DNA of 64,000 nt from Eledone cirrhosa (Eukaryota), in NCBI GenBank assembly GCA_964016885.1, contig OZ024741.1, positions 170,004,001 through 170,068,000 on the forward strand, written 5' to 3'. The position numbers and the translations under genes were made by a program. This document shows positions 1-64,000 of the stretch, in pieces. How positions within the stretch are numbered: position 1 is the first letter of the stretch; each line of letters begins with the position of its first letter. A model generated the notes under the pieces. That model saw nothing but the letters and a program-made list of their open reading frames with translations, was not told where the DNA came from and did not search any database.

Positions 1-59
1 ATTTTGGGAGAGGGGAAAGTTCGTTGCTGGTACTTTATATCAGATGTGCCAACCTCAAA

Positions 60-797
<738 letters not shown>

Positions 798-1055
798 GTC
801 AGGTCACCAGTTGGTGCTACTGGTAACATGTATCCCAGTACAACCTGTCTCATGGTCGGGTCATTGGCGACTAAACTGGCAACCCCACCAAGGTTTCTTG
901 GTGAGGAGGGTGACTTTGGACATCCTGCAGGACTGAAAACAAAACCTGTCAAAGGGCAAAGGAGCTCTTAAGAGTCAATGGCCATCCAAAATCACCGGGA
1001 GAGATGACCCCTTAGCCTTTGTCAAGGCAGAATTCTAGGAGAAGGAAAACTCTGA
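798..1055 (+). mobile_element. RTE-type retroelement 5'UTR fragment
   Basis: Contains CTAGGAGAAGGAAAACTCTGA, a motif I recall from RTE 5' regions; homologous to 23687-23860 (gaggagggtga..ttggaca.cctgc..ga..caaagggc..agagtcaa.ggccatccaaa). Confidence 0.55.
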
Positions 1056-1067
1056 TATAGCGCTCAG

Positions 1068-1570
1068 CTCACACTGTAAAGTGGTCGTGGTGGTGACACG
1101 GCAAAAAAAAGCGCCCAGCCCACACTGTAAAGTGGTCGTGATGGTGACACGCAAAAAAAGCACCCAACCCACACTGTAAAGTGGTCGTGATGGTGACACA
1201 GCAAAAAAAAGCGCCCAGCCCACACTGTAAAGTGGTCGTGATGGTGACACGAAAAAAAAAGGCGCCCAGCCCACACTGTAAAGTGGTCGTGATGATGACA
1301 CGGCAAAAAAATCACCCAGCCCACACTGTAAAGTGGTCGTGATGGTGACACGGCAAAAAAATCACCCAGCCCACACTGTAAAGTGGTCGTGATGGTGACC
1401 CGGCAAAAAAGCACCCTGTAAAGTGGTCGTGATGGTGACATCGCAAAAAAAGCACCCAGCCTACACTGTAAAGTGATCGTGTAGGTGTCACAACAAAACG
1501 CATGCAGTCCACACAGTAATGTGATTATGTAGGAGTCACGACAAAAAGCACCAAGCACACTGTAAATCTG
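1068..1570 (+). repeat. ~50-bp minisatellite, about 11 units, derived from a SINE internal segment
   Basis: Unit cacactgtaaagtggtcgtgatggtgacacggcaaaaaaagc(g/a)cccagcc repeated; the last units diverge and run into the SINE core. Confidence 0.92.
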
Positions 1571-1742
1571 GTTGACGTTAGGAAGGGCATCCAGTCGTAG
1601 AAACCAAGCCAAGCCCAACCAAACCAGAAACAGTTCTATGTGAGCAAAACACGGTTATCTGATCCAACTTGCCTCAAACGGGACAACCCGTCTAACTAGT
1701 GCTAGCGTGGGAAAGTGGACGTTAAACGATGATGATGATGAT
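1540..1742 (+). mobile_element. MetaSINE-type SINE 3' half with (GAT)n tail
   Basis: ggttgacgttaggaagggcatccagtcgtagaaac (Meta domain) ... ggacgttaaacgatgatgatgat RTE-like tail. Confidence 0.7.
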
Positions 1743-2061
1743 ATATCTTAAACCATTTCAATTCTGAGTTCAAATTGCAGCAGTGACTTCAAATTTCATT
1801 TTTATCGATAAAGTGCCATCACCTAAGAATCGATATAATCATGTATGAATCTACTCCCTCCCAAAATTATAATATTGTTGCTTATGATAGACATCAATGT
1901 TAAGTTACGTTCATTTGCATTTTGAGCAAAAAACCCAATAGCATTGAATGTTTTCACGATCGATAAAAAATACCAGGGACAAATTCACAACCTCGATCTA
2001 AACTTCCTTTCACAAAATATTTTTATTATCCTTTAATTTATTTCGCTTAATCAATATTATA

Positions 2062-2911
2062 ATCTCCTTCTTCTTCTTCTTCTTCTTCTTCTTCTTCTTC
2101 TTCTTCTTCTTCTTCTTCTTCTTCCAGTAACACTAAGCTTCCCGTTTGTTTCCGCATGAGTTTCTTTCTTTCTTTCTTTCTTTCTTTTCTTTCTTGCTTT
2201 TTTCTTTGAATGTTTGCTTGTTTCTTTCTTTCTTTCTTTGAGTGTGCATGAATGTGTGCATGTGCGTATGTGTATATGTGAGTGCGTGTGTGTGTTTATA
2301 TGTTTGTATGCATACGTAAATATGTATATGTGTGTATGAGTGTGTATAAATGTGTGCATGTTCGTATCTGTATACCTATGTGTGTTTGAATGTGTATGAA
2401 TGTGTGCATCTCCGTATGTGTATATGTTTGTATGCATACGTATATGTATACGTGTGTATGAATGTGTATACATGTTTGCGTGTGTGTATGTGTATATGTT
2501 TGTATGCATTCGTATATATGTATACGTGTGTATGAGTGTGTATATGTGCATATGCGTATATATGTGTATGTGTATATGTTTGTATGCATACGTATATATG
2601 TACATGTGTATATATGCATATGTGTATATATGTATATATGTGTATGTGACTGTATACATATGTGTATGCGTATATACATGTGTGCATAAGTGTATGCATA
2701 CGTATGTTTGTATGTATACGTATATATGTATACGTATACATACAAACATACGTATGCATACACACGCATACACATATGCACACATGTATATACGCATACA
2801 CATATGCACACATGTGTACAGACTCATACACATATATACATATATACACATATGCATACATACACACTCATACACACATGTATGACTCTATACACATGTG
2901 TCCATATATGC

Positions 2912-2990
<79 letters not shown>
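2062..2990. repeat. (CTT)n, (CTTT)n and degenerate TG/CA/TA low-complexity tract
   Basis: Direct reading. Confidence 0.9.
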
Positions 2991-3216
2991 GTATGGTCTC
3001 CACCACATAAACACATCGCACTATTTATACATTCTTTACTTTTATTTTCCAATTGTTTTCTTTGTTCAGGGGTGTAGAATTTCTGCGAGACAAAAGTTAA
3101 AGTTACGATTCCAATTATAATGTTATTATTTTGCCTTCATATCAAATGAATGCCAAGCAACATTAATTGATTACAATTCTAAGAACTTCATAAATGCTCA
3201 TTCGTTATATACACAG

Positions 3217-3282
<66 letters not shown>

Positions 3283-3644
3283 TAGTTTTCTTCTTTTTAG
3301 TTTTTTTCCCCCATTTTTATATTTTATTTTATTTTTGTTTGCTTCTTATTCTTGTTTATTATATATATATATATTTTTAATAGTTTTTTTTTTTGTTGTT
3401 GTTATTTTCTTTCAAATAATAACTGCCTCACCGTTTACAAGTTATTTCCAATTGATTTAAATGTAAGGTTTCGAACAAATTGAAGTCAATTTAATTAATT
3501 AAATATTACACATAATTGGTTTTATTTGTTTGTGCCAAAACTATATTAATTGTTTAAATACATTCTCTCACGTTGCTGCTGTTGTTGTTGTTGTCATCTC
3601 AGTTGTCGTTATTATTATTGTTATTATTATTGTTATTATTCATT

Positions 3645-3775
3645 GTTCTATTATTACATCCCCTGTTTCTTGTTTTTTTACACGCAGAAATGCCCATTTG
3701 TACCGCCCTGTATCGTCCTGTACTGTCCTTAATGTCTACTTTATGTAGACGCTTGTGGTTAATAAAGAAAGCATT
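3645..3775 (+). mobile_element. 3' end only (5'-truncated) of Tx1 family A LINE, in (ATT)n
   Basis: Near-identical to the reverse complement of 36198-36320 (tttacacgcagaaatgcccatttgtaccg...gtggttaataaagaaa), followed by (TTA)n. Confidence 0.88.
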
Positions 3776-3779
3776 ATTA

Positions 3780-3829
<50 letters not shown>

Positions 3830-4649
3830 GTTGTTGTTGCTCTTTTTCTTCTTCTTCTTGTTCTTGCTGCTATTGTTGTTATTGTTTCCCCATATGTTTC
3901 TTTTTCCCTGCTTTTCTTCAGTCAAAAACATGAAATGTTTTAATGTAGTTCATCAGCCACCCACACAATCATTCATCCACCCACCTACACATCCACCCAG
4001 TCGTCAGCAACCCATCCATTCATCTACCTATCTCGACAGGCCAGTCATTAACCACCCTTTCATTTAAATACACAGAAATGAAGGATTGTTTTTATTCTCT
4101 TTGTTCAAGATTGAGGTTTATAGAAAATATTATTTAACAGTTCAATTCAAATCAATTTCAATTATATTTACTGCCATAATTTTGCCATAATTTTGCGACT
4201 ATATTCATTGTTCTTTTTATTAAATTTCAGTCATAGACTATCTAGGATTACAGTCTTCAATAGGTCGTCCTTTAAAAAAGTGGGAGCAGTTGGTTTGAAG
4301 CAGATTTTACTGCTCTTTCCAACGAATCGAGAGAGCTTGGAGAGATTGTTACCTCTGATAGAGAGAGACCTATGATGAAAGGCTTTCCATATGTGACTAA
4401 TCCATGTACAGGAGTGACTATATTATTAAGTAGTTTGATTCACAGCTACTTGGTTTTAGATTCAATCACACAGAGCTTGCACAAATGCCTTCTACTATAG
4501 TCACGGCTTGATCAATGCCTCGTAAATGATAACCAGAAACTGCAAAAACCTGTTTTAAACACCTCTCTTTCACTCACTCTCTCTCTCTCTCTCTCTCTCC
4601 CTCTCTCTATATATATACACACACACACACGCGCACGCACGCACCCACA

Positions 4650-4708
<59 letters not shown>

Positions 4709-5103
4709 ATGGAAAAAATGAAACGAAATTTCATTTCTCACTCTAAGTACGGCTGTTACTTAAATATAAGTATGTATACGTACATACATATATGTATATA
4801 GACGTACAGTAGTATGTATATATATATATATACATACATGAACACATATATATATGTACGTATGGGTTTACCAAACATTTATTATAATGCTCGGTTTGTT
4901 TGTAAACAAACATCCCGAATTAAGCCGTACAGTGTTTAGCAACCATCGTTGCTCGTTTGTTCAACACTGACAAAGGAACGATGTAGTAGTTTCAAGCTTA
5001 TTAGCTATCGTCAGCACCGTATACCTTCCTGCCAGATGATTGAACGTCTGAAAATATATACTTTCCTTATGCATATTAACGGCCGAGCAGCCTAATTTGC
5101 ACG

Positions 5104-5178
<75 letters not shown>

Positions 5179-5440
5179 GTGTGTGTGTGTATGTGTGCGG
5201 GTGTGTGTATGTGTCTGTGTGAGTGTATGTGTGTGAGAAAGTGTGTGTGTTGTGTGGATGTGGATGTGAAAGTAAACGGTTACACAGTACAGGAAACGTT
5301 ACAGTACAATGAAGATATATATTAGTTTAAACGATTGATATAGTAGGAGAAGAAACGTAATGTTTTGGAAGTTAGTCCTTCATCAGATAGAGATTGAGAA
5401 GAGGAAGGGAAAATAATTTACGGGGATAGAAAGCACCCTC

Positions 5441-5518
<78 letters not shown>

Positions 5519-5641
5519 GGATACTATTTATGGTTATGCATATACGAAAACTTTTTATAGTTATATATATTCTAAACCCTAAACAATGAAGGTCAGCTTG
5601 CGTTGGAAAGGAGGTCAATCACGTGTACACACATTGAAAAA

Positions 5642-5688
5642 TGCTCCGAAGACGCCAAGCCTAGGTTTGGATGAAACAATTGTAAGTG
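5642..5688 (+). ncRNA. Minimal hammerhead ribozyme motif (Penelope pLTR type), U4C variant
   Basis: tgct-CCGAAGA-cg ccaagcc ta ggtttgg at-GAAA-caattg(palindrome)-TA-agtg, then AATAAA. Confidence 0.6.
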
Positions 5689-5751
5689 AATAAATGCTTT
5701 GAACATAGCTTTGATTTTTGTGAATTCTATATATATATATATATATATATT

Positions 5752-6528
5752 AAAAAGTGACAAAGGTGCTGTGTGGTTACTGATAAATATCATTTAGAAA
5801 ACGTAAGAGAAACACAAACATGAACACAAGGACAATTCCCTCTCATCGGCTGTCTTCTGTGGATCTCTAATGTTCCAAACACATTAAAGACAGTACATCT
5901 TACCAGTACATCTCACCAGTACATCGTTGATAACTAGAAGGGATAGCTACCCGGGGAAAAACAACATAAAAACGCAGACGCTAACTAAGAGTACGACAAA
6001 AAAGAAAACACAAAGAAAGACATATCGATAGAGAAAGGGAAAACACGAGACAGCAGTACATGTATGTTGCAGTAACCGGGGGGGGGGGGAGAGGGAGAAG
6101 TTAATACAGATACCGAACATAAGTCCTGAACCCGTACAAACAGCACGAGGGAGATGGAGAAAAAAATGTCTGATCATAGCGAGAACAGGCGTAAAGAGGA
6201 AGAGACGAGGAAAACAGAAGTGAGTAGGGGGCAAAGTGGTAAGGGAGCAGAGAGAGGGGTGGGGAGAAAGGAGAGATAGTAAGAAAGAAAGAGAATAAGT
6301 GAGTGGGAGAGAGAAAAAGAGAAAAGAGTTAATACAAATGGCTGAAATTAAGTCCCAAAGCCGTATTAACAACAACAAGCGAGGATAGAGAGGAGAGGAC
6401 GGGTGTCACAGCAATAAATTAATATGAGCCGATGAGAGAGAATTGTCCTTGTATTTATGTATGCGTTTCTCTTACGTTTTCTAATTAATATTTATCAGTA
6501 ACCACACAGCGCCTTTGTCAGTTTTTAA
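5752..6528. repeat. ~100-bp imperfect inverted repeats flanking a ~570-bp purine-rich spacer
   Basis: 5752-5851 (aaaaagtgacaaaggtgctgtgtggttactgataaata...tctcatcggct) is the reverse complement of 6427-6528. Confidence 0.8.
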
Positions 6529-6979
6529 TTCAGATTAATTTATTGCTGTGTGTGTGTGTGCGTTGTCGTGTCTGTGTTTACTATTATTGTTTGTATTTCT
6601 GGAATTAGAGGTTGCCCAATAATGAGATCAATAAAATAAATACTAGACTTGGAAAAACAAGTACTGAAGTCAATAGGGTCGACAAAATCCTAACGGGCTA
6701 TGCCACAGCATGGTCACAGTTAAACTATTAAAACCAGTAAAAGAATTAATCCATCTTTTTTTCAGACAAGTTTCTCAATGTTTTAGCTAATTAAGGATTT
6801 CTAATACAGAAACATGCCGATGAATTAAATCGATCCTGATGTACCACTATTTACTTATTTTATCGACTGCGGAACGATGCAGATCGATATAAAAATTGGC
6901 GGGATTTAAAACATAAGACATCTTTACATGATGCTCAACCAAACAGCCGCAGCACAGCTTTTCACCTCTGATTAATTAA

Positions 6980-7165
6980 TTGTTTCTACTTTAGGCACAA
7001 GGACAGCAAGTACCCAGTTCATTACTGGTACTTTATTTTATCGACCCCGTAAGGATGAAAGGCAAAGTCAACCTCGGCGGGATTTGAACTCAGATCGTAA
7101 AGGGACGTAACTATGCTGGAAAGCATGGCGTCCGACCCTCTACCGATACTGCCAATCCACCGCTC
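6980..7165 (-). mobile_element. tRNA-derived Nin/Deu-domain SINE, full length
   Basis: Minus strand has A box TGGCAGTATCGG, B box GAGTTCAAATCC and Nin core gcctttcatccttacggggtcgataaaataaagtacc. Confidence 0.88.
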
Positions 7166-7305
7166 TTTGATTAATTAATAATCCACCTCTGATTAATTAA
7201 TAATTACTAACATAGGCACGAAAAATTCAGTGAAGGAGTAAAACACTTATACCGACTCCAGTAATTGACTGGTGCATTATTTTATCAACCAGTAAAAGAA
7301 CGGAA

Positions 7306-7625
7306 TAGGCGGCGAATTGGCAGAGTCGTTAGAACGTAGGATAATAATTGCTTTGCGGTATTCCTTCCAGATCTCTGCTGCAACGAATACTGCAAAGGTC
7401 GATAAAAAAAAGTACCAGTCTAGTACTGGCGTCGATTCTTCCTCTATATCTCTTTCTCATTTCCTCTCTCTCGCTTTCTACCTTTCTCTGGAAGAAATCT
7501 GCTGTACTCAGGTCTGGAGAGGGATGGGCTTCGCCAGGCTTAAAATGCCCAAGAAATGCCGTATGTCAATACGGCGCCCCTATGACTCCATCAGGAGTTA
7601 CGGGACCAAACATACATACATACAA
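7306..7625 (+). mobile_element. SINE variant with long 3' extension ending in (CATA)n
   Basis: ggcggcgaattggcagagtcgttag head and gtcgataaaa..gtacc core; 3' part homologous to 28070-28262. Confidence 0.6.
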
Positions 7626-8441
7626 AAGAATGAAAGGCGAAGTTGACCTCAGAACATAAATAATTGGAACCAATATTATATGGTATTTTGTTCGCCGCCC
7701 GCAATAATCATTGTATCAATCCATCACACTCCTCTGACTAATTAAGGGTTATAATCTCTGGGTCGTGAGCATAAAATATGCACACGCACGCAAATACGTT
7801 CTTCTTACATGTCGAGATGGAGAAAATATGCGAGTGAGAGTTGTAATAACTCAAACCCAACCAACCAGCCAGTCAATCAACCAGCAAACTGGTCATATAT
7901 TGATTTATTCAATTTAAAGTTTCATTTTATATCAAACATCGGTGGAGTGGTAGACAAGATAGAGTGTTGGATAGAATGGGTTTGCAAAATATATTGTTTA
8001 GGTAGAATAAAAATGAAGCGTACATGAACCTTTTCGGAGTCTCCAAAAGTGATGGGAGGAAGAGAGTAAGACTTGGCGTCCATACTTGCAACAGAGTACA
8101 TCCCACTGAAAGGTGTCCAATGATCAGATAGTTATGTTTCTTTACAATCAGGAATCTAATGCTTATACTCTGGCAACTACTTCACCTGTTGGAGGTGTCG
8201 ATAAAATATGAAGTACTGGGGTGGATTCATAAAATCATAATGTAATAATTAAAATATAATTATAATACATGAGATGGATCCTTCGTTGGTTTCGAGGAAG
8301 ATAATTTAGATCTTCGAAAATAGCACTTGAATGAATATTCCCAAGACACGTGTAGCATTAACGTAATTCTCAGGCTGAATCAGTATCCCACAATATGTTG
8401 TAATGCTGGCCCTTTGAAGTACAGTTACAATTCATCTGACG

Positions 8442-8636
8442 CAGACCTGTCAACACTTCCCGTCAGACGGGGAGATCTCCTACCCACTTTGGTGTGGGTG
8501 GGACATGTTTTCTCTTGCGAAAATGGGTATAGTTTTCATTATGTAAAATCTTCCCATTTAGTCACATTTCTCCCCGCTTTGGGCCCCTTTTCTTCATGGT
8601 ACTCCCCGTTTGGGCTTTTAGAGGCTGGCAGGTCTG
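8442..8636. mobile_element. MITE with CAGACCTG(T/C)CAAC TIRs (hAT-like), copy 1
   Basis: cagacctgtcaac ... gctggcaggtctg; second copy at 35367-35555; flanks ctgacg/ttgacg. Confidence 0.8.
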
Positions 8637-9149
8637 TTGACGGGTTTTCACCCAATTTCCATTTACCTAATTTAATTAGATCGACCTAGTAAAATATGCT
8701 TGCCAAAGATATCAGACAGTGGGATCAAATCCGAAACCTCATAATTGCGAAACAAACTTCTTAACCACTTAGTCAATTGTACTTCCACTATGTATTACAT
8801 ACCAGATATTATTGCGATGGCCAATAATGTATCATAGTTTAAGCTCGTAGGGATGTGTTCAATTATTTATTTATTTATTTTATATAACAAATTCTGAAAA
8901 ATAACATCAAGTTTAACAGGATTTCAACAAAACAATAACGTTTTCGCAGCGTTCATGATAGTGAGATTAACAATGGAGTGTCATATCTCGGTAAACTTTA
9001 AATATCACAAGCGACTTCATAGAGCACCGGTGTTTTATTGCCCCGCAGTTGTTTATATCGTATACCGATATACAATATATATTTCAAAAATAGAAAAAAC
9101 TTCGCTTACCTACGAAAAACTACAGGACAACGCTTATCACACATACAAA

Positions 9150-10675
9150 ACAAAGAATTACACTTCCCACCAAAAAGGAGTGAAAAATAAATAAGATAGA
9201 AATAATGTTTGGTGACAGTATAAACATAACTCTTCAATACACGCTGTTCATCTTCAAACAAGAATCAAGAGCTATCAACGAGAAATTCTGCTATTAAAAG
9301 AGAATGGCTGAAAGGAAAATGATTAATAAAGAAATTCAGCCGAAACGAAACTACAGAGATATGACATAGTTTCCTTCTGGAGAAAAATATGGGGTGGGGA
9401 AAAGACATTTAGCCAAGATGCAGCATGGTTGAAAGAAATATGAAGGAATTATTGCACCTGCATTACACCTAAAATATACAGTATCTATGAAGATACCCTT
9501 GGGACTGAGATAGGAAAACACCAGAATCAGAAAACATGTGGAAGAGATTTGATTGTCGGCTACTGGTACAAAAAACTTTCTATCGGATGTATCGTATCAA
9601 ACTCTACCAGTACGATCTTATAGGGGATACGTTGGCATTAGCAGAGACAAGATTGGTCCCCCAGAACAAAGAAACCTACTTGGCAATCCTTACCGACCTA
9701 TTACATGTCAAAACCTAATGCATAAAATGTATACAGCCTGCTAGAACCTATTCCTCCATGATAACTGTGACAATAACGTTATAATCACAGATGATCAAAC
9801 AGCTGGGAAGAAAGGAGTTTGAGGTGTGCTGAGTTACTCATACTTAACAAAACTGCCAGAAAGTATTCGAGTTTGTTACCTACACTTGGATGCTAGATGG
9901 CTTACGACTAGATACCATTATCAGAGCCATAGAGATTCCATCTTCTTCATGGGTCACGATTCTGAAGTTAAATATAGAGAAGGGGACTATATTGTCACTG
10001 ATAAAATACAGTATTGCAGACAGCCACTCTGCGATGCTATTTATACTGTCAGTAAACCCCTTGTCCTTTGTCTCGAGGAAATATGAAGGATACGTAATTA
10101 GTCCACAGGCGACAAGAAACAATAACCTAACACTTACCTTCTTTGCAGATGTACTGAAAGTTTATTCCAAGAATATAAATGACATGAAGTAAAACCTTGA
10201 CCTGGTTACGACATTCTTAAAATATATAAGGATGGAATTTGACCAGGAGAATTATTCCTATATGATGATTGCGGGTAAAAACTACAAGCCCATCTAGTAA
10301 TATCTCTATCAGTCAAAACTCCAATAGTATGCAAACATAACAGACCAGATATAGTGATACGAGACAGAGAAAAGAAGGCATGCACACTAGTGGAAATTAG
10401 CTGCCATACATATGTTAATATAATGTTAAATAGCGAAAAGGAGAACATTTATTCACAACTAATTAAAAATTGGCAGATACTTCACACTGACTATACTTTT
10501 TGATTTGTATCTGTGATCATTGGGTGCACTTAAATCTGTTACTAACTACCATGGCACATATCTAACGAACCTGGGCTTCACAGAACTAGAGAGAACGCGG
10601 CTAATTAGGAAGTTGCAACTACAGACCAATAATAGAACTGTAAAAATATGCAAAACATTTAAGACATTTAACATA
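9150..10675 (+). pseudogene. Degenerate R4/Dong-like non-LTR retrotransposon (RT + RLE remnants)
   Basis: Frame-broken motifs YRPITCQNLMHKMYT, DSHSAMLFILSVNPL, FFADVLKVY, KHNRPDIVIRD...LVEISC, IIGAL. Confidence 0.75.
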
Positions 10676-10854
10676 TACATAAGTATAGATATAGAAACGT
10701 GCACGTGTAATCATATAACTCAAAATATACAGCTCTATACATGCAATAGTATCCATACTTGAACAAACACATATAGACATACATATATATTTACCTAGTT
10801 GATGATTAAATTCCAATGAAAGAATCTTCTTTCTATGTTAGAACATTTATGAAA

Positions 10855-10950
10855 TAATTGTTTCTACTTTTGGCACAAGGCCAGCAATTATCCCAGTGAA
10901 TTTCTGGTACTTTATTTTATCGACCCCGTAAGGATGAAAGGCAAAGTTAT
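10855..10950 (-). mobile_element. Nin-SINE 3' fragment
   Basis: tggtactttattttatcgaccccgtaaggatgaaaggcaaagtt. Confidence 0.8.
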
Positions 10951-12886
10951 GAAATAATAAAACCAGAACATACATACATTCGACGTACATCTGTACAGTT
11001 TTATTGTACAAAATTTCACTCACTAAGTGAGGTACACTTGCTGAAAGTGGAATACAGTGCGATCATAGACGGAACCCCACCACTTCAAAGCGAAATATTA
11101 ATCACAGAGTCACTTTCGTGCCCATTTGTTCACTAAGTGGAAGCAAATATAAACTGAATACCGTAAATCATTTATGTTTAGAGATGTACTTTATCTGATG
11201 CCCCACGCGATTCCACTTCAAGACTGTTTTTATTGACACAAATTTGTATCAATAAACAAATAAATAGAAAAAAAAACAAAGTATTTGGCAGTACACATAA
11301 TTCCAGTTCCATAGAAAAATTATAAAAGTGATGCCATAATAACAATTAATAGATATCGAATGACAATAATAGTGTAAAAAATATAATAAAACAATTATAT
11401 TTTCGTTTATTGGAAACAAGTACCCTAGACGTTGAGGACAATACGGGGACATAATAGGAAATAAAATAAGATACAAAAGAAAAAAAAAAATCATTGGAGA
11501 ATTTAACATCAAGTAAATGTGTTTAGATGAGTTATAACAATAAAGAAATAATAAATAATAAAAAGCAATAACCATGTAGAAAAATAGTAACAATGATACA
11601 CATAAAGTATAATAATAATTCAATAATCAATACAATGCTGATAACAATGACATGATTATATAAACAACTAGACACATATATGCGTGTAGAGATAGTTGAG
11701 ATAGTTCCATCAACGGCGTGTAATTAGCAAAATGGTGTGAGGACGTATTTATTATCAAGAACTTTAAGAAAAGTGTATTAATTTGTTCCGTGTATTTCTT
11801 GAAATTCTTGTTTTTTTTGTGTGTGTCCGTTTAATTAAAATTTATTTATTTACAGATATTCGTTTTGTTGCTTGGATTGTTTTATTTCTTTACTCATTTA
11901 TTTATTTAAAAAAGGCATTTTGAAGCAAACTAATTAATTAATTTTACTTTATTTTATTTTTGAATTTTTATTTTATCTGATCATATTTCCAATTTATTGG
12001 AGCAAATAACATCGAACATGAGATAGGCTTACGGTCAATAATAATTCTTGTCACGGGTTCGATTATATTCTCCGTAAAAGGTAAATTTACTTTACGCATA
12101 AGACTAATATCCTTCTTGGTGGGCAAACGATTAATGACATGGTTTCGATGTTCAGTGAAAGGTGGAAACAATTTTCTCTTTAGGTATACCATTAATATTC
12201 TTTGAAGATGCCGAAGGATTGCTGGTCTGGTTTAGATTTTCAGTTGAAAGTAATTTACATTTTACGTGGCGAATTGGCAGAGCGTTTCAGTATTGGATAC
12301 AATGTTTTGCGGTATTTATTCCAGATCTCTTTCATATCACAATCTCTCTTTCTAACTGGAGGCGGAATTTGAGCACGGAACGCACAGAGTCAGAATAAAT
12401 ACCACGAAGCATCCGATCCGATACTCTAACAATTCTGCCTTTCACTGCTATAGATTAATAGTTTATGTATTGACCCGAAAGGATGAAAGGCAAAGTTGAA
12501 GACAGAGTGCAAAAAGCTGGAATAAATATTGCAAGCCATTTTATCCAGTGATTCTTCATGATAAAAATTTAAACTGGCCAGAAATTGGATTTATTATTAT
12601 TATTTATTAATATTTCTGATTTAGGTAGAACGCCACAACATTTATGGGCGGGTGACTGACTGGAAAGTATTATATTTATTTAGCTATCTATAAAAAAATT
12701 CAACAAGGGAAGGGCAGCACTCATGAGTCTTTATTTTTTAGGGCCTTCGTTTCTACCTCCTTCGGCCATTATCTATAAACTGAAGATTTGTCTTGAAGGC
12801 TTGCACAGATTGAACTCCAGTAAATTCCCTCAAAGACCGGGTACGGATTAACGGATTAGAGCTATCACACAAAAACTCAGTAACTT

Positions 12887-12920
<34 letters not shown>

Positions 12921-13514
12921 GAGAGAGACGAAACTAATGCCATAAGGCATCAGGTATCGCCCAACAATTCTGTGCCAACCCATTGCCATTGGCAAGTACT
13001 TTATTTTGTCGACCCCAAGGTATAAAATTCAAAGTTCACTTCAGTGTGATTTGAATTCTGAACGCTGAGAACCAGAAAGATACCGCAATATATTTTCTAT
13101 GTCAACTTTTTCTGTCTTTCGAATTCCACCCATGAGATAATTTTTAATCGGAGGTCAACGTAAAAGACTCTTCATCAACGTCCTTCGTAGTTGAAACGAA
13201 CGAGAAACGAACAGCTTCAGGAAACAAATTTATTTACAACACTGCTACATATTTTGTACCCGATCTCTATATTGTTTATCGACACCAAGAGGATTTGCAA
13301 TGTAATATCGATATCGGGGGGGGGGGGGGGGGGGGGATTTGAATACAGAAGATAAATGCCCGTAACTGGGTACCCTACAGTATCACAAGGTTATATGCAC
13401 TAACGTTTCTGCTAACCCAACACTGCCATTTGAATTTAATATCGATTTCTAATTCATACACAAAACTATCAGAGTTTCGAGGAAGGGTGAAGATGATTGA
13501 ATCAATCCTATTAC

Positions 13515-13662
13515 TTGACTGGGAACTATGTTTTATCAATCCAGGAAAGATGAAAGGAAAAGTTGACCTCGACGGGATTTGAACTCCGAGGATCAAGAGC
13601 CGGGGAAATACTGCAATTGCATTTTATCCGACTGTCTACCAATTCTACCATTCCATCACCTC
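13515..13662 (-). mobile_element. Diverged Nin-SINE
   Basis: gatgaaaggaaaagttgacctcgacgggatttgaactc...aattctaccattccatcacc. Confidence 0.7.
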
Positions 13663-13973
13663 CATGCTTATTGAATATCAATTTACTTATGAAAGCAATG
13701 AATGTCTTTTAAAAGTGACATATTAATTTAACTGTTTGAACTCTACGTTGAAATGTCATCCAATTAAATATTATATTGTTCTCGAATTTAAGATATAAAT
13801 ATGAATGTAAGAACTAAAAATACATGCCCACACATATACTCACAACCACACAGGCATACGCATAGACACGCTAATGTATATGTAACAATATGCGTTTGTA
13901 TGTCTGAATGACATCGTATATGCTCTTTAAAACATACAAACAACCATTTCAAATATTTAATGATATTTAATTA

Positions 13974-14700
13974 CTAGCAGAATGACCCGGCGTTGCCCGG
14001 GCTTCTAAACATAGATTGGCACATTTATCCCTCCTTTCTGAAACAGTACAGAGAAATACGGAATACCTCGGCTTGGGGATGGTGTCTACATTTTGTACTT
14101 AGGCAAATAATTGTCCCTTAAGATTTTTCAAAAGCATGTAATTGCGTTCCCTCTCTTTTTTGTTGTTTTTGCTGCTGTTCGTGTGATAGCAGTCGCTGGT
14201 CATACTACTAACACAGTCTCGTCCTTTTTCAGCCAATCGTGTATATCCCCTTCTGCCTCGTCTACCTAAACAATGATTGTAGCATCTCCTTGTACACAAT
14301 GTTCCTTGTTCTTCTGTGTCGGGCTTATGCAAAGAGATTTGTCTTGCTTCCCATTCTTGAGCAGCCAACGTATAGTTGCCCGTGTGAAACATGACTCTTC
14401 CAAAAGAAGACCAGCAACAGCTAGGGTCTGACCCTGGGATTTGTTGATAGACATTGCAAAGCTGACACGGTTCGGCGAACGGTTCGTTGGTTTTCTGTTT
14501 CAAGTGCTCTTCTGGTGGCGGTACGTTCAGCATCTTGTGACCGTCGAATAGCAGATTCCACTGACGATTCGTTTGCCCGCCTTGTTCTTTTTCTTGTCGC
14601 TTTCCGCAGTATTTCGGCCAATGGAGTATCTCTTCCTTTGAGGCATGACCTAAAAGCAGGACGAAGTACACTAATACTAACTGGTAGAGTAAGGAGTAAA
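13974..14700 (-). mobile_element. Internally deleted Helitron (3' hairpin + CTAG end; Pif1 helicase C-terminal remnant)
   Basis: Minus-strand end cccgggcaacgccgggtcattctgCTAG|T; FAMSINKSQGQTLAVAGLLL (helicase motif V) joined to an Arg-rich N-terminal piece; 5' limit uncertain. Confidence 0.8.
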
Positions 14701-15414
14701 CTCGTCAGTGATGCATGTGATTTCCGAACCGTTGACTATGTAATTGCTGGCCTTGTGCCAAAAGTAGTGGGACATTTTGGGTGGCGTATCGGCAGTAACA
14801 GTGACGATAAGCCATCTGTGCTTTCGTGAAATAAATACGTTTTTCTATATTTTGTTTTTGTGTTTGCAAAAATATCTGTACACGAATATATAATTATATA
14901 TATATATATATATATATATTAAAATAAGAGATTAAAGTTTAAGCAAAGAATCGCTGCTTTCACCTTTAACGGGATCTTCTGAAACTAAAACAATCAATCT
15001 GTGAACGCAGAAGTAAATATTTCGAAAAACGTTGCAACTGAAGGAAAACAGGAAGACGATACTTTGGTTCGTGAAGACGTTCCCTGGCAATGAACGGAAA
15101 ATAGCGAAGATAATACGTCAGCAATGAGAACAATGTTTTCATAATGTCTTAATGCAGACAGCCAGACGTAGAGACATATATTATAAGGGCGCGACGTTAT
15201 AGCTATGTATCTATCTAAAAAGACAGACTAAGAGAGAGAGGGAGAGAGAGAGAGAGAGAGATCGCTAACCGGCGCCTAACAACAGAAAATTGAAAAATAA
15301 AAGCTGCAGTTAATATCTTTAGACCGCAAGGAATATATAAATGCAAGTTTGAAGTCAATCGGAGTAGAAAAGTGGATTTGTATAGAATTTGTATAGAATT
15401 TGCAAACATACACA

Positions 15415-15549
<135 letters not shown>

Positions 15550-15799
15550 AGAGAGGCAATTTCAGTTATATATATATATGTATAGATACTGAGTTATATA
15601 TTTACATAATATGTAACATAATAATAAATATTCGCCAGGAGAAACCGTAGATCAGCTATAATTACATATTATTAATTGATTTCATCCGGCTACAATTATG
15701 ATATCAAACGCATCGATCTCTCTTCTGTCTGCAAAGGCCTGATAAGATCATGATTCCTGCTCTCACTCACCCCATCTGGGTGATTAATAATAGTAATAA

Positions 15800-16600
15800 T
15801 AATTGTTTCTACTATTGGCACAAGGCCAGCAATAACCAGTACATTACTGGTACTTTATTTTATCGACCCCGTAAGGATGAAAGGCAAAGTTAACCTCGGC
15901 GGGATTTGAACTCAGTATGGCAAGGGCCGTAACTCCATGCGTCAAAGCATGGCGTCCGACCCTCTACCGATACTGCCAATTCCCCGCCCTTAATGTTTTC
16001 TTATATAGGCACAAGGTCAGCAATGTTTTGGTGTTTAAATCAAACGCAGTGCATTACTGGTACTTTATTTCATCGACCCCGTAAAGATGAAAGGCAAAGT
16101 TAACCTCGGCGGGATTTGAACTCAGAACTTAAAGAACCATAAATCTATGCCGCAAAGCATAGTGCCTGGTGCTCTACCGATACTGTCAATACACCGCCCT
16201 TAATAATAGTAATAATAGTTGTTTCTACTTTTGGCACCAGACCAGCAATTACCCCAGTGCATTACTGGTACTTTATTTTATTGATCCCGTAAGGATGAAA
16301 GGCAAAGTTAACCTTAGCAGGATTTGAACTCACACAGTAAAGGACTGTAACTCTATGCTGCAAAGCATGGCGTCCGACCCTCTACCGATAGTGTCAATCT
16401 ACCTGGTTTCTGATTTAGACACAAGGCCAACCATTCTGGGGAAAGGAAAAATCGATTAAATCGACCTCAGTGCATTACTGTTGCTTTATTTTATCGACCT
16501 TGTAAGGATGAAAGGCAAAGATAACATCGGCGGGATTTGAACTCAGAACGTAAAGGGCCGTAACTCTATGCTGTAAAGAATGTTGTCGACGCTTTACCTC
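15800..16600 (-). mobile_element. Head-to-tail array of four Nin-SINE copies
   Basis: Units about 15800-15990, 16000-16200, 16218-16402 and 16405-16600, each with aggatgaaaggcaaag..aacctcggcgggatttgaactca. Confidence 0.88.
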
Positions 16601-16609
16601 TCTGTCCCC

Positions 16610-17640
16610 CCAGTATACAAATGTACAACGTAACTGGGACGACATCAAATGCGGGTCTTCCTTCAGGTGCAAAGAGTCCAACACCGACTCACCTGCTTCC
16701 GATCTGCTTCCCAACCAAACAGCAGTGCGTGGATCATTTTGGTTCCTTCCTGAGCCACCCTGTACCCTTCTTGATGACGAATGCATTCACATCTGAGTAG
16801 CCCAACGCCTCGGCCTCCACGCATGTGAACCACATAAATGCCGTATGGGGCTGTCGTTGAATGTTTAGCCTGCACCCACTGTTATGCTGCCACAGCGCAG
16901 GCCGTTTCCCCCGTCATGCCGTTCTCAACGACAGAAGGAGCCTGGATGCAGCTGATTTCTCATCACAACTGGAGCCAGTAGGCATCTACCGCGGAGACAG
17001 CAAGCACCCCGACGGAATTACCCTCTTTTCTTTCGAAGGAGGTAGATCCCTCAACTGGAAAGCCACATATTGTGACACGTTCTTCACCTCCAACTCAGTC
17101 GCTTCGGCCAAAAATCTTTGTACAAAAATCCTGCAATGCAGAAGGAAGAAAGACAAAAGAATACCGGAGACTGTCTGGGCGGTTCTTATTCGCACAGGTC
17201 GCCGTTGAAACCTCAGGAGTCCTCGGATCCCATACTACAGAGCTCTTCCTTTAGATCGGAACGTCAGTAGCCCGTCTGAGGTAGAAGCACAGCCGCACCC
17301 TAGGCCTATCACCCAGCACCCTCTCTCCTTACCCTCCCTTTCTTCTGTGGCCAAAGAGTCCTTGTTTTTCTTCTCTCTTTACCCTCATTTATGACATTTA
17401 TAGTCCTTTCCTCTTCTTTCCCATACTGCCAGATCTGCTCTACTTTACCCCTTCCCCTTTTTTTCATTACTTAATTTTGCTTTTATCTTTCTTTTTCATA
17501 TTCATGTAATCATCAATGATTTTTAAGCCAATTTTGTGAACATTTGGAATGTTATTTATACAACTGTGAATAATAATAAAAATATTCTCTTAAAAAAAAA
17601 CACGAAAACAAAAAAAAAACAAAAAAAAAACATCAACATA
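16610..17640 (+). mobile_element. CRE-like non-LTR retrotransposon 3' fragment (RLE domain, 3'UTR, A-rich tail)
   Basis: HPLLCCHSAGRFPRHAVLND...LEPVGIYRGDSKHPDGITLFSFEGGRSLNWKATYCDT...AEGRKTKEY...VAVETSGVLG; A-rich tail at 17592-17630. Confidence 0.7.
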
Positions 17641-17925
17641 AATTAGTGAATATGAAACATAATTTTCTACAAAACGTAAAATGAAAATTTCTTAAGAATT
17701 TTCATTCGAAGTACGGCAAATCACGAAAATTGAATAAATAGAAAAAGTCAGGAAAGACACTTATTCTTTTAAATGTAATTATATATGCTTCTAAATTCTA
17801 TTTATATTTTAAATTATTATTATAATTATTATTAAAATTATTTCTTCTCTAAAACTAAATATAAAATGAGTCATGGTTCGAATAAATTGTTTCAGTATAT
17901 TCCATGTTTGCTAAAAATACTCTCG

Positions 17926-17971
<46 letters not shown>

Positions 17972-18050
17972 ACACATGCATACACACACGCATACACACA
18001 CACACACACACACATACATACCCACACACACACACACACACACAGACATG

Positions 18051-18091
<41 letters not shown>

Positions 18092-18451
18092 GCGCACAAA
18101 AACATACACATATGCATCGGCGCGCGCACACACACACATATACAAACACTTATTTATATATATATGAAAATAATTATGGTGTACTAAGTACAACAGCCTC
18201 TAACACAGCAAAGACTAAAAGTTTTGCAAGGTTAAATGTATGACAATGTCTTGTAGTTGTCGTTTGGGCGTAGATCTTTGGTTGTAGATGATGAAACTAC
18301 TAGGCACTGTCCGGCATCGACATTTCCAGAGACAAACATGCACCCACTCGAATGCGTACATGCACACGTACATACTGACACACACACACACGCACACATA
18401 TCCACAGATACGTGAGTCCCCCTCTCTCTCTTACAAACACACAAACACACA

Positions 18452-18493
<42 letters not shown>

Positions 18494-18497
<4 letters not shown>

Positions 18498-18593
18498 ATG
18501 TCCCCACAAATGTATACACACTTTGATTACCCGTACCAACAATATTTAGTAGAATGTTGTTGAAGTGTGAATACATTGTTTTGAGACACCCTG
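18494..18593. mobile_element. ~100-bp Tc1/mariner-type MITE
   Basis: TIRs caggatgtccccacaaatgtatacacactt / aagtgtgaatacattgttttgagacaccctg, followed by TA. Confidence 0.65.
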
Positions 18594-18724
18594 TATGTGT
18601 TTCTGTATTCTATCTTTGTTCACTAGTGAGTGTTTATATGTGTTTGTTGTTATGGTATTTGTGTATATATTTATTTATTTATTTATTTATGTCTCTATTA
18701 CCGCCATGTCTTAGTCTGGGGTGT

Positions 18725-19720
18725 TCATGTAGTACTGAACGGATTTTTTTTTTGTCCTTTTAGTTCCCCCCAGTGTTGGTGTATTCTTTCTCCTATGCTT
18801 CGAGCTGTCTCACCTATGTATGTCGTTGTCATGTTTCTGCAAGTGACCTCTGTACATCTTATGCTATAGACTACATTTCTAGCTTTACAATTTATCGGGG
18901 CGCTCATTCTACATATAACACATTTCTTATTCGTACAGTGAGTTTTCTTAAAGGGGTATGTCTTGATGATCAGGCATTTTATGATAGTTTCTGGTTTTTC
19001 TACTACTTTAATCTTTAGATCGGTCTTTCTTAGGGTCATTCTACATTGCTTAGCTCCAGAGGTAGCATCCACGAACATGACCCTCTGGTATGTATGGTTG
19101 TCGTACCATGAAGTGGCTTTCCCTATCTTATGTTTAGTCCTATCTAAGCTATTCCATGATTTGCTTGTGTATAATGGGTAAATTCCTTTCATGTCCATTT
19201 CTATGAGGGTCTTATATTTCTCCGTGGTTCCTTTGGATACTCTGATTCTGTCTCTTTGGTTGTAGCCAGAGAACTGCATGCGGTTGAAGTATTGGACGTG
19301 TCTTTCCATTTCAGTTGGGTCGCACATTCTTCATCACTCGTACCAAGTCTGCGATCAGAATGTTAAACTTAGCACTATTGGACATTGCTGAGATTTTGAG
19401 TATCAGGTATTTGGAGGCCATAGGTTTAACATAGTGTGAGTGGAGAATTTGGGCCCTCTCGTCTATAGTGTTTAACCAGAGTTCCGTGTCTAATACTGAT
19501 AGTCTATTGTTAGGGTGTTTGGAAGGGTAGTCAACAGTTACAGTTATACTCTGGTGTATGGAGTTAGCTATCTGCTGTATGCTCGCCATTGTGCTATTTT
19601 CTAATTCAGGTTTATTGATATTCTCTTGTGGGAGTGTTCTTATTACTATATTAATATCGTCAATGAAACGAGAGTACATGGCGAGGGCAATGGAGTTCTC
19701 TTCTAGGAGTTCTCTGAGTC
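18725..19720 (-). pseudogene. Penelope-like element fragment (RT C-terminus + GIY-YIG endonuclease), frameshifted
   Basis: YSRFIDDI, LSVLDTEL, HYVKPM, then C..C..C linker, NVVYSIRC and YIGETARSIGERIHQH. Confidence 0.88.
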
Positions 19721-19912
19721 TCCTCTCCTACCATACATATAAGACCTAATTGTGGAGAGAAGCACTGAACTCTATCAGTCTACATACATAAATTCTTTTT
19801 GACAACACGACAGGGATTTGTAGTTGACCGGCTAACTAATCTGCTCACACTACTACCATTACAACCACAGTGAAGTAGGTCAATCGGACTAGAACATGCA
19901 ATTAAAAGCAAT

Positions 19913-20095
19913 AATTGTTTCTACGTTAGACACAAGGCCAGCAATTACCCAGTGTATTACTGGTACTTTATTTTATCGACCCCGTAAGGATGAAAGGCAA
20001 AGTTAACCTCGGCGGGATTTGAACTCAGAATGGCAAGGGCCGTAACTCTATGCGTCAAAGCATGGCGTCCGACCCTCTACCAATACTGCCAATCT
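19913..20095 (-). mobile_element. Nin-SINE, full length
   Basis: Near-identical to 15800-15990. Confidence 0.88.
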
Positions 20096-20338
20096 AAAAG
20101 CAATAATAACAGGCTGACCTGTTTCTGAAGAATTTCAGTAGACTTTTGGCTGGGGGAGGAATGATATCTGACCAATGAGGTGGGGCATATCCTTTGGACG
20201 CTGAAATTCGTTCATTCTTTATCATGTTTCCAGTTCCTTAGAGAACTAACAACACACGCAGGAGCTGGAAATATCAACGAATTAACACGGTAAAATCAAT
20301 TACATCATGTTTTCCTGTTTTTTCTGTTTAAATTCTTA

Positions 20339-20395
20339 CTGCCTGATGAGGTCATAGCTGTTGAATAATGGCTGCCACTGAAATATATATAGCAG
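20339..20395 (+). ncRNA. Minimal hammerhead ribozyme motif (canonical core)
   Basis: ctgc-CTGATGA-ggtca tagctgtt gaat aatggctg ccact-GAAA-tatata-TA-gcag. Confidence 0.72.
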
Positions 20396-20929
20396 CGAAT
20401 GTGAATAAACGAAGCCAATTTTACCCTGTTAAACTTACACTTCTTATTTTTACATTATTCTGGAGTAAACAAACCGACATGTGCACTTCGTTGAGTGTTC
20501 CAACCTGCATACTGAGGTGTCGGTAAACAACCAACACATACTCAAAATTATATGATAAACTGCAGACACAGAATACAGCAGTCTTTCTTCGGATGGGAAG
20601 GGACAGAGACCTGAAAACCATAAACTGGGCCCCCCTGCACCAAACCATAACACTCCGGTGGATAGGCTGCGCAAATAAACATCTGTACACCAACTATGCA
20701 TCTCAGACCCTGCCTGAATTGACAATAGTAAAGTAGCACCCACAAATTAGTAATGGAAAACCACCATCATGTGAACGGGTAATAAGCCCTTTGGGGACAA
20801 TTATTCAAACACCGGCCAGAGTTACTCCCCTTGCTCTGTGTCAATAACAACGTGTATGTTTGAACTAAGAATGAACTTTGATGTATGTATCACCTTAAAA
20901 CTCCTTCTGGGTCCTGTACTGAACACTCT

Positions 20930-21192
20930 GAAGTTTTCTATGCCCTTGAGAAGCCCTTTTCGGGCGAAACGTACGTAGGTGCTTTTATATAAACATGTTC
21001 TGACAGTATATATTCTCCTTTGTAATCCTTTCATTTGTAACTGCTCTGCTTATTTTCTCGCCCGCTAAATATTAACGCTTCCAATATTTAACCATGTAGG
21101 CACAAGTATTGAGCACAAATGCACAACCTTTTGGCAACTAACTATATGTATCGCTTATCCCTTTAAACCTCTTCTTCTCTCTCACGATACTT
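20930..21192 (+). mobile_element. Penelope-like pLTR fragment, homologous to 29715-29982
   Basis: Shared tgctctgctta..ctaaatattaa..ttc.aatatttaacc.tgt..gcacaag.at.gagcacaa...tctctcacgatact downstream of a hammerhead motif. Confidence 0.65.
20941..20982 (+). ncRNA. Minimal hammerhead motif, U3-A8 covariant core
   Basis: cc-TTGAGAA-gccc ttttc gggc-GAAA-cgtacg(palindrome)-TA-gg; stem I weak. Confidence 0.6.
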
Positions 21193-21194
21193 AA

Positions 21195-21306
<112 letters not shown>

Positions 21307-22108
21307 GTTCTATGTAAGTGTGCTTGTGTGTATGTGTGTTTGTACCTGTGTGTATATATATACCAATGCGGACACACTATCCTGAAGATAGTGTATTTTG
21401 CGCTGATATTCTTACACATTACCATAATATATATGTAATGGAATTAGTAATGGAAAATGCAGCGCATCGTGTTATACTTGTGAAGGCAAGTGAATGTGTG
21501 ATTTATCGATGGAAGGTTTTTCCATTTATTGGATGTGTAATGGATTATGATTTGCCTTGCGAAAAATTGATCTCTCCCTTCCTTTTCTTTACATTATGTG
21601 TTGTGTTCTTATTTTCGTCCTCCCTTGCAGATTAGGCTCTCTTCTCTCATTATGCCGTATTAGGAGTGAGTAAATGGCGATGGAATCATTCATTTTCTTT
21701 GATATGTCTCTTGTGTGCATTATTTCCTTTAAGTTAATGTTATTTTGACATTGTTGAATTTCCACGGATCTCGTAACCTGTGAACATATCTGAAGAAACT
21801 GGTAATTCGTTTTTTTTTCAATAAAAATCGGCTTATGGTTAATGGAAAGAAAGCAACAGTACTCTTGTGTTCATATGTAAATTTCTATTTCTCATTCGAA
21901 GTGTTTAAGGTTATTTCGTTTCCAGTTGAAATAACTTCAGTTTGTAGTATTGTGCACACTTCTTATTTTCACTCGTAATTTCATGTATCCGAGACATTTT
22001 TCAGGTGAATGTTAATATCGCCACGTTATCTTGATGAATTATGTTATGGAGGCCATATTTAGATGGCATTACTGTAGCTAATAGGAATTAATCTGATGTG
22101 TACTTTCA

Positions 22109-22168
22109 TCTATATATAATATAAAAGAGAGATGTTTATTGCTTGGTTGGCTGGTTGGTTGTACGAAA

Positions 22169-22248
<80 letters not shown>

Positions 22249-22355
22249 TACACACACATCTAAAGAGAAAGAGACACGCACAGGGAGAGGAGGAGAGAGA
22301 GAGTGTGAGAGAGGCCGTTATACAGAGAGATATACAATTAAAGTGTTAGATATTC

Positions 22356-22396
<41 letters not shown>

Positions 22397-23451
22397 CGTC
22401 CCACAAAATTCTTTGATTTACAGAACAAAGAAAACATTGATACGATTTGAAATGAATCTACGGTGTATACTAAGTTAGCTTTTTGAGGATAGAGTCATGT
22501 TATTAATGACAGAGTGTCATCCTATTTTCTAAGGCTGCTATTTGCATTTATTTCGACTTTTTTTTATATGGTTTTGTATTGTTTTGTTTTCACGATATTT
22601 TCCAAAAAAATTAATTTCATCATGTCATCAAAACACCGCTCATCTATCGGTGGGATGGGGGGTAGGGGGTTTATAATGTCAGCCAAACGATTGAAATCTT
22701 CAAACCTGGGAATAAAGGGACAAGTAAACATTGTGACATTCAGCAGAATATGGTACAGAAAGGTTAAGACATCAAACAGTGATTGTAACTTTCTGAAAGT
22801 GTACAGAACCTGATGTCTCAGATTAAGGCCAGAAGAAAAACTCGCAACAATCAGAGGTTTAATATGAAAATCACCAAGAAGCAATGAGAGTTGTGATGCA
22901 AACTCGACGAGCACAAAGGACTCTTCAGGGCAGAATAAACTGGCTAAGAGCTGTGTTTTCATATGATCCAACGAATAGAAATGATCCTAAAGTCACAATT
23001 GGTAGCATGGATATTACACTTGGCATGTGTTGCTTAGGAGGAAAAGTCAGACTTCCACTGATAAAGGACCCTCCAGCTTATATCCATATATTGCTTACAG
23101 ACCATATTAACGAAGCTGAACACTTCGGAAGCAATGTTATGCGGTATATTGCTGCGTTTCAGATGACGTTCTTTGGAGAAAAAGATCGTACTGACTATGG
23201 TTATTTCACAACATTTAAAATCCAAGGCCAATGCTACCATTTAATCGGCAGTTTACTCTCCCAGTATATTAAGAACATTTTATGATTGTTTTTTTATGCC
23301 CCCTCCCCCCTCTCTCTCTCTCACACATACACGCACACATTACGGTCTCACCTCATACTGTAAACCAGACAACACATCCAATACATTCGTTTTCTCTTTT
23401 ATCCGCATCCTCTTAACTGTTCTAGCGGGCGAAGCCGGGTACCTCAGCTAG
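22109..23451 (+). mobile_element. Non-autonomous Helitron with RepHel N-terminal remnant
   Basis: A|TCtatatataatataaaag start; end gcgggcgaagccgggtacctcagCTAG|T; ORF 22884-23285 GMCCLGGKVRLP...PP...AFQMTFFG...FKIQGQCYHLIGSLL. Confidence 0.82.
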
Positions 23452-23686
23452 TATATTATAATTTCAGATGTTATTTTTACGATGTACATAAGATTAAGTG
23501 AGATAATATATAAAATTCCCTCAGTTAATAAGAATTACAGAATACATCAATTTAACCTAAATTGAATTAAATTAAACTGAATCAAACTAAATGAAATCTA
23601 ATCAATATCACTGCTCATTCATATATGTACGTATGTGTGTATTTATGTATGTATTTATGTATGTTTGTATGAATGTATGCATGATT

Positions 23687-24115
23687 GGCGAGGAGGGTGA
23701 TATTTGGACACCCTGCGGGATGTAATACAAGACTGGCAAAGGGCGGAGGAACTCAGCAGAGTCAACGGCCATCCAAATAGTACTTTTTATTTTCACCTGT
23801 GAGTGAAAGGCCCCCAGTTGTTATCACAACACCTTTCTAGGAGAGGGAAACCCTGAAAAAAACTGCGGCTTCGGAAGCATCCGATAATGTTGACCAGTTC
23901 TCCTCTTCGGGTAGTGTTTTCGATGCTCAGAGAGTGGGATTGGTCGAGTGTAAGGCCTTTCTCCACTTAAAACCCTTCAAAACACAGACATTGCTTGTTC
24001 AGGATATGTTACAGGTTTGTGTGGCTGGCCGTAGCCTAAAAGTACACCAAACTCTATAATCTGACAAGCGATTTCAGTACTCCTAGCAGAGTTTGCAGCC
24101 ATCATGTATGTATGT
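23687..24115 (+). mobile_element. Non-autonomous RTE-related element with (TGTA)n tail
   Basis: Homologous to 895-1055 including ctaggagagggaaaccctga; ends catgtatgtatgtat. Confidence 0.5.
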
Positions 24116-24180
24116 ATACACACACATATATTTATGAACTTACATGCATACACACATACACTGACACATACACACATACA

Positions 24181-24244
<64 letters not shown>

Positions 24245-24905
24245 TGTGTGCGCGTGTGTGTGATGTGTTAACGATTTAAAAAATGGGAAGTTTACAAATT
24301 GGGGTAGAACTCAATATATATTTAATTGTAGAGTAAGTAGGAAGATATAGTATAACATGCCTTTCCTTTGGGATTATACCGTGGTATTAAAGGTAGCCTT
24401 AGTAGTGATCATGATGGACAAGAGAAAGGTGATGGCAGTGTTTTTAGTGATGTATTGTTGTTAGTCATGATGGTGATAGTGGCGGTGGTATTGGTACAGA
24501 TGTTGGTAAGGTATGATAGATGAGTTCCTTAAATACATGTGAGATTATGTATTTTAGCAGATAATAATACGCACTCAAACCCACCCACACCACATACATA
24601 CACACATACACACACATATACACATACACATACACACACCCCGACACATGGTGTTGCTGGTGTTACTGCTCGTGATGATAGAAGTGGTTCTGTTGAAGTT
24701 GGTAGTGCTGATTTCGTTGTGTCGGTGGATTTGTTGATGTTCCTGGAGGTGTTGTTGGCGTTGGTGTTGGTTGTGGGATTGAGGTAGTTGTTGCTGCAGA
24801 TGTTGGCGAGTTATGATAGATGAGTTCCTTAAATAACCGTGGATTATATATATATTTCAACAGATAACAAGCACACACACACACAGACGTTGAGAGAGAG
24901 AGAGA

Positions 24906-24995
<90 letters not shown>

Positions 24996-25592
24996 CACCG
25001 ATGGCAACCCTCATACTGATACTCAGCTACATACACATACACAAATACACTCACACAAACATCACAAACACACTCTTAACCGACACAAACACACATGAAC
25101 GCAAACACATATAGAGACATACATTGAAACACATGTAGACACATACGCACACACTATGCCGAGCAAATACAAACTGTGATACAGACATAGACACATATTG
25201 CCACCTGCCCACTGGCACTCACAGATATCTAATCTGCACATATTGACACATACACTGTTGTTGATAGACACACAGATGCACACACATATATACTCACACA
25301 CGCACAGTTATACACACACACACATGCACAAACACATAAACTCGCATTCACCGAGACATATGCCACACGCATACATACACACAGAAATGCAAACCACATT
25401 CACAGAAACGCACACATGCAGAATCACACTGTGGTACAACACATAGACACGCGTACACTGCCACATTTACAGCACACATGCACAGAACAAAACCACATAA
25501 TTACATATCACAGAAAAATAGTTGAAGAGGCTGACATAAAAGCAATCTATTCTTGTTATTGTTACAAGGCAAATTGATATATGAAACTAAAA

Positions 25593-25691
<99 letters not shown>

Positions 25692-25705
25692 TGTTGTTGT
25701 TGTTG
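25593..25705. repeat. (ACT)n(AGT)n self-complementary microsatellite
   Basis: About 16 ACT units directly followed by about 17 AGT units. Confidence 0.92.
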
Positions 25706-27509
25706 CAGTTAAGGATACCTAGAGTGATAAGTCCACAACAGCCAGCGTATGAGAAGAACACGGTACCAGTTAATGTTCTTGGAGTTTGCTGCAGGCCAGG
25801 CCACCAGGTGGACAGAAATATGGAAACGAAGTTAAGAGCAATTTAGAATTTGTTTGAGAAGACGCTCTCCCTGAAAATAGCGAATATCTCCATCATCTCG
25901 TAATTTATTAAGGTAGCGAAATTCCAGGATCGTTAGAGTGTCGGATTGAATAATTTACATTTGTTTATTCCTGTTCTTAACACTAGGAGTTCAAATCCTT
26001 CGAGGTCAACTTTGGCTATTTCTGAGTCAGTAAATAAAGTATAAGCCCGGGGTGGTGGATAAGCGGAATTGTTTGAGTATTTTGCGATGTCTTTTCTAGC
26101 CTTGTGTCTTCTGACTTCAAATACCGCCTCCTATTACCGGAAAAAGTGCTACTTGATAGGACTGGAGCTCTTCTAGAAATACAGGAGGCCAATGAAACCT
26201 GCTCAGATGTGAGCTGTACTTACCTTCGTCTCATCTTCAGACATTGCCTTCTATCACATCTAACACTAACAGACGTCTACTCTGTTGCTTCTTTTAGAAG
26301 AAAGGAGAATCGACTGCTCACTCCTTCAGTGTTGATGGGCTTAGTATAACGGGGGTTATTGGTACATAAATATACGCTGAGGCCACAATAACTGTAGAGA
26401 TTCCTAGACGGTGGACATGAGATTCCAAGTACATTTTCTCGCGGCTTAAGCATTTCATTGAACTGTAGGTCAAGCATAGACCGATGTGAATTTACTGTAA
26501 AACTCGACATATATTATGCTACGATATATAATACGCTATCATGTATAATACGCTATCATTATTAGCTACGATGTATAATGTACTACTGGATATAACGTGC
26601 ATTTGATAAAATAGAAAGGGTTAACTTGTCTTTACAAATCATAAAACCATGTATAACACGATGTTCAAGTGGCTAAACGTCCACAATAATTCAATACGAA
26701 ATGTATATATAATGAAAAATCGTCATACAATAACGTTTTATCACATTACACTGTTAATTAAATAAAAATGCGTGGGTGAGCATTTGCAGTTTAATACTAT
26801 TGTTACCTCAAATATTAATCTTGATCGTTTATACTATACATGAAGCTTGAGGGTGTCAGATGAGCTGATCACAAATATTACACGAGTGCTGGCAGTTTTC
26901 AGCTTTGGTCGCTATGGCGTAGGAGGCACTGCAACAGAGTAAATTCTCAGGAATGTTAATAGGGATTTTACCACCCTGTCAAGCCTTTATGCCGTCAAGA
27001 ACCATTTGATGAGTTGGGCGATAGGAGGTTTGTTTTCTGATAAATGTCATAATAGTTGGGTAAGGGTGTGGAGTTTGTTCTATTTGAATGGACTTAACTC
27101 TTTTGTCACAGTATTTCTGTTGAAATAATTTGTATTTTATTCAATTAATGAAGAATTAGAAAAGGATTTACGATAATCATAATTTCAATATGATGGTATC
27201 TGTAACAAAACAATGATTTAATGTATAATTATATTGAAAAGTTTTAATTAAAGTGGGAACCCTTTAAAATAGATTTTGTTTCATAGAAGCAGAAGCAGTT
27301 TTAGGTGGGTTTGTATCAAATGTGTTATCCGAAAGGCGCTGAAGTTGGTCAGAGACAACAACTAGAATGGAATCTGTTGTGTTCCCTTTAACTTCTTAGA
27401 ACCGATTCAGTGCATGTTTGTTTTAGCGGGTGGTCTTAAAGCCGTATTTCAATTTAAACCTCTTACCGTTTTGCGACGTTTCAATGTAATGCCAACTGAT
27501 CATTATCTT

Positions 27510-27693
27510 TGGTGGATTGGCAGTATCGGTAGAGGGTCGGACGCCATGCTTTCCAGCATAGTTACGTCCCTTTACGATCTGAGTTCAAATCCCGCCGAGG
27601 TTGACTTTGCCTTTCATCCTTACGGGGTCGATAAAATATAGTACCAGTAATGCACTGGGTAATTGCTGGCCTTGTGCCTAAAGTAGAAACAAT
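27510..27693 (+). mobile_element. Nin-SINE, full length
   Basis: ggtggattggcagtatcggtagagggtcggacg...gagttcaaatcccgccgaggttgactttgcctttcatcc; almost exact reverse complement of 6980-7165. Confidence 0.9.
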
Positions 27694-27924
27694 TATTTTT
27701 GAACCAATTCTAAGACAATATTATTAGAGTTATTATGATTATTGCCCTACTCTTTACATCGTGAGTTTAGACTCAGGCTCAAGGTTTAAACCCAGGGTCA
27801 AGATTTGCCTTTCATATTTCTAGGAGTGATAAAGTATGGCTCTATTCAAACATTAGGATCGATTTAATTGACAAATTCCTGAAATTTCTGATCATGTGTC
27901 TACATTAGAAGCAATAATTAATTA

Positions 27925-28262
27925 GGCCGTAGGAGGCCCATTGGAAGAATAGTTAGGACGTCGCATAGAATGCTTTGCGGTATTCGATCCGATCCTGCGC
28001 TCTGAGTTCAAACATTGTCAAGGTCAACTTTGCCTTTCCTTATTTCAAGGTTGATAAAAAAGTACAGAAGTTCGATTCTTCCTGTATATCTTTTTCTCGC
28101 ATACTCTCCATCACTCTCTCTTCTTCTTTGGAAAAACATCGGCGGTGTTCACATCTGGGAAGGGGATAGTCTCTGCTAAGTTTGAAAATGTCCAAAATAC
28201 ACAGTATGCTACTATCGTGTCCCTACGACCCTGTCAGGTGTCACAAGTCCATACATACATAC
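27925..28262 (+). mobile_element. SINE variant with 3' extension and (CATA)n tail
   Basis: B box gagttcaaac and Nin core; tail homologous to 7430-7625. Confidence 0.6.
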
Positions 28263-28299
28263 AATTAGGCCATAGATAGGCAGATTTCTTGTAAGGAGT

Positions 28300-28317
28300 A
28301 GTATTAACAGTAGAAAT

Positions 28318-28355
<38 letters not shown>

Positions 28356-28358
28356 TAA

Positions 28359-28420
<62 letters not shown>

Positions 28421-28448
28421 GTAGTAGTATTAGTAGTAGTAGTAGTAT

Positions 28449-28515
<67 letters not shown>

Positions 28516-28839
28516 CATCGTGGTCGTCGTTGTCGTAGTAATAGTAGCAGCAGCAGCAGAACCAGCAGCAGCAGCCACAGCCACATCAGCAGCAGCAACA
28601 GCAACAGCAGTAGTAGTAGTAGTAGTAGTAGTTTGGAGTATATCACTGATCAAATGAACGACTTGTAATTGGAGTAAAAGAATCAGGTTTGACAGGAAAG
28701 TGTAAATAGATTCAAATTGAAAGGAAAGAGACGTGATGTATCCATCCATCCATACAAATACACTTTCATACATACATATATATACATAAATACATAGATA
28801 TATACATAAATACATAGATATATACATATATATATATAC

Positions 28840-28883
<44 letters not shown>

Positions 28884-29050
28884 ACTACATACATATATAC
28901 ATAAATACATAGATATATACATAAATACATAGATATATACATAAATACATAGATATATATACATACATATATATATATATACATAAATACATATATACAT
29001 AAATACATACATACAAGCGTGAATATATGTGTATGTGTGTATGTGTGAAT
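28300..29050. repeat. (GCA)n/(GTA)n and (ACAT/TA)n microsatellite complex
   Basis: Direct reading. Confidence 0.9.
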
Positions 29051-29723
29051 ATGTGGTGAGGGTGTGTAAAGATAACTGGATGGTCTTTAATAAAGAACCT
29101 TAGACGAAGTCTGTTTACATATTAGACTCCTGTTACTAATTAATTTCTACTCTCATTACAAAGGTCAGACCGGTACAACAGATGATACTATCAATTATTT
29201 CGATGGATTGGCAGTTTCGGTAGGGTTACGGCCCTTTAGGGCTTGTGTTCAAATCCCGCCGGGATCATACGCCCACGGTATTTAAATGGTACAATCATCA
29301 ATTCTGCAGAGATACTCAAATTTGATCACGTAATTATGCAGGGCCCAACGTGTATGCCTTTACTTTTCTCGGCGTTTAAGCCTATGTTGAAATTGCAGAT
29401 TTATACTAATTTAAACCGGTATATAATCTTTATTGACCGTAATCTTATTGAACACTCATATTCATACCATAATCGTGCCTCATTAATTTGGCTTGACAGA
29501 GCATAATTAAATTAGCACGTAGTAACTAGAAGTAGGGGAATAAATGAATATTTTGTAATAGTGGAATTTAATTTAGCAGATAAATCTAATTAACACCGGA
29601 ATTACATCCGTTTGTTTAAAAACATAAACATTTAACTTTGTAACACCGAGATATGAATTTCGATGTTAAAATCTTACTCATACCCACACAGGGTTCTGTA
29701 TTAAATCCTTTATTTCCTTGTGT

Positions 29724-29763
29724 GCCTCTGAAGAACCTACTTGGGCGTAACATGTGTAAGAGC
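29724..29763 (+). ncRNA. Degenerate hammerhead motif (GAAA mutated to GTAA)
   Basis: gcct-CTGAAGA-acctacttgggc-GTAA-catgtg-TA-agagc; positional homolog of 20941-20982. Confidence 0.45.
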
Positions 29764-30044
29764 TTCTTATAAATATATTTTAACGGCTTGCTTCTCTTTC
29801 ATCAATTACTTCGATTATAATTGCTCTGCTTAAATTCGCACACTAAATATTAATACTTCTAATATTTAACCCTGTTTGCACAAGCATCGAGCACAAGGGC
29901 ACATGCTTATGGCAATTAATTATCTGTATCGTCTCTTTCTATAACGCTTCTTCTCTTCTCTCTATTATCTCTCACGATACTGTAACATTTTATTATATAT
30001 ATATATAATAAACTGTTATATATATATATATATACAATATAAAT

Positions 30045-30600
30045 GAACCAAATCCTACGAACACACGATATCATAAAGAGCAAAAGACAATCTAAGTCAA
30101 TGAAAAACACCCTAACACATGCCAAAGTATTGCCAACCACAACAACGAAACCCACAGTAAAAAAAATGCGATAGACCCAACTGTGGCATATGCATTAACC
30201 TAATAGAGGATTCGGAATTCTATTTCAAAGAAGGACAACGTTTTATAGTAAAACACAATTTCACATGCGCATCAGAAAATCTAATATATGTATTAACTTG
30301 CTCAGGTTGTCGAGAAAAATACATAGGCCAGACCAAAAACAGCCTCCGCCAACGCATGACTGTCCATAGATCCCAAATTAAAATACGGGACCACAGGAAA
30401 ATACCACTGAGTGAACACATTGATACCTGTGCCACCCAAAATCATCCCAACTTTAAAATCATCCCAACTTTAAAATCATCCCAACTTCAGAATCTTTCCC
30501 CTCTACAAAGTTAAAGATAATGCCACCCACACCCAGCACATCAGCAAGGAATCTCACTTTATTAACAAATACTGACCCCGTCTAAACACTTCTCCCTAAG
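30045..30600 (+). pseudogene. Penelope GIY-YIG endonuclease fragment (absent from ORF track)
   Basis: Manual translation KCDRPNCGICINL...HNFTCASENLIYVLTCSGCREKYIGQTKNSLRQRMTVHRSQI...PLSEHIDTC; 17-bp tandem triplication at 30438-30490. Confidence 0.85.
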
Positions 30601-31247
30601 ACGAACCCACAACATACACACGTCAACATACATACCTACATCAGCATACATCCTACATACATCTCTATCCCCATATAAACACAATGACATACGTAAACAC
30701 ACATGTTCTATGGTGCAACACAAATATACACAAATTTTCATACCTTTTGATGTCTATAGATATAAACGTGCCGATACACACATACATATACGCACACATG
30801 CATTGCACACTGATGGGCACATACATATTTGTACACAAGTATTCCAATACGGCACGGCCTAATGGATTCCCCTTGCAGTACGTACAATCTGGACACTCAC
30901 ACACACCTTGGTGTTATGACAATACTATATATCATTTCACACCTTTTATTATTAAGGTTTTTGATGTTCTATTGAGAGAATCGTTTTTACCGAAAATATC
31001 GAATAATGTACACCATTTTTACCAGTATCACAAAAATACTGGTCCACACACACACACACATACACACATATACACACACACATATACACACGCGTCCACT
31101 AACATACAAAGAGACATATATATACACACACACACTTCTCCGTATAAGACAAGAGCTGAAAAATATATTTTAACATGTTAAAATATCCCCCACACACGTA
31201 CAGACACATTCCTACTGTCCGATCCCTCTACCACGAATTACTCTGCT

Positions 31248-31280
<33 letters not shown>

Positions 31281-31393
31281 CACACACACACACGCACACT
31301 CACACACATATATATATATAAATAACAAAGAAGGTGTGGTAAATTACCAGGTGAACCAGAGTACTCGATACTTAGGGTAGTAGAGTGGGTAAT

Positions 31394-31515
31394 ATGAAAA
31401 GATTCAGGACCCCTACGGCTGAGCTCCGGCCGTTTCGACAGCTAGAACCGAACTAATTTTAGTCTGGATCTAGCTGTTGAAACGGCCGGAGTTTAGCCGT
31501 CGGGGTACTGACTCT

Positions 31516-31521
<6 letters not shown>
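31394..31521. repeat. Foldback inverted repeat beside (TA)n
   Basis: atgaaaagattcaggacccctacggctgagctccggccgtttcgacagctaga / tctagctgttgaaacggccggagtttagccgtcggggtactgactcttttcat. Confidence 0.88.
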
Positions 31522-31594
<73 letters not shown>

Positions 31595-31701
31595 TATAGT
31601 AATAATAATAAATTTGAAGACTAAAATCCAAAGGGGGCTCAATAAGGATAACTATATATCAAATATATAAGAACCGTAGAGCAAATATTTATTAAAATAA
31701 C

Positions 31702-31792
31702 AGATTAAAGTTTAAGCAAAGAATCGCTGCTTTCACCCTTAAGAAGATCCCGTTAAGGGTGAAAGCAGCGATTCTTTGCTTAAACTTTAATC
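31702..31792. repeat. Foldback inverted repeat; arm also present at 14929-14983
   Basis: agattaaagtttaagcaaagaatcgctgctttcacccttaa / ttaagggtgaaagcagcgattctttgcttaaactttaatct. Confidence 0.9.
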
Positions 31793-31850
31793 TATATATA
31801 TATATATACGATATATTAACAAATGGAAACTATATTTATAAAACCATATT

Positions 31851-31915
31851 TATTTCATTATACATATTTCAATGACACCAAGTTAAATTATGGTGTGCTT
31901 TCATCAGATAAAATA
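31851..31915 (-). ncRNA. Hammerhead ribozyme motif (minus arm)
   Basis: Reverse complement: tattttat-CTGATGA-aagc acacca taatttaact tggtgt catt-GAAA-tatgta-TA-atgaaata. Confidence 0.7.
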
Positions 31916-32005
31916 TAATATAGATCAGTTTTATAAATAAATATTGACATACCCTTAAAGAATGCGACCATTTCTGTTGGAAGCTCCTGGATATATTATA
32001 TATTA

Positions 32006-32070
32006 TATTTTATCTGATGAAAGCAGACCATAATTTAACATGGTGTCCTTGAAATATGTGTAATGAAATA
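32006..32070 (+). ncRNA. Hammerhead ribozyme motif (plus arm)
   Basis: tattttat-CTGATGA-aagcag accat aatttaac atggt gtcctt-GAAA-tatgtg-TA-atgaaata; 8-bp stem I. Confidence 0.7.
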
Positions 32071-33350
32071 AATATGGTTTTATAAATATAGTTTCCATTT
32101 GTTAATATATCGTATTTTTACTCCAATAATTTGTTGAGTGGTTTATATCAGTTATAAAAATATTTGCTTGTTGTATCCCAACGATTTAAATAGAACTTCT
32201 ACATATATATATATATATATATGTGCGTGTGTGTGTGTGTGTATATGATAACTAAAAACAATAGAGGCAAAACTTAAAAGTCGGAAAACATGGAGAGATA
32301 CGATGGCAGAGAATCGAACCTTGCTTCTCTCGTAAGCCTGCTGAGTGTATTAAATCATTATGTCTTTTACTGTCTCCAGGGTTACTTAACCCGATGACTA
32401 CATTTTCAAATATCAAATTTCTCACCACTTCGTAAAACAAACGGATGTTTATATCTATGTTATATGTAAGTCTGTACCACCCACCACACACACATATTCA
32501 CACCCAAGCTCATAAAGATATACACATATATGTACATAGCTATTATAGAATGATTGATTGTTTTCTCTATCGTAGATTTGTATTTAAGTTTCATAGTATA
32601 TAGTTACATATTTACCTTATGCTGTGGTAGTAGTTGAGACGATGATTATGATGATGGTGGTGATCGTGATGCTGGTGGTAGCGGTGGTGGTTTTAGTGAT
32701 GATGTGGTATGGACAGGCGGCGGTTTCGTTAGAGCTCATATTAGTGGTAGTATTGTTAGTGGTAGTTGAGAAGTTGCTTGTGCTGTGTGTAAATATGAAT
32801 ATCCCTCTGCATCCACCCTCCCTACCACATATCTGATGAAGAACAGATGCTATAAATTTCTATTACGGTGTTCTATACTTGCATGTTCATACTCACACCC
32901 ACACGCACATACTATAATGCATATTCAAGAAAAAAAATATATCGAGAATAGTCATATATATATTTGTTATATGAAAGTATGAAAGATAATTCGTAAAAGG
33001 CGTATGTCTCTCTTTCTCTATATCTCTTTGTATATATATATGTCCCACTTTTTGATGTCTGGCAAATAAAAAGAAAGTTATATATAATATTAAGGATACT
33101 ATTTATGGCTATGTATATACTAAAACTTTTTATAGTTATGTATATTTTAAACCCTAAACAGTGAAGGTCAGTAATTTATTACTACCTTATTACCAGTAAG
33201 ATAAATAGCTCAATGTAATGACATCAGTTGTTCTACAGAGCAGTTATATAGAATTCTATATATATATATAGAATTCTATATATCTATATATATATATAAT
33301 TATAATGAAATGACAGGAGGCTGGAGGTGTAAATCCTTGAAAGGTTTATT

Positions 33351-33408
33351 ATACTATGATCATTTCAATGACCGGGTTCCGTATGAATCCGGTGATATCA
33401 TCAGGTAT
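33351..33408 (-). ncRNA. Hammerhead ribozyme motif (minus arm)
   Basis: Exact reverse complement of 33788-33845. Confidence 0.78.
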
Positions 33409-33787
33409 TCGAAATATAATACGTGAATATAATAGATAAAATCATAGGGCTGAAAATCGAGGACCCGAGGGCGACCGCTATCTTGCACCCTCTACCTTAG
33501 CCGGTCGCCCTCGAGTGACGTGGCTAAAGCTCACAGTGTGCTACTACCGGTCAGATAAAGGAAAACAGAAAGGGATAGGAACATAAGTTACAAGACAAAA
33601 GAAAGATTTTATGTTCCCATCCCTTTCTGTTTTCCTTTATCTGACCGGTAGTAGCACACTGTGAGCTTTAGCCACGTCACTCGAGGGCGACCGGCTAAGG
33701 TAGAGGGTGCAAGATAGCGGTCGCCCTCGGGTCCTCGATTTTCAGCCCCATGGATTTTATCTATTACATTCACGTATTATATTTCGA

Positions 33788-33845
33788 ATACCTGATGATA
33801 TCACCGGATTCATACGGAACCCGGTCATTGAAATGATCATAGTAT
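33788..33845 (+). ncRNA. Hammerhead ribozyme motif (plus arm)
   Basis: atac-CTGATGA-tatc accgg attcatacggaac ccggt catt-GAAA-tgatca(palindrome)-TA-gtat, then AATAAA. Confidence 0.8.
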
Positions 33846-34102
33846 AATAAACCTTTCAAGGATTTACACAAATCCAGCCTCCTGTCATTTCATTATAATA
33901 TTTAACTCTGTAATAGCACCACCAACTACAAAAACAAAGACGGTTGAACTGCTTTACGTTGAGTACTCTCTATATTATTACAATACGGTTGACCATACGG
34001 AATAGACCAGCTCTATACAGTGGTGAACCTCAAACCTGAATATATATATATATATGTCTTTTCTTGTGAAAATGGGTATAGCTTTCATTATGTAAAATCT
34101 TC

Positions 34103-34170
<68 letters not shown>

Positions 34171-34216
34171 GTGAGGTTTTATTTAAAATAACCGAGGTGT
34201 CCTACACAAGTGAAAG

Positions 34217-34356
34217 TATAAAGAAAAAATGATGAAATCGAAAATTCAACTGGAGTCTTATTTTAAAAAAAATATAAGGAACCAAATAAATATATATATT
34301 TTTAAAAAAATAAGACTCCAGTTGCATTTTCGATTTCATCTTTTTTTCTTTATATA
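34217..34356. repeat. Foldback inverted repeat beside (TA)n
   Basis: tataaagaaaaaatgatgaaatcgaaaattcaactggagtcttattt / aaataagactccagttgcattttcgatttcatcttttttctttata. Confidence 0.85.
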
Positions 34357-34432
34357 TATATATATATAGTGGTGGAACACTGGAAGGTAATATCCGTAGT
34401 GGTAGAGCACTCAGTCCATGGGACGAGTTAGG

Positions 34433-34547
34433 TAGAAGTGGTTACACAACAGTTAGTTCACCATACCGAGAACAATTGTTTCACCTTAGCGGATCCTCAG
34501 CTCGTAATGGGCATGGTTATTATGTGAACTAACTGTTGTGTAACCAC

Positions 34548-34552
<5 letters not shown>
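34433..34552. repeat. 28-bp inverted arms enclosing a hammerhead
   Basis: tagaagtggttacacaacagttagttcac / gtgaactaactgttgtgtaaccacttcta. Confidence 0.88.
34461..34510 (-). ncRNA. Hammerhead ribozyme motif
   Basis: Reverse complement: ccattacgag-CTGAGGA-t cc gctaa gg t-GAAA-caattg(palindrome)-TT-ctcggtatgg. Confidence 0.72.
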
Positions 34553-34596
<44 letters not shown>

Positions 34597-34748
34597 TACT
34601 TGTCTCACTCGCTTTACGCGTTTCACTTGTCCCAATAGCTTATTTTAATGCGATGAAATACCAATGATGGTTGGCAAATCACTGATGAGGGACTAATTTT
34701 ATAATATGTAATCCATGTGCAACCATGCAGTATTCTTCTCCCCATGTT

Positions 34749-34793
<45 letters not shown>

Positions 34794-35366
34794 TATATAT
34801 ATATATAGAGTCATATATGTGAGTGCGTGTGTGTGCGAGCGCGCATATACTAGCATAGTACCCGTCATAAATGATTGGGTTTCTAGTATAGTGGTAAGAA
34901 ACTCTCAGGAGAGCTGGACAGTAGAAGGTCACCAGAGAAGAAAGCCGCCTCATGCAAGTGTTTACAATCTTCTATGTAAAGATGATAGAATCTTTGATTC
35001 ATACGATCATCCTCTTGACACATCATCCATCGTCTATTTCATTTTGTATTCCTTTAAATCAATTACAATAATTTCCCCCATATTTTCTTGAATATTATAT
35101 CCACTAAATAACGTGTATAATGCAATAGATTGAAATTATTGCAAGTATTTTGCAAAGACCTAAGTAGTTGGACAATAATTGAACAATATTTTCTCTAGGC
35201 GTTCATAAACTTTGTCAATGGCTGTATATTAACAGTCACATGTAACACTGCATTATTAGCCGTTTCAAAAACGTCTGTGTCATCAGATACTTAGTTACCT
35301 CTGATGATATTAGAGGTGTTTACATCTTTAAGCCACTGGTAATACGGAATTAAATCAAACTATTAA

Positions 35367-35555
35367 CAGACCTGTCAACTCTCTGTTCACAAGAGAAGAC
35401 ATCTCCCATCCACTTTGGGTAGGTGAGAGATGTATTTTCTTGTGAAAATGGGTATAGCTTTCATTATGTAAAATCTTCCCATTTTGCCTCATTCTCCTCG
35501 TTTTGGGGCACTTCATTGTGCACTCAGTTTGGGTTTTTAGAGGTTGGCAGGTCTG
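35367..35555. mobile_element. MITE with CAGACCTG(T/C)CAAC TIRs, copy 2
   Basis: cagacctgtcaac...gttggcaggtctg; flanks tattaa/tattat; internal homology to 8442-8636. Confidence 0.82.
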
Positions 35556-36098
35556 TATTATCTAGATTCTTTTAATTTCCACATCATCTTTTGATTATTA
35601 TGTATTTTATTTATCATTCTGTGTTGGATATAATTCATGGATTGTATTGAACCAAATACTCTAAAATCACCTATTATGGTGTCGATAACAAACATAAGGT
35701 AACTGTTACCTTAATCCAAAAATACCTGCTAAAATTCTTACATCTAGTAATATGAATGGGCTATGTTAGGAGATGTGAAGATGTCCTGACATAAATAATA
35801 TTTCAAATACTATATCTCGTTAGAATAACTACTCATCCTAGGTGAAGATATTCATTATTCAAGTAACTAAATGTCTCAGGAAAGGATCGCTGGACATATT
35901 TTACGGGCGAAACCAGCCGGTAAGAGACCCAGGTGTTGATTTCGAGCAAGATGGTTGAATAACATCCATGAGCTTGGCTGGTTACGATTGGGGATCCAGC
36001 CGGATCAGTTAGAGACGGTTGCTTTTCTGACTGGACTCGCATGAGGGAGTGTTTGAAAACTCTTCCCCCACGACCCTTTCAGGAATAAGTGGACGAAT

Positions 36099-36199
<101 letters not shown>

Positions 36200-36459
36200 T
36201 TTCTTTATTAACCACAAGGGTTTACATAAAGTAGACATTAAGGACAGTGCAGGACAATGCAGGACGGTACAAATGGGCATTTCTGCGTGTAAAAAAACAA
36301 AAACAGAGGATGTAACAAAAATAACAATGAAAATAACAATGAAAAATTCCCCAATAGGGGGGAGACTTCGGAGGGACATTTGTGGAGAAAGCCCAGTAAA
36401 AAGCCACAATGACCCTGACCACCAAGGCAAGTGCCCTCTCCCAGTTTTCCACCTTTAGT

Positions 36460-39400
36460 TTACAGATATATACTCAGAGTCGGCCCATTCACTCGGGCCA
36501 TTCTTGCTTCTCTCACCCATCTTTCAACAAAATGCTGGGAAGAGAGCACTTCCTTCTCTACTCTGATTTTCCTTTTCAAATGAAATTTGAAAAAGTCAAT
36601 CAGAGCATCACCGAAGAGGTAAGTGCTCGTCTTCAGCCCTTTCAAACGTGTCCACCATACTATCTCTTTCGCCATGGCCACCAGACAGATAAAAACTGCC
36701 TGCCCTTCCCGGCTAAAGGAGGAGGGCGGGGCAATCCTCACGATAGACTCAGATGATAGCTGGATCCGTCCTAAACGCGACAGCAGGTGTTCGACATAAA
36801 CCCACAAGTCAGCAATTTTCGGACACTGGACGAGTGCGTGCAGGACGGTTTCGTCGCCCTGCGCGCATCTCGGACATGCCCGGCTGACGGCACCTCCATG
36901 CCTGTAGAGTTTATCCCGAACTGGCAAGGCTCCTCGGTAGCACTGCCAGGCCAGAGATTTCTGGAAGTTGTCCATAGGCCCTGGCCCGAAAGTTCTTCCG
37001 AAGAGATTGGCTAGTTGATTTTCGTCGACGCCTAGAGTTTCCCCAAGTACGTCGTCGCTCTTCCCCTCCACTAATCCTCTATAGAACGCCGAGGTGGAGT
37101 TTCCACCGATCACATTGCCCGATTGGTCGAGGGCTGTGAGCGCCTGAAGACATTCCAGTCTCCAGGCGCTCCCTCTCGGTCTTCGCTTGACCCAGGACTG
37201 CAGCTCCGTCAAGGAAACGAGCTGGGGAAAAACGCGTCTAGCAAACGGCGACCACACCTGATCACCGTCGAGGAAGAGGTGGAGATGTCGTAGCCTGAGC
37301 GCGTGCCTGCGCATCATCAGCCACGGCATGCCCAGCCCTCCACGTAGCGGGTGTTGACAACAGATGGACCGCCTGACCATCGGAGCACGTCCCTTCCACA
37401 AAAAGCGAAAGAGCAAACGCTCCAGCGCAGTCAGGCGAGGCTTAGGACAAGGTACGACGGTTAGGCGGTAGCAGATGACAGACGCGATGTACGCGTTAGC
37501 CACCTCCGCTCGACCTTTCAGGGATAGCTTCCTCTCCGCCCATTTCTGGGTGAGAGAAGCCACCCTGCTCGTCACCTCGTCCCAGTTTTTGTCCGTCTGG
37601 AGGTCCGGACCGAACCAGACCCCTAGCAATTTAACCGGTCCGTCCGTCCAGCGCCCGACGACGCTGTTGGACGGCATGGACCTGCTCTCCAGGTGCCGAG
37701 CTGCAGGCCCACTGACTTTTCCTGGTTGATCATTGCTCCTGTCACCGCTTCGTATTCTCTTAGTGTAGTGCCGATCGCCTCGATGTGTTTGGCGTTCGAC
37801 ACCACTACGGTGACATCGTCCGCATATGCTGACACGGATCTTCCGCATCCTAGTTCGCGCGGGACTCCCCTCAACGTCTCCAGTTTGTGCAGTAATGGCT
37901 CGAGAGTCAATACGTACAAGAGGGACGAGAGGGGACATCCTTGGCGGACCGAGCGCATGATGTTGAACGGTTCCGACAGGTGACCGTTCACTCTCACCAC
38001 AGAGCAGATGTCGCTGTGCATGGCAGCGATCCAGCCTCTGAAGACGGGCCCAAAGCCAGCCGCCCTCAGGACTGCCGCTAGGTAACGATGGTCGACCCTA
38101 TCGAAAGCTTTCGACTGATCTAAATTGATCAAGGACCCACCCGTGCCAGGTTCCCTAGCTACCCTCTCTACGATGTATCGCATGAGGTGGAGGTTGTCGT
38201 GGATGGATCTGTCGGGAATGGCGCATGTCTGCGCCTCTCCCACCAGACCACCAACGACAAGCGCCAACCTCTTTGCTAGCACCTTGGCCAAAATCTTAAA
38301 CTCTGTGTTTAGCAGAGTTATGGGCCGGAAATTGTCTATGTTATCCCCCTTGTTCGGATCCTTTCTCAGCAGTGCCACCGCTCCTCGGCTCACAGAACTG
38401 GGAATTCTCCCGTTCTGTTGCCAGTTGCAGTAGACGTCCGCCAAGAGGCCTCCGAACAAGTCTGGCATCTGTACGTAAAGTTCATAGGGCAGACCATCCA
38501 AACCAGGCGATTTACCCCTTGTGCAGCCAGTCATTGCCTCCCTTACTTCAGCGGCTGTTATCGGCTTTTCGCAACACTTCGCCTCAGTGGCCGAGAGCCG
38601 CGGCAGTCCGTCGAGGTAGACACTAAAGTCCATCCCTCTACCCGGCCCCCCGCTGCCCCCGAACAGCTGAGCGAAGTGTCGCTGAAAAGCTTCACACATT
38701 TGCCCGGGATCGAGTAGCATGCGCCCGTCGTGGTCCACCAAAGACCGGATCGTGGCTTTGTTGCCACGACGCGCCTCCGCCACTCGGGCCCATTGAACGG
38801 CTTTCGTCCCCTCGTGTCTGAGAGCACGCACCCTAGCTCTGACAACGCAGCCTTCGTGCTTTGCATTGAAGAATTGGTCAAGGGCCAATTTCGCCGCAAG
38901 CACGTCGGTCGCAATGCCTTTGCTAAGCGCCTCGTCTAATTTTCTAACTAGTTCTCCCTCTGCTCTATTTTTCTCTATTGCTAAAGCCTTACTAAACCTA
39001 ATCGATTCTATTCTAATCGCTCTTTTCAGAGCAAACCACCACTTGTTGTTGACGATGGCCCCCGTCAACGCCCGCTTAACTAGTTCGCTAATCCGGTCTC
39101 TGTAGGCCTTGCGCGCTGGTAAGGACGCGTTTAGCTTCCAGTAGCCGGGTCCTCGTCTATGAAGCCTATCTAAGTCAAGCACACAGATCACGAATTTGTG
39201 GTCCGTGTAGCTGACTATCTTGAATTGTGGACAGCCTATGCTAGACCTATCTATTTCCCTACAAAATACTCTATCTAGATATGATCTGGATGACCCTATG
39301 CGGTTTGTCCAAGTCCACATTGGCACATTCGGGAAATCCAATCGGTACCTGTCAGACAGTTCAAAACGCCTGAGCAGGTTGGTGAGGCTCTTGCACCCTC

Positions 39401-39878
39401 CACCCCTATCCGCTAATCCCACACAGTCCCAGCGTGCATCTAAGATCCCGTTCCAGTCGCCCACTAACACTAAAGAGCGGGACGTTCCAAGAAAGGTCTC
39501 CAGACGCCGGAAGAAATCAGGCCGCCCTGCTCCTGTCGGGGCATAGACGGCCACTAGCCTGAAAGCTTGCCCGTCTCCGCTGGTCACGTCCAGCACCACC
39601 AGCTTACCCTCTGGGTCCAGGAAGATGGCCCGTATGGCGAGATCCAAACCTCTCCGAAAAAGCACAGCAACTCCTCCACCCGATCCAGGACGGCTGGGAG
39701 ATGCGTACACATCGTAGCCGCCGAAGATCGGTACGAAGGCCCGTGCTTCGGAGATTCTGGTCTCGCTGATGGCCACTACATCTATGTTTAGTGACCTGAG
39801 GTCGTTGAGCAGGTGACCCTGCTTCCATGACGACCCCAAGCCACGCGCATTTATGCTGCCTATTCTGAGTGAGGTCAT
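36460..39878 (-). CDS. Tx1 ORF2 (APE endonuclease, reverse transcriptase, C-terminal zinc finger) with one frameshift near 37685
   Basis: SINARGL..SET, VGDWN, YLDR, YTDH, GYWKLN; KSPGLDG, NFRPITLLN, LDQSKAFD, RQGCPLS, YADD; CPRC..ETVLHALVQC. Confidence 0.9.
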
Positions 39879-39913
39879 GTTTAAAATAGAGTGGAAAAGA
39901 TGGGAAAGACCAC

Positions 39914-42040
39914 TTACCGTACTTTTGGTAGAGGAGGGATGGTTTTTACATCCCTTTTCACTTGATCGTCTGGTGAAGGGACCGTTGAATCGTCCCTTCG
40001 GCTGGTCGTCGGCTCTTCTAAGAGAATGTCTGAGTATACTCTTCGATTGATGGTTCCTCCTAGGTCCCTGAAATCACCAACTGCGTTGGGGAATTTCGTT
40101 TTAATGTTTGTGTATTGTTTCTGTGCTATTTTTAGCAGTCTTATGTTAGTTGGCGTTTTGATTGGTGCTGGTATTATGTAGTCCTGTTGTGAAATGTCTG
40201 TGTGTTCAATTATGTAAGTCATTAGTTTCTTGTTGTGTGTATTTATTGCCGTGCATTTGTTTTTCTGGGGGTGGGGTGTGGTTCTGCTATTTTCTTGTCG
40301 TTGTTGCTGGGTGTGTGTGTTTTGTTGTTGTGTTTGCGATGTTGGTGCTTGTGGTGGTGGTGTTGAAGGTGTTGTTGGCGGTGGGGTTGTCGCCGGTGGT
40401 GATGGTGGTGCTAGTGTGGGTGGTGATGGTGTTGGTGTTGTTGCTGCTGTGGGTCTCTTTGCAGTAGACTTTACCCTTTTCTCATTTCTTTCCTCCCTTT
40501 TCAAAGGCGACGATGCGCTGCTTCTGCGTTTGTGCCTTCTTGCGACCTTTTGCCATCCCTCTCCCACCTCACACTCCATGTCTGATTCTGTGAGGTCGGG
40601 GAGGGGTACCAGCTCCACTCTTTCACTTGTTGTTGTTGGTGATGTTTGCACTGGAGTCTCTGTTGCAGCTGCATTTGGTATTGCTGTTGTTGTTAATATT
40701 TCCACTGCTGCTGCTGTTTTTGATTTCCGTGGCGTGGATATGGGTGCCACGGACCTATCGTTCCTGGTTGCCGCTTGTCCTGTTGCTGGTAGCCGTGGAG
40801 CCGGATTCGGAAGGAGGGGGGTTTTCTCCTTTCTCAGGGTCTTCTCGTTGCAGAAGGCCCTGAGGTGAGTCTTCGATCCACAGCGAAAGCATTTCGGGCG
40901 TTTGCCCTCAACACTTATGGGCAGTTGAGTGCCGTTATCGAAGTCTATCACATCCGGGATAGCTTCGATGCACTCCTGGTTGGTTTGGATTAGCATCTCA
41001 ATGGAGGAGCCGACCCAATCTTCTCTTACTTTTTTCTGTACTTGCAGTACAGTTGTTTTGTCCTCGATTCCGATTAGGACAGACGCGGCCAGCCAAGAAG
41101 GGGTCATTCCGGGGGGGACGTGGGTCAGTTTGACCCTCACAATTTTTTGCCCACAGTAGGAGGGCACCAACACCATTTCCTCGCTCCTTAGGGTCACTAC
41201 TGATTGGGCCTTTGCCTCCTGGGGTGTGGCAAAAAGTACGTCTACGGTGGCATATTTTTTGCCTCGGGTGATGTGCGTTTTCCGCTGCCACACAGACCCC
41301 AAGGCTTTTTGTATTTGGGCCTCTGTGGCTCTTTCCACCCTACGGGATTTTGTACTTACTGTACGGTACGTGACCGTACAGTGCTCTTGGGTTTCGAAAA
41401 AATTTTTCGCTGCCTTGCAGATTGCTCGGTGTCCGTTCTTTGTCACCATCTTCTTCGCTTCCTCTAATTCCTCATTTGTTATGAGGATTGTTTCCAAGTT
41501 TTTCGCAATACCTGCAAATGAGATTGGTTTTTCTCTGCTGTTGTTGTTGTCGTCAGAGCTGCTGGTACTTTTGTTGTTGCTGCAGGTACTACGACTACTG
41601 CCTCCGCCGCTGTTGCTGTGGTTGTTGTTGGTGTTGCTGCTGCTAATGCTGTTGTTGTTTATGCTGCTGGTGATGCTGTTGCGGCTGCTACTGTTGTTTT
41701 CATTGTCACTGTTGCTGTTGTTATTACGGCTGCTACTGCTATTATTCCTGACGTCAGACGAATGAACTGGGTTTTCGTATTTCCCGCACACCTGTTTCGT
41801 CGCTGTCGTCGTCGTCGTGGAGAAACCTTGCACGCTTTGCACGAGACTTTTCTTTTCTTTCGTCACTTGCGAAAGAGAAGGGAGGGAGAGAGACACATTT
41901 AAAGAAGGGAGGGAGAGAGACAATCTTCTCTCTGCTGTAGTGATGATTGAGGAAGAAGAAGACGGAATGAGTGGGAGTGACGTATGAAATTTCTTTTTCG
42001 TAGCCATGTTTTTTTGTTTAAAATGAAATTTTGGGTACAA
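39914..42040 (-). CDS. Tx1 ORF1 (gag-like, CCHC zinc knuckle)
   Basis: Uninterrupted 708 aa with CFRCGSKTHLRAFC; homologous to family B ORF1; true start could be the ATG at ~42007. Confidence 0.82.
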   Translation of the reverse strand: MYPKFHFKQKNMATKKKFHTSLPLIPSSSSSIITTAERRLSLSLPSLNVSLSLPSLSQVTKEKKSLVQSVQGFSTTTTTATKQVCGKYENPVHSSDVRNNSSSSRNNNSNSDNENNSSSRNSITSSINNNSISSSNTNNNHSNSGGGSSRSTCSNNKSTSSSDDNNNSREKPISFAGIAKNLETILITNEELEEAKKMVTKNGHRAICKAAKNFFETQEHCTVTYRTVSTKSRRVERATEAQIQKALGSVWQRKTHITRGKKYATVDVLFATPQEAKAQSVVTLRSEEMVLVPSYCGQKIVRVKLTHVPPGMTPSWLAASVLIGIEDKTTVLQVQKKVREDWVGSSIEMLIQTNQECIEAIPDVIDFDNGTQLPISVEGKRPKCFRCGSKTHLRAFCNEKTLRKEKTPLLPNPAPRLPATGQAATRNDRSVAPISTPRKSKTAAAVEILTTTAIPNAAATETPVQTSPTTTSERVELVPLPDLTESDMECEVGEGWQKVARRHKRRSSASSPLKREERNEKRVKSTAKRPTAATTPTPSPPTLAPPSPPATTPPPTTPSTPPPQAPTSQTQQQNTHTQQQRQENSRTTPHPQKNKCTAINTHNKKLMTYIIEHTDISQQDYIIPAPIKTPTNIRLLKIAQKQYTNIKTKFPNAVGDFRDLGGTINRRVYSDILLEEPTTSRRDDSTVPSPDDQVKRDVKTIPPLPKVR

Positions 42041-42254
42041 AACCCCAATAACTGGTTATTTAACCCCGAAGGGCCAAATAACGGACAGAAAGACCCCTCT
42101 CACGAGGAGGAGGGTGTCTTTATCAACAATTTGGTTCAAGTTTTAAACAATTTACAATTGTTTTAACGGTTAAAAATTACTATACCTTACAGAGCCGAGC
42201 CTCCGTCAACCATGGCATTCAATAATAATAATAATAATAATAATATAATAATTA

Positions 42255-43736
42255 AGAAGGAGTTGGATGTGCTTGTTGACACTGTCCGTATTTTCAGCAA
42301 TGATATATGTATGCAGTTTGGTATTAGTAAGTGTGGAGTCATTGTGATGTGGAGGGGTAGGTTGAGCAGAAGTAACGGAATCCAGATACCAACAGGTGAG
42401 ATGATAAAAGATATTGACTCTGAGGAAGGATACAAGTATTTGGGCGTTCTGGAGGCTGATGGCATAAAGAACAAAAAAATGAAGGAATTGTTAAGAACTG
42501 AATACATTCGGAGAGTAAGGAGCGTATTGAAGTCACATCTGAACAGCAGAAATGCCATAAGCGCAGTAAATTCCCGAGCTGTGTCTATTATTAGGTACAG
42601 TGCGGGAATTCTGAGATGGAATGTTGCTGAACAAAAAGAAATGGATAGAAAGACTAGGAAGCTATTGACTATCTACAACATGTTCCACAAGAGGAGTGAT
42701 GTCGATAGACTCTACCTAAGGAGATCTGAGGGTGGAAGAGGTCTTATCAGCATAGAGGACTGTGTTCAGATGGAGAAAAACAACCTACACAAATACGTGA
42801 CTGATAGTAAGGAGCCAATGCTCAGAACTGTACTGAAGGAGGGGACAATAGGCCAGGGGATGTCCAAGGAGGAAATAACATCAAGAAGAAAGAGCAGCCT
42901 TCAGGAAAAATCCCTTCATAGTACCTTCTTTGAGAAAACTGAATTTAGAGATCCACAGACATGGAACTGGTTGAGAAGAGGAGACCTTAAAAAGGCTACA
43001 GAAGGAATGTTAATGGCTGCGCAGGAGCAGGCCCTCAAAACGAAGTGGTTGAAACACCATATTTACAAGGAGGAGGCTAGCCCACTGTGCATGATCTGTG
43101 GAGAGAGAGAGGAGACTGTGGCTCACATTGTATCCGAGTGTAAACACCTAGCCCAGACCCACGATAAGGGCTGGAGACATGATGTGATGGGCAGGGTGAT
43201 CCACTGGCACCTGTGCAAAGTAAACAATTTACCACATTCTGAGAAATGGTATGAGCATAAGCCAGAGGCGGTGATGGAGAACGATCAGGTGAAGGTGCTG
43301 TGGGATTTTAGGATACAGACGGACAAGAAACTGGAACACAATAGACCTGACCTGGTGGTTGTCGACAAAGGAAAAAGATCGTGTCTGATTGTGGATGTGG
43401 CCTGCCCATTCGACACGAGAGTGCAAGAGAAGGAGAGGGAGAAAATTAACCGATACCAGGACTTAAAGTGGGAGGTAAAAAGGATTTGGAACTGCCATGA
43501 AGTCAAAGTGATCCCGATTGTCATAGGCGCACTGGGGACTATCTCCAAAAGTTTCCAGGGATGGTTAAAGAAAATCGGCCCCTTCACGCTTTTTGGAACG
43601 CTTCAAAAGGCATGCTTGCTGGGAACAGCAAGAACCCTCCGATACGTCCTGAATATCTGAGGCGGCAGGTAGTGGCTTGATATTCATTCCAACGGACTTT
43701 CCGGTTAACTAACATCAATGACTGAGACTCAAGAAG
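42255..43736 (+). mobile_element. R4/Dong-type RLE retrotransposon, 5'-truncated copy 1 (open frame to 43660)
   Basis: YKYLG, GGRGL, CMICGEREETVAHIVSEC, RHD, NRPDLVVVD..IVDVACP..EK..RY; flanked by (AAT)n. Confidence 0.9.
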
Positions 43737-43743
43737 TAATAAC

Positions 43744-43771
<28 letters not shown>

Positions 43772-43774
<3 letters not shown>

Positions 43775-46700
43775 GTTCGAAATACGGTGAAAAGGAGACT
43801 GGAACGTCATGTGAAAGACTCTCACCCAGCAAGTGCTCCCTGGCCCAGCAGCAGGGACCTGGCTGTCATCCAAATACTGCTGGTGTTGGCGGAAGAAGAA
43901 GAAGGAAAGGGACAAGAACCAACTGGACGAAAGAATTGAATAAAACTGTCATGGAATGTTACCTGAAGAGTAACCGCATGGAAATAGGCTATAGGAAACG
44001 GATGCATAACATCTGGAACGAGATTGGTCTATTTAAATTAGATGAACAAAAATTGGCCGGGCAGGCTCGGGTAATAAGAATTAATGGATGGATAAGCGAG
44101 TTGGAACTAGAGGAACTGAGCAGAGAGATTAAGTTCGAAATGGAGAGTGGAGTATGTCAGGCAAACGAGAAATGAAGGTGAAGAGGTTCAGAGACCTGAG
44201 GAAGCATCCGAAGCAGACAATGATCTGAATGCTGAAATAAATAATATCTGGAACAAAGATACGGTCATTGAGGAAATGAATGCTGATGGGCTAGGACAAG
44301 ATTTGGTTGATATCCTAAACTTAGTGATAGATGAAATGAACAATGATAGTGGGAAACCTATGAACCTAAGATTTGTAGACAGGAAAAAGTTAAAAGAAAC
44401 AACAGCTAAGGTAAACAAAGTCATCCCATACCTTGAGGCGAGGAGTCTTCACCAGTGTAACAGAAAATGCAGTGAGGAAATTACTTGGCATAAAAGCGAG
44501 AGGAAACAACAAACAAGAAAGATCAGAACCTTGGTGGAAGAAACGACTGAATGGTCAAATCAAGGAAATGAGAAAAGAGATTGGAAAGCTTGAGTCCTTA
44601 CTGAATGGGACATTACAAAACATAGACACTAAAAATAGATTGGAAATAAAGTACAAAACTAGGGGGAAAAAGCTAAATATAATCATAGAGGAACTGAAGC
44701 AACGCATTGTAGCAAAAAGTGCAAATATTAGGCGGTATGAGAGCAGAGTCAGTCAGTATAGATAGAACCGCATGTTCTACAACAACCAGAAGATGTTGTT
44801 TGGACAGCTTCAAGGGAAAGAAAGAGGCAACGGCTTGATTCCTGAGGCGGAACAGACTAAGACATTCTGGAGAGGAATATGGGAGAAGGGTGTTGAACAT
44901 AATAGTCAGGCAGTGTGGATTGAGACAGTACAAAAGGAGATTAGCGAACAAGCACATCAACAAACTGATTTGAGTATCACAGTTGAAACTCTTAAAGGGC
45001 AGGCCAAAAAACTAACCAACTGGAAATCACCAGGCCCAGATGGTGTGCAGGGGTATTGGATTAAACATATAACATCCCTCTACCCGAAACTGACAACCAT
45101 GTTCAATGACTGCTTGATGTCAGGCGAGGTAGCAGATTGGTTGACAAAAGGTACCACAGTTCTGGTAATGAAAGACCGAATCAAGGGTAATGATGTTACC
45201 AACTATAGACCTATCACATGTCTGTCCGTAATGTGGAAACTGTTGACAAGCAATATGTCTGAGGAAATCTACCATCACCTCCACATAAACAACTTGTTAC
45301 GGGACGAACAGAAAGGATGGCGAAAGAAGACCCGTGGTACAAAGGACCAGTTACTTATTGATAAGATGGTAATGAGGAATTGCAAGAGGAGACACACTGG
45401 TCTTGCGATGGGATGGATAGACTACAAAAAGGCATTTGACATGGTGCTTCATTCTTGGATCACCAAAAGCCTAGAGATCTTCAAGGTGGCAGATAACATC
45501 AGACAGTTGTTGAGCAAAAGTATGAAATCCTGGAAAACAGAGTTAACATCAGCTGGAGAATCCTTGGGAGGCGTGAAGATCAAGAGAGGTATCTTCCAGA
45601 GAGATAGTCTGTCCCCTCTGTTGTTTGTCCTTGCCCTGATCCCCCTGACCATTATACTGCGAAAAATGAGAGCAGAATACAAGTTGGGAAAGGGAGAGCT
45701 TACCATCAATCACCTCCTCTTCATGGACGATCTTAAGCTCTTCGGGAAGAGTGAGAAGGAGTTGGATATGCTTGTTGACACTGTCCGTATTTTCAGCAAT
45801 GATATATGTATGCAATTTGGTATTAGTAAGTGTGGAATCCTTGTGATGAAGAGGGGTAAATTGAGCAGAAGCAACGGAATCCAGGTACCAACATGTGAGA
45901 TGATAAAGGAAATTGACACTGAAGAAGGATACAAATATTTAGGTGTTCTGGAGGCTGATGACATCAAGAACAAAAAAATGAAGGAATTGATAAGATCTGA
46001 ATACATTCGGAGAGTAAGGAGCGTATTAAAGTCACAACTGAACAGTAGGAATGCCATAAGTGCAATAAATTCCCGAGCTGTGTCTATTATTAGGTACAGT
46101 GCGGGAATTCTGAGATGGAATGTTGCTGAACAAGAAGAAATGGATAGAAAGACTAGGAAGCTATTGACTATCTACAACATGTTCCACAAGAGGAGTGATG
46201 TCGCTAGACTCTACTTAAGGAGATCTGAAGGTGGAAGAAGTCTTATCAGCATAGAGGACTGTGTTCAGATAGAGAAAAACAACCTACACAAATATGTGAC
46301 TGATAGTAGGGAGCCAATGCTCAGAATTGTACTGAAGGAGAGGACAATAGACCAGGGGATGTCCAAGGGGGAAATAACAACGAGGAGAAAGAGCAACCTT
46401 CATGAAAAACCCCTTCGTAGTATTTTCTTTGAGAAAACTGAATTCAGAGATCCACAGACATGGAACTGGTTGAAAAGAGGAGACCTTAAAAAGGCTACAG
46501 AAGGAATGCTAATGGCTGCGCAAGAGCAGGCCCTCAAAACGAAGTGGATGAAACACCATCTTTACAAGGAGGAGGCTAGCCCAGTGTAGGATCTGTGAAG
46601 AGAGAGAGAAGACTGTGGCTCACATTGTATCCGAGTGTAAACACCTAGCCCAGACTCACTATAAAGGCTGGAGACATGATGTGATGGGCAGGGTGAACCA

Positions 46701-47234
46701 CTGGCACCTATGCAAAGTAAACAATTTACCACATTCTGAGAAGTGGTATGAGCATAAGCCAGAGTCGGTGATACAAAACGATCAGGTGAAGGTGCTGTGG
46801 GATTTTAGGATACAGACGGACAAGAAACTGGAATACAATAGACCTGACCTGATGGTTTTGGACAAGGAAAAAATATCGTGCCTGATTGTGGATGTAGCCT
46901 GCCCATTCGACACAAGAGTACAAGAGAAGGAGAGGGAGAAAATTAACCGATACCAGGACTTAAAGGGGGAGCTAAAAAGGATTTGGAACTGCCATGAAGT
47001 CAAAGTGGTCCCGATTGTCATATGCGCACTAGGTACTATCTCAAAGAATTTCCAAGGATGGTTAAAGAAAATTGGTCCCGCTCCGCTTTTTAGAACACTT
47101 CAAAAGGCATGCTTGCTGGGAACAGCAAGAACCCTCCGATACGTCCTGAATATCTGAGGCTACAGGTAGTGGCTTGATATTCATTTCAACAAACTTTCCG
47201 GTTAACTAACATCAATGACTGAGACTCAAAGAAC
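43772..47234 (+). mobile_element. R4/Dong-type RLE retrotransposon, near full-length copy 2 (disrupted ORF)
   Basis: N-terminal WTKELNKTVMECY, WKSPGPDG, NYRPITCL, WIDYKKAFD, HLLFMDDLKL, RLE; several stops/frameshifts; ends in (AAT)n. Confidence 0.9.
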
Positions 47235-48119
47235 AATAATAATAATAATAATAAGAAGAAGAAGATCCAACTACTCATGACTATATGAGAATATGTATAC
47301 AGGCAACAATTGAATAACTCTATTAATATTTAAATATTAAAATTATAGGATATTCACTCATATGAATCCTAGATAATAACCTGGATTTATAATTTCATAC
47401 AAATAACTCACAGAAGATAATCAAACTATATTTACCACAATTTTTCTCTCTTCTACTAAATTGTATATATCTGAACCTTTACGTTGATATAATGGATGAT
47501 TTCACTAATGGGAGGCAATAACAAGCTATATTCCTTCCAGGTAAGAAATATGTGTCAGGACAGCATTAGAGTAAATTTCAAGGGACAATGCATCGCCTGA
47601 AGATCATTGAGTGGCAAATTACATTTTAACAGGTAATTCATGTAGTAAAAACATTGAAGTAGATTCAATCACCAACTAACGTGATGTACAAAGACATATG
47701 TTGTTTATGTTGATTATCGTTGCAGTATGTATATATATATATACATACACTGGAGGTTTAAAATGTTGACCACCAGTCCTGCTGTTTCTGCTTGTTTTCT
47801 TACGTTTTCTCAAGATATCTGGTACAGAGTACGGTCTCACATTAGTTTGATCTGTTAATATGTAAATGAGATGTTATGTTCTTGGGCAATTTGTGGAATT
47901 AGTTCTTTTGTTCCAGCCAGTAGCAATGGGATAGTATTGAAGTTCTGGTTGATAGGATGCTCAATTTTGGTGAAACATTCCAAAGAAATGTCACGCTGAG
48001 AGGATTCTGAGACAGTATATGGTGAAAATGAAACATCCGATGAAAGGGTCAGAGAAAGAAGGAGATAATTATATGTTGTATATCGGTACTTACGCATCTA
48101 CACACATATATGTGGATAC

Positions 48120-49095
48120 ATTCTCACACATACTAACGGATATATAACTACTAAAACCAGAAGTGGTAAAGCAGGCATAGTTCCAACATAGTCTGTTTCA
48201 TCAACAGTGCAAAGAAGTGCAGATGAATTTAAAAGTGGACGGATGAGTTTTGAAAATGACCCAAAGTCCTCCAACTGCTACATCGGAGGAAAACACTGAT
48301 CGTGTTCACCACATGGTGAGAGATGACAGGCGATTGATTATAAATCAAATAGCCAGTGCTAGTGAGAGAGTTGAGAATATTCTGCACAATGAACTCTGCA
48401 TGAGAAAGATTTCTGCTCTGTGAGTGCCACATCTGACATTTGATGAAAAGATCACCAGGCTGTTCACAACACAAGAAAAATCTGACGTTGTTTGAGGCAT
48501 ATCCATTTGGTTTCCTTGAACGTTTCTTAACCCAGGATGAGTGTTGGGTTCATCACTTTGAGCCAGATACAAAGAGACAATTTATCCAAAGGAAATAACC
48601 TTCCTCACTTTCTCCAAAGAAGGTAAAGGTCTTTTCAGCTGCAGAGAAGGTGATAGCCTCAGTTTTTTTGAATTACAAAAGGCATTGATTTTATTGATTA
48701 TCTTCAAAAGGGCTCACCATCAATGGAGAGCACTATTCTAACCTGTCGAGGCAGTTATGAAAGGCTATCAAGAGCAAACATACGGGAAACCTGTCGAAAG
48801 TTGTCTTGTTTTGTCAGAACAATGCTCCAGCACACAAGTCCTTGGTTTCAGTGGCTGCTGTGCGTGAATGTGTCTTTGAACCGGTTAATCCCCTTCCCAG
48901 TTCTCCTGATTTTCCCCATCTGACTATCATCTGCTCTACAACATAAAAAAACATTTGGCTGGTAACCAGTATCGCAGTGATGATGACGTCATATGTACTA
49001 TTGACGACTTTTCTGACCAACAGAATAAAAGCGTCTTCACCAATGGGATCCAAGCACAGCAACACCGATGGAAGAAGTTTGTGGATCTCTAAGGT
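48120..49095 (+). pseudogene. Mariner-type transposase pseudogene
   Basis: Fragments MVRDDRRL, ILHNELCMRKISA.VP, FLTQDECWVHHFEP, KVIASVF, NAPAH, SSPD, RWKKFVD. Confidence 0.82.
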
Positions 49096-50370
49096 AGCAA
49101 CCGTTGTCAGTACGAATGCCCCTGGGGGCTAAATCCCTTTTCTGCAAGTACTTGATGACAGCAAGTTGCCAAATTTTGTCCATTTGCAAGAAAAGTCACT
49201 ACTAGTTACTTTTGAAGTCTTCTGTGAACAGTCTGATATCAGTTTACTCTGAGAGAAACAATGCTGTCATTAATAAGAAGACTTGAAATTAATGCATGCA
49301 TGGTTTCACAGCTCTAGCATTACACCTTCACAGTCAGCCTACCCTCATATATATATATACAAAGAAGTTATTTAATTTTGCTATACATACTAGTATTGAA
49401 AATCAAGTCTAAAAGATAATACTTCACTGGTTACCAAATACTCAATTATCAAAATGCTATTAACTCCGTACCCCAGTGCACTGCTTATCCTCTCATCTTG
49501 TCTTCGAAAATTACTATAGTAGGTTATGATTTTCAAAATTAGCCAAATAACTTCTCTAACACAGAACCAATCATAAAACAACTTCATTTCTTTTCCGAGC
49601 ACTCAACTGCCTTATATCATGTCTTTGACGAATCACGATCTAATGAAACACGTAATGTTTTCGCTTTGTTTTGCAGCCCTACAAAGACTCCTGCCTGAGC
49701 CACGCTATTACTGCGAACATTAATCTCGAAACATTCAAGCTGAATACCAACTGCATTAATCTAAAGAGCAGTCAAGAACCACTTGCAAATTCATGGTACT
49801 TCCTTATTTCATTGGATAACGTCATTGTACTCTTTTATAAACGCCATGATTCTTTATATAATCGTTCTATTCCTTTTCTCTTCTCTATTAACTAACATAT
49901 AAAATCATGATATTTTCAATTACTCCAGTAGTTAATTTGTAAACGTCACAGATTCTTTAGTGTCTTCCTAATGTATAAATGTAATTAGATGCTGCTCTCC
50001 ATAACTATTTCTTTTCCTACAGTGTCTAACGTATATTTTCCCTAAGCCCTTTCCGTTCTAGTGGCTCAATTATAACATGCCTCAGTGGCTCACCTATATC
50101 AAAATCTGCATGGTTTGTGCATATGGTATGTTATTTCTATTTCCTGCTTATAATTATAAAACGAGAGGTGATACAGCAGTCATCGTTCCAACATATTTGA
50201 GTCTGTTTTATCTAGTTTGCTTTTACTCTGAATTACATGGACGGCATTATGCAGATAAATTGAAGGCTTTGTTTCCCAATGTTTTTTAAAGATAAAACTG
50301 TTGATTTCTTGTGGTTGTATATATTCCATGATTAATTCCGAATCGTGGATGTACACTCTGATGCAGACAG

Positions 50371-50401
<31 letters not shown>

Positions 50402-50411
50402 CATACACAGC

Positions 50412-50464
<53 letters not shown>

Positions 50465-50847
50465 GTGTGTGTATGTGTGTGTGTAAGTGTATAATACACA
50501 GACACATACATATATATATGTGTGTTTGGAAGATGATAAGAACGACATTTCTGCTGGTTGGTTGGTATTCTGTAATGATCAGATGTTTTACAACGTACCC
50601 CCCCCCCCCCCCACACACACAACACACACACACATATATATACACGTATGTTTGTTTAGAGAGAGACATATATACATATGAATTATTGATAGGTACTTAT
50701 ATGTACATCATGCTGTAAATAGAAACTGTAGACAGTGGGCCTGAATAAAGTGAATTTTCAACAAAAGAAATTATCACTAAGAGACAATATGTAAATATAC
50801 TCTGACAAATTATCAAATCCACTTATATCCACACATACAAACATAAG

Positions 50848-50927
<80 letters not shown>
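50848..50927. repeat. (TATC)n target microsatellite
   Basis: Direct reading. Confidence 0.95.
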
Positions 50928-50932
<5 letters not shown>

Positions 50933-53900
50933 GTCTGACGTGTGGAATATCGCCGGTAAGTTTTTTGTTGATTTCTATGCAAAAAACCGATCTAATTGTT
51001 TAAAAAAAATACAACACTTTGTAGATTAACCCCCAAGCTGAATTGTCAGCTGGGTGGTAATCCCATTTTTCGCCCCTGTAGGGGCGAAAATTTTATTTAA
51101 AAAAAAAATTGTTTTAAAATATCATATTTTACAAAGTAAAAAAACTTTAGCAACACTAGAACGCTGGAGAACGTTAATAGAGAAAAGAGAGAGAAAGAGG
51201 CAGATATTAACGTTATATATGCTTCTGCTGCTATGGACGTTGCCATAGATACTGTCACAAAAGAAAAAAATATATCAACATTTGAAAATGTTACAATTTC
51301 TACCACCGAAGCGGAGAAAAATGACAATAACACACGGGAAGACACGGCAAAAAAACCCATTGACATACATACACATGAAAAAGACATCAACAACTCTACA
51401 GATACATCTACACATAAAATTTCCAACAACGATAACATCATTATCAACAACAACATCACACAAAAAAAGAAAATGTCTTTCACTGACACAGTCAACAAGA
51501 AACAAGATTTTATAAATCTTGATATCTCCAACGCAAGAGATATGCTCCAGCAAGGGAGAAAATTTGTAACTTTCGAAGAAAGAGGTGGGTTTAGAATTAA
51601 CTCACCCCTTGAAATAAAGGAAGACACAAACCGCCGATCAGTCACTTTTAGGACTGTGTCAAATTCGTCAAGAAAACCGACATTTGTTAATCAGTCAGAT
51701 ATAGAAGATTCTTTCAAGGAGATTCTAGCAAATGTCGATTTTCTCCAGCGAGGAAAACAGTACGGAAGTGTTTCCGTACTGTTTAAAAGCGAGGCACTGG
51801 CCCCAAAAAACTCTGTGACACCAATAGTGTCAAAAGCATACACCTGTTTCCCTACATACATGGGGAAAAGGACACAAAAAATAAAAATAAAAAACATACC
51901 TCCAAGCATTAACATCTGGTGGATCTTGGCTGGCTTCGTAGAGCCAGAAACAGACATAATACTTTCGATACGAAAATCCATTCGACAGAGGTGGGCGGGT
52001 ACCGATTTGGAGATTCTGTTGCAAATGAAACCGGAGAGAATCTCCAAAATACCCGAAAGAGTCGTTATTGATAATAACAACAAAATAAACATTTCGGTAG
52101 AAGGACGAAAATTTCACTGCTTTCGCTGTGGTAGCACATCTCACCTAAAAGCTCTTGTCCACAAACACACAACAACAACATCATAAAAAAACGCTATTAC
52201 CAACACCAACACCAAAACAACCACCACCACCACCACAAGTACAACGACAGACGAAACGAGCAACCACACCAAAACAAACAGACACTCAACCAACAACAAC
52301 AGAAAAAACAGAGACAACATCCCTGAAGAACACATCCCCACTCCATCCCACTCCATCAAACACTACCACAAACACACATACCGAAACACCACCACCACCA
52401 CACAACATACCCTTACCCCACACACCTGACGATGATTATTCATCGACGGATGAAGCTGCTTCTCCTTCTTTAAGTGAAGAAGAGGGAGAACCGCGGAAAT
52501 CCAAAAAACAAAAAAAAGAGACACCACAAAACCCCCAAAACTCCAATCACCAACACCAACACACAACCACAGACACAAACAACAACACAAACAACACCAC
52601 AGTCAAACATCCCCCTATCAGCAAAACCAGCACCAACACCACCCCAAACACAAGCACCCACCATAAAAAGAAAACTCCCGGATGAACAACAAACTAAAAC
52701 AATACAACAAAAACACAAACAACAATACGCATACATCAACACAAACAACAAGAGTTTGATGGAGGTCATCTCCCAAAACCCCAAGGTGGAGACGGAGGGC
52801 AAAACTTTCGTCAAGGCAGAATCGTCTCCACACCTTAAACTTATAAGGGTTTCTATGGAAACCTATAAAGACCTGAAAATTAAATTTTCACAGGACGTGG
52901 GCAACCCCTGCCACAAACCCATCAACCGCGTCCTGTTGAAAGGTTTCCCCACCCCACCCAACACCCCATCCAGCACCCAAATGGAGATTGAACAACCCGA
53001 TCTCCAGGAAACGAAAAGGTAAGTGCACCTTTCGTCCTTTTTCTCCAACTTTTCTTCACCAACATGGCTGGTTTACGAGTTGGAACCGTGAATGTGCGTG
53101 GCCTAGGGATGTCCTGGAAACAGGGCCAACTTTTAAACGACCTTAGGTCACACAGTATGGATGTGATAGCCATCACCGAGTCCAGAATCCACAACAGGCA
53201 GCAACTAACCCCCATCTTCGACGACTTTGAGATCTACGCGTCTCTCTGTCAGCCAGGAGGTGGAGGTGGAGTGGCTGTTATGTTTCGGAAGAACCTGGAC
53301 GCCGGAGTACAGCAAGTACACTTGGACCCGGAGGGTAGACTGGTAGTCCTAGACGTGAACAGTATCGGGGGTGGAGCCTTCAGACTGGTGGCCGTTTATG
53401 CCCCGACCGGGCAATCGCAATCACGGCCAGACTTCTTTAAGCGTCTAGAGTCTTTTCTGGGAACGTCTCGCTCCTTACTTTTAGTGGGGGACTGGAATGG
53501 TATCCTAGATGCACGATGGGACTATGTGGGAGCATGTCCCAGTAGAGCGGGGTGCAACAGCCTCAAAACTTTAATCGGCCAATTCCAACTGGCCGATAGG
53601 TATCGACTGAATTTCCCGACTGCACCACAGTGGACGTGGGTAAACCGCAGTGGGACATCTAGATCGTATTTAGATAGGTTCTTCATTAGAGAAAGGGACA
53701 AGGATATGTTAAGCTGTCCACGAATGCACATGGTTGCCTATTCAGATCACAAGTTAGTCGTCTGCTTAGTCAACCGTGATAGAATACATAGACAGGGTCC
53801 CGGATACTGGAAGCTGAACGTGTCGTTGCCGGCACGTAAAGCTTACAGTGAACGGATAAGTAGACTAGTCAAGCAACAGTTAACGGGAGCCATCGTCAAC

Positions 53901-56718
53901 AATAGATGGTGGTACTCTCTCAAGAAAGCAATTAGAATAGAATCGATAGGGTATAGCAGAGAGTTAGCCTTAAAGAAAAACAGAATAGAAAGAGAACTAG
54001 TAGCCAAGGTAGAGGAGGCACTTAGAAGTGGCAACGCGGCTAGAGTGTTAGCGTCGAGAACGGCACTGGACCAGTTCTTCGATGCGAAACACGAAGGCTG
54101 CGTGGTCAGAAGCAAAACACGTGCTCTAGGAAACGAAGGAGCGAAAGCTGTCAGCTGGGCCCGAGTGGCGGAGGCAAAAAGTGGCAACAAGTCCACGATT
54201 CGGTCTTTGAAAGACCAAAACGGACGCGTGCTACTTGACCCCAAGCAAATGTGCGCGGCCTTTCAGCAGGACTTTGCGCGACTGTTTGAGCTGAACGACG
54301 GTGAGCCGAACGGGGCAATGGACTTTAGTTCATACCTCGACGGCCTTCCGCGTCTCTCGAACACGGACGCCGAGTTCTGCGAAAGACCGATCACGGACAC
54401 TGAGATACGGGACGATCTGGGCTGCTGCGGGAAACGCAAGTCACCCGGTCTAGATGGTCTACCCTACGAATTTTACATAGGCATGCCGGACTTGTTCTCT
54501 GGCGTCCTCGAAGCCAGGAGAATTCCCAGTTCTGCAGGCAAGGGCGTAGTAACGCTGATCAGGAAAAACGAGAACAAGGGGGACGAAATTAACAACTTCA
54601 GGCCCATAACTCTGCTCAACACAGAGTTAAAGATTTGGCCAAGGTGCTAGCGACGAGGTTGGCGCTTGTCGTCGAGAACCTGGTAGGGAAAGCGCAAACG
54701 TGTGCAATCCCGACCAGGTCCATACACGACAACCTCCACCTCATGCGATACATCATAGAGAGGGTGGGTAGTAAACCCGGCTTCGGTGGGGCTCTGATCA
54801 ACTTGGATCAGTCTAAGGCATTCGATAGGGTCGACCATCGATACTTGGAAGCGGTTCTCAAGGCGGCCGGTTTCGGTCCCGTGTTCAGAGGATGGATCGA
54901 GGCGATGCACACCAGCATCTGCTCGAGGGTCAAGGTGAACGGCTACCTATCGGAGCCGTTCGCAATCACGCGTTCCATTCGACAGGGATGCCCTCTCTCC
55001 TCCATTCTGTATGTATTGACTCTAGAGCCACTACTGCGGAAATTGGAGCTGTTGCAGGGCATCCCCTTAGAACCGGGACTGCGCAAAGCGGCGTCGTCTT
55101 ATGCCGACGACGTGACATTAATGGTGTCGAGCACCTCGGAAATCGAGGTGATCGGCAACATACTGAAAGAATACGAAACGCTGACGGGAGCAAAACTAAA
55201 CCCAGACAAGTCTGTCGGTTTGCAACTCGGTACGTGGAGAGGCAAACCGATGACATCCGACAGCGTCGTTGGACGCTGGACGGACGGACCGGTGAAATTG
55301 CTCGGGGTCTGGTTCGGTCCAGACCTCCAGGTGGAGAAAAACTGGAACGAGGTCACGGCCAAGGTGTTTGCACTCACTCAGAAGTGGGCAGAGTGCTAAC
55401 TGTCCTTGAAAGGTCGAGCGGAGGTGGCGAACACTTTTATAGCGTCCGTCATCTACTACCGCTTGACTGTCGTGCCTTGTCCCCGTGAACACCTCGCCAA
55501 GATGGAACGCATGCTCTTCCAGTTTCTGTGGTAGAAGCAGGCTCCGCTGGTGAGGAGATCCGTCTGCTGTCAGCACCCTTCCAACGGAGGGCTGGGAATG
55601 CCGTGGCTGATGATGCGCAAACATGCGCTGAGGCTGCGGCATCTCCAGGTATTCCTCACCGACCCCCAACCGGTGTGGGCACCGTTTGTGAGACAGGCTT
55701 TCCCACAGCTCGTCTCGCTAACGGAGCTGCAGTCCTGGGTGAAGAAAAGACCGAAAACGATGGGCGCCTGGCACATTGAATGCGCTCAGGAGCTCACAGT
55801 CCTCTGGCAAGCGGGCGCAGCAATCAGTGGAGACTCCACTTCGACATTCTATAGAGGGATTGTACGTTACAAGGGCGACGGCGTGCTCGGAGAGACTCTG
55901 GGCGTCGAAGACGATGAGCTCACCAGTCTGTTTGGTAGGACTTTCCGCCCGGGACCTATGGACAACTTCCAGAGGTCCCTGGCCTGGCAGTGCTACCGAG
56001 GAGCTCTACCGGTTCGTGACAAGATCTACAGGCACGGACGCCCTGGCAGGGATCCTGCCAAGAGGACGTGTCCAAGATGTGCGCAGGACATTGAAACAGT
56101 TCTGCACGCAATTGTACACTGCCCGGGCGTAAGCGACCTGTGGAACTATGCAGAACAACTGCTGTCGCGTATGGGACAAATACAGTTGACTGCCGAGTCC
56201 ATAGTAAGGATCAAACCGCCAGAATCTTTCAAAAACGAAAGAGAGGCGGTTTTCCTCTGTACGGTGGCTATGGTGAAAGAAGTTATATGGTGGACGAGGT
56301 TGAGAGGACTGAGGACAGATGCCTTTCTCTCCGGACAACAATTGATGCCCTTCTTTAAGTATCACTTTAGAAGGAGAATCAGGGTGGAGAGAGAGGCACT
56401 GCACCCCAGTAAATTTACTGATAGGTGGGTGAATGAAGCGAAAATGGCCCGAGTGATTGGGCCTTCTCTGTTTATAAGCCTGTAGGTTGAGGAAGAGAGC
56501 AAAAGGAAGAAAGGAGCACTTGCACAACACGCCCCTCGAGTTGAGGGTTGTTCTATCGACGGGGTATTAAACAACCCATTTGTGGAGCCTCCCCCCTATT
56601 GGGGATTTCGATTGTTGAAATTGTTTGTTTTTATATTTTTTACACGACTGTATGTAAAATCCCCGGCATGTCTTTGTATTGTCCCCTTTCTTGTTGCGCC
56701 CTTGTGGCTAATAAAGAA

Positions 56719-56720
<2 letters not shown>
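50928..56720 (+). mobile_element. Tx1/L1-clade LINE family B, copy 1 (full length, disrupted), in (TATC)n
   Basis: ORF1 51233-53022 (frameshifted after CFRCGSTSH), ORF2 53064-56485 (APE, RT YADD, CPRC) with stops and a deletion; ends aataaagaaatc(tatc)n. Confidence 0.9.
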
Positions 56721-56810
<90 letters not shown>

Positions 56811-59800
56811 CTCTTGCTAGCTGGACGCACACAATTTTGCTGGTAAGTTTCTGTCAATTTATTTACAAAAAAACAGAAATTCTTGTTTAAAAAAACACAT
56901 TGTTAGGCTGAATTGTCAACTGGGTGGCAAACTCATTTTTCGCCCCCACGGGGGCGAAAATTTAATTTGAAATTAATTTCGAAACTGTTAAACATGTTTA
57001 ATATTTAGCCATCAGCCCTGGCAAGCGTACAAAGAACGCTAACGAACGTTGAAGAAGGAACAAGAAAAGAAGAAATAGACTTTAACGTTGCTAAGAACTT
57101 TGCCTGTATCGATGCAGTTGACAACAAAGTTTTGTGTAACGAAAGTGAAGTAGACAACACAAACAAAATTGAACCACACAGTGTACAACAGACACCAAAA
57201 ACAACAGAAAAAAACAATTGACACAATTACAAACGGAAAACCCGACAACCACAACAACAACAACAATAACACGAAACAAAATAACTTTTACAAAAACAGT
57301 CACAAATAATAATAACGTTACCTCTAACTCCGCATGTATGGATAACAAAAATAAAAACAAGATCGAACCACACATACCACCAAATATTAATATTTGGTGG
57401 ATATTGGCAGGATTTATAGAGGAGAGAAAAAGACACCATTCTCTCCATCAAAACGTCAACCAGACACACCTGGTCTGGTACAAATTTGGAGATTCTGGTG
57501 CAAATGAGCACGGAAATAATCTCCAAATACCAGAAAAAGTGCTGGTGCACAACAACAGACACATAAACATTTCGGTGGAGGGATGAAACGACATTGCTTT
57601 CGTTGCAATAGAACCACACACCTAAAGGCCTCCTGCCCTTTACAAACATGCTGAACGAAAACAATACAAAAGAAAACACTGTTACCAACACCAACACCAA
57701 AACAACCAACACCAAAACAACCAACACCACAACAACAACAACTCACGAAACAGGCAAACACACCAAAACAAACAGCCACTCAACCAACAACAACAGAAAA
57801 AACAGAGACAACACCCCTGAAGAACACAGCCCACCTCATCCCACTCCATCAAACACTACCACAAACACACACACCGAAACACCACCATCACACAACATAC
57901 CCCTACCCTACACACCTGGCGATAATTATTCATCAACAGGAGAGGCTGCTTCTCCTCCTTTAAGTGAAGAAGAAGGAGAGCCTCGGAAATATAAAAAGCA
58001 AAAAAAGAGACACCACAAAACCCCCAAGACTCCAATCACCAACACCAACACACAACCACAGACACAAACAACAACACAAAAAACACCACAGTAAATCATC
58101 CCCCTACCAGAAAACCAACACCACCCCAAACTCAAGTACCCACCATAAAAAGAAAACTCCCGGACGAACAACAAACAAAACAACACAACAAAAACACAAA
58201 CAACAATACTCATACATCAACACAAACAACAAGAGTTTGATGGAGGTCATCTCCCAAAACCCCAAGGTGGAGACGGAGGGCAAAACTTTCGTCAAAGCAA
58301 AATCGTCTCCACACCTTAAACTTATAAGGGTTTCTATGGAGACCTATAATGAAAATATATTTTTGCAAGACGTTGGCAACCCCAGCCAGAAACCCATCAA
58401 CCGCGTCCTGTTAAAATATTTGCCCACCCCACCCAGCACCCCATCCAGCACCCAAATGGAGATTGAACAACCCGATCTCCAGGAAACAAAAAGGTAAGTG
58501 CACCTTTTCGTCCTTTTTCTCCAACTCTTCTTCACCAACATGGCTAGTTTACGAGTTGGAAGCGTGAATGTGCGTGGCCTAGGGATGCCCTGGAAACAAG
58601 CCCAACTTTTAAACGACCTTAGGTCACACGGTATGGATGTGATAGCCATCACCGAGTCCAGGATCCACAACAGGCAGCAACTAACCCCCATCTTCGACGA
58701 CTTTGAGATCTACGCATCTCTCTGTCAACCAGGATGTGCAGGGGGAGTGGCTGTCATGTTTCGGAAGAACCTGGACGTCGAAGTACAGCAAGTACACTTG
58801 GACCCGGAGGGTAGACTGGTAGCCCTAGACGTGAACAATATTGGAGGTGGAGCCTTCAGACTGGTGGCCGTTTATGCCCCGACCGGGCAATCGCAATCAC
58901 GGCCAGACTTCTTTAAGCGTCTAGAGTCTTTTCTGGGAACGTCTCGCTCCTTACTTTTAGTGGGGGACTGGAATGGTATCCTAGATGCACGATGGGACTA
59001 TGTGGGAGCATGTCCCAGTAGAGGGGGGGGGGGTGCAACAGCTTCAAAACTTTAATCGGCCAATTCCAATTGGCTTAGTCAACCGTGATAGAACACATAG
59101 ACAGGGACCCGGATACTGGAAGCTGAACGTGTCATTGCCGGCACGTAAAGCTTACAGTGAACGGATAAGTAGACTAGTCAAGCAACAATTAACGGGAGCC
59201 ATCGTCAACAATAAATGGCGGTACTCTCTCAAGAAACCAATTAGAATAGAATCCATAGAGTTTAGCAGAGAGTTAGCCATAGAGAAAAAAAAAAATAGAA
59301 AGAGAACTAGTAGCACTTAGAAGTGGCAACGCGGCTAGAGTGTTAGCGTGGAGAACGGCACTGGATGCGAAACACGAAGGCTGCGTGGTCAGAAGCAAAA
59401 AACGTGCTCTAGGTTGGCGCTTGTCGTCGAGAACCTGGTAGGAAAAGCGCAAACGTGTGCAATCCCGACCAGGTCCATACACGACAACCTCCACCTCACG
59501 CGATACATCATAGAGAGGGTGGGTAGTAAACCCGGCTTCGGTGGGGCGCTGTCAATTTGGATCAGTCTAAGGCATTCGATATTGTCGACCATCGATACTT
59601 GGAAGCGGTTCTCAAGGCGGCCGGTTTCGGTCCCGTTTTCAGAGGTTGGATCGAGGCGATGCCCACCATCATCTGCTCGACGGTGAACGGCTACCTAATC
59701 ACGCGTTCCATTCGACAGGGATGCCCTCTCTCCTCTATTTTGTATGTATGGACACAAGAGCCACTACTGCGGAAATTGGAGCTGTTGCAGATCATCCCTC

Positions 59801-61450
59801 TCGAACCGGGACTGCAGAAAGCGGCTTATGCCGACGACGTGACGGTAATGGTGTAGAGCACCTTGGGAATCGGGGTGATCGGCAACTTACTGAAAGAATT
59901 CGAAACGCTGTCGAGAGCAAAACTAAACCCGGACAAGTCTGTCGGTTTGCAACTCGGTACGTGGAGAGGCAAACCGATGACGTCCGACAGCATCGTTGGA
60001 CGCTGGACGGACGGACCGGTGAAATTGCTTGGAGTCTGGTTCGATCCAGACCTCCAGGTGGAGAAAAACTGGAACGAGGTCACGGCCAAGGTGTTTGCGC
60101 TCACCCAGAAGTGGGCAGAGTGTAAACTGTCCTTGAAAGGTCGAGCGGAGGTGGCGAACACTTTTATAGCGTCCGTTATCTACTACCGCTTGACTGTCGT
60201 GCCTTGTGCCCGTGAACACCTCACCAAGATGGAACGCATGCTCTTCCAGTTTCTGTGAAAGAGGCAGGCTCTGCTGGTAAGGAGATCAGTCTGCTGTCAG
60301 CACCCTTCCAACGGAGGGCTGGGAATGCCGTGGCTGATGATGCGCAAACATGCGCTGAGGCTGCGGCATCTCCAGTTATTCCTCACCGACCCCCAACCGG
60401 TGTGGGCAACGTTCGTGAGACTGGCTTTCCCACAGCTCGTCTTGCTGACGGAGCTGCAGTCCTGAGTCAAGAAAAGATCGAAAACGATGGGCGCCTGGCA
60501 CATTGAATGCGCTCAGGCGCTCACAGTCATCTGATTAGCCGGCGCAGCAATCAGTGGAGACTCCACTTCGACATTCTATAGAGGGATTGTACGTTACAAG
60601 GGCGACGACGTGCTCGGAGAGATCCTGGGCCTCGAAGACGATGAGCTCACCAGTCTGTTTGGTATGACTTTCCGCCCGGGACCTATAGACAACTTCCAGA
60701 GGTCCTTGGCCTGGCAGTGCTACCGAGGAGCTCTACCGGTTCGTGACAAGATCTACAGGCACGGACGCCCCGGCAGGGATCCTGCCAAGAGTACGTGTCC
60801 AAGATGCGCGCAGGACATTGAAACAGTCCTGCACGCAATTGTACACTGCCCGGGCGTAACCGACCTGTGGAACTATGCAGAACAACTGCTGTCGCGTATG
60901 GGACAAATCCAGTTGACGGCCGAGTAAGGATCAAACCGCCAGCCTCTTTCAAAAACGAAAGAGAGTCGGTTTTCCTCTGTACAGTGGCTATGGTGAAAGA
61001 AGTTATATGGTGGACGAGATTGAGAGGACTGAGGACAGATGCCTTTCTCTCCGGACAACAATTGATGCCCTTCTTTAAGTATCACTTTAGAAGGAGAATC
61101 AGTGTGGAGAGAGAAGCACTGCACCCCAGCAAATTTACTGAAAGTTGGGCGAATGAAGCGAAAATGGCCCGAGGGATTGGGCCTTCTCTGTTTATAAGCC
61201 TGTAGATTAAAGAAGAGAGCAAAAGGAAGAAAGGGGCACTTGCACATCACGCTCCTGGAGTTGAGGGTTGTTCTATCGTTCTATCGACGGGGTATTAAAC
61301 AACCCATTTGTGGTGCTTCCCCCCTATTGGAGATTTCAATTTTTGTAATTATTTGTTTTATATTTTTTTACACGACTGTATGTAAAACCCCCGGCATGTC
61401 TTTGTATTGTCCCCTTTTCTTGTGCGCCCTTGTGGCAAATAAAGAAATCT
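56811..61450 (+). mobile_element. Tx1 family B, copy 2 (tandem, more decayed, internal deletions)
   Basis: Highly similar to copy 1 from ~57370 on; deletions near 59070 and 59408; separated from copy 1 by (CTAT)n 56719-56810. Confidence 0.9.
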
Positions 61451-61482
61451 ATCTATCTGTCTATCTCTCTATATATATACTT

Positions 61483-61898
61483 AATATACATCTTAAAGTT
61501 CATTATCCTATATGTGTAAGAAATCAAGTGAGTTGCTACCTACATACATCAGTAAGCACTTTTATATGTTCGTGTGTGTATATGTTTGTGTCTGTGTGTG
61601 TGCGTGCACACGTCTGTATCTGTGTGTAACTGTATGTATGTATCTATATGTGTAAGAAATCTAGTAAGTTGCTACCTACATACATCAGTAAACACTTTTA
61701 TATGTTTGTGTGTGTATATGTTTGTGTCTGTGTGTGTGTGCGTGCACGCGTCTGTATCTGTGTGTAACTGTATGTGTGTAACTGTATGTATGTAAAAAAG
61801 TGTTTATATTTGTTGAGATTCTTGTTTACCGATGTATATAGGTTGCAACTCAATCGATTTCTTACACATATAGGATAATGAACTTTGAGATGTATATT
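61483..61898. repeat. 43-bp inverted repeats enclosing a ~137-bp tandem duplication
   Basis: aatatacatcttaaagttcattatcctatatgtgtaagaaatc / gatttcttacacatataggataatgaactttgagatgtatatt; duplicated units about 61510-61645 and 61647-61795. Confidence 0.8.
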
Positions 61899-61936
61899 AC
61901 GTATATATATATATGTATGTGAGTGTATATATATAT

Positions 61937-62026
<90 letters not shown>

Positions 62027-62423
62027 AAATGTTTGACCCTAACGGCAGAGCGAACTTTTAGCGCGGTAAATAAATAACCAAACTTTTCAAGGGGTAATTC
62101 CTTATATGGGAAGATTGTAGTTGTCAAGAGGATTGGTCAACATTTCTTGTAAACACAATTAAGTCTTTCATGGCAGAGGGTGGGGGGTAGGGGTGGCTGA
62201 ACTTGCCTGTAGAACAATGAGGGAGTGGGTGGAGCCGGTCAAGCGTTGAAAGTGAATTCTATACACCAAATTCTAAGGATTGTGTATGGAAATAAGCTAG
62301 ATAGGAAGCAGGTGAAAAAGGATTCTGGAGAAAATATACAGGGGACGTTATAGAATAGGTAAATAAATTGAGATTAGAAGATAATAAATAAATAAAAAAT
62401 ATATAAAAATATGAAATTGGATA

Positions 62424-64000
62424 GTAAGAAGTAATAAAAAATCTCTAGAGTCTAAAACAGCTGCTATATTTCGTTGGTATTGCGTTTTCAGCCAATGCTA
62501 TAAATAATTTACTAGGGTGGTGGTACTGAGGCTACAAAAGCCTGATGGGCTGCATCGGGTTAGGCGAAAGGGAAAAAAGGAAACGGAAGAGGATGGGGAG
62601 TGGAAGGAAGTGATAGGAAGAGATAAAGGGAAGAAGAAAAATAAAAGGAAAAGAAAAAAGTAAAGAAGTACATCTACCTATGTTAGCTGGGGGTTCTCCT
62701 ATCTCGTTCGGCAAGTGGGGAAAAGGAGCAAGTTGCAGCCATTGTCTACCCACCCGGGTCATGAGGGGGTTTGAAGGCGAGGTAAGTCCTACGCAAACGG
62801 TGTTTGCATGCAGTTACAAATTCGTCTTTTTAGTTTAGGAGTTGGTCCTTCGTAAACAGCATTTTTAATGTTTCCTCCGAGCATAAGCTACACGGACGGC
62901 GTCCTTTTGTGTAGGAGCTAGCCCTGGACAGTAAGCTCCAAGTAAGATTGTATGTTATGTTATTATCTTGGAGGTCCCAGATGTGGCCCGAAAGTGTGGT
63001 GGCATGTCACCAGGCCGGGTTTCGGAACGTATGTCGGTTTTGGTAGAGCCGTGTCTTAAAGTCACAAGCGGTTAATCTTATAGGGGCACGTAGATCTATC
63101 AGGGCCGTTACACCTCCTGGTCGGCCCTTCACTAATATCTAGGTTGTTGCTTCCATAGGGGTTGAGTTTTTTGTTGTTTGAGGAGGCGATGTTTTGTGCG
63201 AAGTTGGGTGCGGTGCTGTAGGAGAGTTTGATAGTGTTTTTGTTGATTATGTTGTGGTAGCGGTGTTGTGGTGGGAAGTGTTTTTCGAGGAGCCTAAAGA
63301 AAATTTTCCTGATAGGTGTTGCCACTTCGGCATTGTGGGGAGGGTTGAACCACGTTACGTGGCGTGAACGGCGGCGTCGCCTGCTGGTTCCGCTGAGGGA
63401 AGCTGGTTAAAAGGAGATTTCCTCCCGGAAGCCGCTTCGCTTGAGGAGCCTGGTTGTAATGAGGCGCATATTCATCGAATATCTGCGCATTAGCGGACAA
63501 ACGAGATATGCGGAGGGAGATGTTTTTAACCAGGTTATTGGTGATGTTTCTAGGATGGTTAGAGCGGCGGTTGATGTAGTGCAGGTTGTTGTTTGGTTGC
63601 CTGTATGGGTATACAGATCATTTTCTAGGTTGAGGGTAACGTCCAGGAAATCGACTCGGGTTAAGGACGTTTGTAGGGTGATTTTAAATCCCCAGTCCCG
63701 GAAGAAGTTTCCCCACTTGCCGAACAAGATAGGGGAAACCCCAGCTAACATAGGTAGATGTACTTCTTTACTTTTTTTTCTTTTCCTTTTTATTTTTCTT
63801 CTTCCCTTTATCTCTTCCTTCCACTCCCTATCCTCTTCCTTTTCCTTTTTCCCCTTTCGCCTATCCCGAGGTAGCCCATCGGGCTTTTGTATCCTCAGTA
63901 CCCCCACCCCAGTAAATTATTTATAGCATTGGCCGAAAACGCAATACCAACGAAATATAGCAGCTGTTTTAGACTCTCGAGATTTTTTATTACTTCTTAC
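62424..64000. repeat. Inverted pLTR pair bracketing the Penelope fragment
   Basis: 62424-62724 is the reverse complement of 63707-64000 (runs off the window edge). Confidence 0.88.
62760..63705 (-). pseudogene. Penelope-like element ORF fragment (RT thumb + GIY-YIG C-terminus)
   Basis: VDFLDVTLNL, YINRRSNHP, WFNPP, KHFPPQHRYHNIINKNTIKLSYS, FKTRLYQNRHTF, LSGHIWDL, CSLCSEE. Confidence 0.85.

Follow-up and report, generated by a model that had tools for sequence, protein, structure and literature searches.

A cluster of six inverted repeats in Eledone cirrhosa is a dense stack of probable Penelope-like insertions at TA runs

The window analysed here is a 64-kb stretch of the Eledone cirrhosa genome (contig OZ024741.1, positions 170,004,001 to 170,068,000). 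Between positions 31340 and 34560 of the window, self-BLAST recovered six inverted repeats, A to F, at the positions given by the initial annotation, and no cross-family match among them. The arms were 85-100% identical overall (A, 53/62; B, 41/41; C, 113/117; D, 284/288 plus 3 gap positions; E, 53/58; F, 32/32 plus 1 gap), which confirms the earlier description of six unrelated inverted repeats. Most of the cassettes were set apart by TA runs, as had also been described, the exception being ~870 nt of other sequence between C and D. Two features were absent from that annotation: all six hairpins carry on one side an unpaired extension (a tail) that runs to the next TA run, and fragments of two further repeats, G and H, lie within the cluster. 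The long ORFs of the 64-kb window were read by eye as other transposable elements. The layout of the cluster is as follows.

31325..31395, minus strand: family A tail, one-sided; the same ~77-nt extension ends at (TA)n in 28/29 other tail-anchored copies
31396..31519, no strand: family A head-to-head 3' ends; hammerhead-shaped relic with GAAA and palindrome, without catalytic core
31520..31598, no strand: (TA)n target/spacer
31600..31702, minus strand: family B unpaired 3' body end and tail
31703..31792, no strand: family B head-to-head 3' ends, putative Hydra-type Penelope-like element; deviant hammerhead-like motif, incomplete in the window copy
31806..32115, no strand: family C head-to-head 3' ends; fold-back core 31809-32112
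32116..32200, plus strand: family C tail, one-sided
33078..33245, minus strand: family G, a short non-inverted 3' fragment of a seventh family; hammerhead-like motif in longer copies
33299..33899, no strand: family D head-to-head 3' ends, from a 2.28-kb ORF-less tandem unit
33900..34039, plus strand: family D tail, one-sided, 140 nt; corresponds to the beginning of the following unit in tandem copies
34056..34104, no strand: fragment of an eighth repeat (H), between TA runs
34166..34218, minus strand: family E tail, one-sided
34219..34350, no strand: family E head-to-head 3' ends; fold-back core 34221-34350; the truncation lies downstream of the U3:A8-variant hammerhead of this family
34369..34432, minus strand: family F tail, one-sided
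34433..34552, no strand: family F sense 3' end and short inverted copy; fold-back core 34435-34550; 3' UTR of a putative Hydra-type Penelope-like element

Five hammerhead motifs had been reported in three of the fold-backs. Using a descriptor of the type-I hammerhead (core, helix II, GAAA, palindromic helix III, UH and helix I), we obtained the same result: exactly five complete motifs in 31340-34560, two in C, two in D and one in F. They are listed below, the first from core to cleavage site.

31859..31907, minus strand: hammerhead, C left arm
32014..32062, plus strand: hammerhead, C right arm
33355..33404, minus strand: hammerhead, D left arm
33792..33841, plus strand: hammerhead, D right arm
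34471..34500, minus strand: hammerhead in the loop of F

The motifs are more frequent than in shuffled sequence: 300 dinucleotide shuffles of the region gave a mean of 0.01 and a maximum of 1, and five were reached in 0/300. The rest of the 64 kb held one further strict motif (20343, plus strand). No hammerhead family was matched in Rfam, where only below-threshold matches of hairpin shape were obtained; those to miRNA families fell below the gathering scores and were rejected as such.

C, D and F have canonical catalytic cores and a palindromic helix III. By the descriptor, a complete motif is absent from the window cassettes of A, B and E (3/6). A and B retain GAAA and the palindrome with G replacing U16.1, both failing the descriptor, and family A has no catalytic core. 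Longer copies of E have a U3:A8-variant hammerhead, as read by eye; the E copy in the window begins downstream of it. According to the available text of Cervera and de la Pena (2014, PMC4209133), the minimal hammerheads of metazoan Penelope-like elements (PLEs) are type-I with a palindromic helix III, can occur as dual motifs on opposite strands 100-700 bp apart, and show U3-A8 covariation in the core. The covariation in family E and the opposite-strand pairs seen here are like those described. The present data differ in that motifs are counted per family together with insertion anatomy, and in the U16.1 replacement of A and B. Since the two motifs of one hairpin lie on opposite strands, one transcript would contain one ribozyme and its complement. 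In the predicted hairpin fold, the catalytic cores of C and D had P(unpaired) = 0, and the F core was mostly unpaired. Being fully paired in this fold, the cores of the two-arm hairpins are predicted to be locked in duplex and hence inactive.

Two families could be followed into coding sequence. F copies continue unbroken upstream into an ORF encoding a thumb, a CxCx5C linker and an endonuclease, and the B copies L172 and L314 continue upstream into a reverse transcriptase (RT) with DKT, a CxCx5C linker and an endonuclease; the ORFs of both families are broken and were read as separate frames. Translations of F and B had the CxCx5C linker, no internal CCHH, and CxxC plus CxH close to the end of the endonuclease. 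In L314 of family B, DKT replaces DKG, and the F sequence stops short of that region; as to the N-terminal RWK motif, the examined loci contain no full N-terminus. The F protein had Atlas look-alikes at 0.95-0.97, eukaryotic where recorded, and some of the clusters had GIY-YIG in 22-28% of members. Pfam matched 0/4 Hydra-type pieces and 1/1 for the endonuclease of another PLE in L011, and a search of solved structures with the RT gave 0 matches.

These properties resemble those given for the Hydra clade, the C-terminal EN+ Penelope-like elements, in the available text of Craig et al. (2021, PMC8557442): the CxCx5C linker, the CxxC and CxH motifs close to the end of the endonuclease, DKT (in family B), (TA)n insertion, and a hammerhead close to the 3' end in which an additional base precedes helix II and helix III is palindromic. 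The tails are 60-140 nt here versus 30-40 nt there. With the class read from motifs on which Pfam is silent, B and F appear to be 3' ends of Hydra-clade-type PLEs, and the RT/endonuclease ORFs upstream of both bear out the Penelope-like origin that had been suggested for the cluster. A precedent in cephalopods, about which the initial annotation was unsure, does exist: the available part of the PMC8557442 supplement lists Hydra-1_Obim of Octopus bimaculoides with (TA)n preference and a hammerhead. By eye, no window motif has the sequence listed there for this element, and the window families therefore differ from it.

No RT/endonuclease ORF was found for A, C, D and E in the copies examined, so for these four the assignment to PLEs comes from anatomy and motif; they are non-autonomous PLE members at most. 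Family D is a 2.28-kb head-to-tail unit without an ORF or PLE protein remnant, its tail being the start of the following unit in tandem copies, and a partial tandem forming a pseudo-LTR was seen at one locus (L107). E contained no credible ORF or protein remnant in 1.4 kb. For A and C there was no long copy among 29 loci each, and a search for a parent of family A with the exact pattern of its extended form matched one place in the genome, the known copy (exact match only). The cluster is a dense stack of ordinary PLE insertions, comprising new families of a known clade and probable non-autonomous relatives.

As far as their available text goes, 10.64898/2026.07.22.740005 and PMC7229834 describe non-LTR retrozymes as ORF-less, equipped with a type-I hammerhead, derived from PLE pLTRs and arranged in head-to-tail tandem repeats. 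The tandem unit of D works like one, and at 2.28 kb exceeds the 1000-nt period limit of the search in the former source. The window cassettes, in contrast, are head-to-head single insertions, and among the other loci examined a partial tandem was seen only for D.

Each window cassette is one member of a large high-copy family in the 3.0-Gb genome. A first look gave at least 3719 candidates for A, at least 462 for B, at least 596 for C, at least 2079 for D, at least 948 for E and at least 924 for F. A background sample of 60 evenly spaced 10-kb stretches (600 kb) contained 43 cassettes, 11 of them with both orientations, corresponding to 0.072/kb or ~1 per 14 kb. Scaled up, this amounts to roughly 200,000 cassettes genome-wide, a rough figure in which long inverted copies are counted twice.

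We then compared 169 copies anchored on the tail (for family F, on tail and body), a set in which long inversions are undercounted. A fold-back was present in 92 of them. TA followed directly after the tail in 157/169 copies, in agreement with the shared (TA)n targeting claimed from the window, and stood at the inverted end in 86/92 fold-backs. The common anatomy is (TA)n, inverted arm, sense arm, one tail, (TA)n, and all six families show 5' truncation together with a neighbouring inverted copy and a tail at one of the two ends. The 189 hairpins from all loci had 159 distinct apex pairs. One tail was present in 179/189, none in 9 and both in 1; as the hairpin sets were mostly tail-anchored, "at least one tail" is partly by design. 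A tail-only search for F gave nothing, and its set came from a query with body and short inverted arm, so that the F figures are biased. An inverted truncated copy with a one-sided tail is published as typical PLE anatomy (available text of PMC8557442 and PMC3846280), and the former source describes for Penelope-13_HM an attached inverted 5'-truncated copy with motifs on both strands.

Could the inversions be fold-back artefacts of assembly or library preparation? The B arms are identical, and no contig of four sequence sets (one study, all families deeply covered) spans the whole stretch. Four of the six arm pairs (A, C, D and E), however, differ by substitutions, and the precise one-sided-tail anatomy recurs at 92/169 other loci and in 11/43 background cassettes. 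The inversions are real, and we regard an artefact as scarcely conceivable.

The initial annotation had raised the possibility of a separate non-autonomous class of ribozyme hairpins. A dedicated retrozyme- or SINE-like class, propagated in the form of a ribozyme hairpin or a short unit, would be most plausible for A, which is almost always ~140 nt: no A copy exceeded 155 nt in 29 tail-anchored loci, and the extended form stands at a single genome place by exact match. The ORF-less tandem unit of D points the same way, as does one B apex that recurs 13 times in 41 hairpins. The recurrent B apex, however, was part of the query, and its tail could be on either of the two arms; the idea that B has a fixed hairpin which replicates was dropped once tail-anchored copies were compared. 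Family A, for its part, has 48 distinct apices in 58 hairpins and no catalytic core, the C and D cores are fully paired in the predicted hairpin, half of the cassettes are without a complete motif, and the available text of 10.64898/2026.07.22.740005 defines retrozymes by tandemly repeated units, each with its own hammerhead. We find such a class quite improbable. Since the apices differ from copy to copy and the tail is on one arm only, the hairpins are separate per-insertion events and do not form a replicating class. What stands, in part, of the earlier proposal is non-autonomy as such: the long copies of D and E are free of ORFs, and for A and C no long copy turned up.

Short inverted repeats flanked by TA might also be left by MITEs or foldback DNA transposons that target TA. 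Fixed symmetric termini and a clonal interior would then be expected, whereas the tails are asymmetric and the apices highly diverse. Also against such elements are tails on one side only, 5' truncation of variable extent, long copies that are not inverted, and upstream RT/endonuclease ORFs; for B and F, this ORF linkage largely refutes them. We consider them highly improbable.

It is very probable, in our view, that the six hairpins are 3' ends of different families, each a separate 5'-truncated inverted retrotransposition into (TA)n. In the mechanism that we propose, the GIY-YIG-type endonuclease of the element would nick (TA)n, and reverse transcription would begin inside the RNA, at the tail end. 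When starting from the 5' pseudo-LTR of the transcript, RT would run off at the transcript start after 140-270 nt; otherwise it would drop off at random. The cDNA end would then fold back and be self-copied. Because the second arm would be attached to TA where the element body ends, the tail would stay on one arm only. With TA still present at either flank, the site would continue to attract the same element group, so that unrelated families would pile up. The hammerheads would be passengers of the pseudo-LTR.

Fold-back on a single cDNA template is favoured by variants shared within hairpins of A and C and by one rRNA junction. In family A, 46/289 variants were shared within a hairpin, against a shuffled-pairing null with a mean of 0.03 and a maximum of 0.063; in family C the count was 80/204 (null mean 0.053, maximum 0.129), with 11 private. 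For B, D, E and F the shared-variant excess was not above the shuffle maximum. At L183, one unique junction to a 28S rRNA piece is common to both arms, and the E junction has microhomology to that piece. Subfamily structure or gene conversion could also generate the shared-variant excess.

An alternative is twin priming, in which the arms would derive from two RNAs, one primed on each strand of the self-complementary (TA)n target, with the two cDNA ends then joined. Purified PLE protein, a predicted dimer, cuts and extends both strands (available text of PMC11167929). Twin priming could likewise account for the 9/189 tail-free hairpins and for hetero-junctions at three loci (L123, E/A; L011 and L209, with the antisense ORF of another PLE), which fit two templates or a later deletion. 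Independent priming, on the other hand, should yield many hairpins with both tails, and there was 1/189; the variant sharing in A and C and the rRNA junction common to both L183 arms also speak against it. We therefore hold twin priming to be unlikely and retain fold-back on the element's own cDNA as the preferred reading.

Parts of this scheme have counterparts elsewhere. For the Poseidon PLE of Anolis, the available text of Frangieh et al. (2024, PMC11167929) reports two internal RT start sites that bracket the tail and explain it, an AT-rich target, cutting and extension of both strands, and insertion for which the ribozyme is unneeded. Poseidon belongs to a different clade, and the same text does not account for the origin of inverted copies or fixed 5' ends. 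Penelope of Adineta vaga has an inverted pLTR with an optional tail and TATA/Inr in the pLTR, and palindromes at the inverted junction were read as self-priming (available text of PMC3846280). Copies are few there, and an antisense RNA template was deemed needed for self-priming, whereas our data fit fold-back of nascent cDNA.

The arms ended at preferred positions in several families. The furthest 5' point of the cassette fell within one 8-nt bin in 24/29 copies of A, 17/29 of E, 10/29 of B and 10/29 of C. D has no fixed 5' limit (4/29 in one bin), and the value for F (6/24) is query-biased. In E the limit is found 30 nt downstream of TATAAAA, in A and B the peak coincides with the A of TTAGTT, and C has a TATA-like box ~21-23 nt upstream of its limit, with poor spacing. 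Upstream of the A limit and outside most copies is a stretch that we take to be tRNA A-box-like. Further peaks, at A -130 and B -154, were left out of the limits, since they come at least in part from sister subfamilies whose sequence departs from the reference at these points.

The limits match initiator or TATA+30 positions, not cleavage sites. Arms beginning at the predicted cut site numbered 0/127 for C, 0/80 for D (1 at the next base), 0/53 for F and 3/74 for E (1 at the next base). As arm ends do not gather there, 5' truncation at the ribozyme cut site was rejected as a genomic sign of cleavage, which agrees with cleavage being unneeded for insertion in the available text of PMC11167929. 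TTAGT at initiator positions and a Penelope promoter within the pseudo-LTR are on record (available text of PMC10695386 and PMC2377424, respectively). Because the limits lie at initiator or TATA+30 positions, the fixed arm ends suggest the start of the element's own RNA, with run-off at the transcript start and subsequent fold-back. Run-off starts would be expected at A -140, B -160, E -211 and C about -270, counted from the tail end. RT pause sites could be an alternative cause of the limits.

A more specific version, which we put forward tentatively and rate slightly below even, is that each short hairpin represents a complete copy of the initial 140-270 nt of the transcript: reverse transcription from the tail of the 5' pseudo-LTR would be followed by run-off at the TATA/initiator start, cDNA snap-back and resolution at TA, family A perhaps being a 140-nt SINE-like parasite. 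The open-access literature searched, as far as its text was available, holds no statement on a 5'-end pile-up of PLE arms. The insertions here are mostly ORF-less stubs with fixed 5' limits, of which the available text of PMC8557442 makes no mention for the Hydra clade. The fixed 5' limits seem to be the one apparently fresh point; the rest of the anatomy is already published.

The local clustering noted from the window also holds across the genome. Near the 169 anchored copies, other families occurred at 0.21/kb compared with 0.072/kb in the background: none at 92 copies, one at 63, two at 13 and three at 1. Within 100 nt of the anchor lay 24/103 neighbours, mostly across pure TA, where ~2 were expected. 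The background stretches never held more than two families within 3.3 kb. The six-family cluster of the window is the extreme tail of general stacking in shared TA runs.

As a class, these cassettes are ordinary PLE debris, and their value is statistical. The formation of tandem and inverted PLE insertions is called undefined in the available text of PMC8557442, and ~1 cassette per 14 kb provides a large natural sample of how such insertions form. Fixed 5' limits, together with arms copied from the same template, lead to a specific model that can be tested, run-off at the transcript start followed by fold-back. If the short hairpins are indeed complete copies of the transcript start, tens of thousands of scars would pinpoint PLE promoters at single-base resolution and preserve a trace of an unresolved step of PLE transposition. 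If transcribed within genes, the near-perfect hairpins would probably be substrates for A-to-I editing.

Further repeat structures and hammerhead-like motifs lie in the window outside the hairpin cluster of families A to F:

14912-15120: an additional arm of family B that follows a TA run and lacks local inversion
5750-6528 and 61482-61899: two additional structures formed by inverted repeats, each adjoining TA runs
20343-20391 and 20928-20977, both + strand: two more hammerhead-like motifs, one canonical and the other with a core mismatch

A longer copy of family G, the seventh repeat family, was seen between TA runs at 5511-5730; it also carries a hammerhead-like motif, with C at core position 4. 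Beyond the window, a background stretch chosen by position (L314) was found to contain a 4-kb element of the Hydra type (family B) at 150-4460, arranged head to head and with a long 3′ UTR. The window also holds other transposable elements. The long ORFs at 36460-56485 resemble by eye what we take to be L1/Tx1-like and RTE- or R4-like LINEs, and 18725-19330 resembles a remnant of a Penelope-like element (PLE), again judged by eye.

The motifs of families A and B deviate from the canonical form. In both (for example, at loci L082 and L294), GAAA and the palindrome are kept and are followed by GA in place of UH; the family B motif additionally has A at core position 4. These changes may reflect either decay across each family or a non-catalytic role.

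At locus L183 (1330-1480), ≈ 120 nt of 28S rRNA occupies the apex, or fold-back point, of a family E hairpin. One identical rRNA junction is present in both arms. Its position is that of the predicted hammerhead cut site, although the junction shows microhomology as well.

Finally, we observed junctions between families. At L123 (1280-1500, element orientation), a sense family A arm directly abuts an antisense family E arm, near the usual 5′ limits of both families. At L011 (861-1500) and L209 (upstream of 1279, element orientation), the ORF-less families D and E are joined, in a head-to-head arrangement, to an ORF that belongs to another PLE and lies antisense. The L011 ORF gave a GIY-YIG match in Pfam, and an identical short sequence is found at both junctions. 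This arrangement possibly hints at the autonomous partner.

Follow-up and report, generated by a model that had tools for sequence, protein, structure and literature searches.

A TA-bounded palindrome with two outward-facing hammerhead motifs, the probable footprint of a Penelope-like element

What left a palindrome of about 600 bases, with a hammerhead motif facing outward on each arm, between two runs of TA repeats, and does it mark a recently active family? We define "the window" as the whole 64-kb stretch of DNA that was analysed, a repeat-rich, animal-like DNA with LINE-type ORFs and remnants of Penelope-like elements (PLEs), and we refer to the palindrome as D. A local alignment of positions 33299-33586 with 33609-33899 is identical in 284 of 291 columns, the differences being four substitutions and three gap columns. 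These values bear out the original prediction of near-identical arms that carry identical outward hammerheads and AATAAA.

The left, short arm (33299-33586, sense on the minus strand) and the right, long arm (33609-33899, sense on the plus strand) are separated by a 22-nt spacer (33587-33608), and from their mutual alignment each reads as a 5'-truncated pLTR-like copy. The palindrome stops at 33899. The following 140 nt (33900-34039, plus strand; AC-rich near 33915-33940) extend the right arm only and form a "tail" that the short arm lacks; we infer that the whole of it belongs to the element. Both outer ends adjoin TA repeats. A (TA)n run at 33285-33298, recognized from the sequence, the junction and the list of such runs, abuts the short arm; the outer end of the tail meets an (AT)n run (34040-34055). 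The two runs are presumably the left and right halves of the target. Folding the entire 742 nt gives -569 kcal/mol (z = -49). Each arm also holds the GC-rich internal stem that had been predicted, at 33679-33732 on the plus strand and in mirror image at 33463-33516 on the minus strand. The right copy, which belongs to no Rfam family, consists of 15 bp, one bulge and 3 bp and folds at -34.7 kcal/mol (z = -3.15), with one of 200 shuffles equally good.

One difference between the arms is complex (33326 versus 33870-33872): the right arm has a perfect 6-bp hairpin and the left a short direct repeat, as local template switching would give. Just to the right of D, 53 bp from the interior of a dispersed repeat (34054-34106) stand alone between two TA runs; they match 35430-35482 at 98% identity, and the repeat occurs also near 8505.

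The motif on both arms, CTGATGA-31 nt-GAAA-TGATCA-TA, follows the order of a type I hammerhead (core CUGANGA ... GAAA ... UH), and the two cores, at +33792 and -33404, are 388 bp apart. In the right copy (33788-33845, plus strand) helix I has 4 bp, the core spans 33792-33798, GAAA spans 33830-33833, helix III is palindromic, and the cut is predicted to fall after A33841, the same position as in the original prediction. In the left copy (33351-33408, minus strand) the core starts at 33404 and the predicted cut follows 33355. Helix II has U.U, not G-C, at its base, a point on which the prediction was silent, and a C.C mismatch further along.

A strict hammerhead descriptor finds six motifs in the 64-kb window and none in each of 30 shuffles. 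Five of the six sit in palindromes, namely D and two neighbours designated C and G; the sixth, at 20343, belongs to a hammerhead of the D/C structural class (20331-20410, plus strand) that lies outside any palindrome. A helix II domain of 30-31 nt in which the fourth pair is a C.C mismatch is common to D, both copies in C, and the motif at 20343. When these four sequences, which represent three families, are laid on the hammerhead fold, 93% of cells pair and nine of the 15 pairs have changed on both sides; none of 500 shuffles scores as high, and slid controls reach 28-48%. Among the four, D alone has U.U, unpaired, at the base of helix II, and the others have A-U or G-U. As judged from sequence comparison, this covariation shows that the hammerhead fold has been kept across families; it does not imply that D is active, because the set is small and was selected by motif. 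A covariance model built from the same four sequences returned only its five source-family loci, with the next best candidate at E = 0.8.

Standard models do not recognize these motifs. Rfam gives no hammerhead match at E<=1 in the window, nor at E<=10 in 33700-34040, and its only matches over D are to generic miRNA hairpin models below their cut-offs, which we rejected. A second, looser motif scan that required a closed helix II base found two loci only, D not among them. Rfam thus misses a hammerhead class with a long helix II, a C.C mismatch and a variable base pair, so that such motifs are probably under-counted.

As a monomer, the D hammerhead is predicted to cut poorly. The active monomer fold has -4.0 kcal/mol against -16.0 kcal/mol for the minimum, a gap of 12 kcal/mol. 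Helix III is absent from the monomer ensemble and costs 3.7 kcal/mol in the monomer, and the intermolecular duplex of its 8-nt palindrome has -7.2 kcal/mol, which suits dimers. Because the active monomer fold lies far above the minimum and helix III pairs between molecules, the models predict that cleavage would need either a dimer joined through the palindromic helix III or a PLE protein. Help from dimers or proteins has been published for PLE hammerheads (PMC4209133, PMC11167929; reviewed in PMC6765202). We also considered, and rejected, the reading that U.U at the base of helix II marks a dead ribozyme. It is a natural variant of Hydra-clade PLEs (13 of 23 rows shown in the PMC8557442 supplement have it), and axolotl HHR_Amex2, which has the same base, is able to cleave, with 22% cut within 1 h for the monomer and more for the dimer (PMC7229834).

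The hammerheads of D resemble the min-HHRs in the pLTRs of metazoan PLEs, as PMC4209133 describes them, in being of type I with a helix I of 4-5 bp, a long helix II, a palindromic helix III and an AU-rich 3' flank. Their arrangement also recalls the dual min-HHRs of Schistosoma mansoni, which lie on opposite strands 100-700 bp apart (PMC4209133). Unlike the min-HHRs, D lacks the bulged base after A9 and the G10.1-C11.1 pair of the consensus given in that paper, having U.U there; its 31-nt helix II domain, with C.C at pair 4 common to the three families, and the failure to find a parent ORF are further differences. On sequence grounds, the D hammerhead is not filed under the min-HHR consensus.

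AATAAA recurs immediately downstream of these hammerheads. In D it starts 5 nt past the predicted cut on both arms (33846-33851, plus strand, and its mirror at 33345-33350, minus strand). The distance is the same in C and in a motif at 5646, and is 13 nt at 20343; AATAAA is absent in G. The tally of four in five families compares with a background of 0.022. By our own reading of the rows in fig. S3 of PMC4209133, AATAAA lies just past the cut in 9 of 56; the authors remark only on an AU-rich flank there. On these counts AATAAA is a recurrent feature of PLE hammerheads, and in D it is a candidate poly(A) signal only. In C it overlaps an extended helix I. We found no paper that treats an AATAAA after the hammerhead as a PLE poly(A) signal, and the passages of PMC2377424 that we covered contain no such term.

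The motif at 5646 (5646-5728, plus strand) has one core mismatch and a (TA)n run 44 nt downstream, and the preceding 93 bp have a second copy immediately to the left of D, at 33079-33171. Decayed hammerhead-like cores that fail the strict descriptor were noted by eye at 34681-34715 (plus strand) and at about 5365-5390 (minus strand).

Palindrome D does not stand alone. Six palindromes, A, B, C, D, F and G, lie between 31.4 and 34.6 kb, so that D has five neighbours within 3.3 kb. Two of these, A (31321-31519, palindrome 31396-31519) and F (34167-34350, palindrome 34221-34350), have a left tail, (TA)n at both ends, and no hammerhead that we could find. B (31685-31792) is likewise a palindrome without a hammerhead. 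C (31809-32202) consists of a palindrome at 31809-32112 with two outward hammerheads of D's structural class and a tail to 32202, and G (34369-34550, minus strand) of a short palindrome at 34435-34550 with a single hammerhead (core -34500) in the spacer and a tail at 34369-34434; both have (TA)n at each end. The six have no detectable sequence likeness to one another, their spacers measure 2-76 nt, and the identity of their arms ranges from 86% to 98%. These unrelated palindromes and further short repeats, all flanked by (TA)n, fill the 3.3 kb from 31321 to 34594, a cluster that probably represents one TA tract hit repeatedly.

A common build unites the six: no more than 1 bp separates the short arm from a (TA)n run, and the long arm is followed by an extension and then by the next run. 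In all six, one arm end lies 0-1 bp from a run of (TA)>=4, where the chance per interval is 0.23 locally and 0.09 across the window. By our own arithmetic with the local value, six of six would occur by chance with a probability of about 1.6e-4, a figure to be read in the knowledge that the region was picked after it had been seen. Among the close inverted repeats of the window with E<1e-5, eight of nine have an end no more than 3 bp away from such a TA run, as compared with none of the five weaker ones. The three hammerhead-bearing palindromes D, C and G are also alike in polarity: both ends lie downstream of the cut, the short end at 58, 51 and 36 nt and the long end at 198, 141 and 102 nt, respectively. 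Two further inverted-repeat inserts, at 5750-6528 and 61482-61899, likewise have arms that end at TA runs; their interiors are longer, at 575 and 264 bp.

A search for relatives of D yielded no parent. BLASTN at two sensitivities found no other copy in the 64-kb window. A 26-nt pattern from D has no exact match in bacterial and archaeal genomes, and D has no match among plasmids and phages, results of little weight since these sets hold no animal genomes. Four motifs from D have no match in the PLE consensus supplement of PMC8557442, the line-wrapped text of which could hide one. Neither D nor its tail is likely to code: no ORF inside exceeds 57 codons, the frames end within 20-57 codons, and 161 PLE-related proteins give no significant match (best tblastn E 0.007 against D, which is chance level), so we rejected a coding role.

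No PLE ORF is attached to D, and no parent ORF was found in the window, which does hold remnants of PLE ORFs at 18707-19775, 30001-30596 and 63480-63688. The first (minus strand) is a frameshifted RT-linker-endonuclease remnant, cut at both ends; its identity to unnamed proteins is about 40-50%, and in one of these proteins DKT replaces DKG. The second (plus strand) is a GIY-YIG remnant (Pfam E = 1.4e-5) with a CxxxxCxxC linker, and its long relatives mostly have ADKG; motifs from the literature, used here in place of a tree, point to the Neptune type. The hammerhead at 20343 is the motif of D's class nearest to a PLE ORF, and we considered whether it ties the class to the remnant at 18707-19775. 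This was rejected: no matching repeat occurs on the 3' side of the ORF, and the motif does not link the class to it because it lies on the opposite strand, about 570 bp away, with another repeat between. Related repeats (70%) at 20962-21281 and 29743-30044 are accompanied by decayed hammerhead-like motifs near 20940-20981 and 29727-29767, and each ends at a simple-repeat run about 220 nt downstream. At the edge of the window, 62424-64000 holds inverted repeats of about 300 bp (91%) around a minus-strand PLE ORF remnant; this structure runs past the window end and has no adjoining TA run.

Judging by its anatomy, D is probably the footprint of a PLE insertion in (TA)n, an ORF-less inverted pair of pLTRs. 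The original prediction of a PLE-type inverted hammerhead pair is therefore supported by anatomy and by the literature; no parent ORF or second copy turned up in the window. D has the head-to-head inverted copies with outward 3' ends and the AT-rich or (TA)n target of truncated PLEs. In endonuclease-bearing PLEs the pLTR is known to stand head to head with a second copy that is inverted and 5'-truncated, with a one-sided tail (PMC3846280, PMC8557442, PMC8969392), and an insertion bias for (TA)n is described in the Neptune, Naiad and Hydra clades (PMC8557442). D is likely a published kind of structure, ordinary transposon debris, and an inert remnant at its locus.

Published elements match D in part. 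Penelope of Drosophila virilis and Pen2a of Adineta vaga (PMC3846280, PMC2377424, and the legend to fig. 2 of PMC8557442) share with it the head-to-head copies, one shorter arm and an extension at one end. Unlike them, D has no ORF between the repeats and no target duplication visible within (TA)n, and its tail measures 140 nt on one end as compared with 30-40 nt, although with a single copy its true end is not fixed. The U.U that D has at the base of helix II is frequent among Hydra-clade hammerheads, and one consensus among the clades of PMC8557442 has a hammerhead on both strands; in most Hydra-clade rows of that source helix II is short and the insert in helix III is odd in length, whereas D has a 6-nt palindrome. 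Naiads, unlike D, have no canonical hammerheads (PMC8557442), and D, having no ORF, receives no clade placement. PAc, a Poseidon element of Anolis (PMC11167929), resembles D in having two ends downstream of the hammerhead, an AC-rich stretch nearby and an AT-rich target. The PAc ORF starts inside the hammerhead, whereas the frames of D at that place stop within the 20-57 codons given above and match no PLE protein tested.

D is filed neither as an autonomous PLE nor as a retrozyme nor as a MITE. An autonomous EN+ PLE carries RT and a GIY-YIG ORF within the element, and D carries neither. The terminal inverted repeats and target duplication of a MITE or fold-back transposon were not found either, since the arm flanks differ and the tail is one-sided. 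Non-LTR retrozymes are non-coding and have type I hammerheads, as D does, and HHR_Amex2 is one with the same U.U base (PMC7229834; bioRxiv 10.64898/2026.07.22.740005). Retrozymes consist of direct repeats in tandem, every unit with its own hammerhead, and give circular RNAs (PMC7229834), whereas D is an inverted pair in which we sought tandem direct repeats and found none. These same facts bear on the idea that D belongs to a non-autonomous element that moves as a whole palindrome, either a fold-back retrozyme or a MITE with a captured hammerhead. TA is a common target of DNA transposons and D has no ORF, both of which suit such an element, and non-autonomous hammerhead elements derived from pLTRs have been described (bioRxiv 10.64898/2026.07.22.740005; PMC7229834). 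With direct repeats lacking, no TA duplication formed by the arm flanks, a tail on one side only and no second copy in the window, we consider this quite improbable.

How might a PLE have made such a structure? The origin of the inverted repeats and tails of PLEs is called undefined in PMC8557442. The Anolis PAc protein offers a lead: it is predicted to act as a dimer, the purified protein cuts and extends both target strands, and it begins reverse transcription at two sites inside the RNA, which delimit the tail (PMC11167929). Applied to D, a PLE RT/GIY-YIG dimer acting in trans would cut both strands of a TA run, and the cut ends would prime two cDNAs of the hammerhead-bearing 3' end (pLTR). 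A near start site, 58 nt past the ribozyme cut, would give the short arm, and a far site, 198 nt past it, the long arm with its tail. Both cDNAs would halt after a few hundred bases and be joined mid-way, leaving the 3' ends outward and TA on both sides. If D is of PLE origin, we judge the chances of this two-primer route to be about even. Two observations count against it, the absence of a TA overlap at the D junction and the length of the tail, 140 nt and not 30-40.

"Twin priming" is a term from L1. A broader proposal is that twin priming makes the ORF-less PLE palindromes in general, with two RNA templates and each arm an independent cDNA, and that the 3.3-kb cluster is a TA tract repeatedly hit in this way. 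We hold this tentatively and think it rather doubtful. We found no paper that proposes twin priming for PLE palindromes, most subscription papers lying outside the literature covered.

The arms of palindrome B speak to the choice between two priming events and one. A dispersed, non-palindromic copy of the B family at 14919-14983 provides a standard, against which the 10-nt spacer of B continues the short arm and its 11-nt tail continues the long arm. Each arm therefore holds family sequence that is absent from the other, and neither is a plain copy of the other. The principal competing account keeps the PLE origin and has the second arm made by self-priming, or fold-back, on the first cDNA or on antisense RNA, with the tail arising from resolution by the endonuclease. 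Self-priming on an antisense template has been proposed for head-to-head palindromes (PMC3846280), a tail has been ascribed to EN-mediated resolution (PMC8557442), and spacers as short as those of the six palindromes suit a hairpin intermediate. Simple fold-back of a single cDNA is disfavoured, because it cannot yield the two arms of B with their exclusive sequences. The spacer of D leans the same way: it is pyrimidine-rich (16 of 22) only in the reading direction of the short arm, which itself has 31 pyrimidines among its first 40 nt (binomial p = 0.026). Because of this likeness to the arm start the spacer is probably part of the short-arm copy, a composition argument that is suggestive only. 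Taken together, B and the spacer of D argue against fold-back of one cDNA; antisense self-priming (PMC3846280) would also fit B. The arm-exclusive comparison is possible for B only, which has no hammerhead and whose own PLE origin is presumed, and in G the spacer, with the hammerhead inside it, continues the long arm. We regard the self-priming account, in its several forms, as a distinct possibility that we nonetheless lean against.

Junctions with the TA runs raise a different alternative, that one truncated copy was inserted and was later inverted and duplicated by DNA repair or by template switching of a replication fork at unstable (TA)n. Alternating TA runs are fragile, cruciform-forming sites. 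Six of the seven short-arm junctions compared overlap the TA run by 1-4 nt, and the family of B has a non-palindromic copy. The seventh junction, that of D, has no in-phase microhomology to (TA)n. Further, the duplicated part in D, C and G ends a similar short distance past the cut and in the same direction, the short arm of B has family sequence missing from the long arm, and among the close inverted repeats listed for the window no host sequence or SINE is inverted in this manner at a TA run. We therefore find inverted duplication improbable and retain an origin within PLE retrotransposition as the preferred reading.

Short, ORF-less palindromes of this kind let rival mechanisms for PLE inverted repeats be told apart from genome sequence. 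The telling features are whether the spacer belongs to one arm or the other, whether the arms end at fixed positions, and whether new copies have identical arms. If twin priming is true, arm-exclusive sequence such as that of B would be a signature of the mechanism that can be read from a genome.

The original prediction held that transcripts of D would form dsRNA that hides the ribozyme, and that silencing or editing might follow. In silico, the first part stands for read-through RNA: transcripts of either strand would form about 284 stacked bp, in which all 58 ribozyme bases pair with the other arm, as would be true of every palindrome built this way. The geometry does not imply self-silencing, because RNAs started at the centre and running outward are near-identical sense copies and not complements (duplex -107 kcal/mol versus -578 kcal/mol for true complements). 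Such centre-started RNAs could, according to the folding models, dimerise through helix III. In a genome rich in palindromes of this build, those in transcribed regions would be a source of long dsRNA.

Might D then be a regulatory hairpin, retained because its dsRNA serves silencing or A-to-I editing? Its read-through RNA would stack in runs of 27, 102, 14, 2, 130 and 9 bp, and three of the four arm substitutions (33429, 33446 and 33577) are A/G with a 5' T, an ADAR-like bias. No such substitution bias appears in the five other palindromes, and we rejected it as a sign of editing, taking it as probably due to chance. No host exon was recognized among ORFs of at least 100 aa, and D shares its build with neighbours from unrelated families, as a by-product would. 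We consider a retained regulatory role very improbable, and return to D as the debris of a PLE insertion.

The remaining claim, that D is young and the best candidate for a recently active family, did not hold. The arms of D differ at seven of 291 columns and those of C at four of 117, values that do not differ (Fisher p = 0.52), and the window has the single copy of D. The arms of D are closer to each other than those of A (p = 0.0005), and other repeat pairs in the window reach 97-98% identity. Conversion can homogenise arms, and the identity of the D arms dates one event or the last conversion, not the activity of a family. The arm differences also bear on the idea that D is an artefact of assembly or amplification, a fold-back chimera. 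Inverted PLE structures do trouble assemblies (PMC8557442). The arms of D nonetheless differ at seven columns, arm identity varies across the six palindromes over the range given above, and the ends are tied to ribozyme polarity and to TA runs, so that an artefact is extremely improbable.

Better candidates than D for recent activity are the LINE-type ORFs of the window, which are long and partly intact (816, 713, 607, 552 and 545 aa) and occur in several related copies at 36460-42055, 42167-47157 and 51140-61205. A dispersed family of about 190 bp, a SINE-like size, has copies up to 97% identical at 6974-7161, 10852-10947, 15798-16403, 19910-20094 and 27511-27698.
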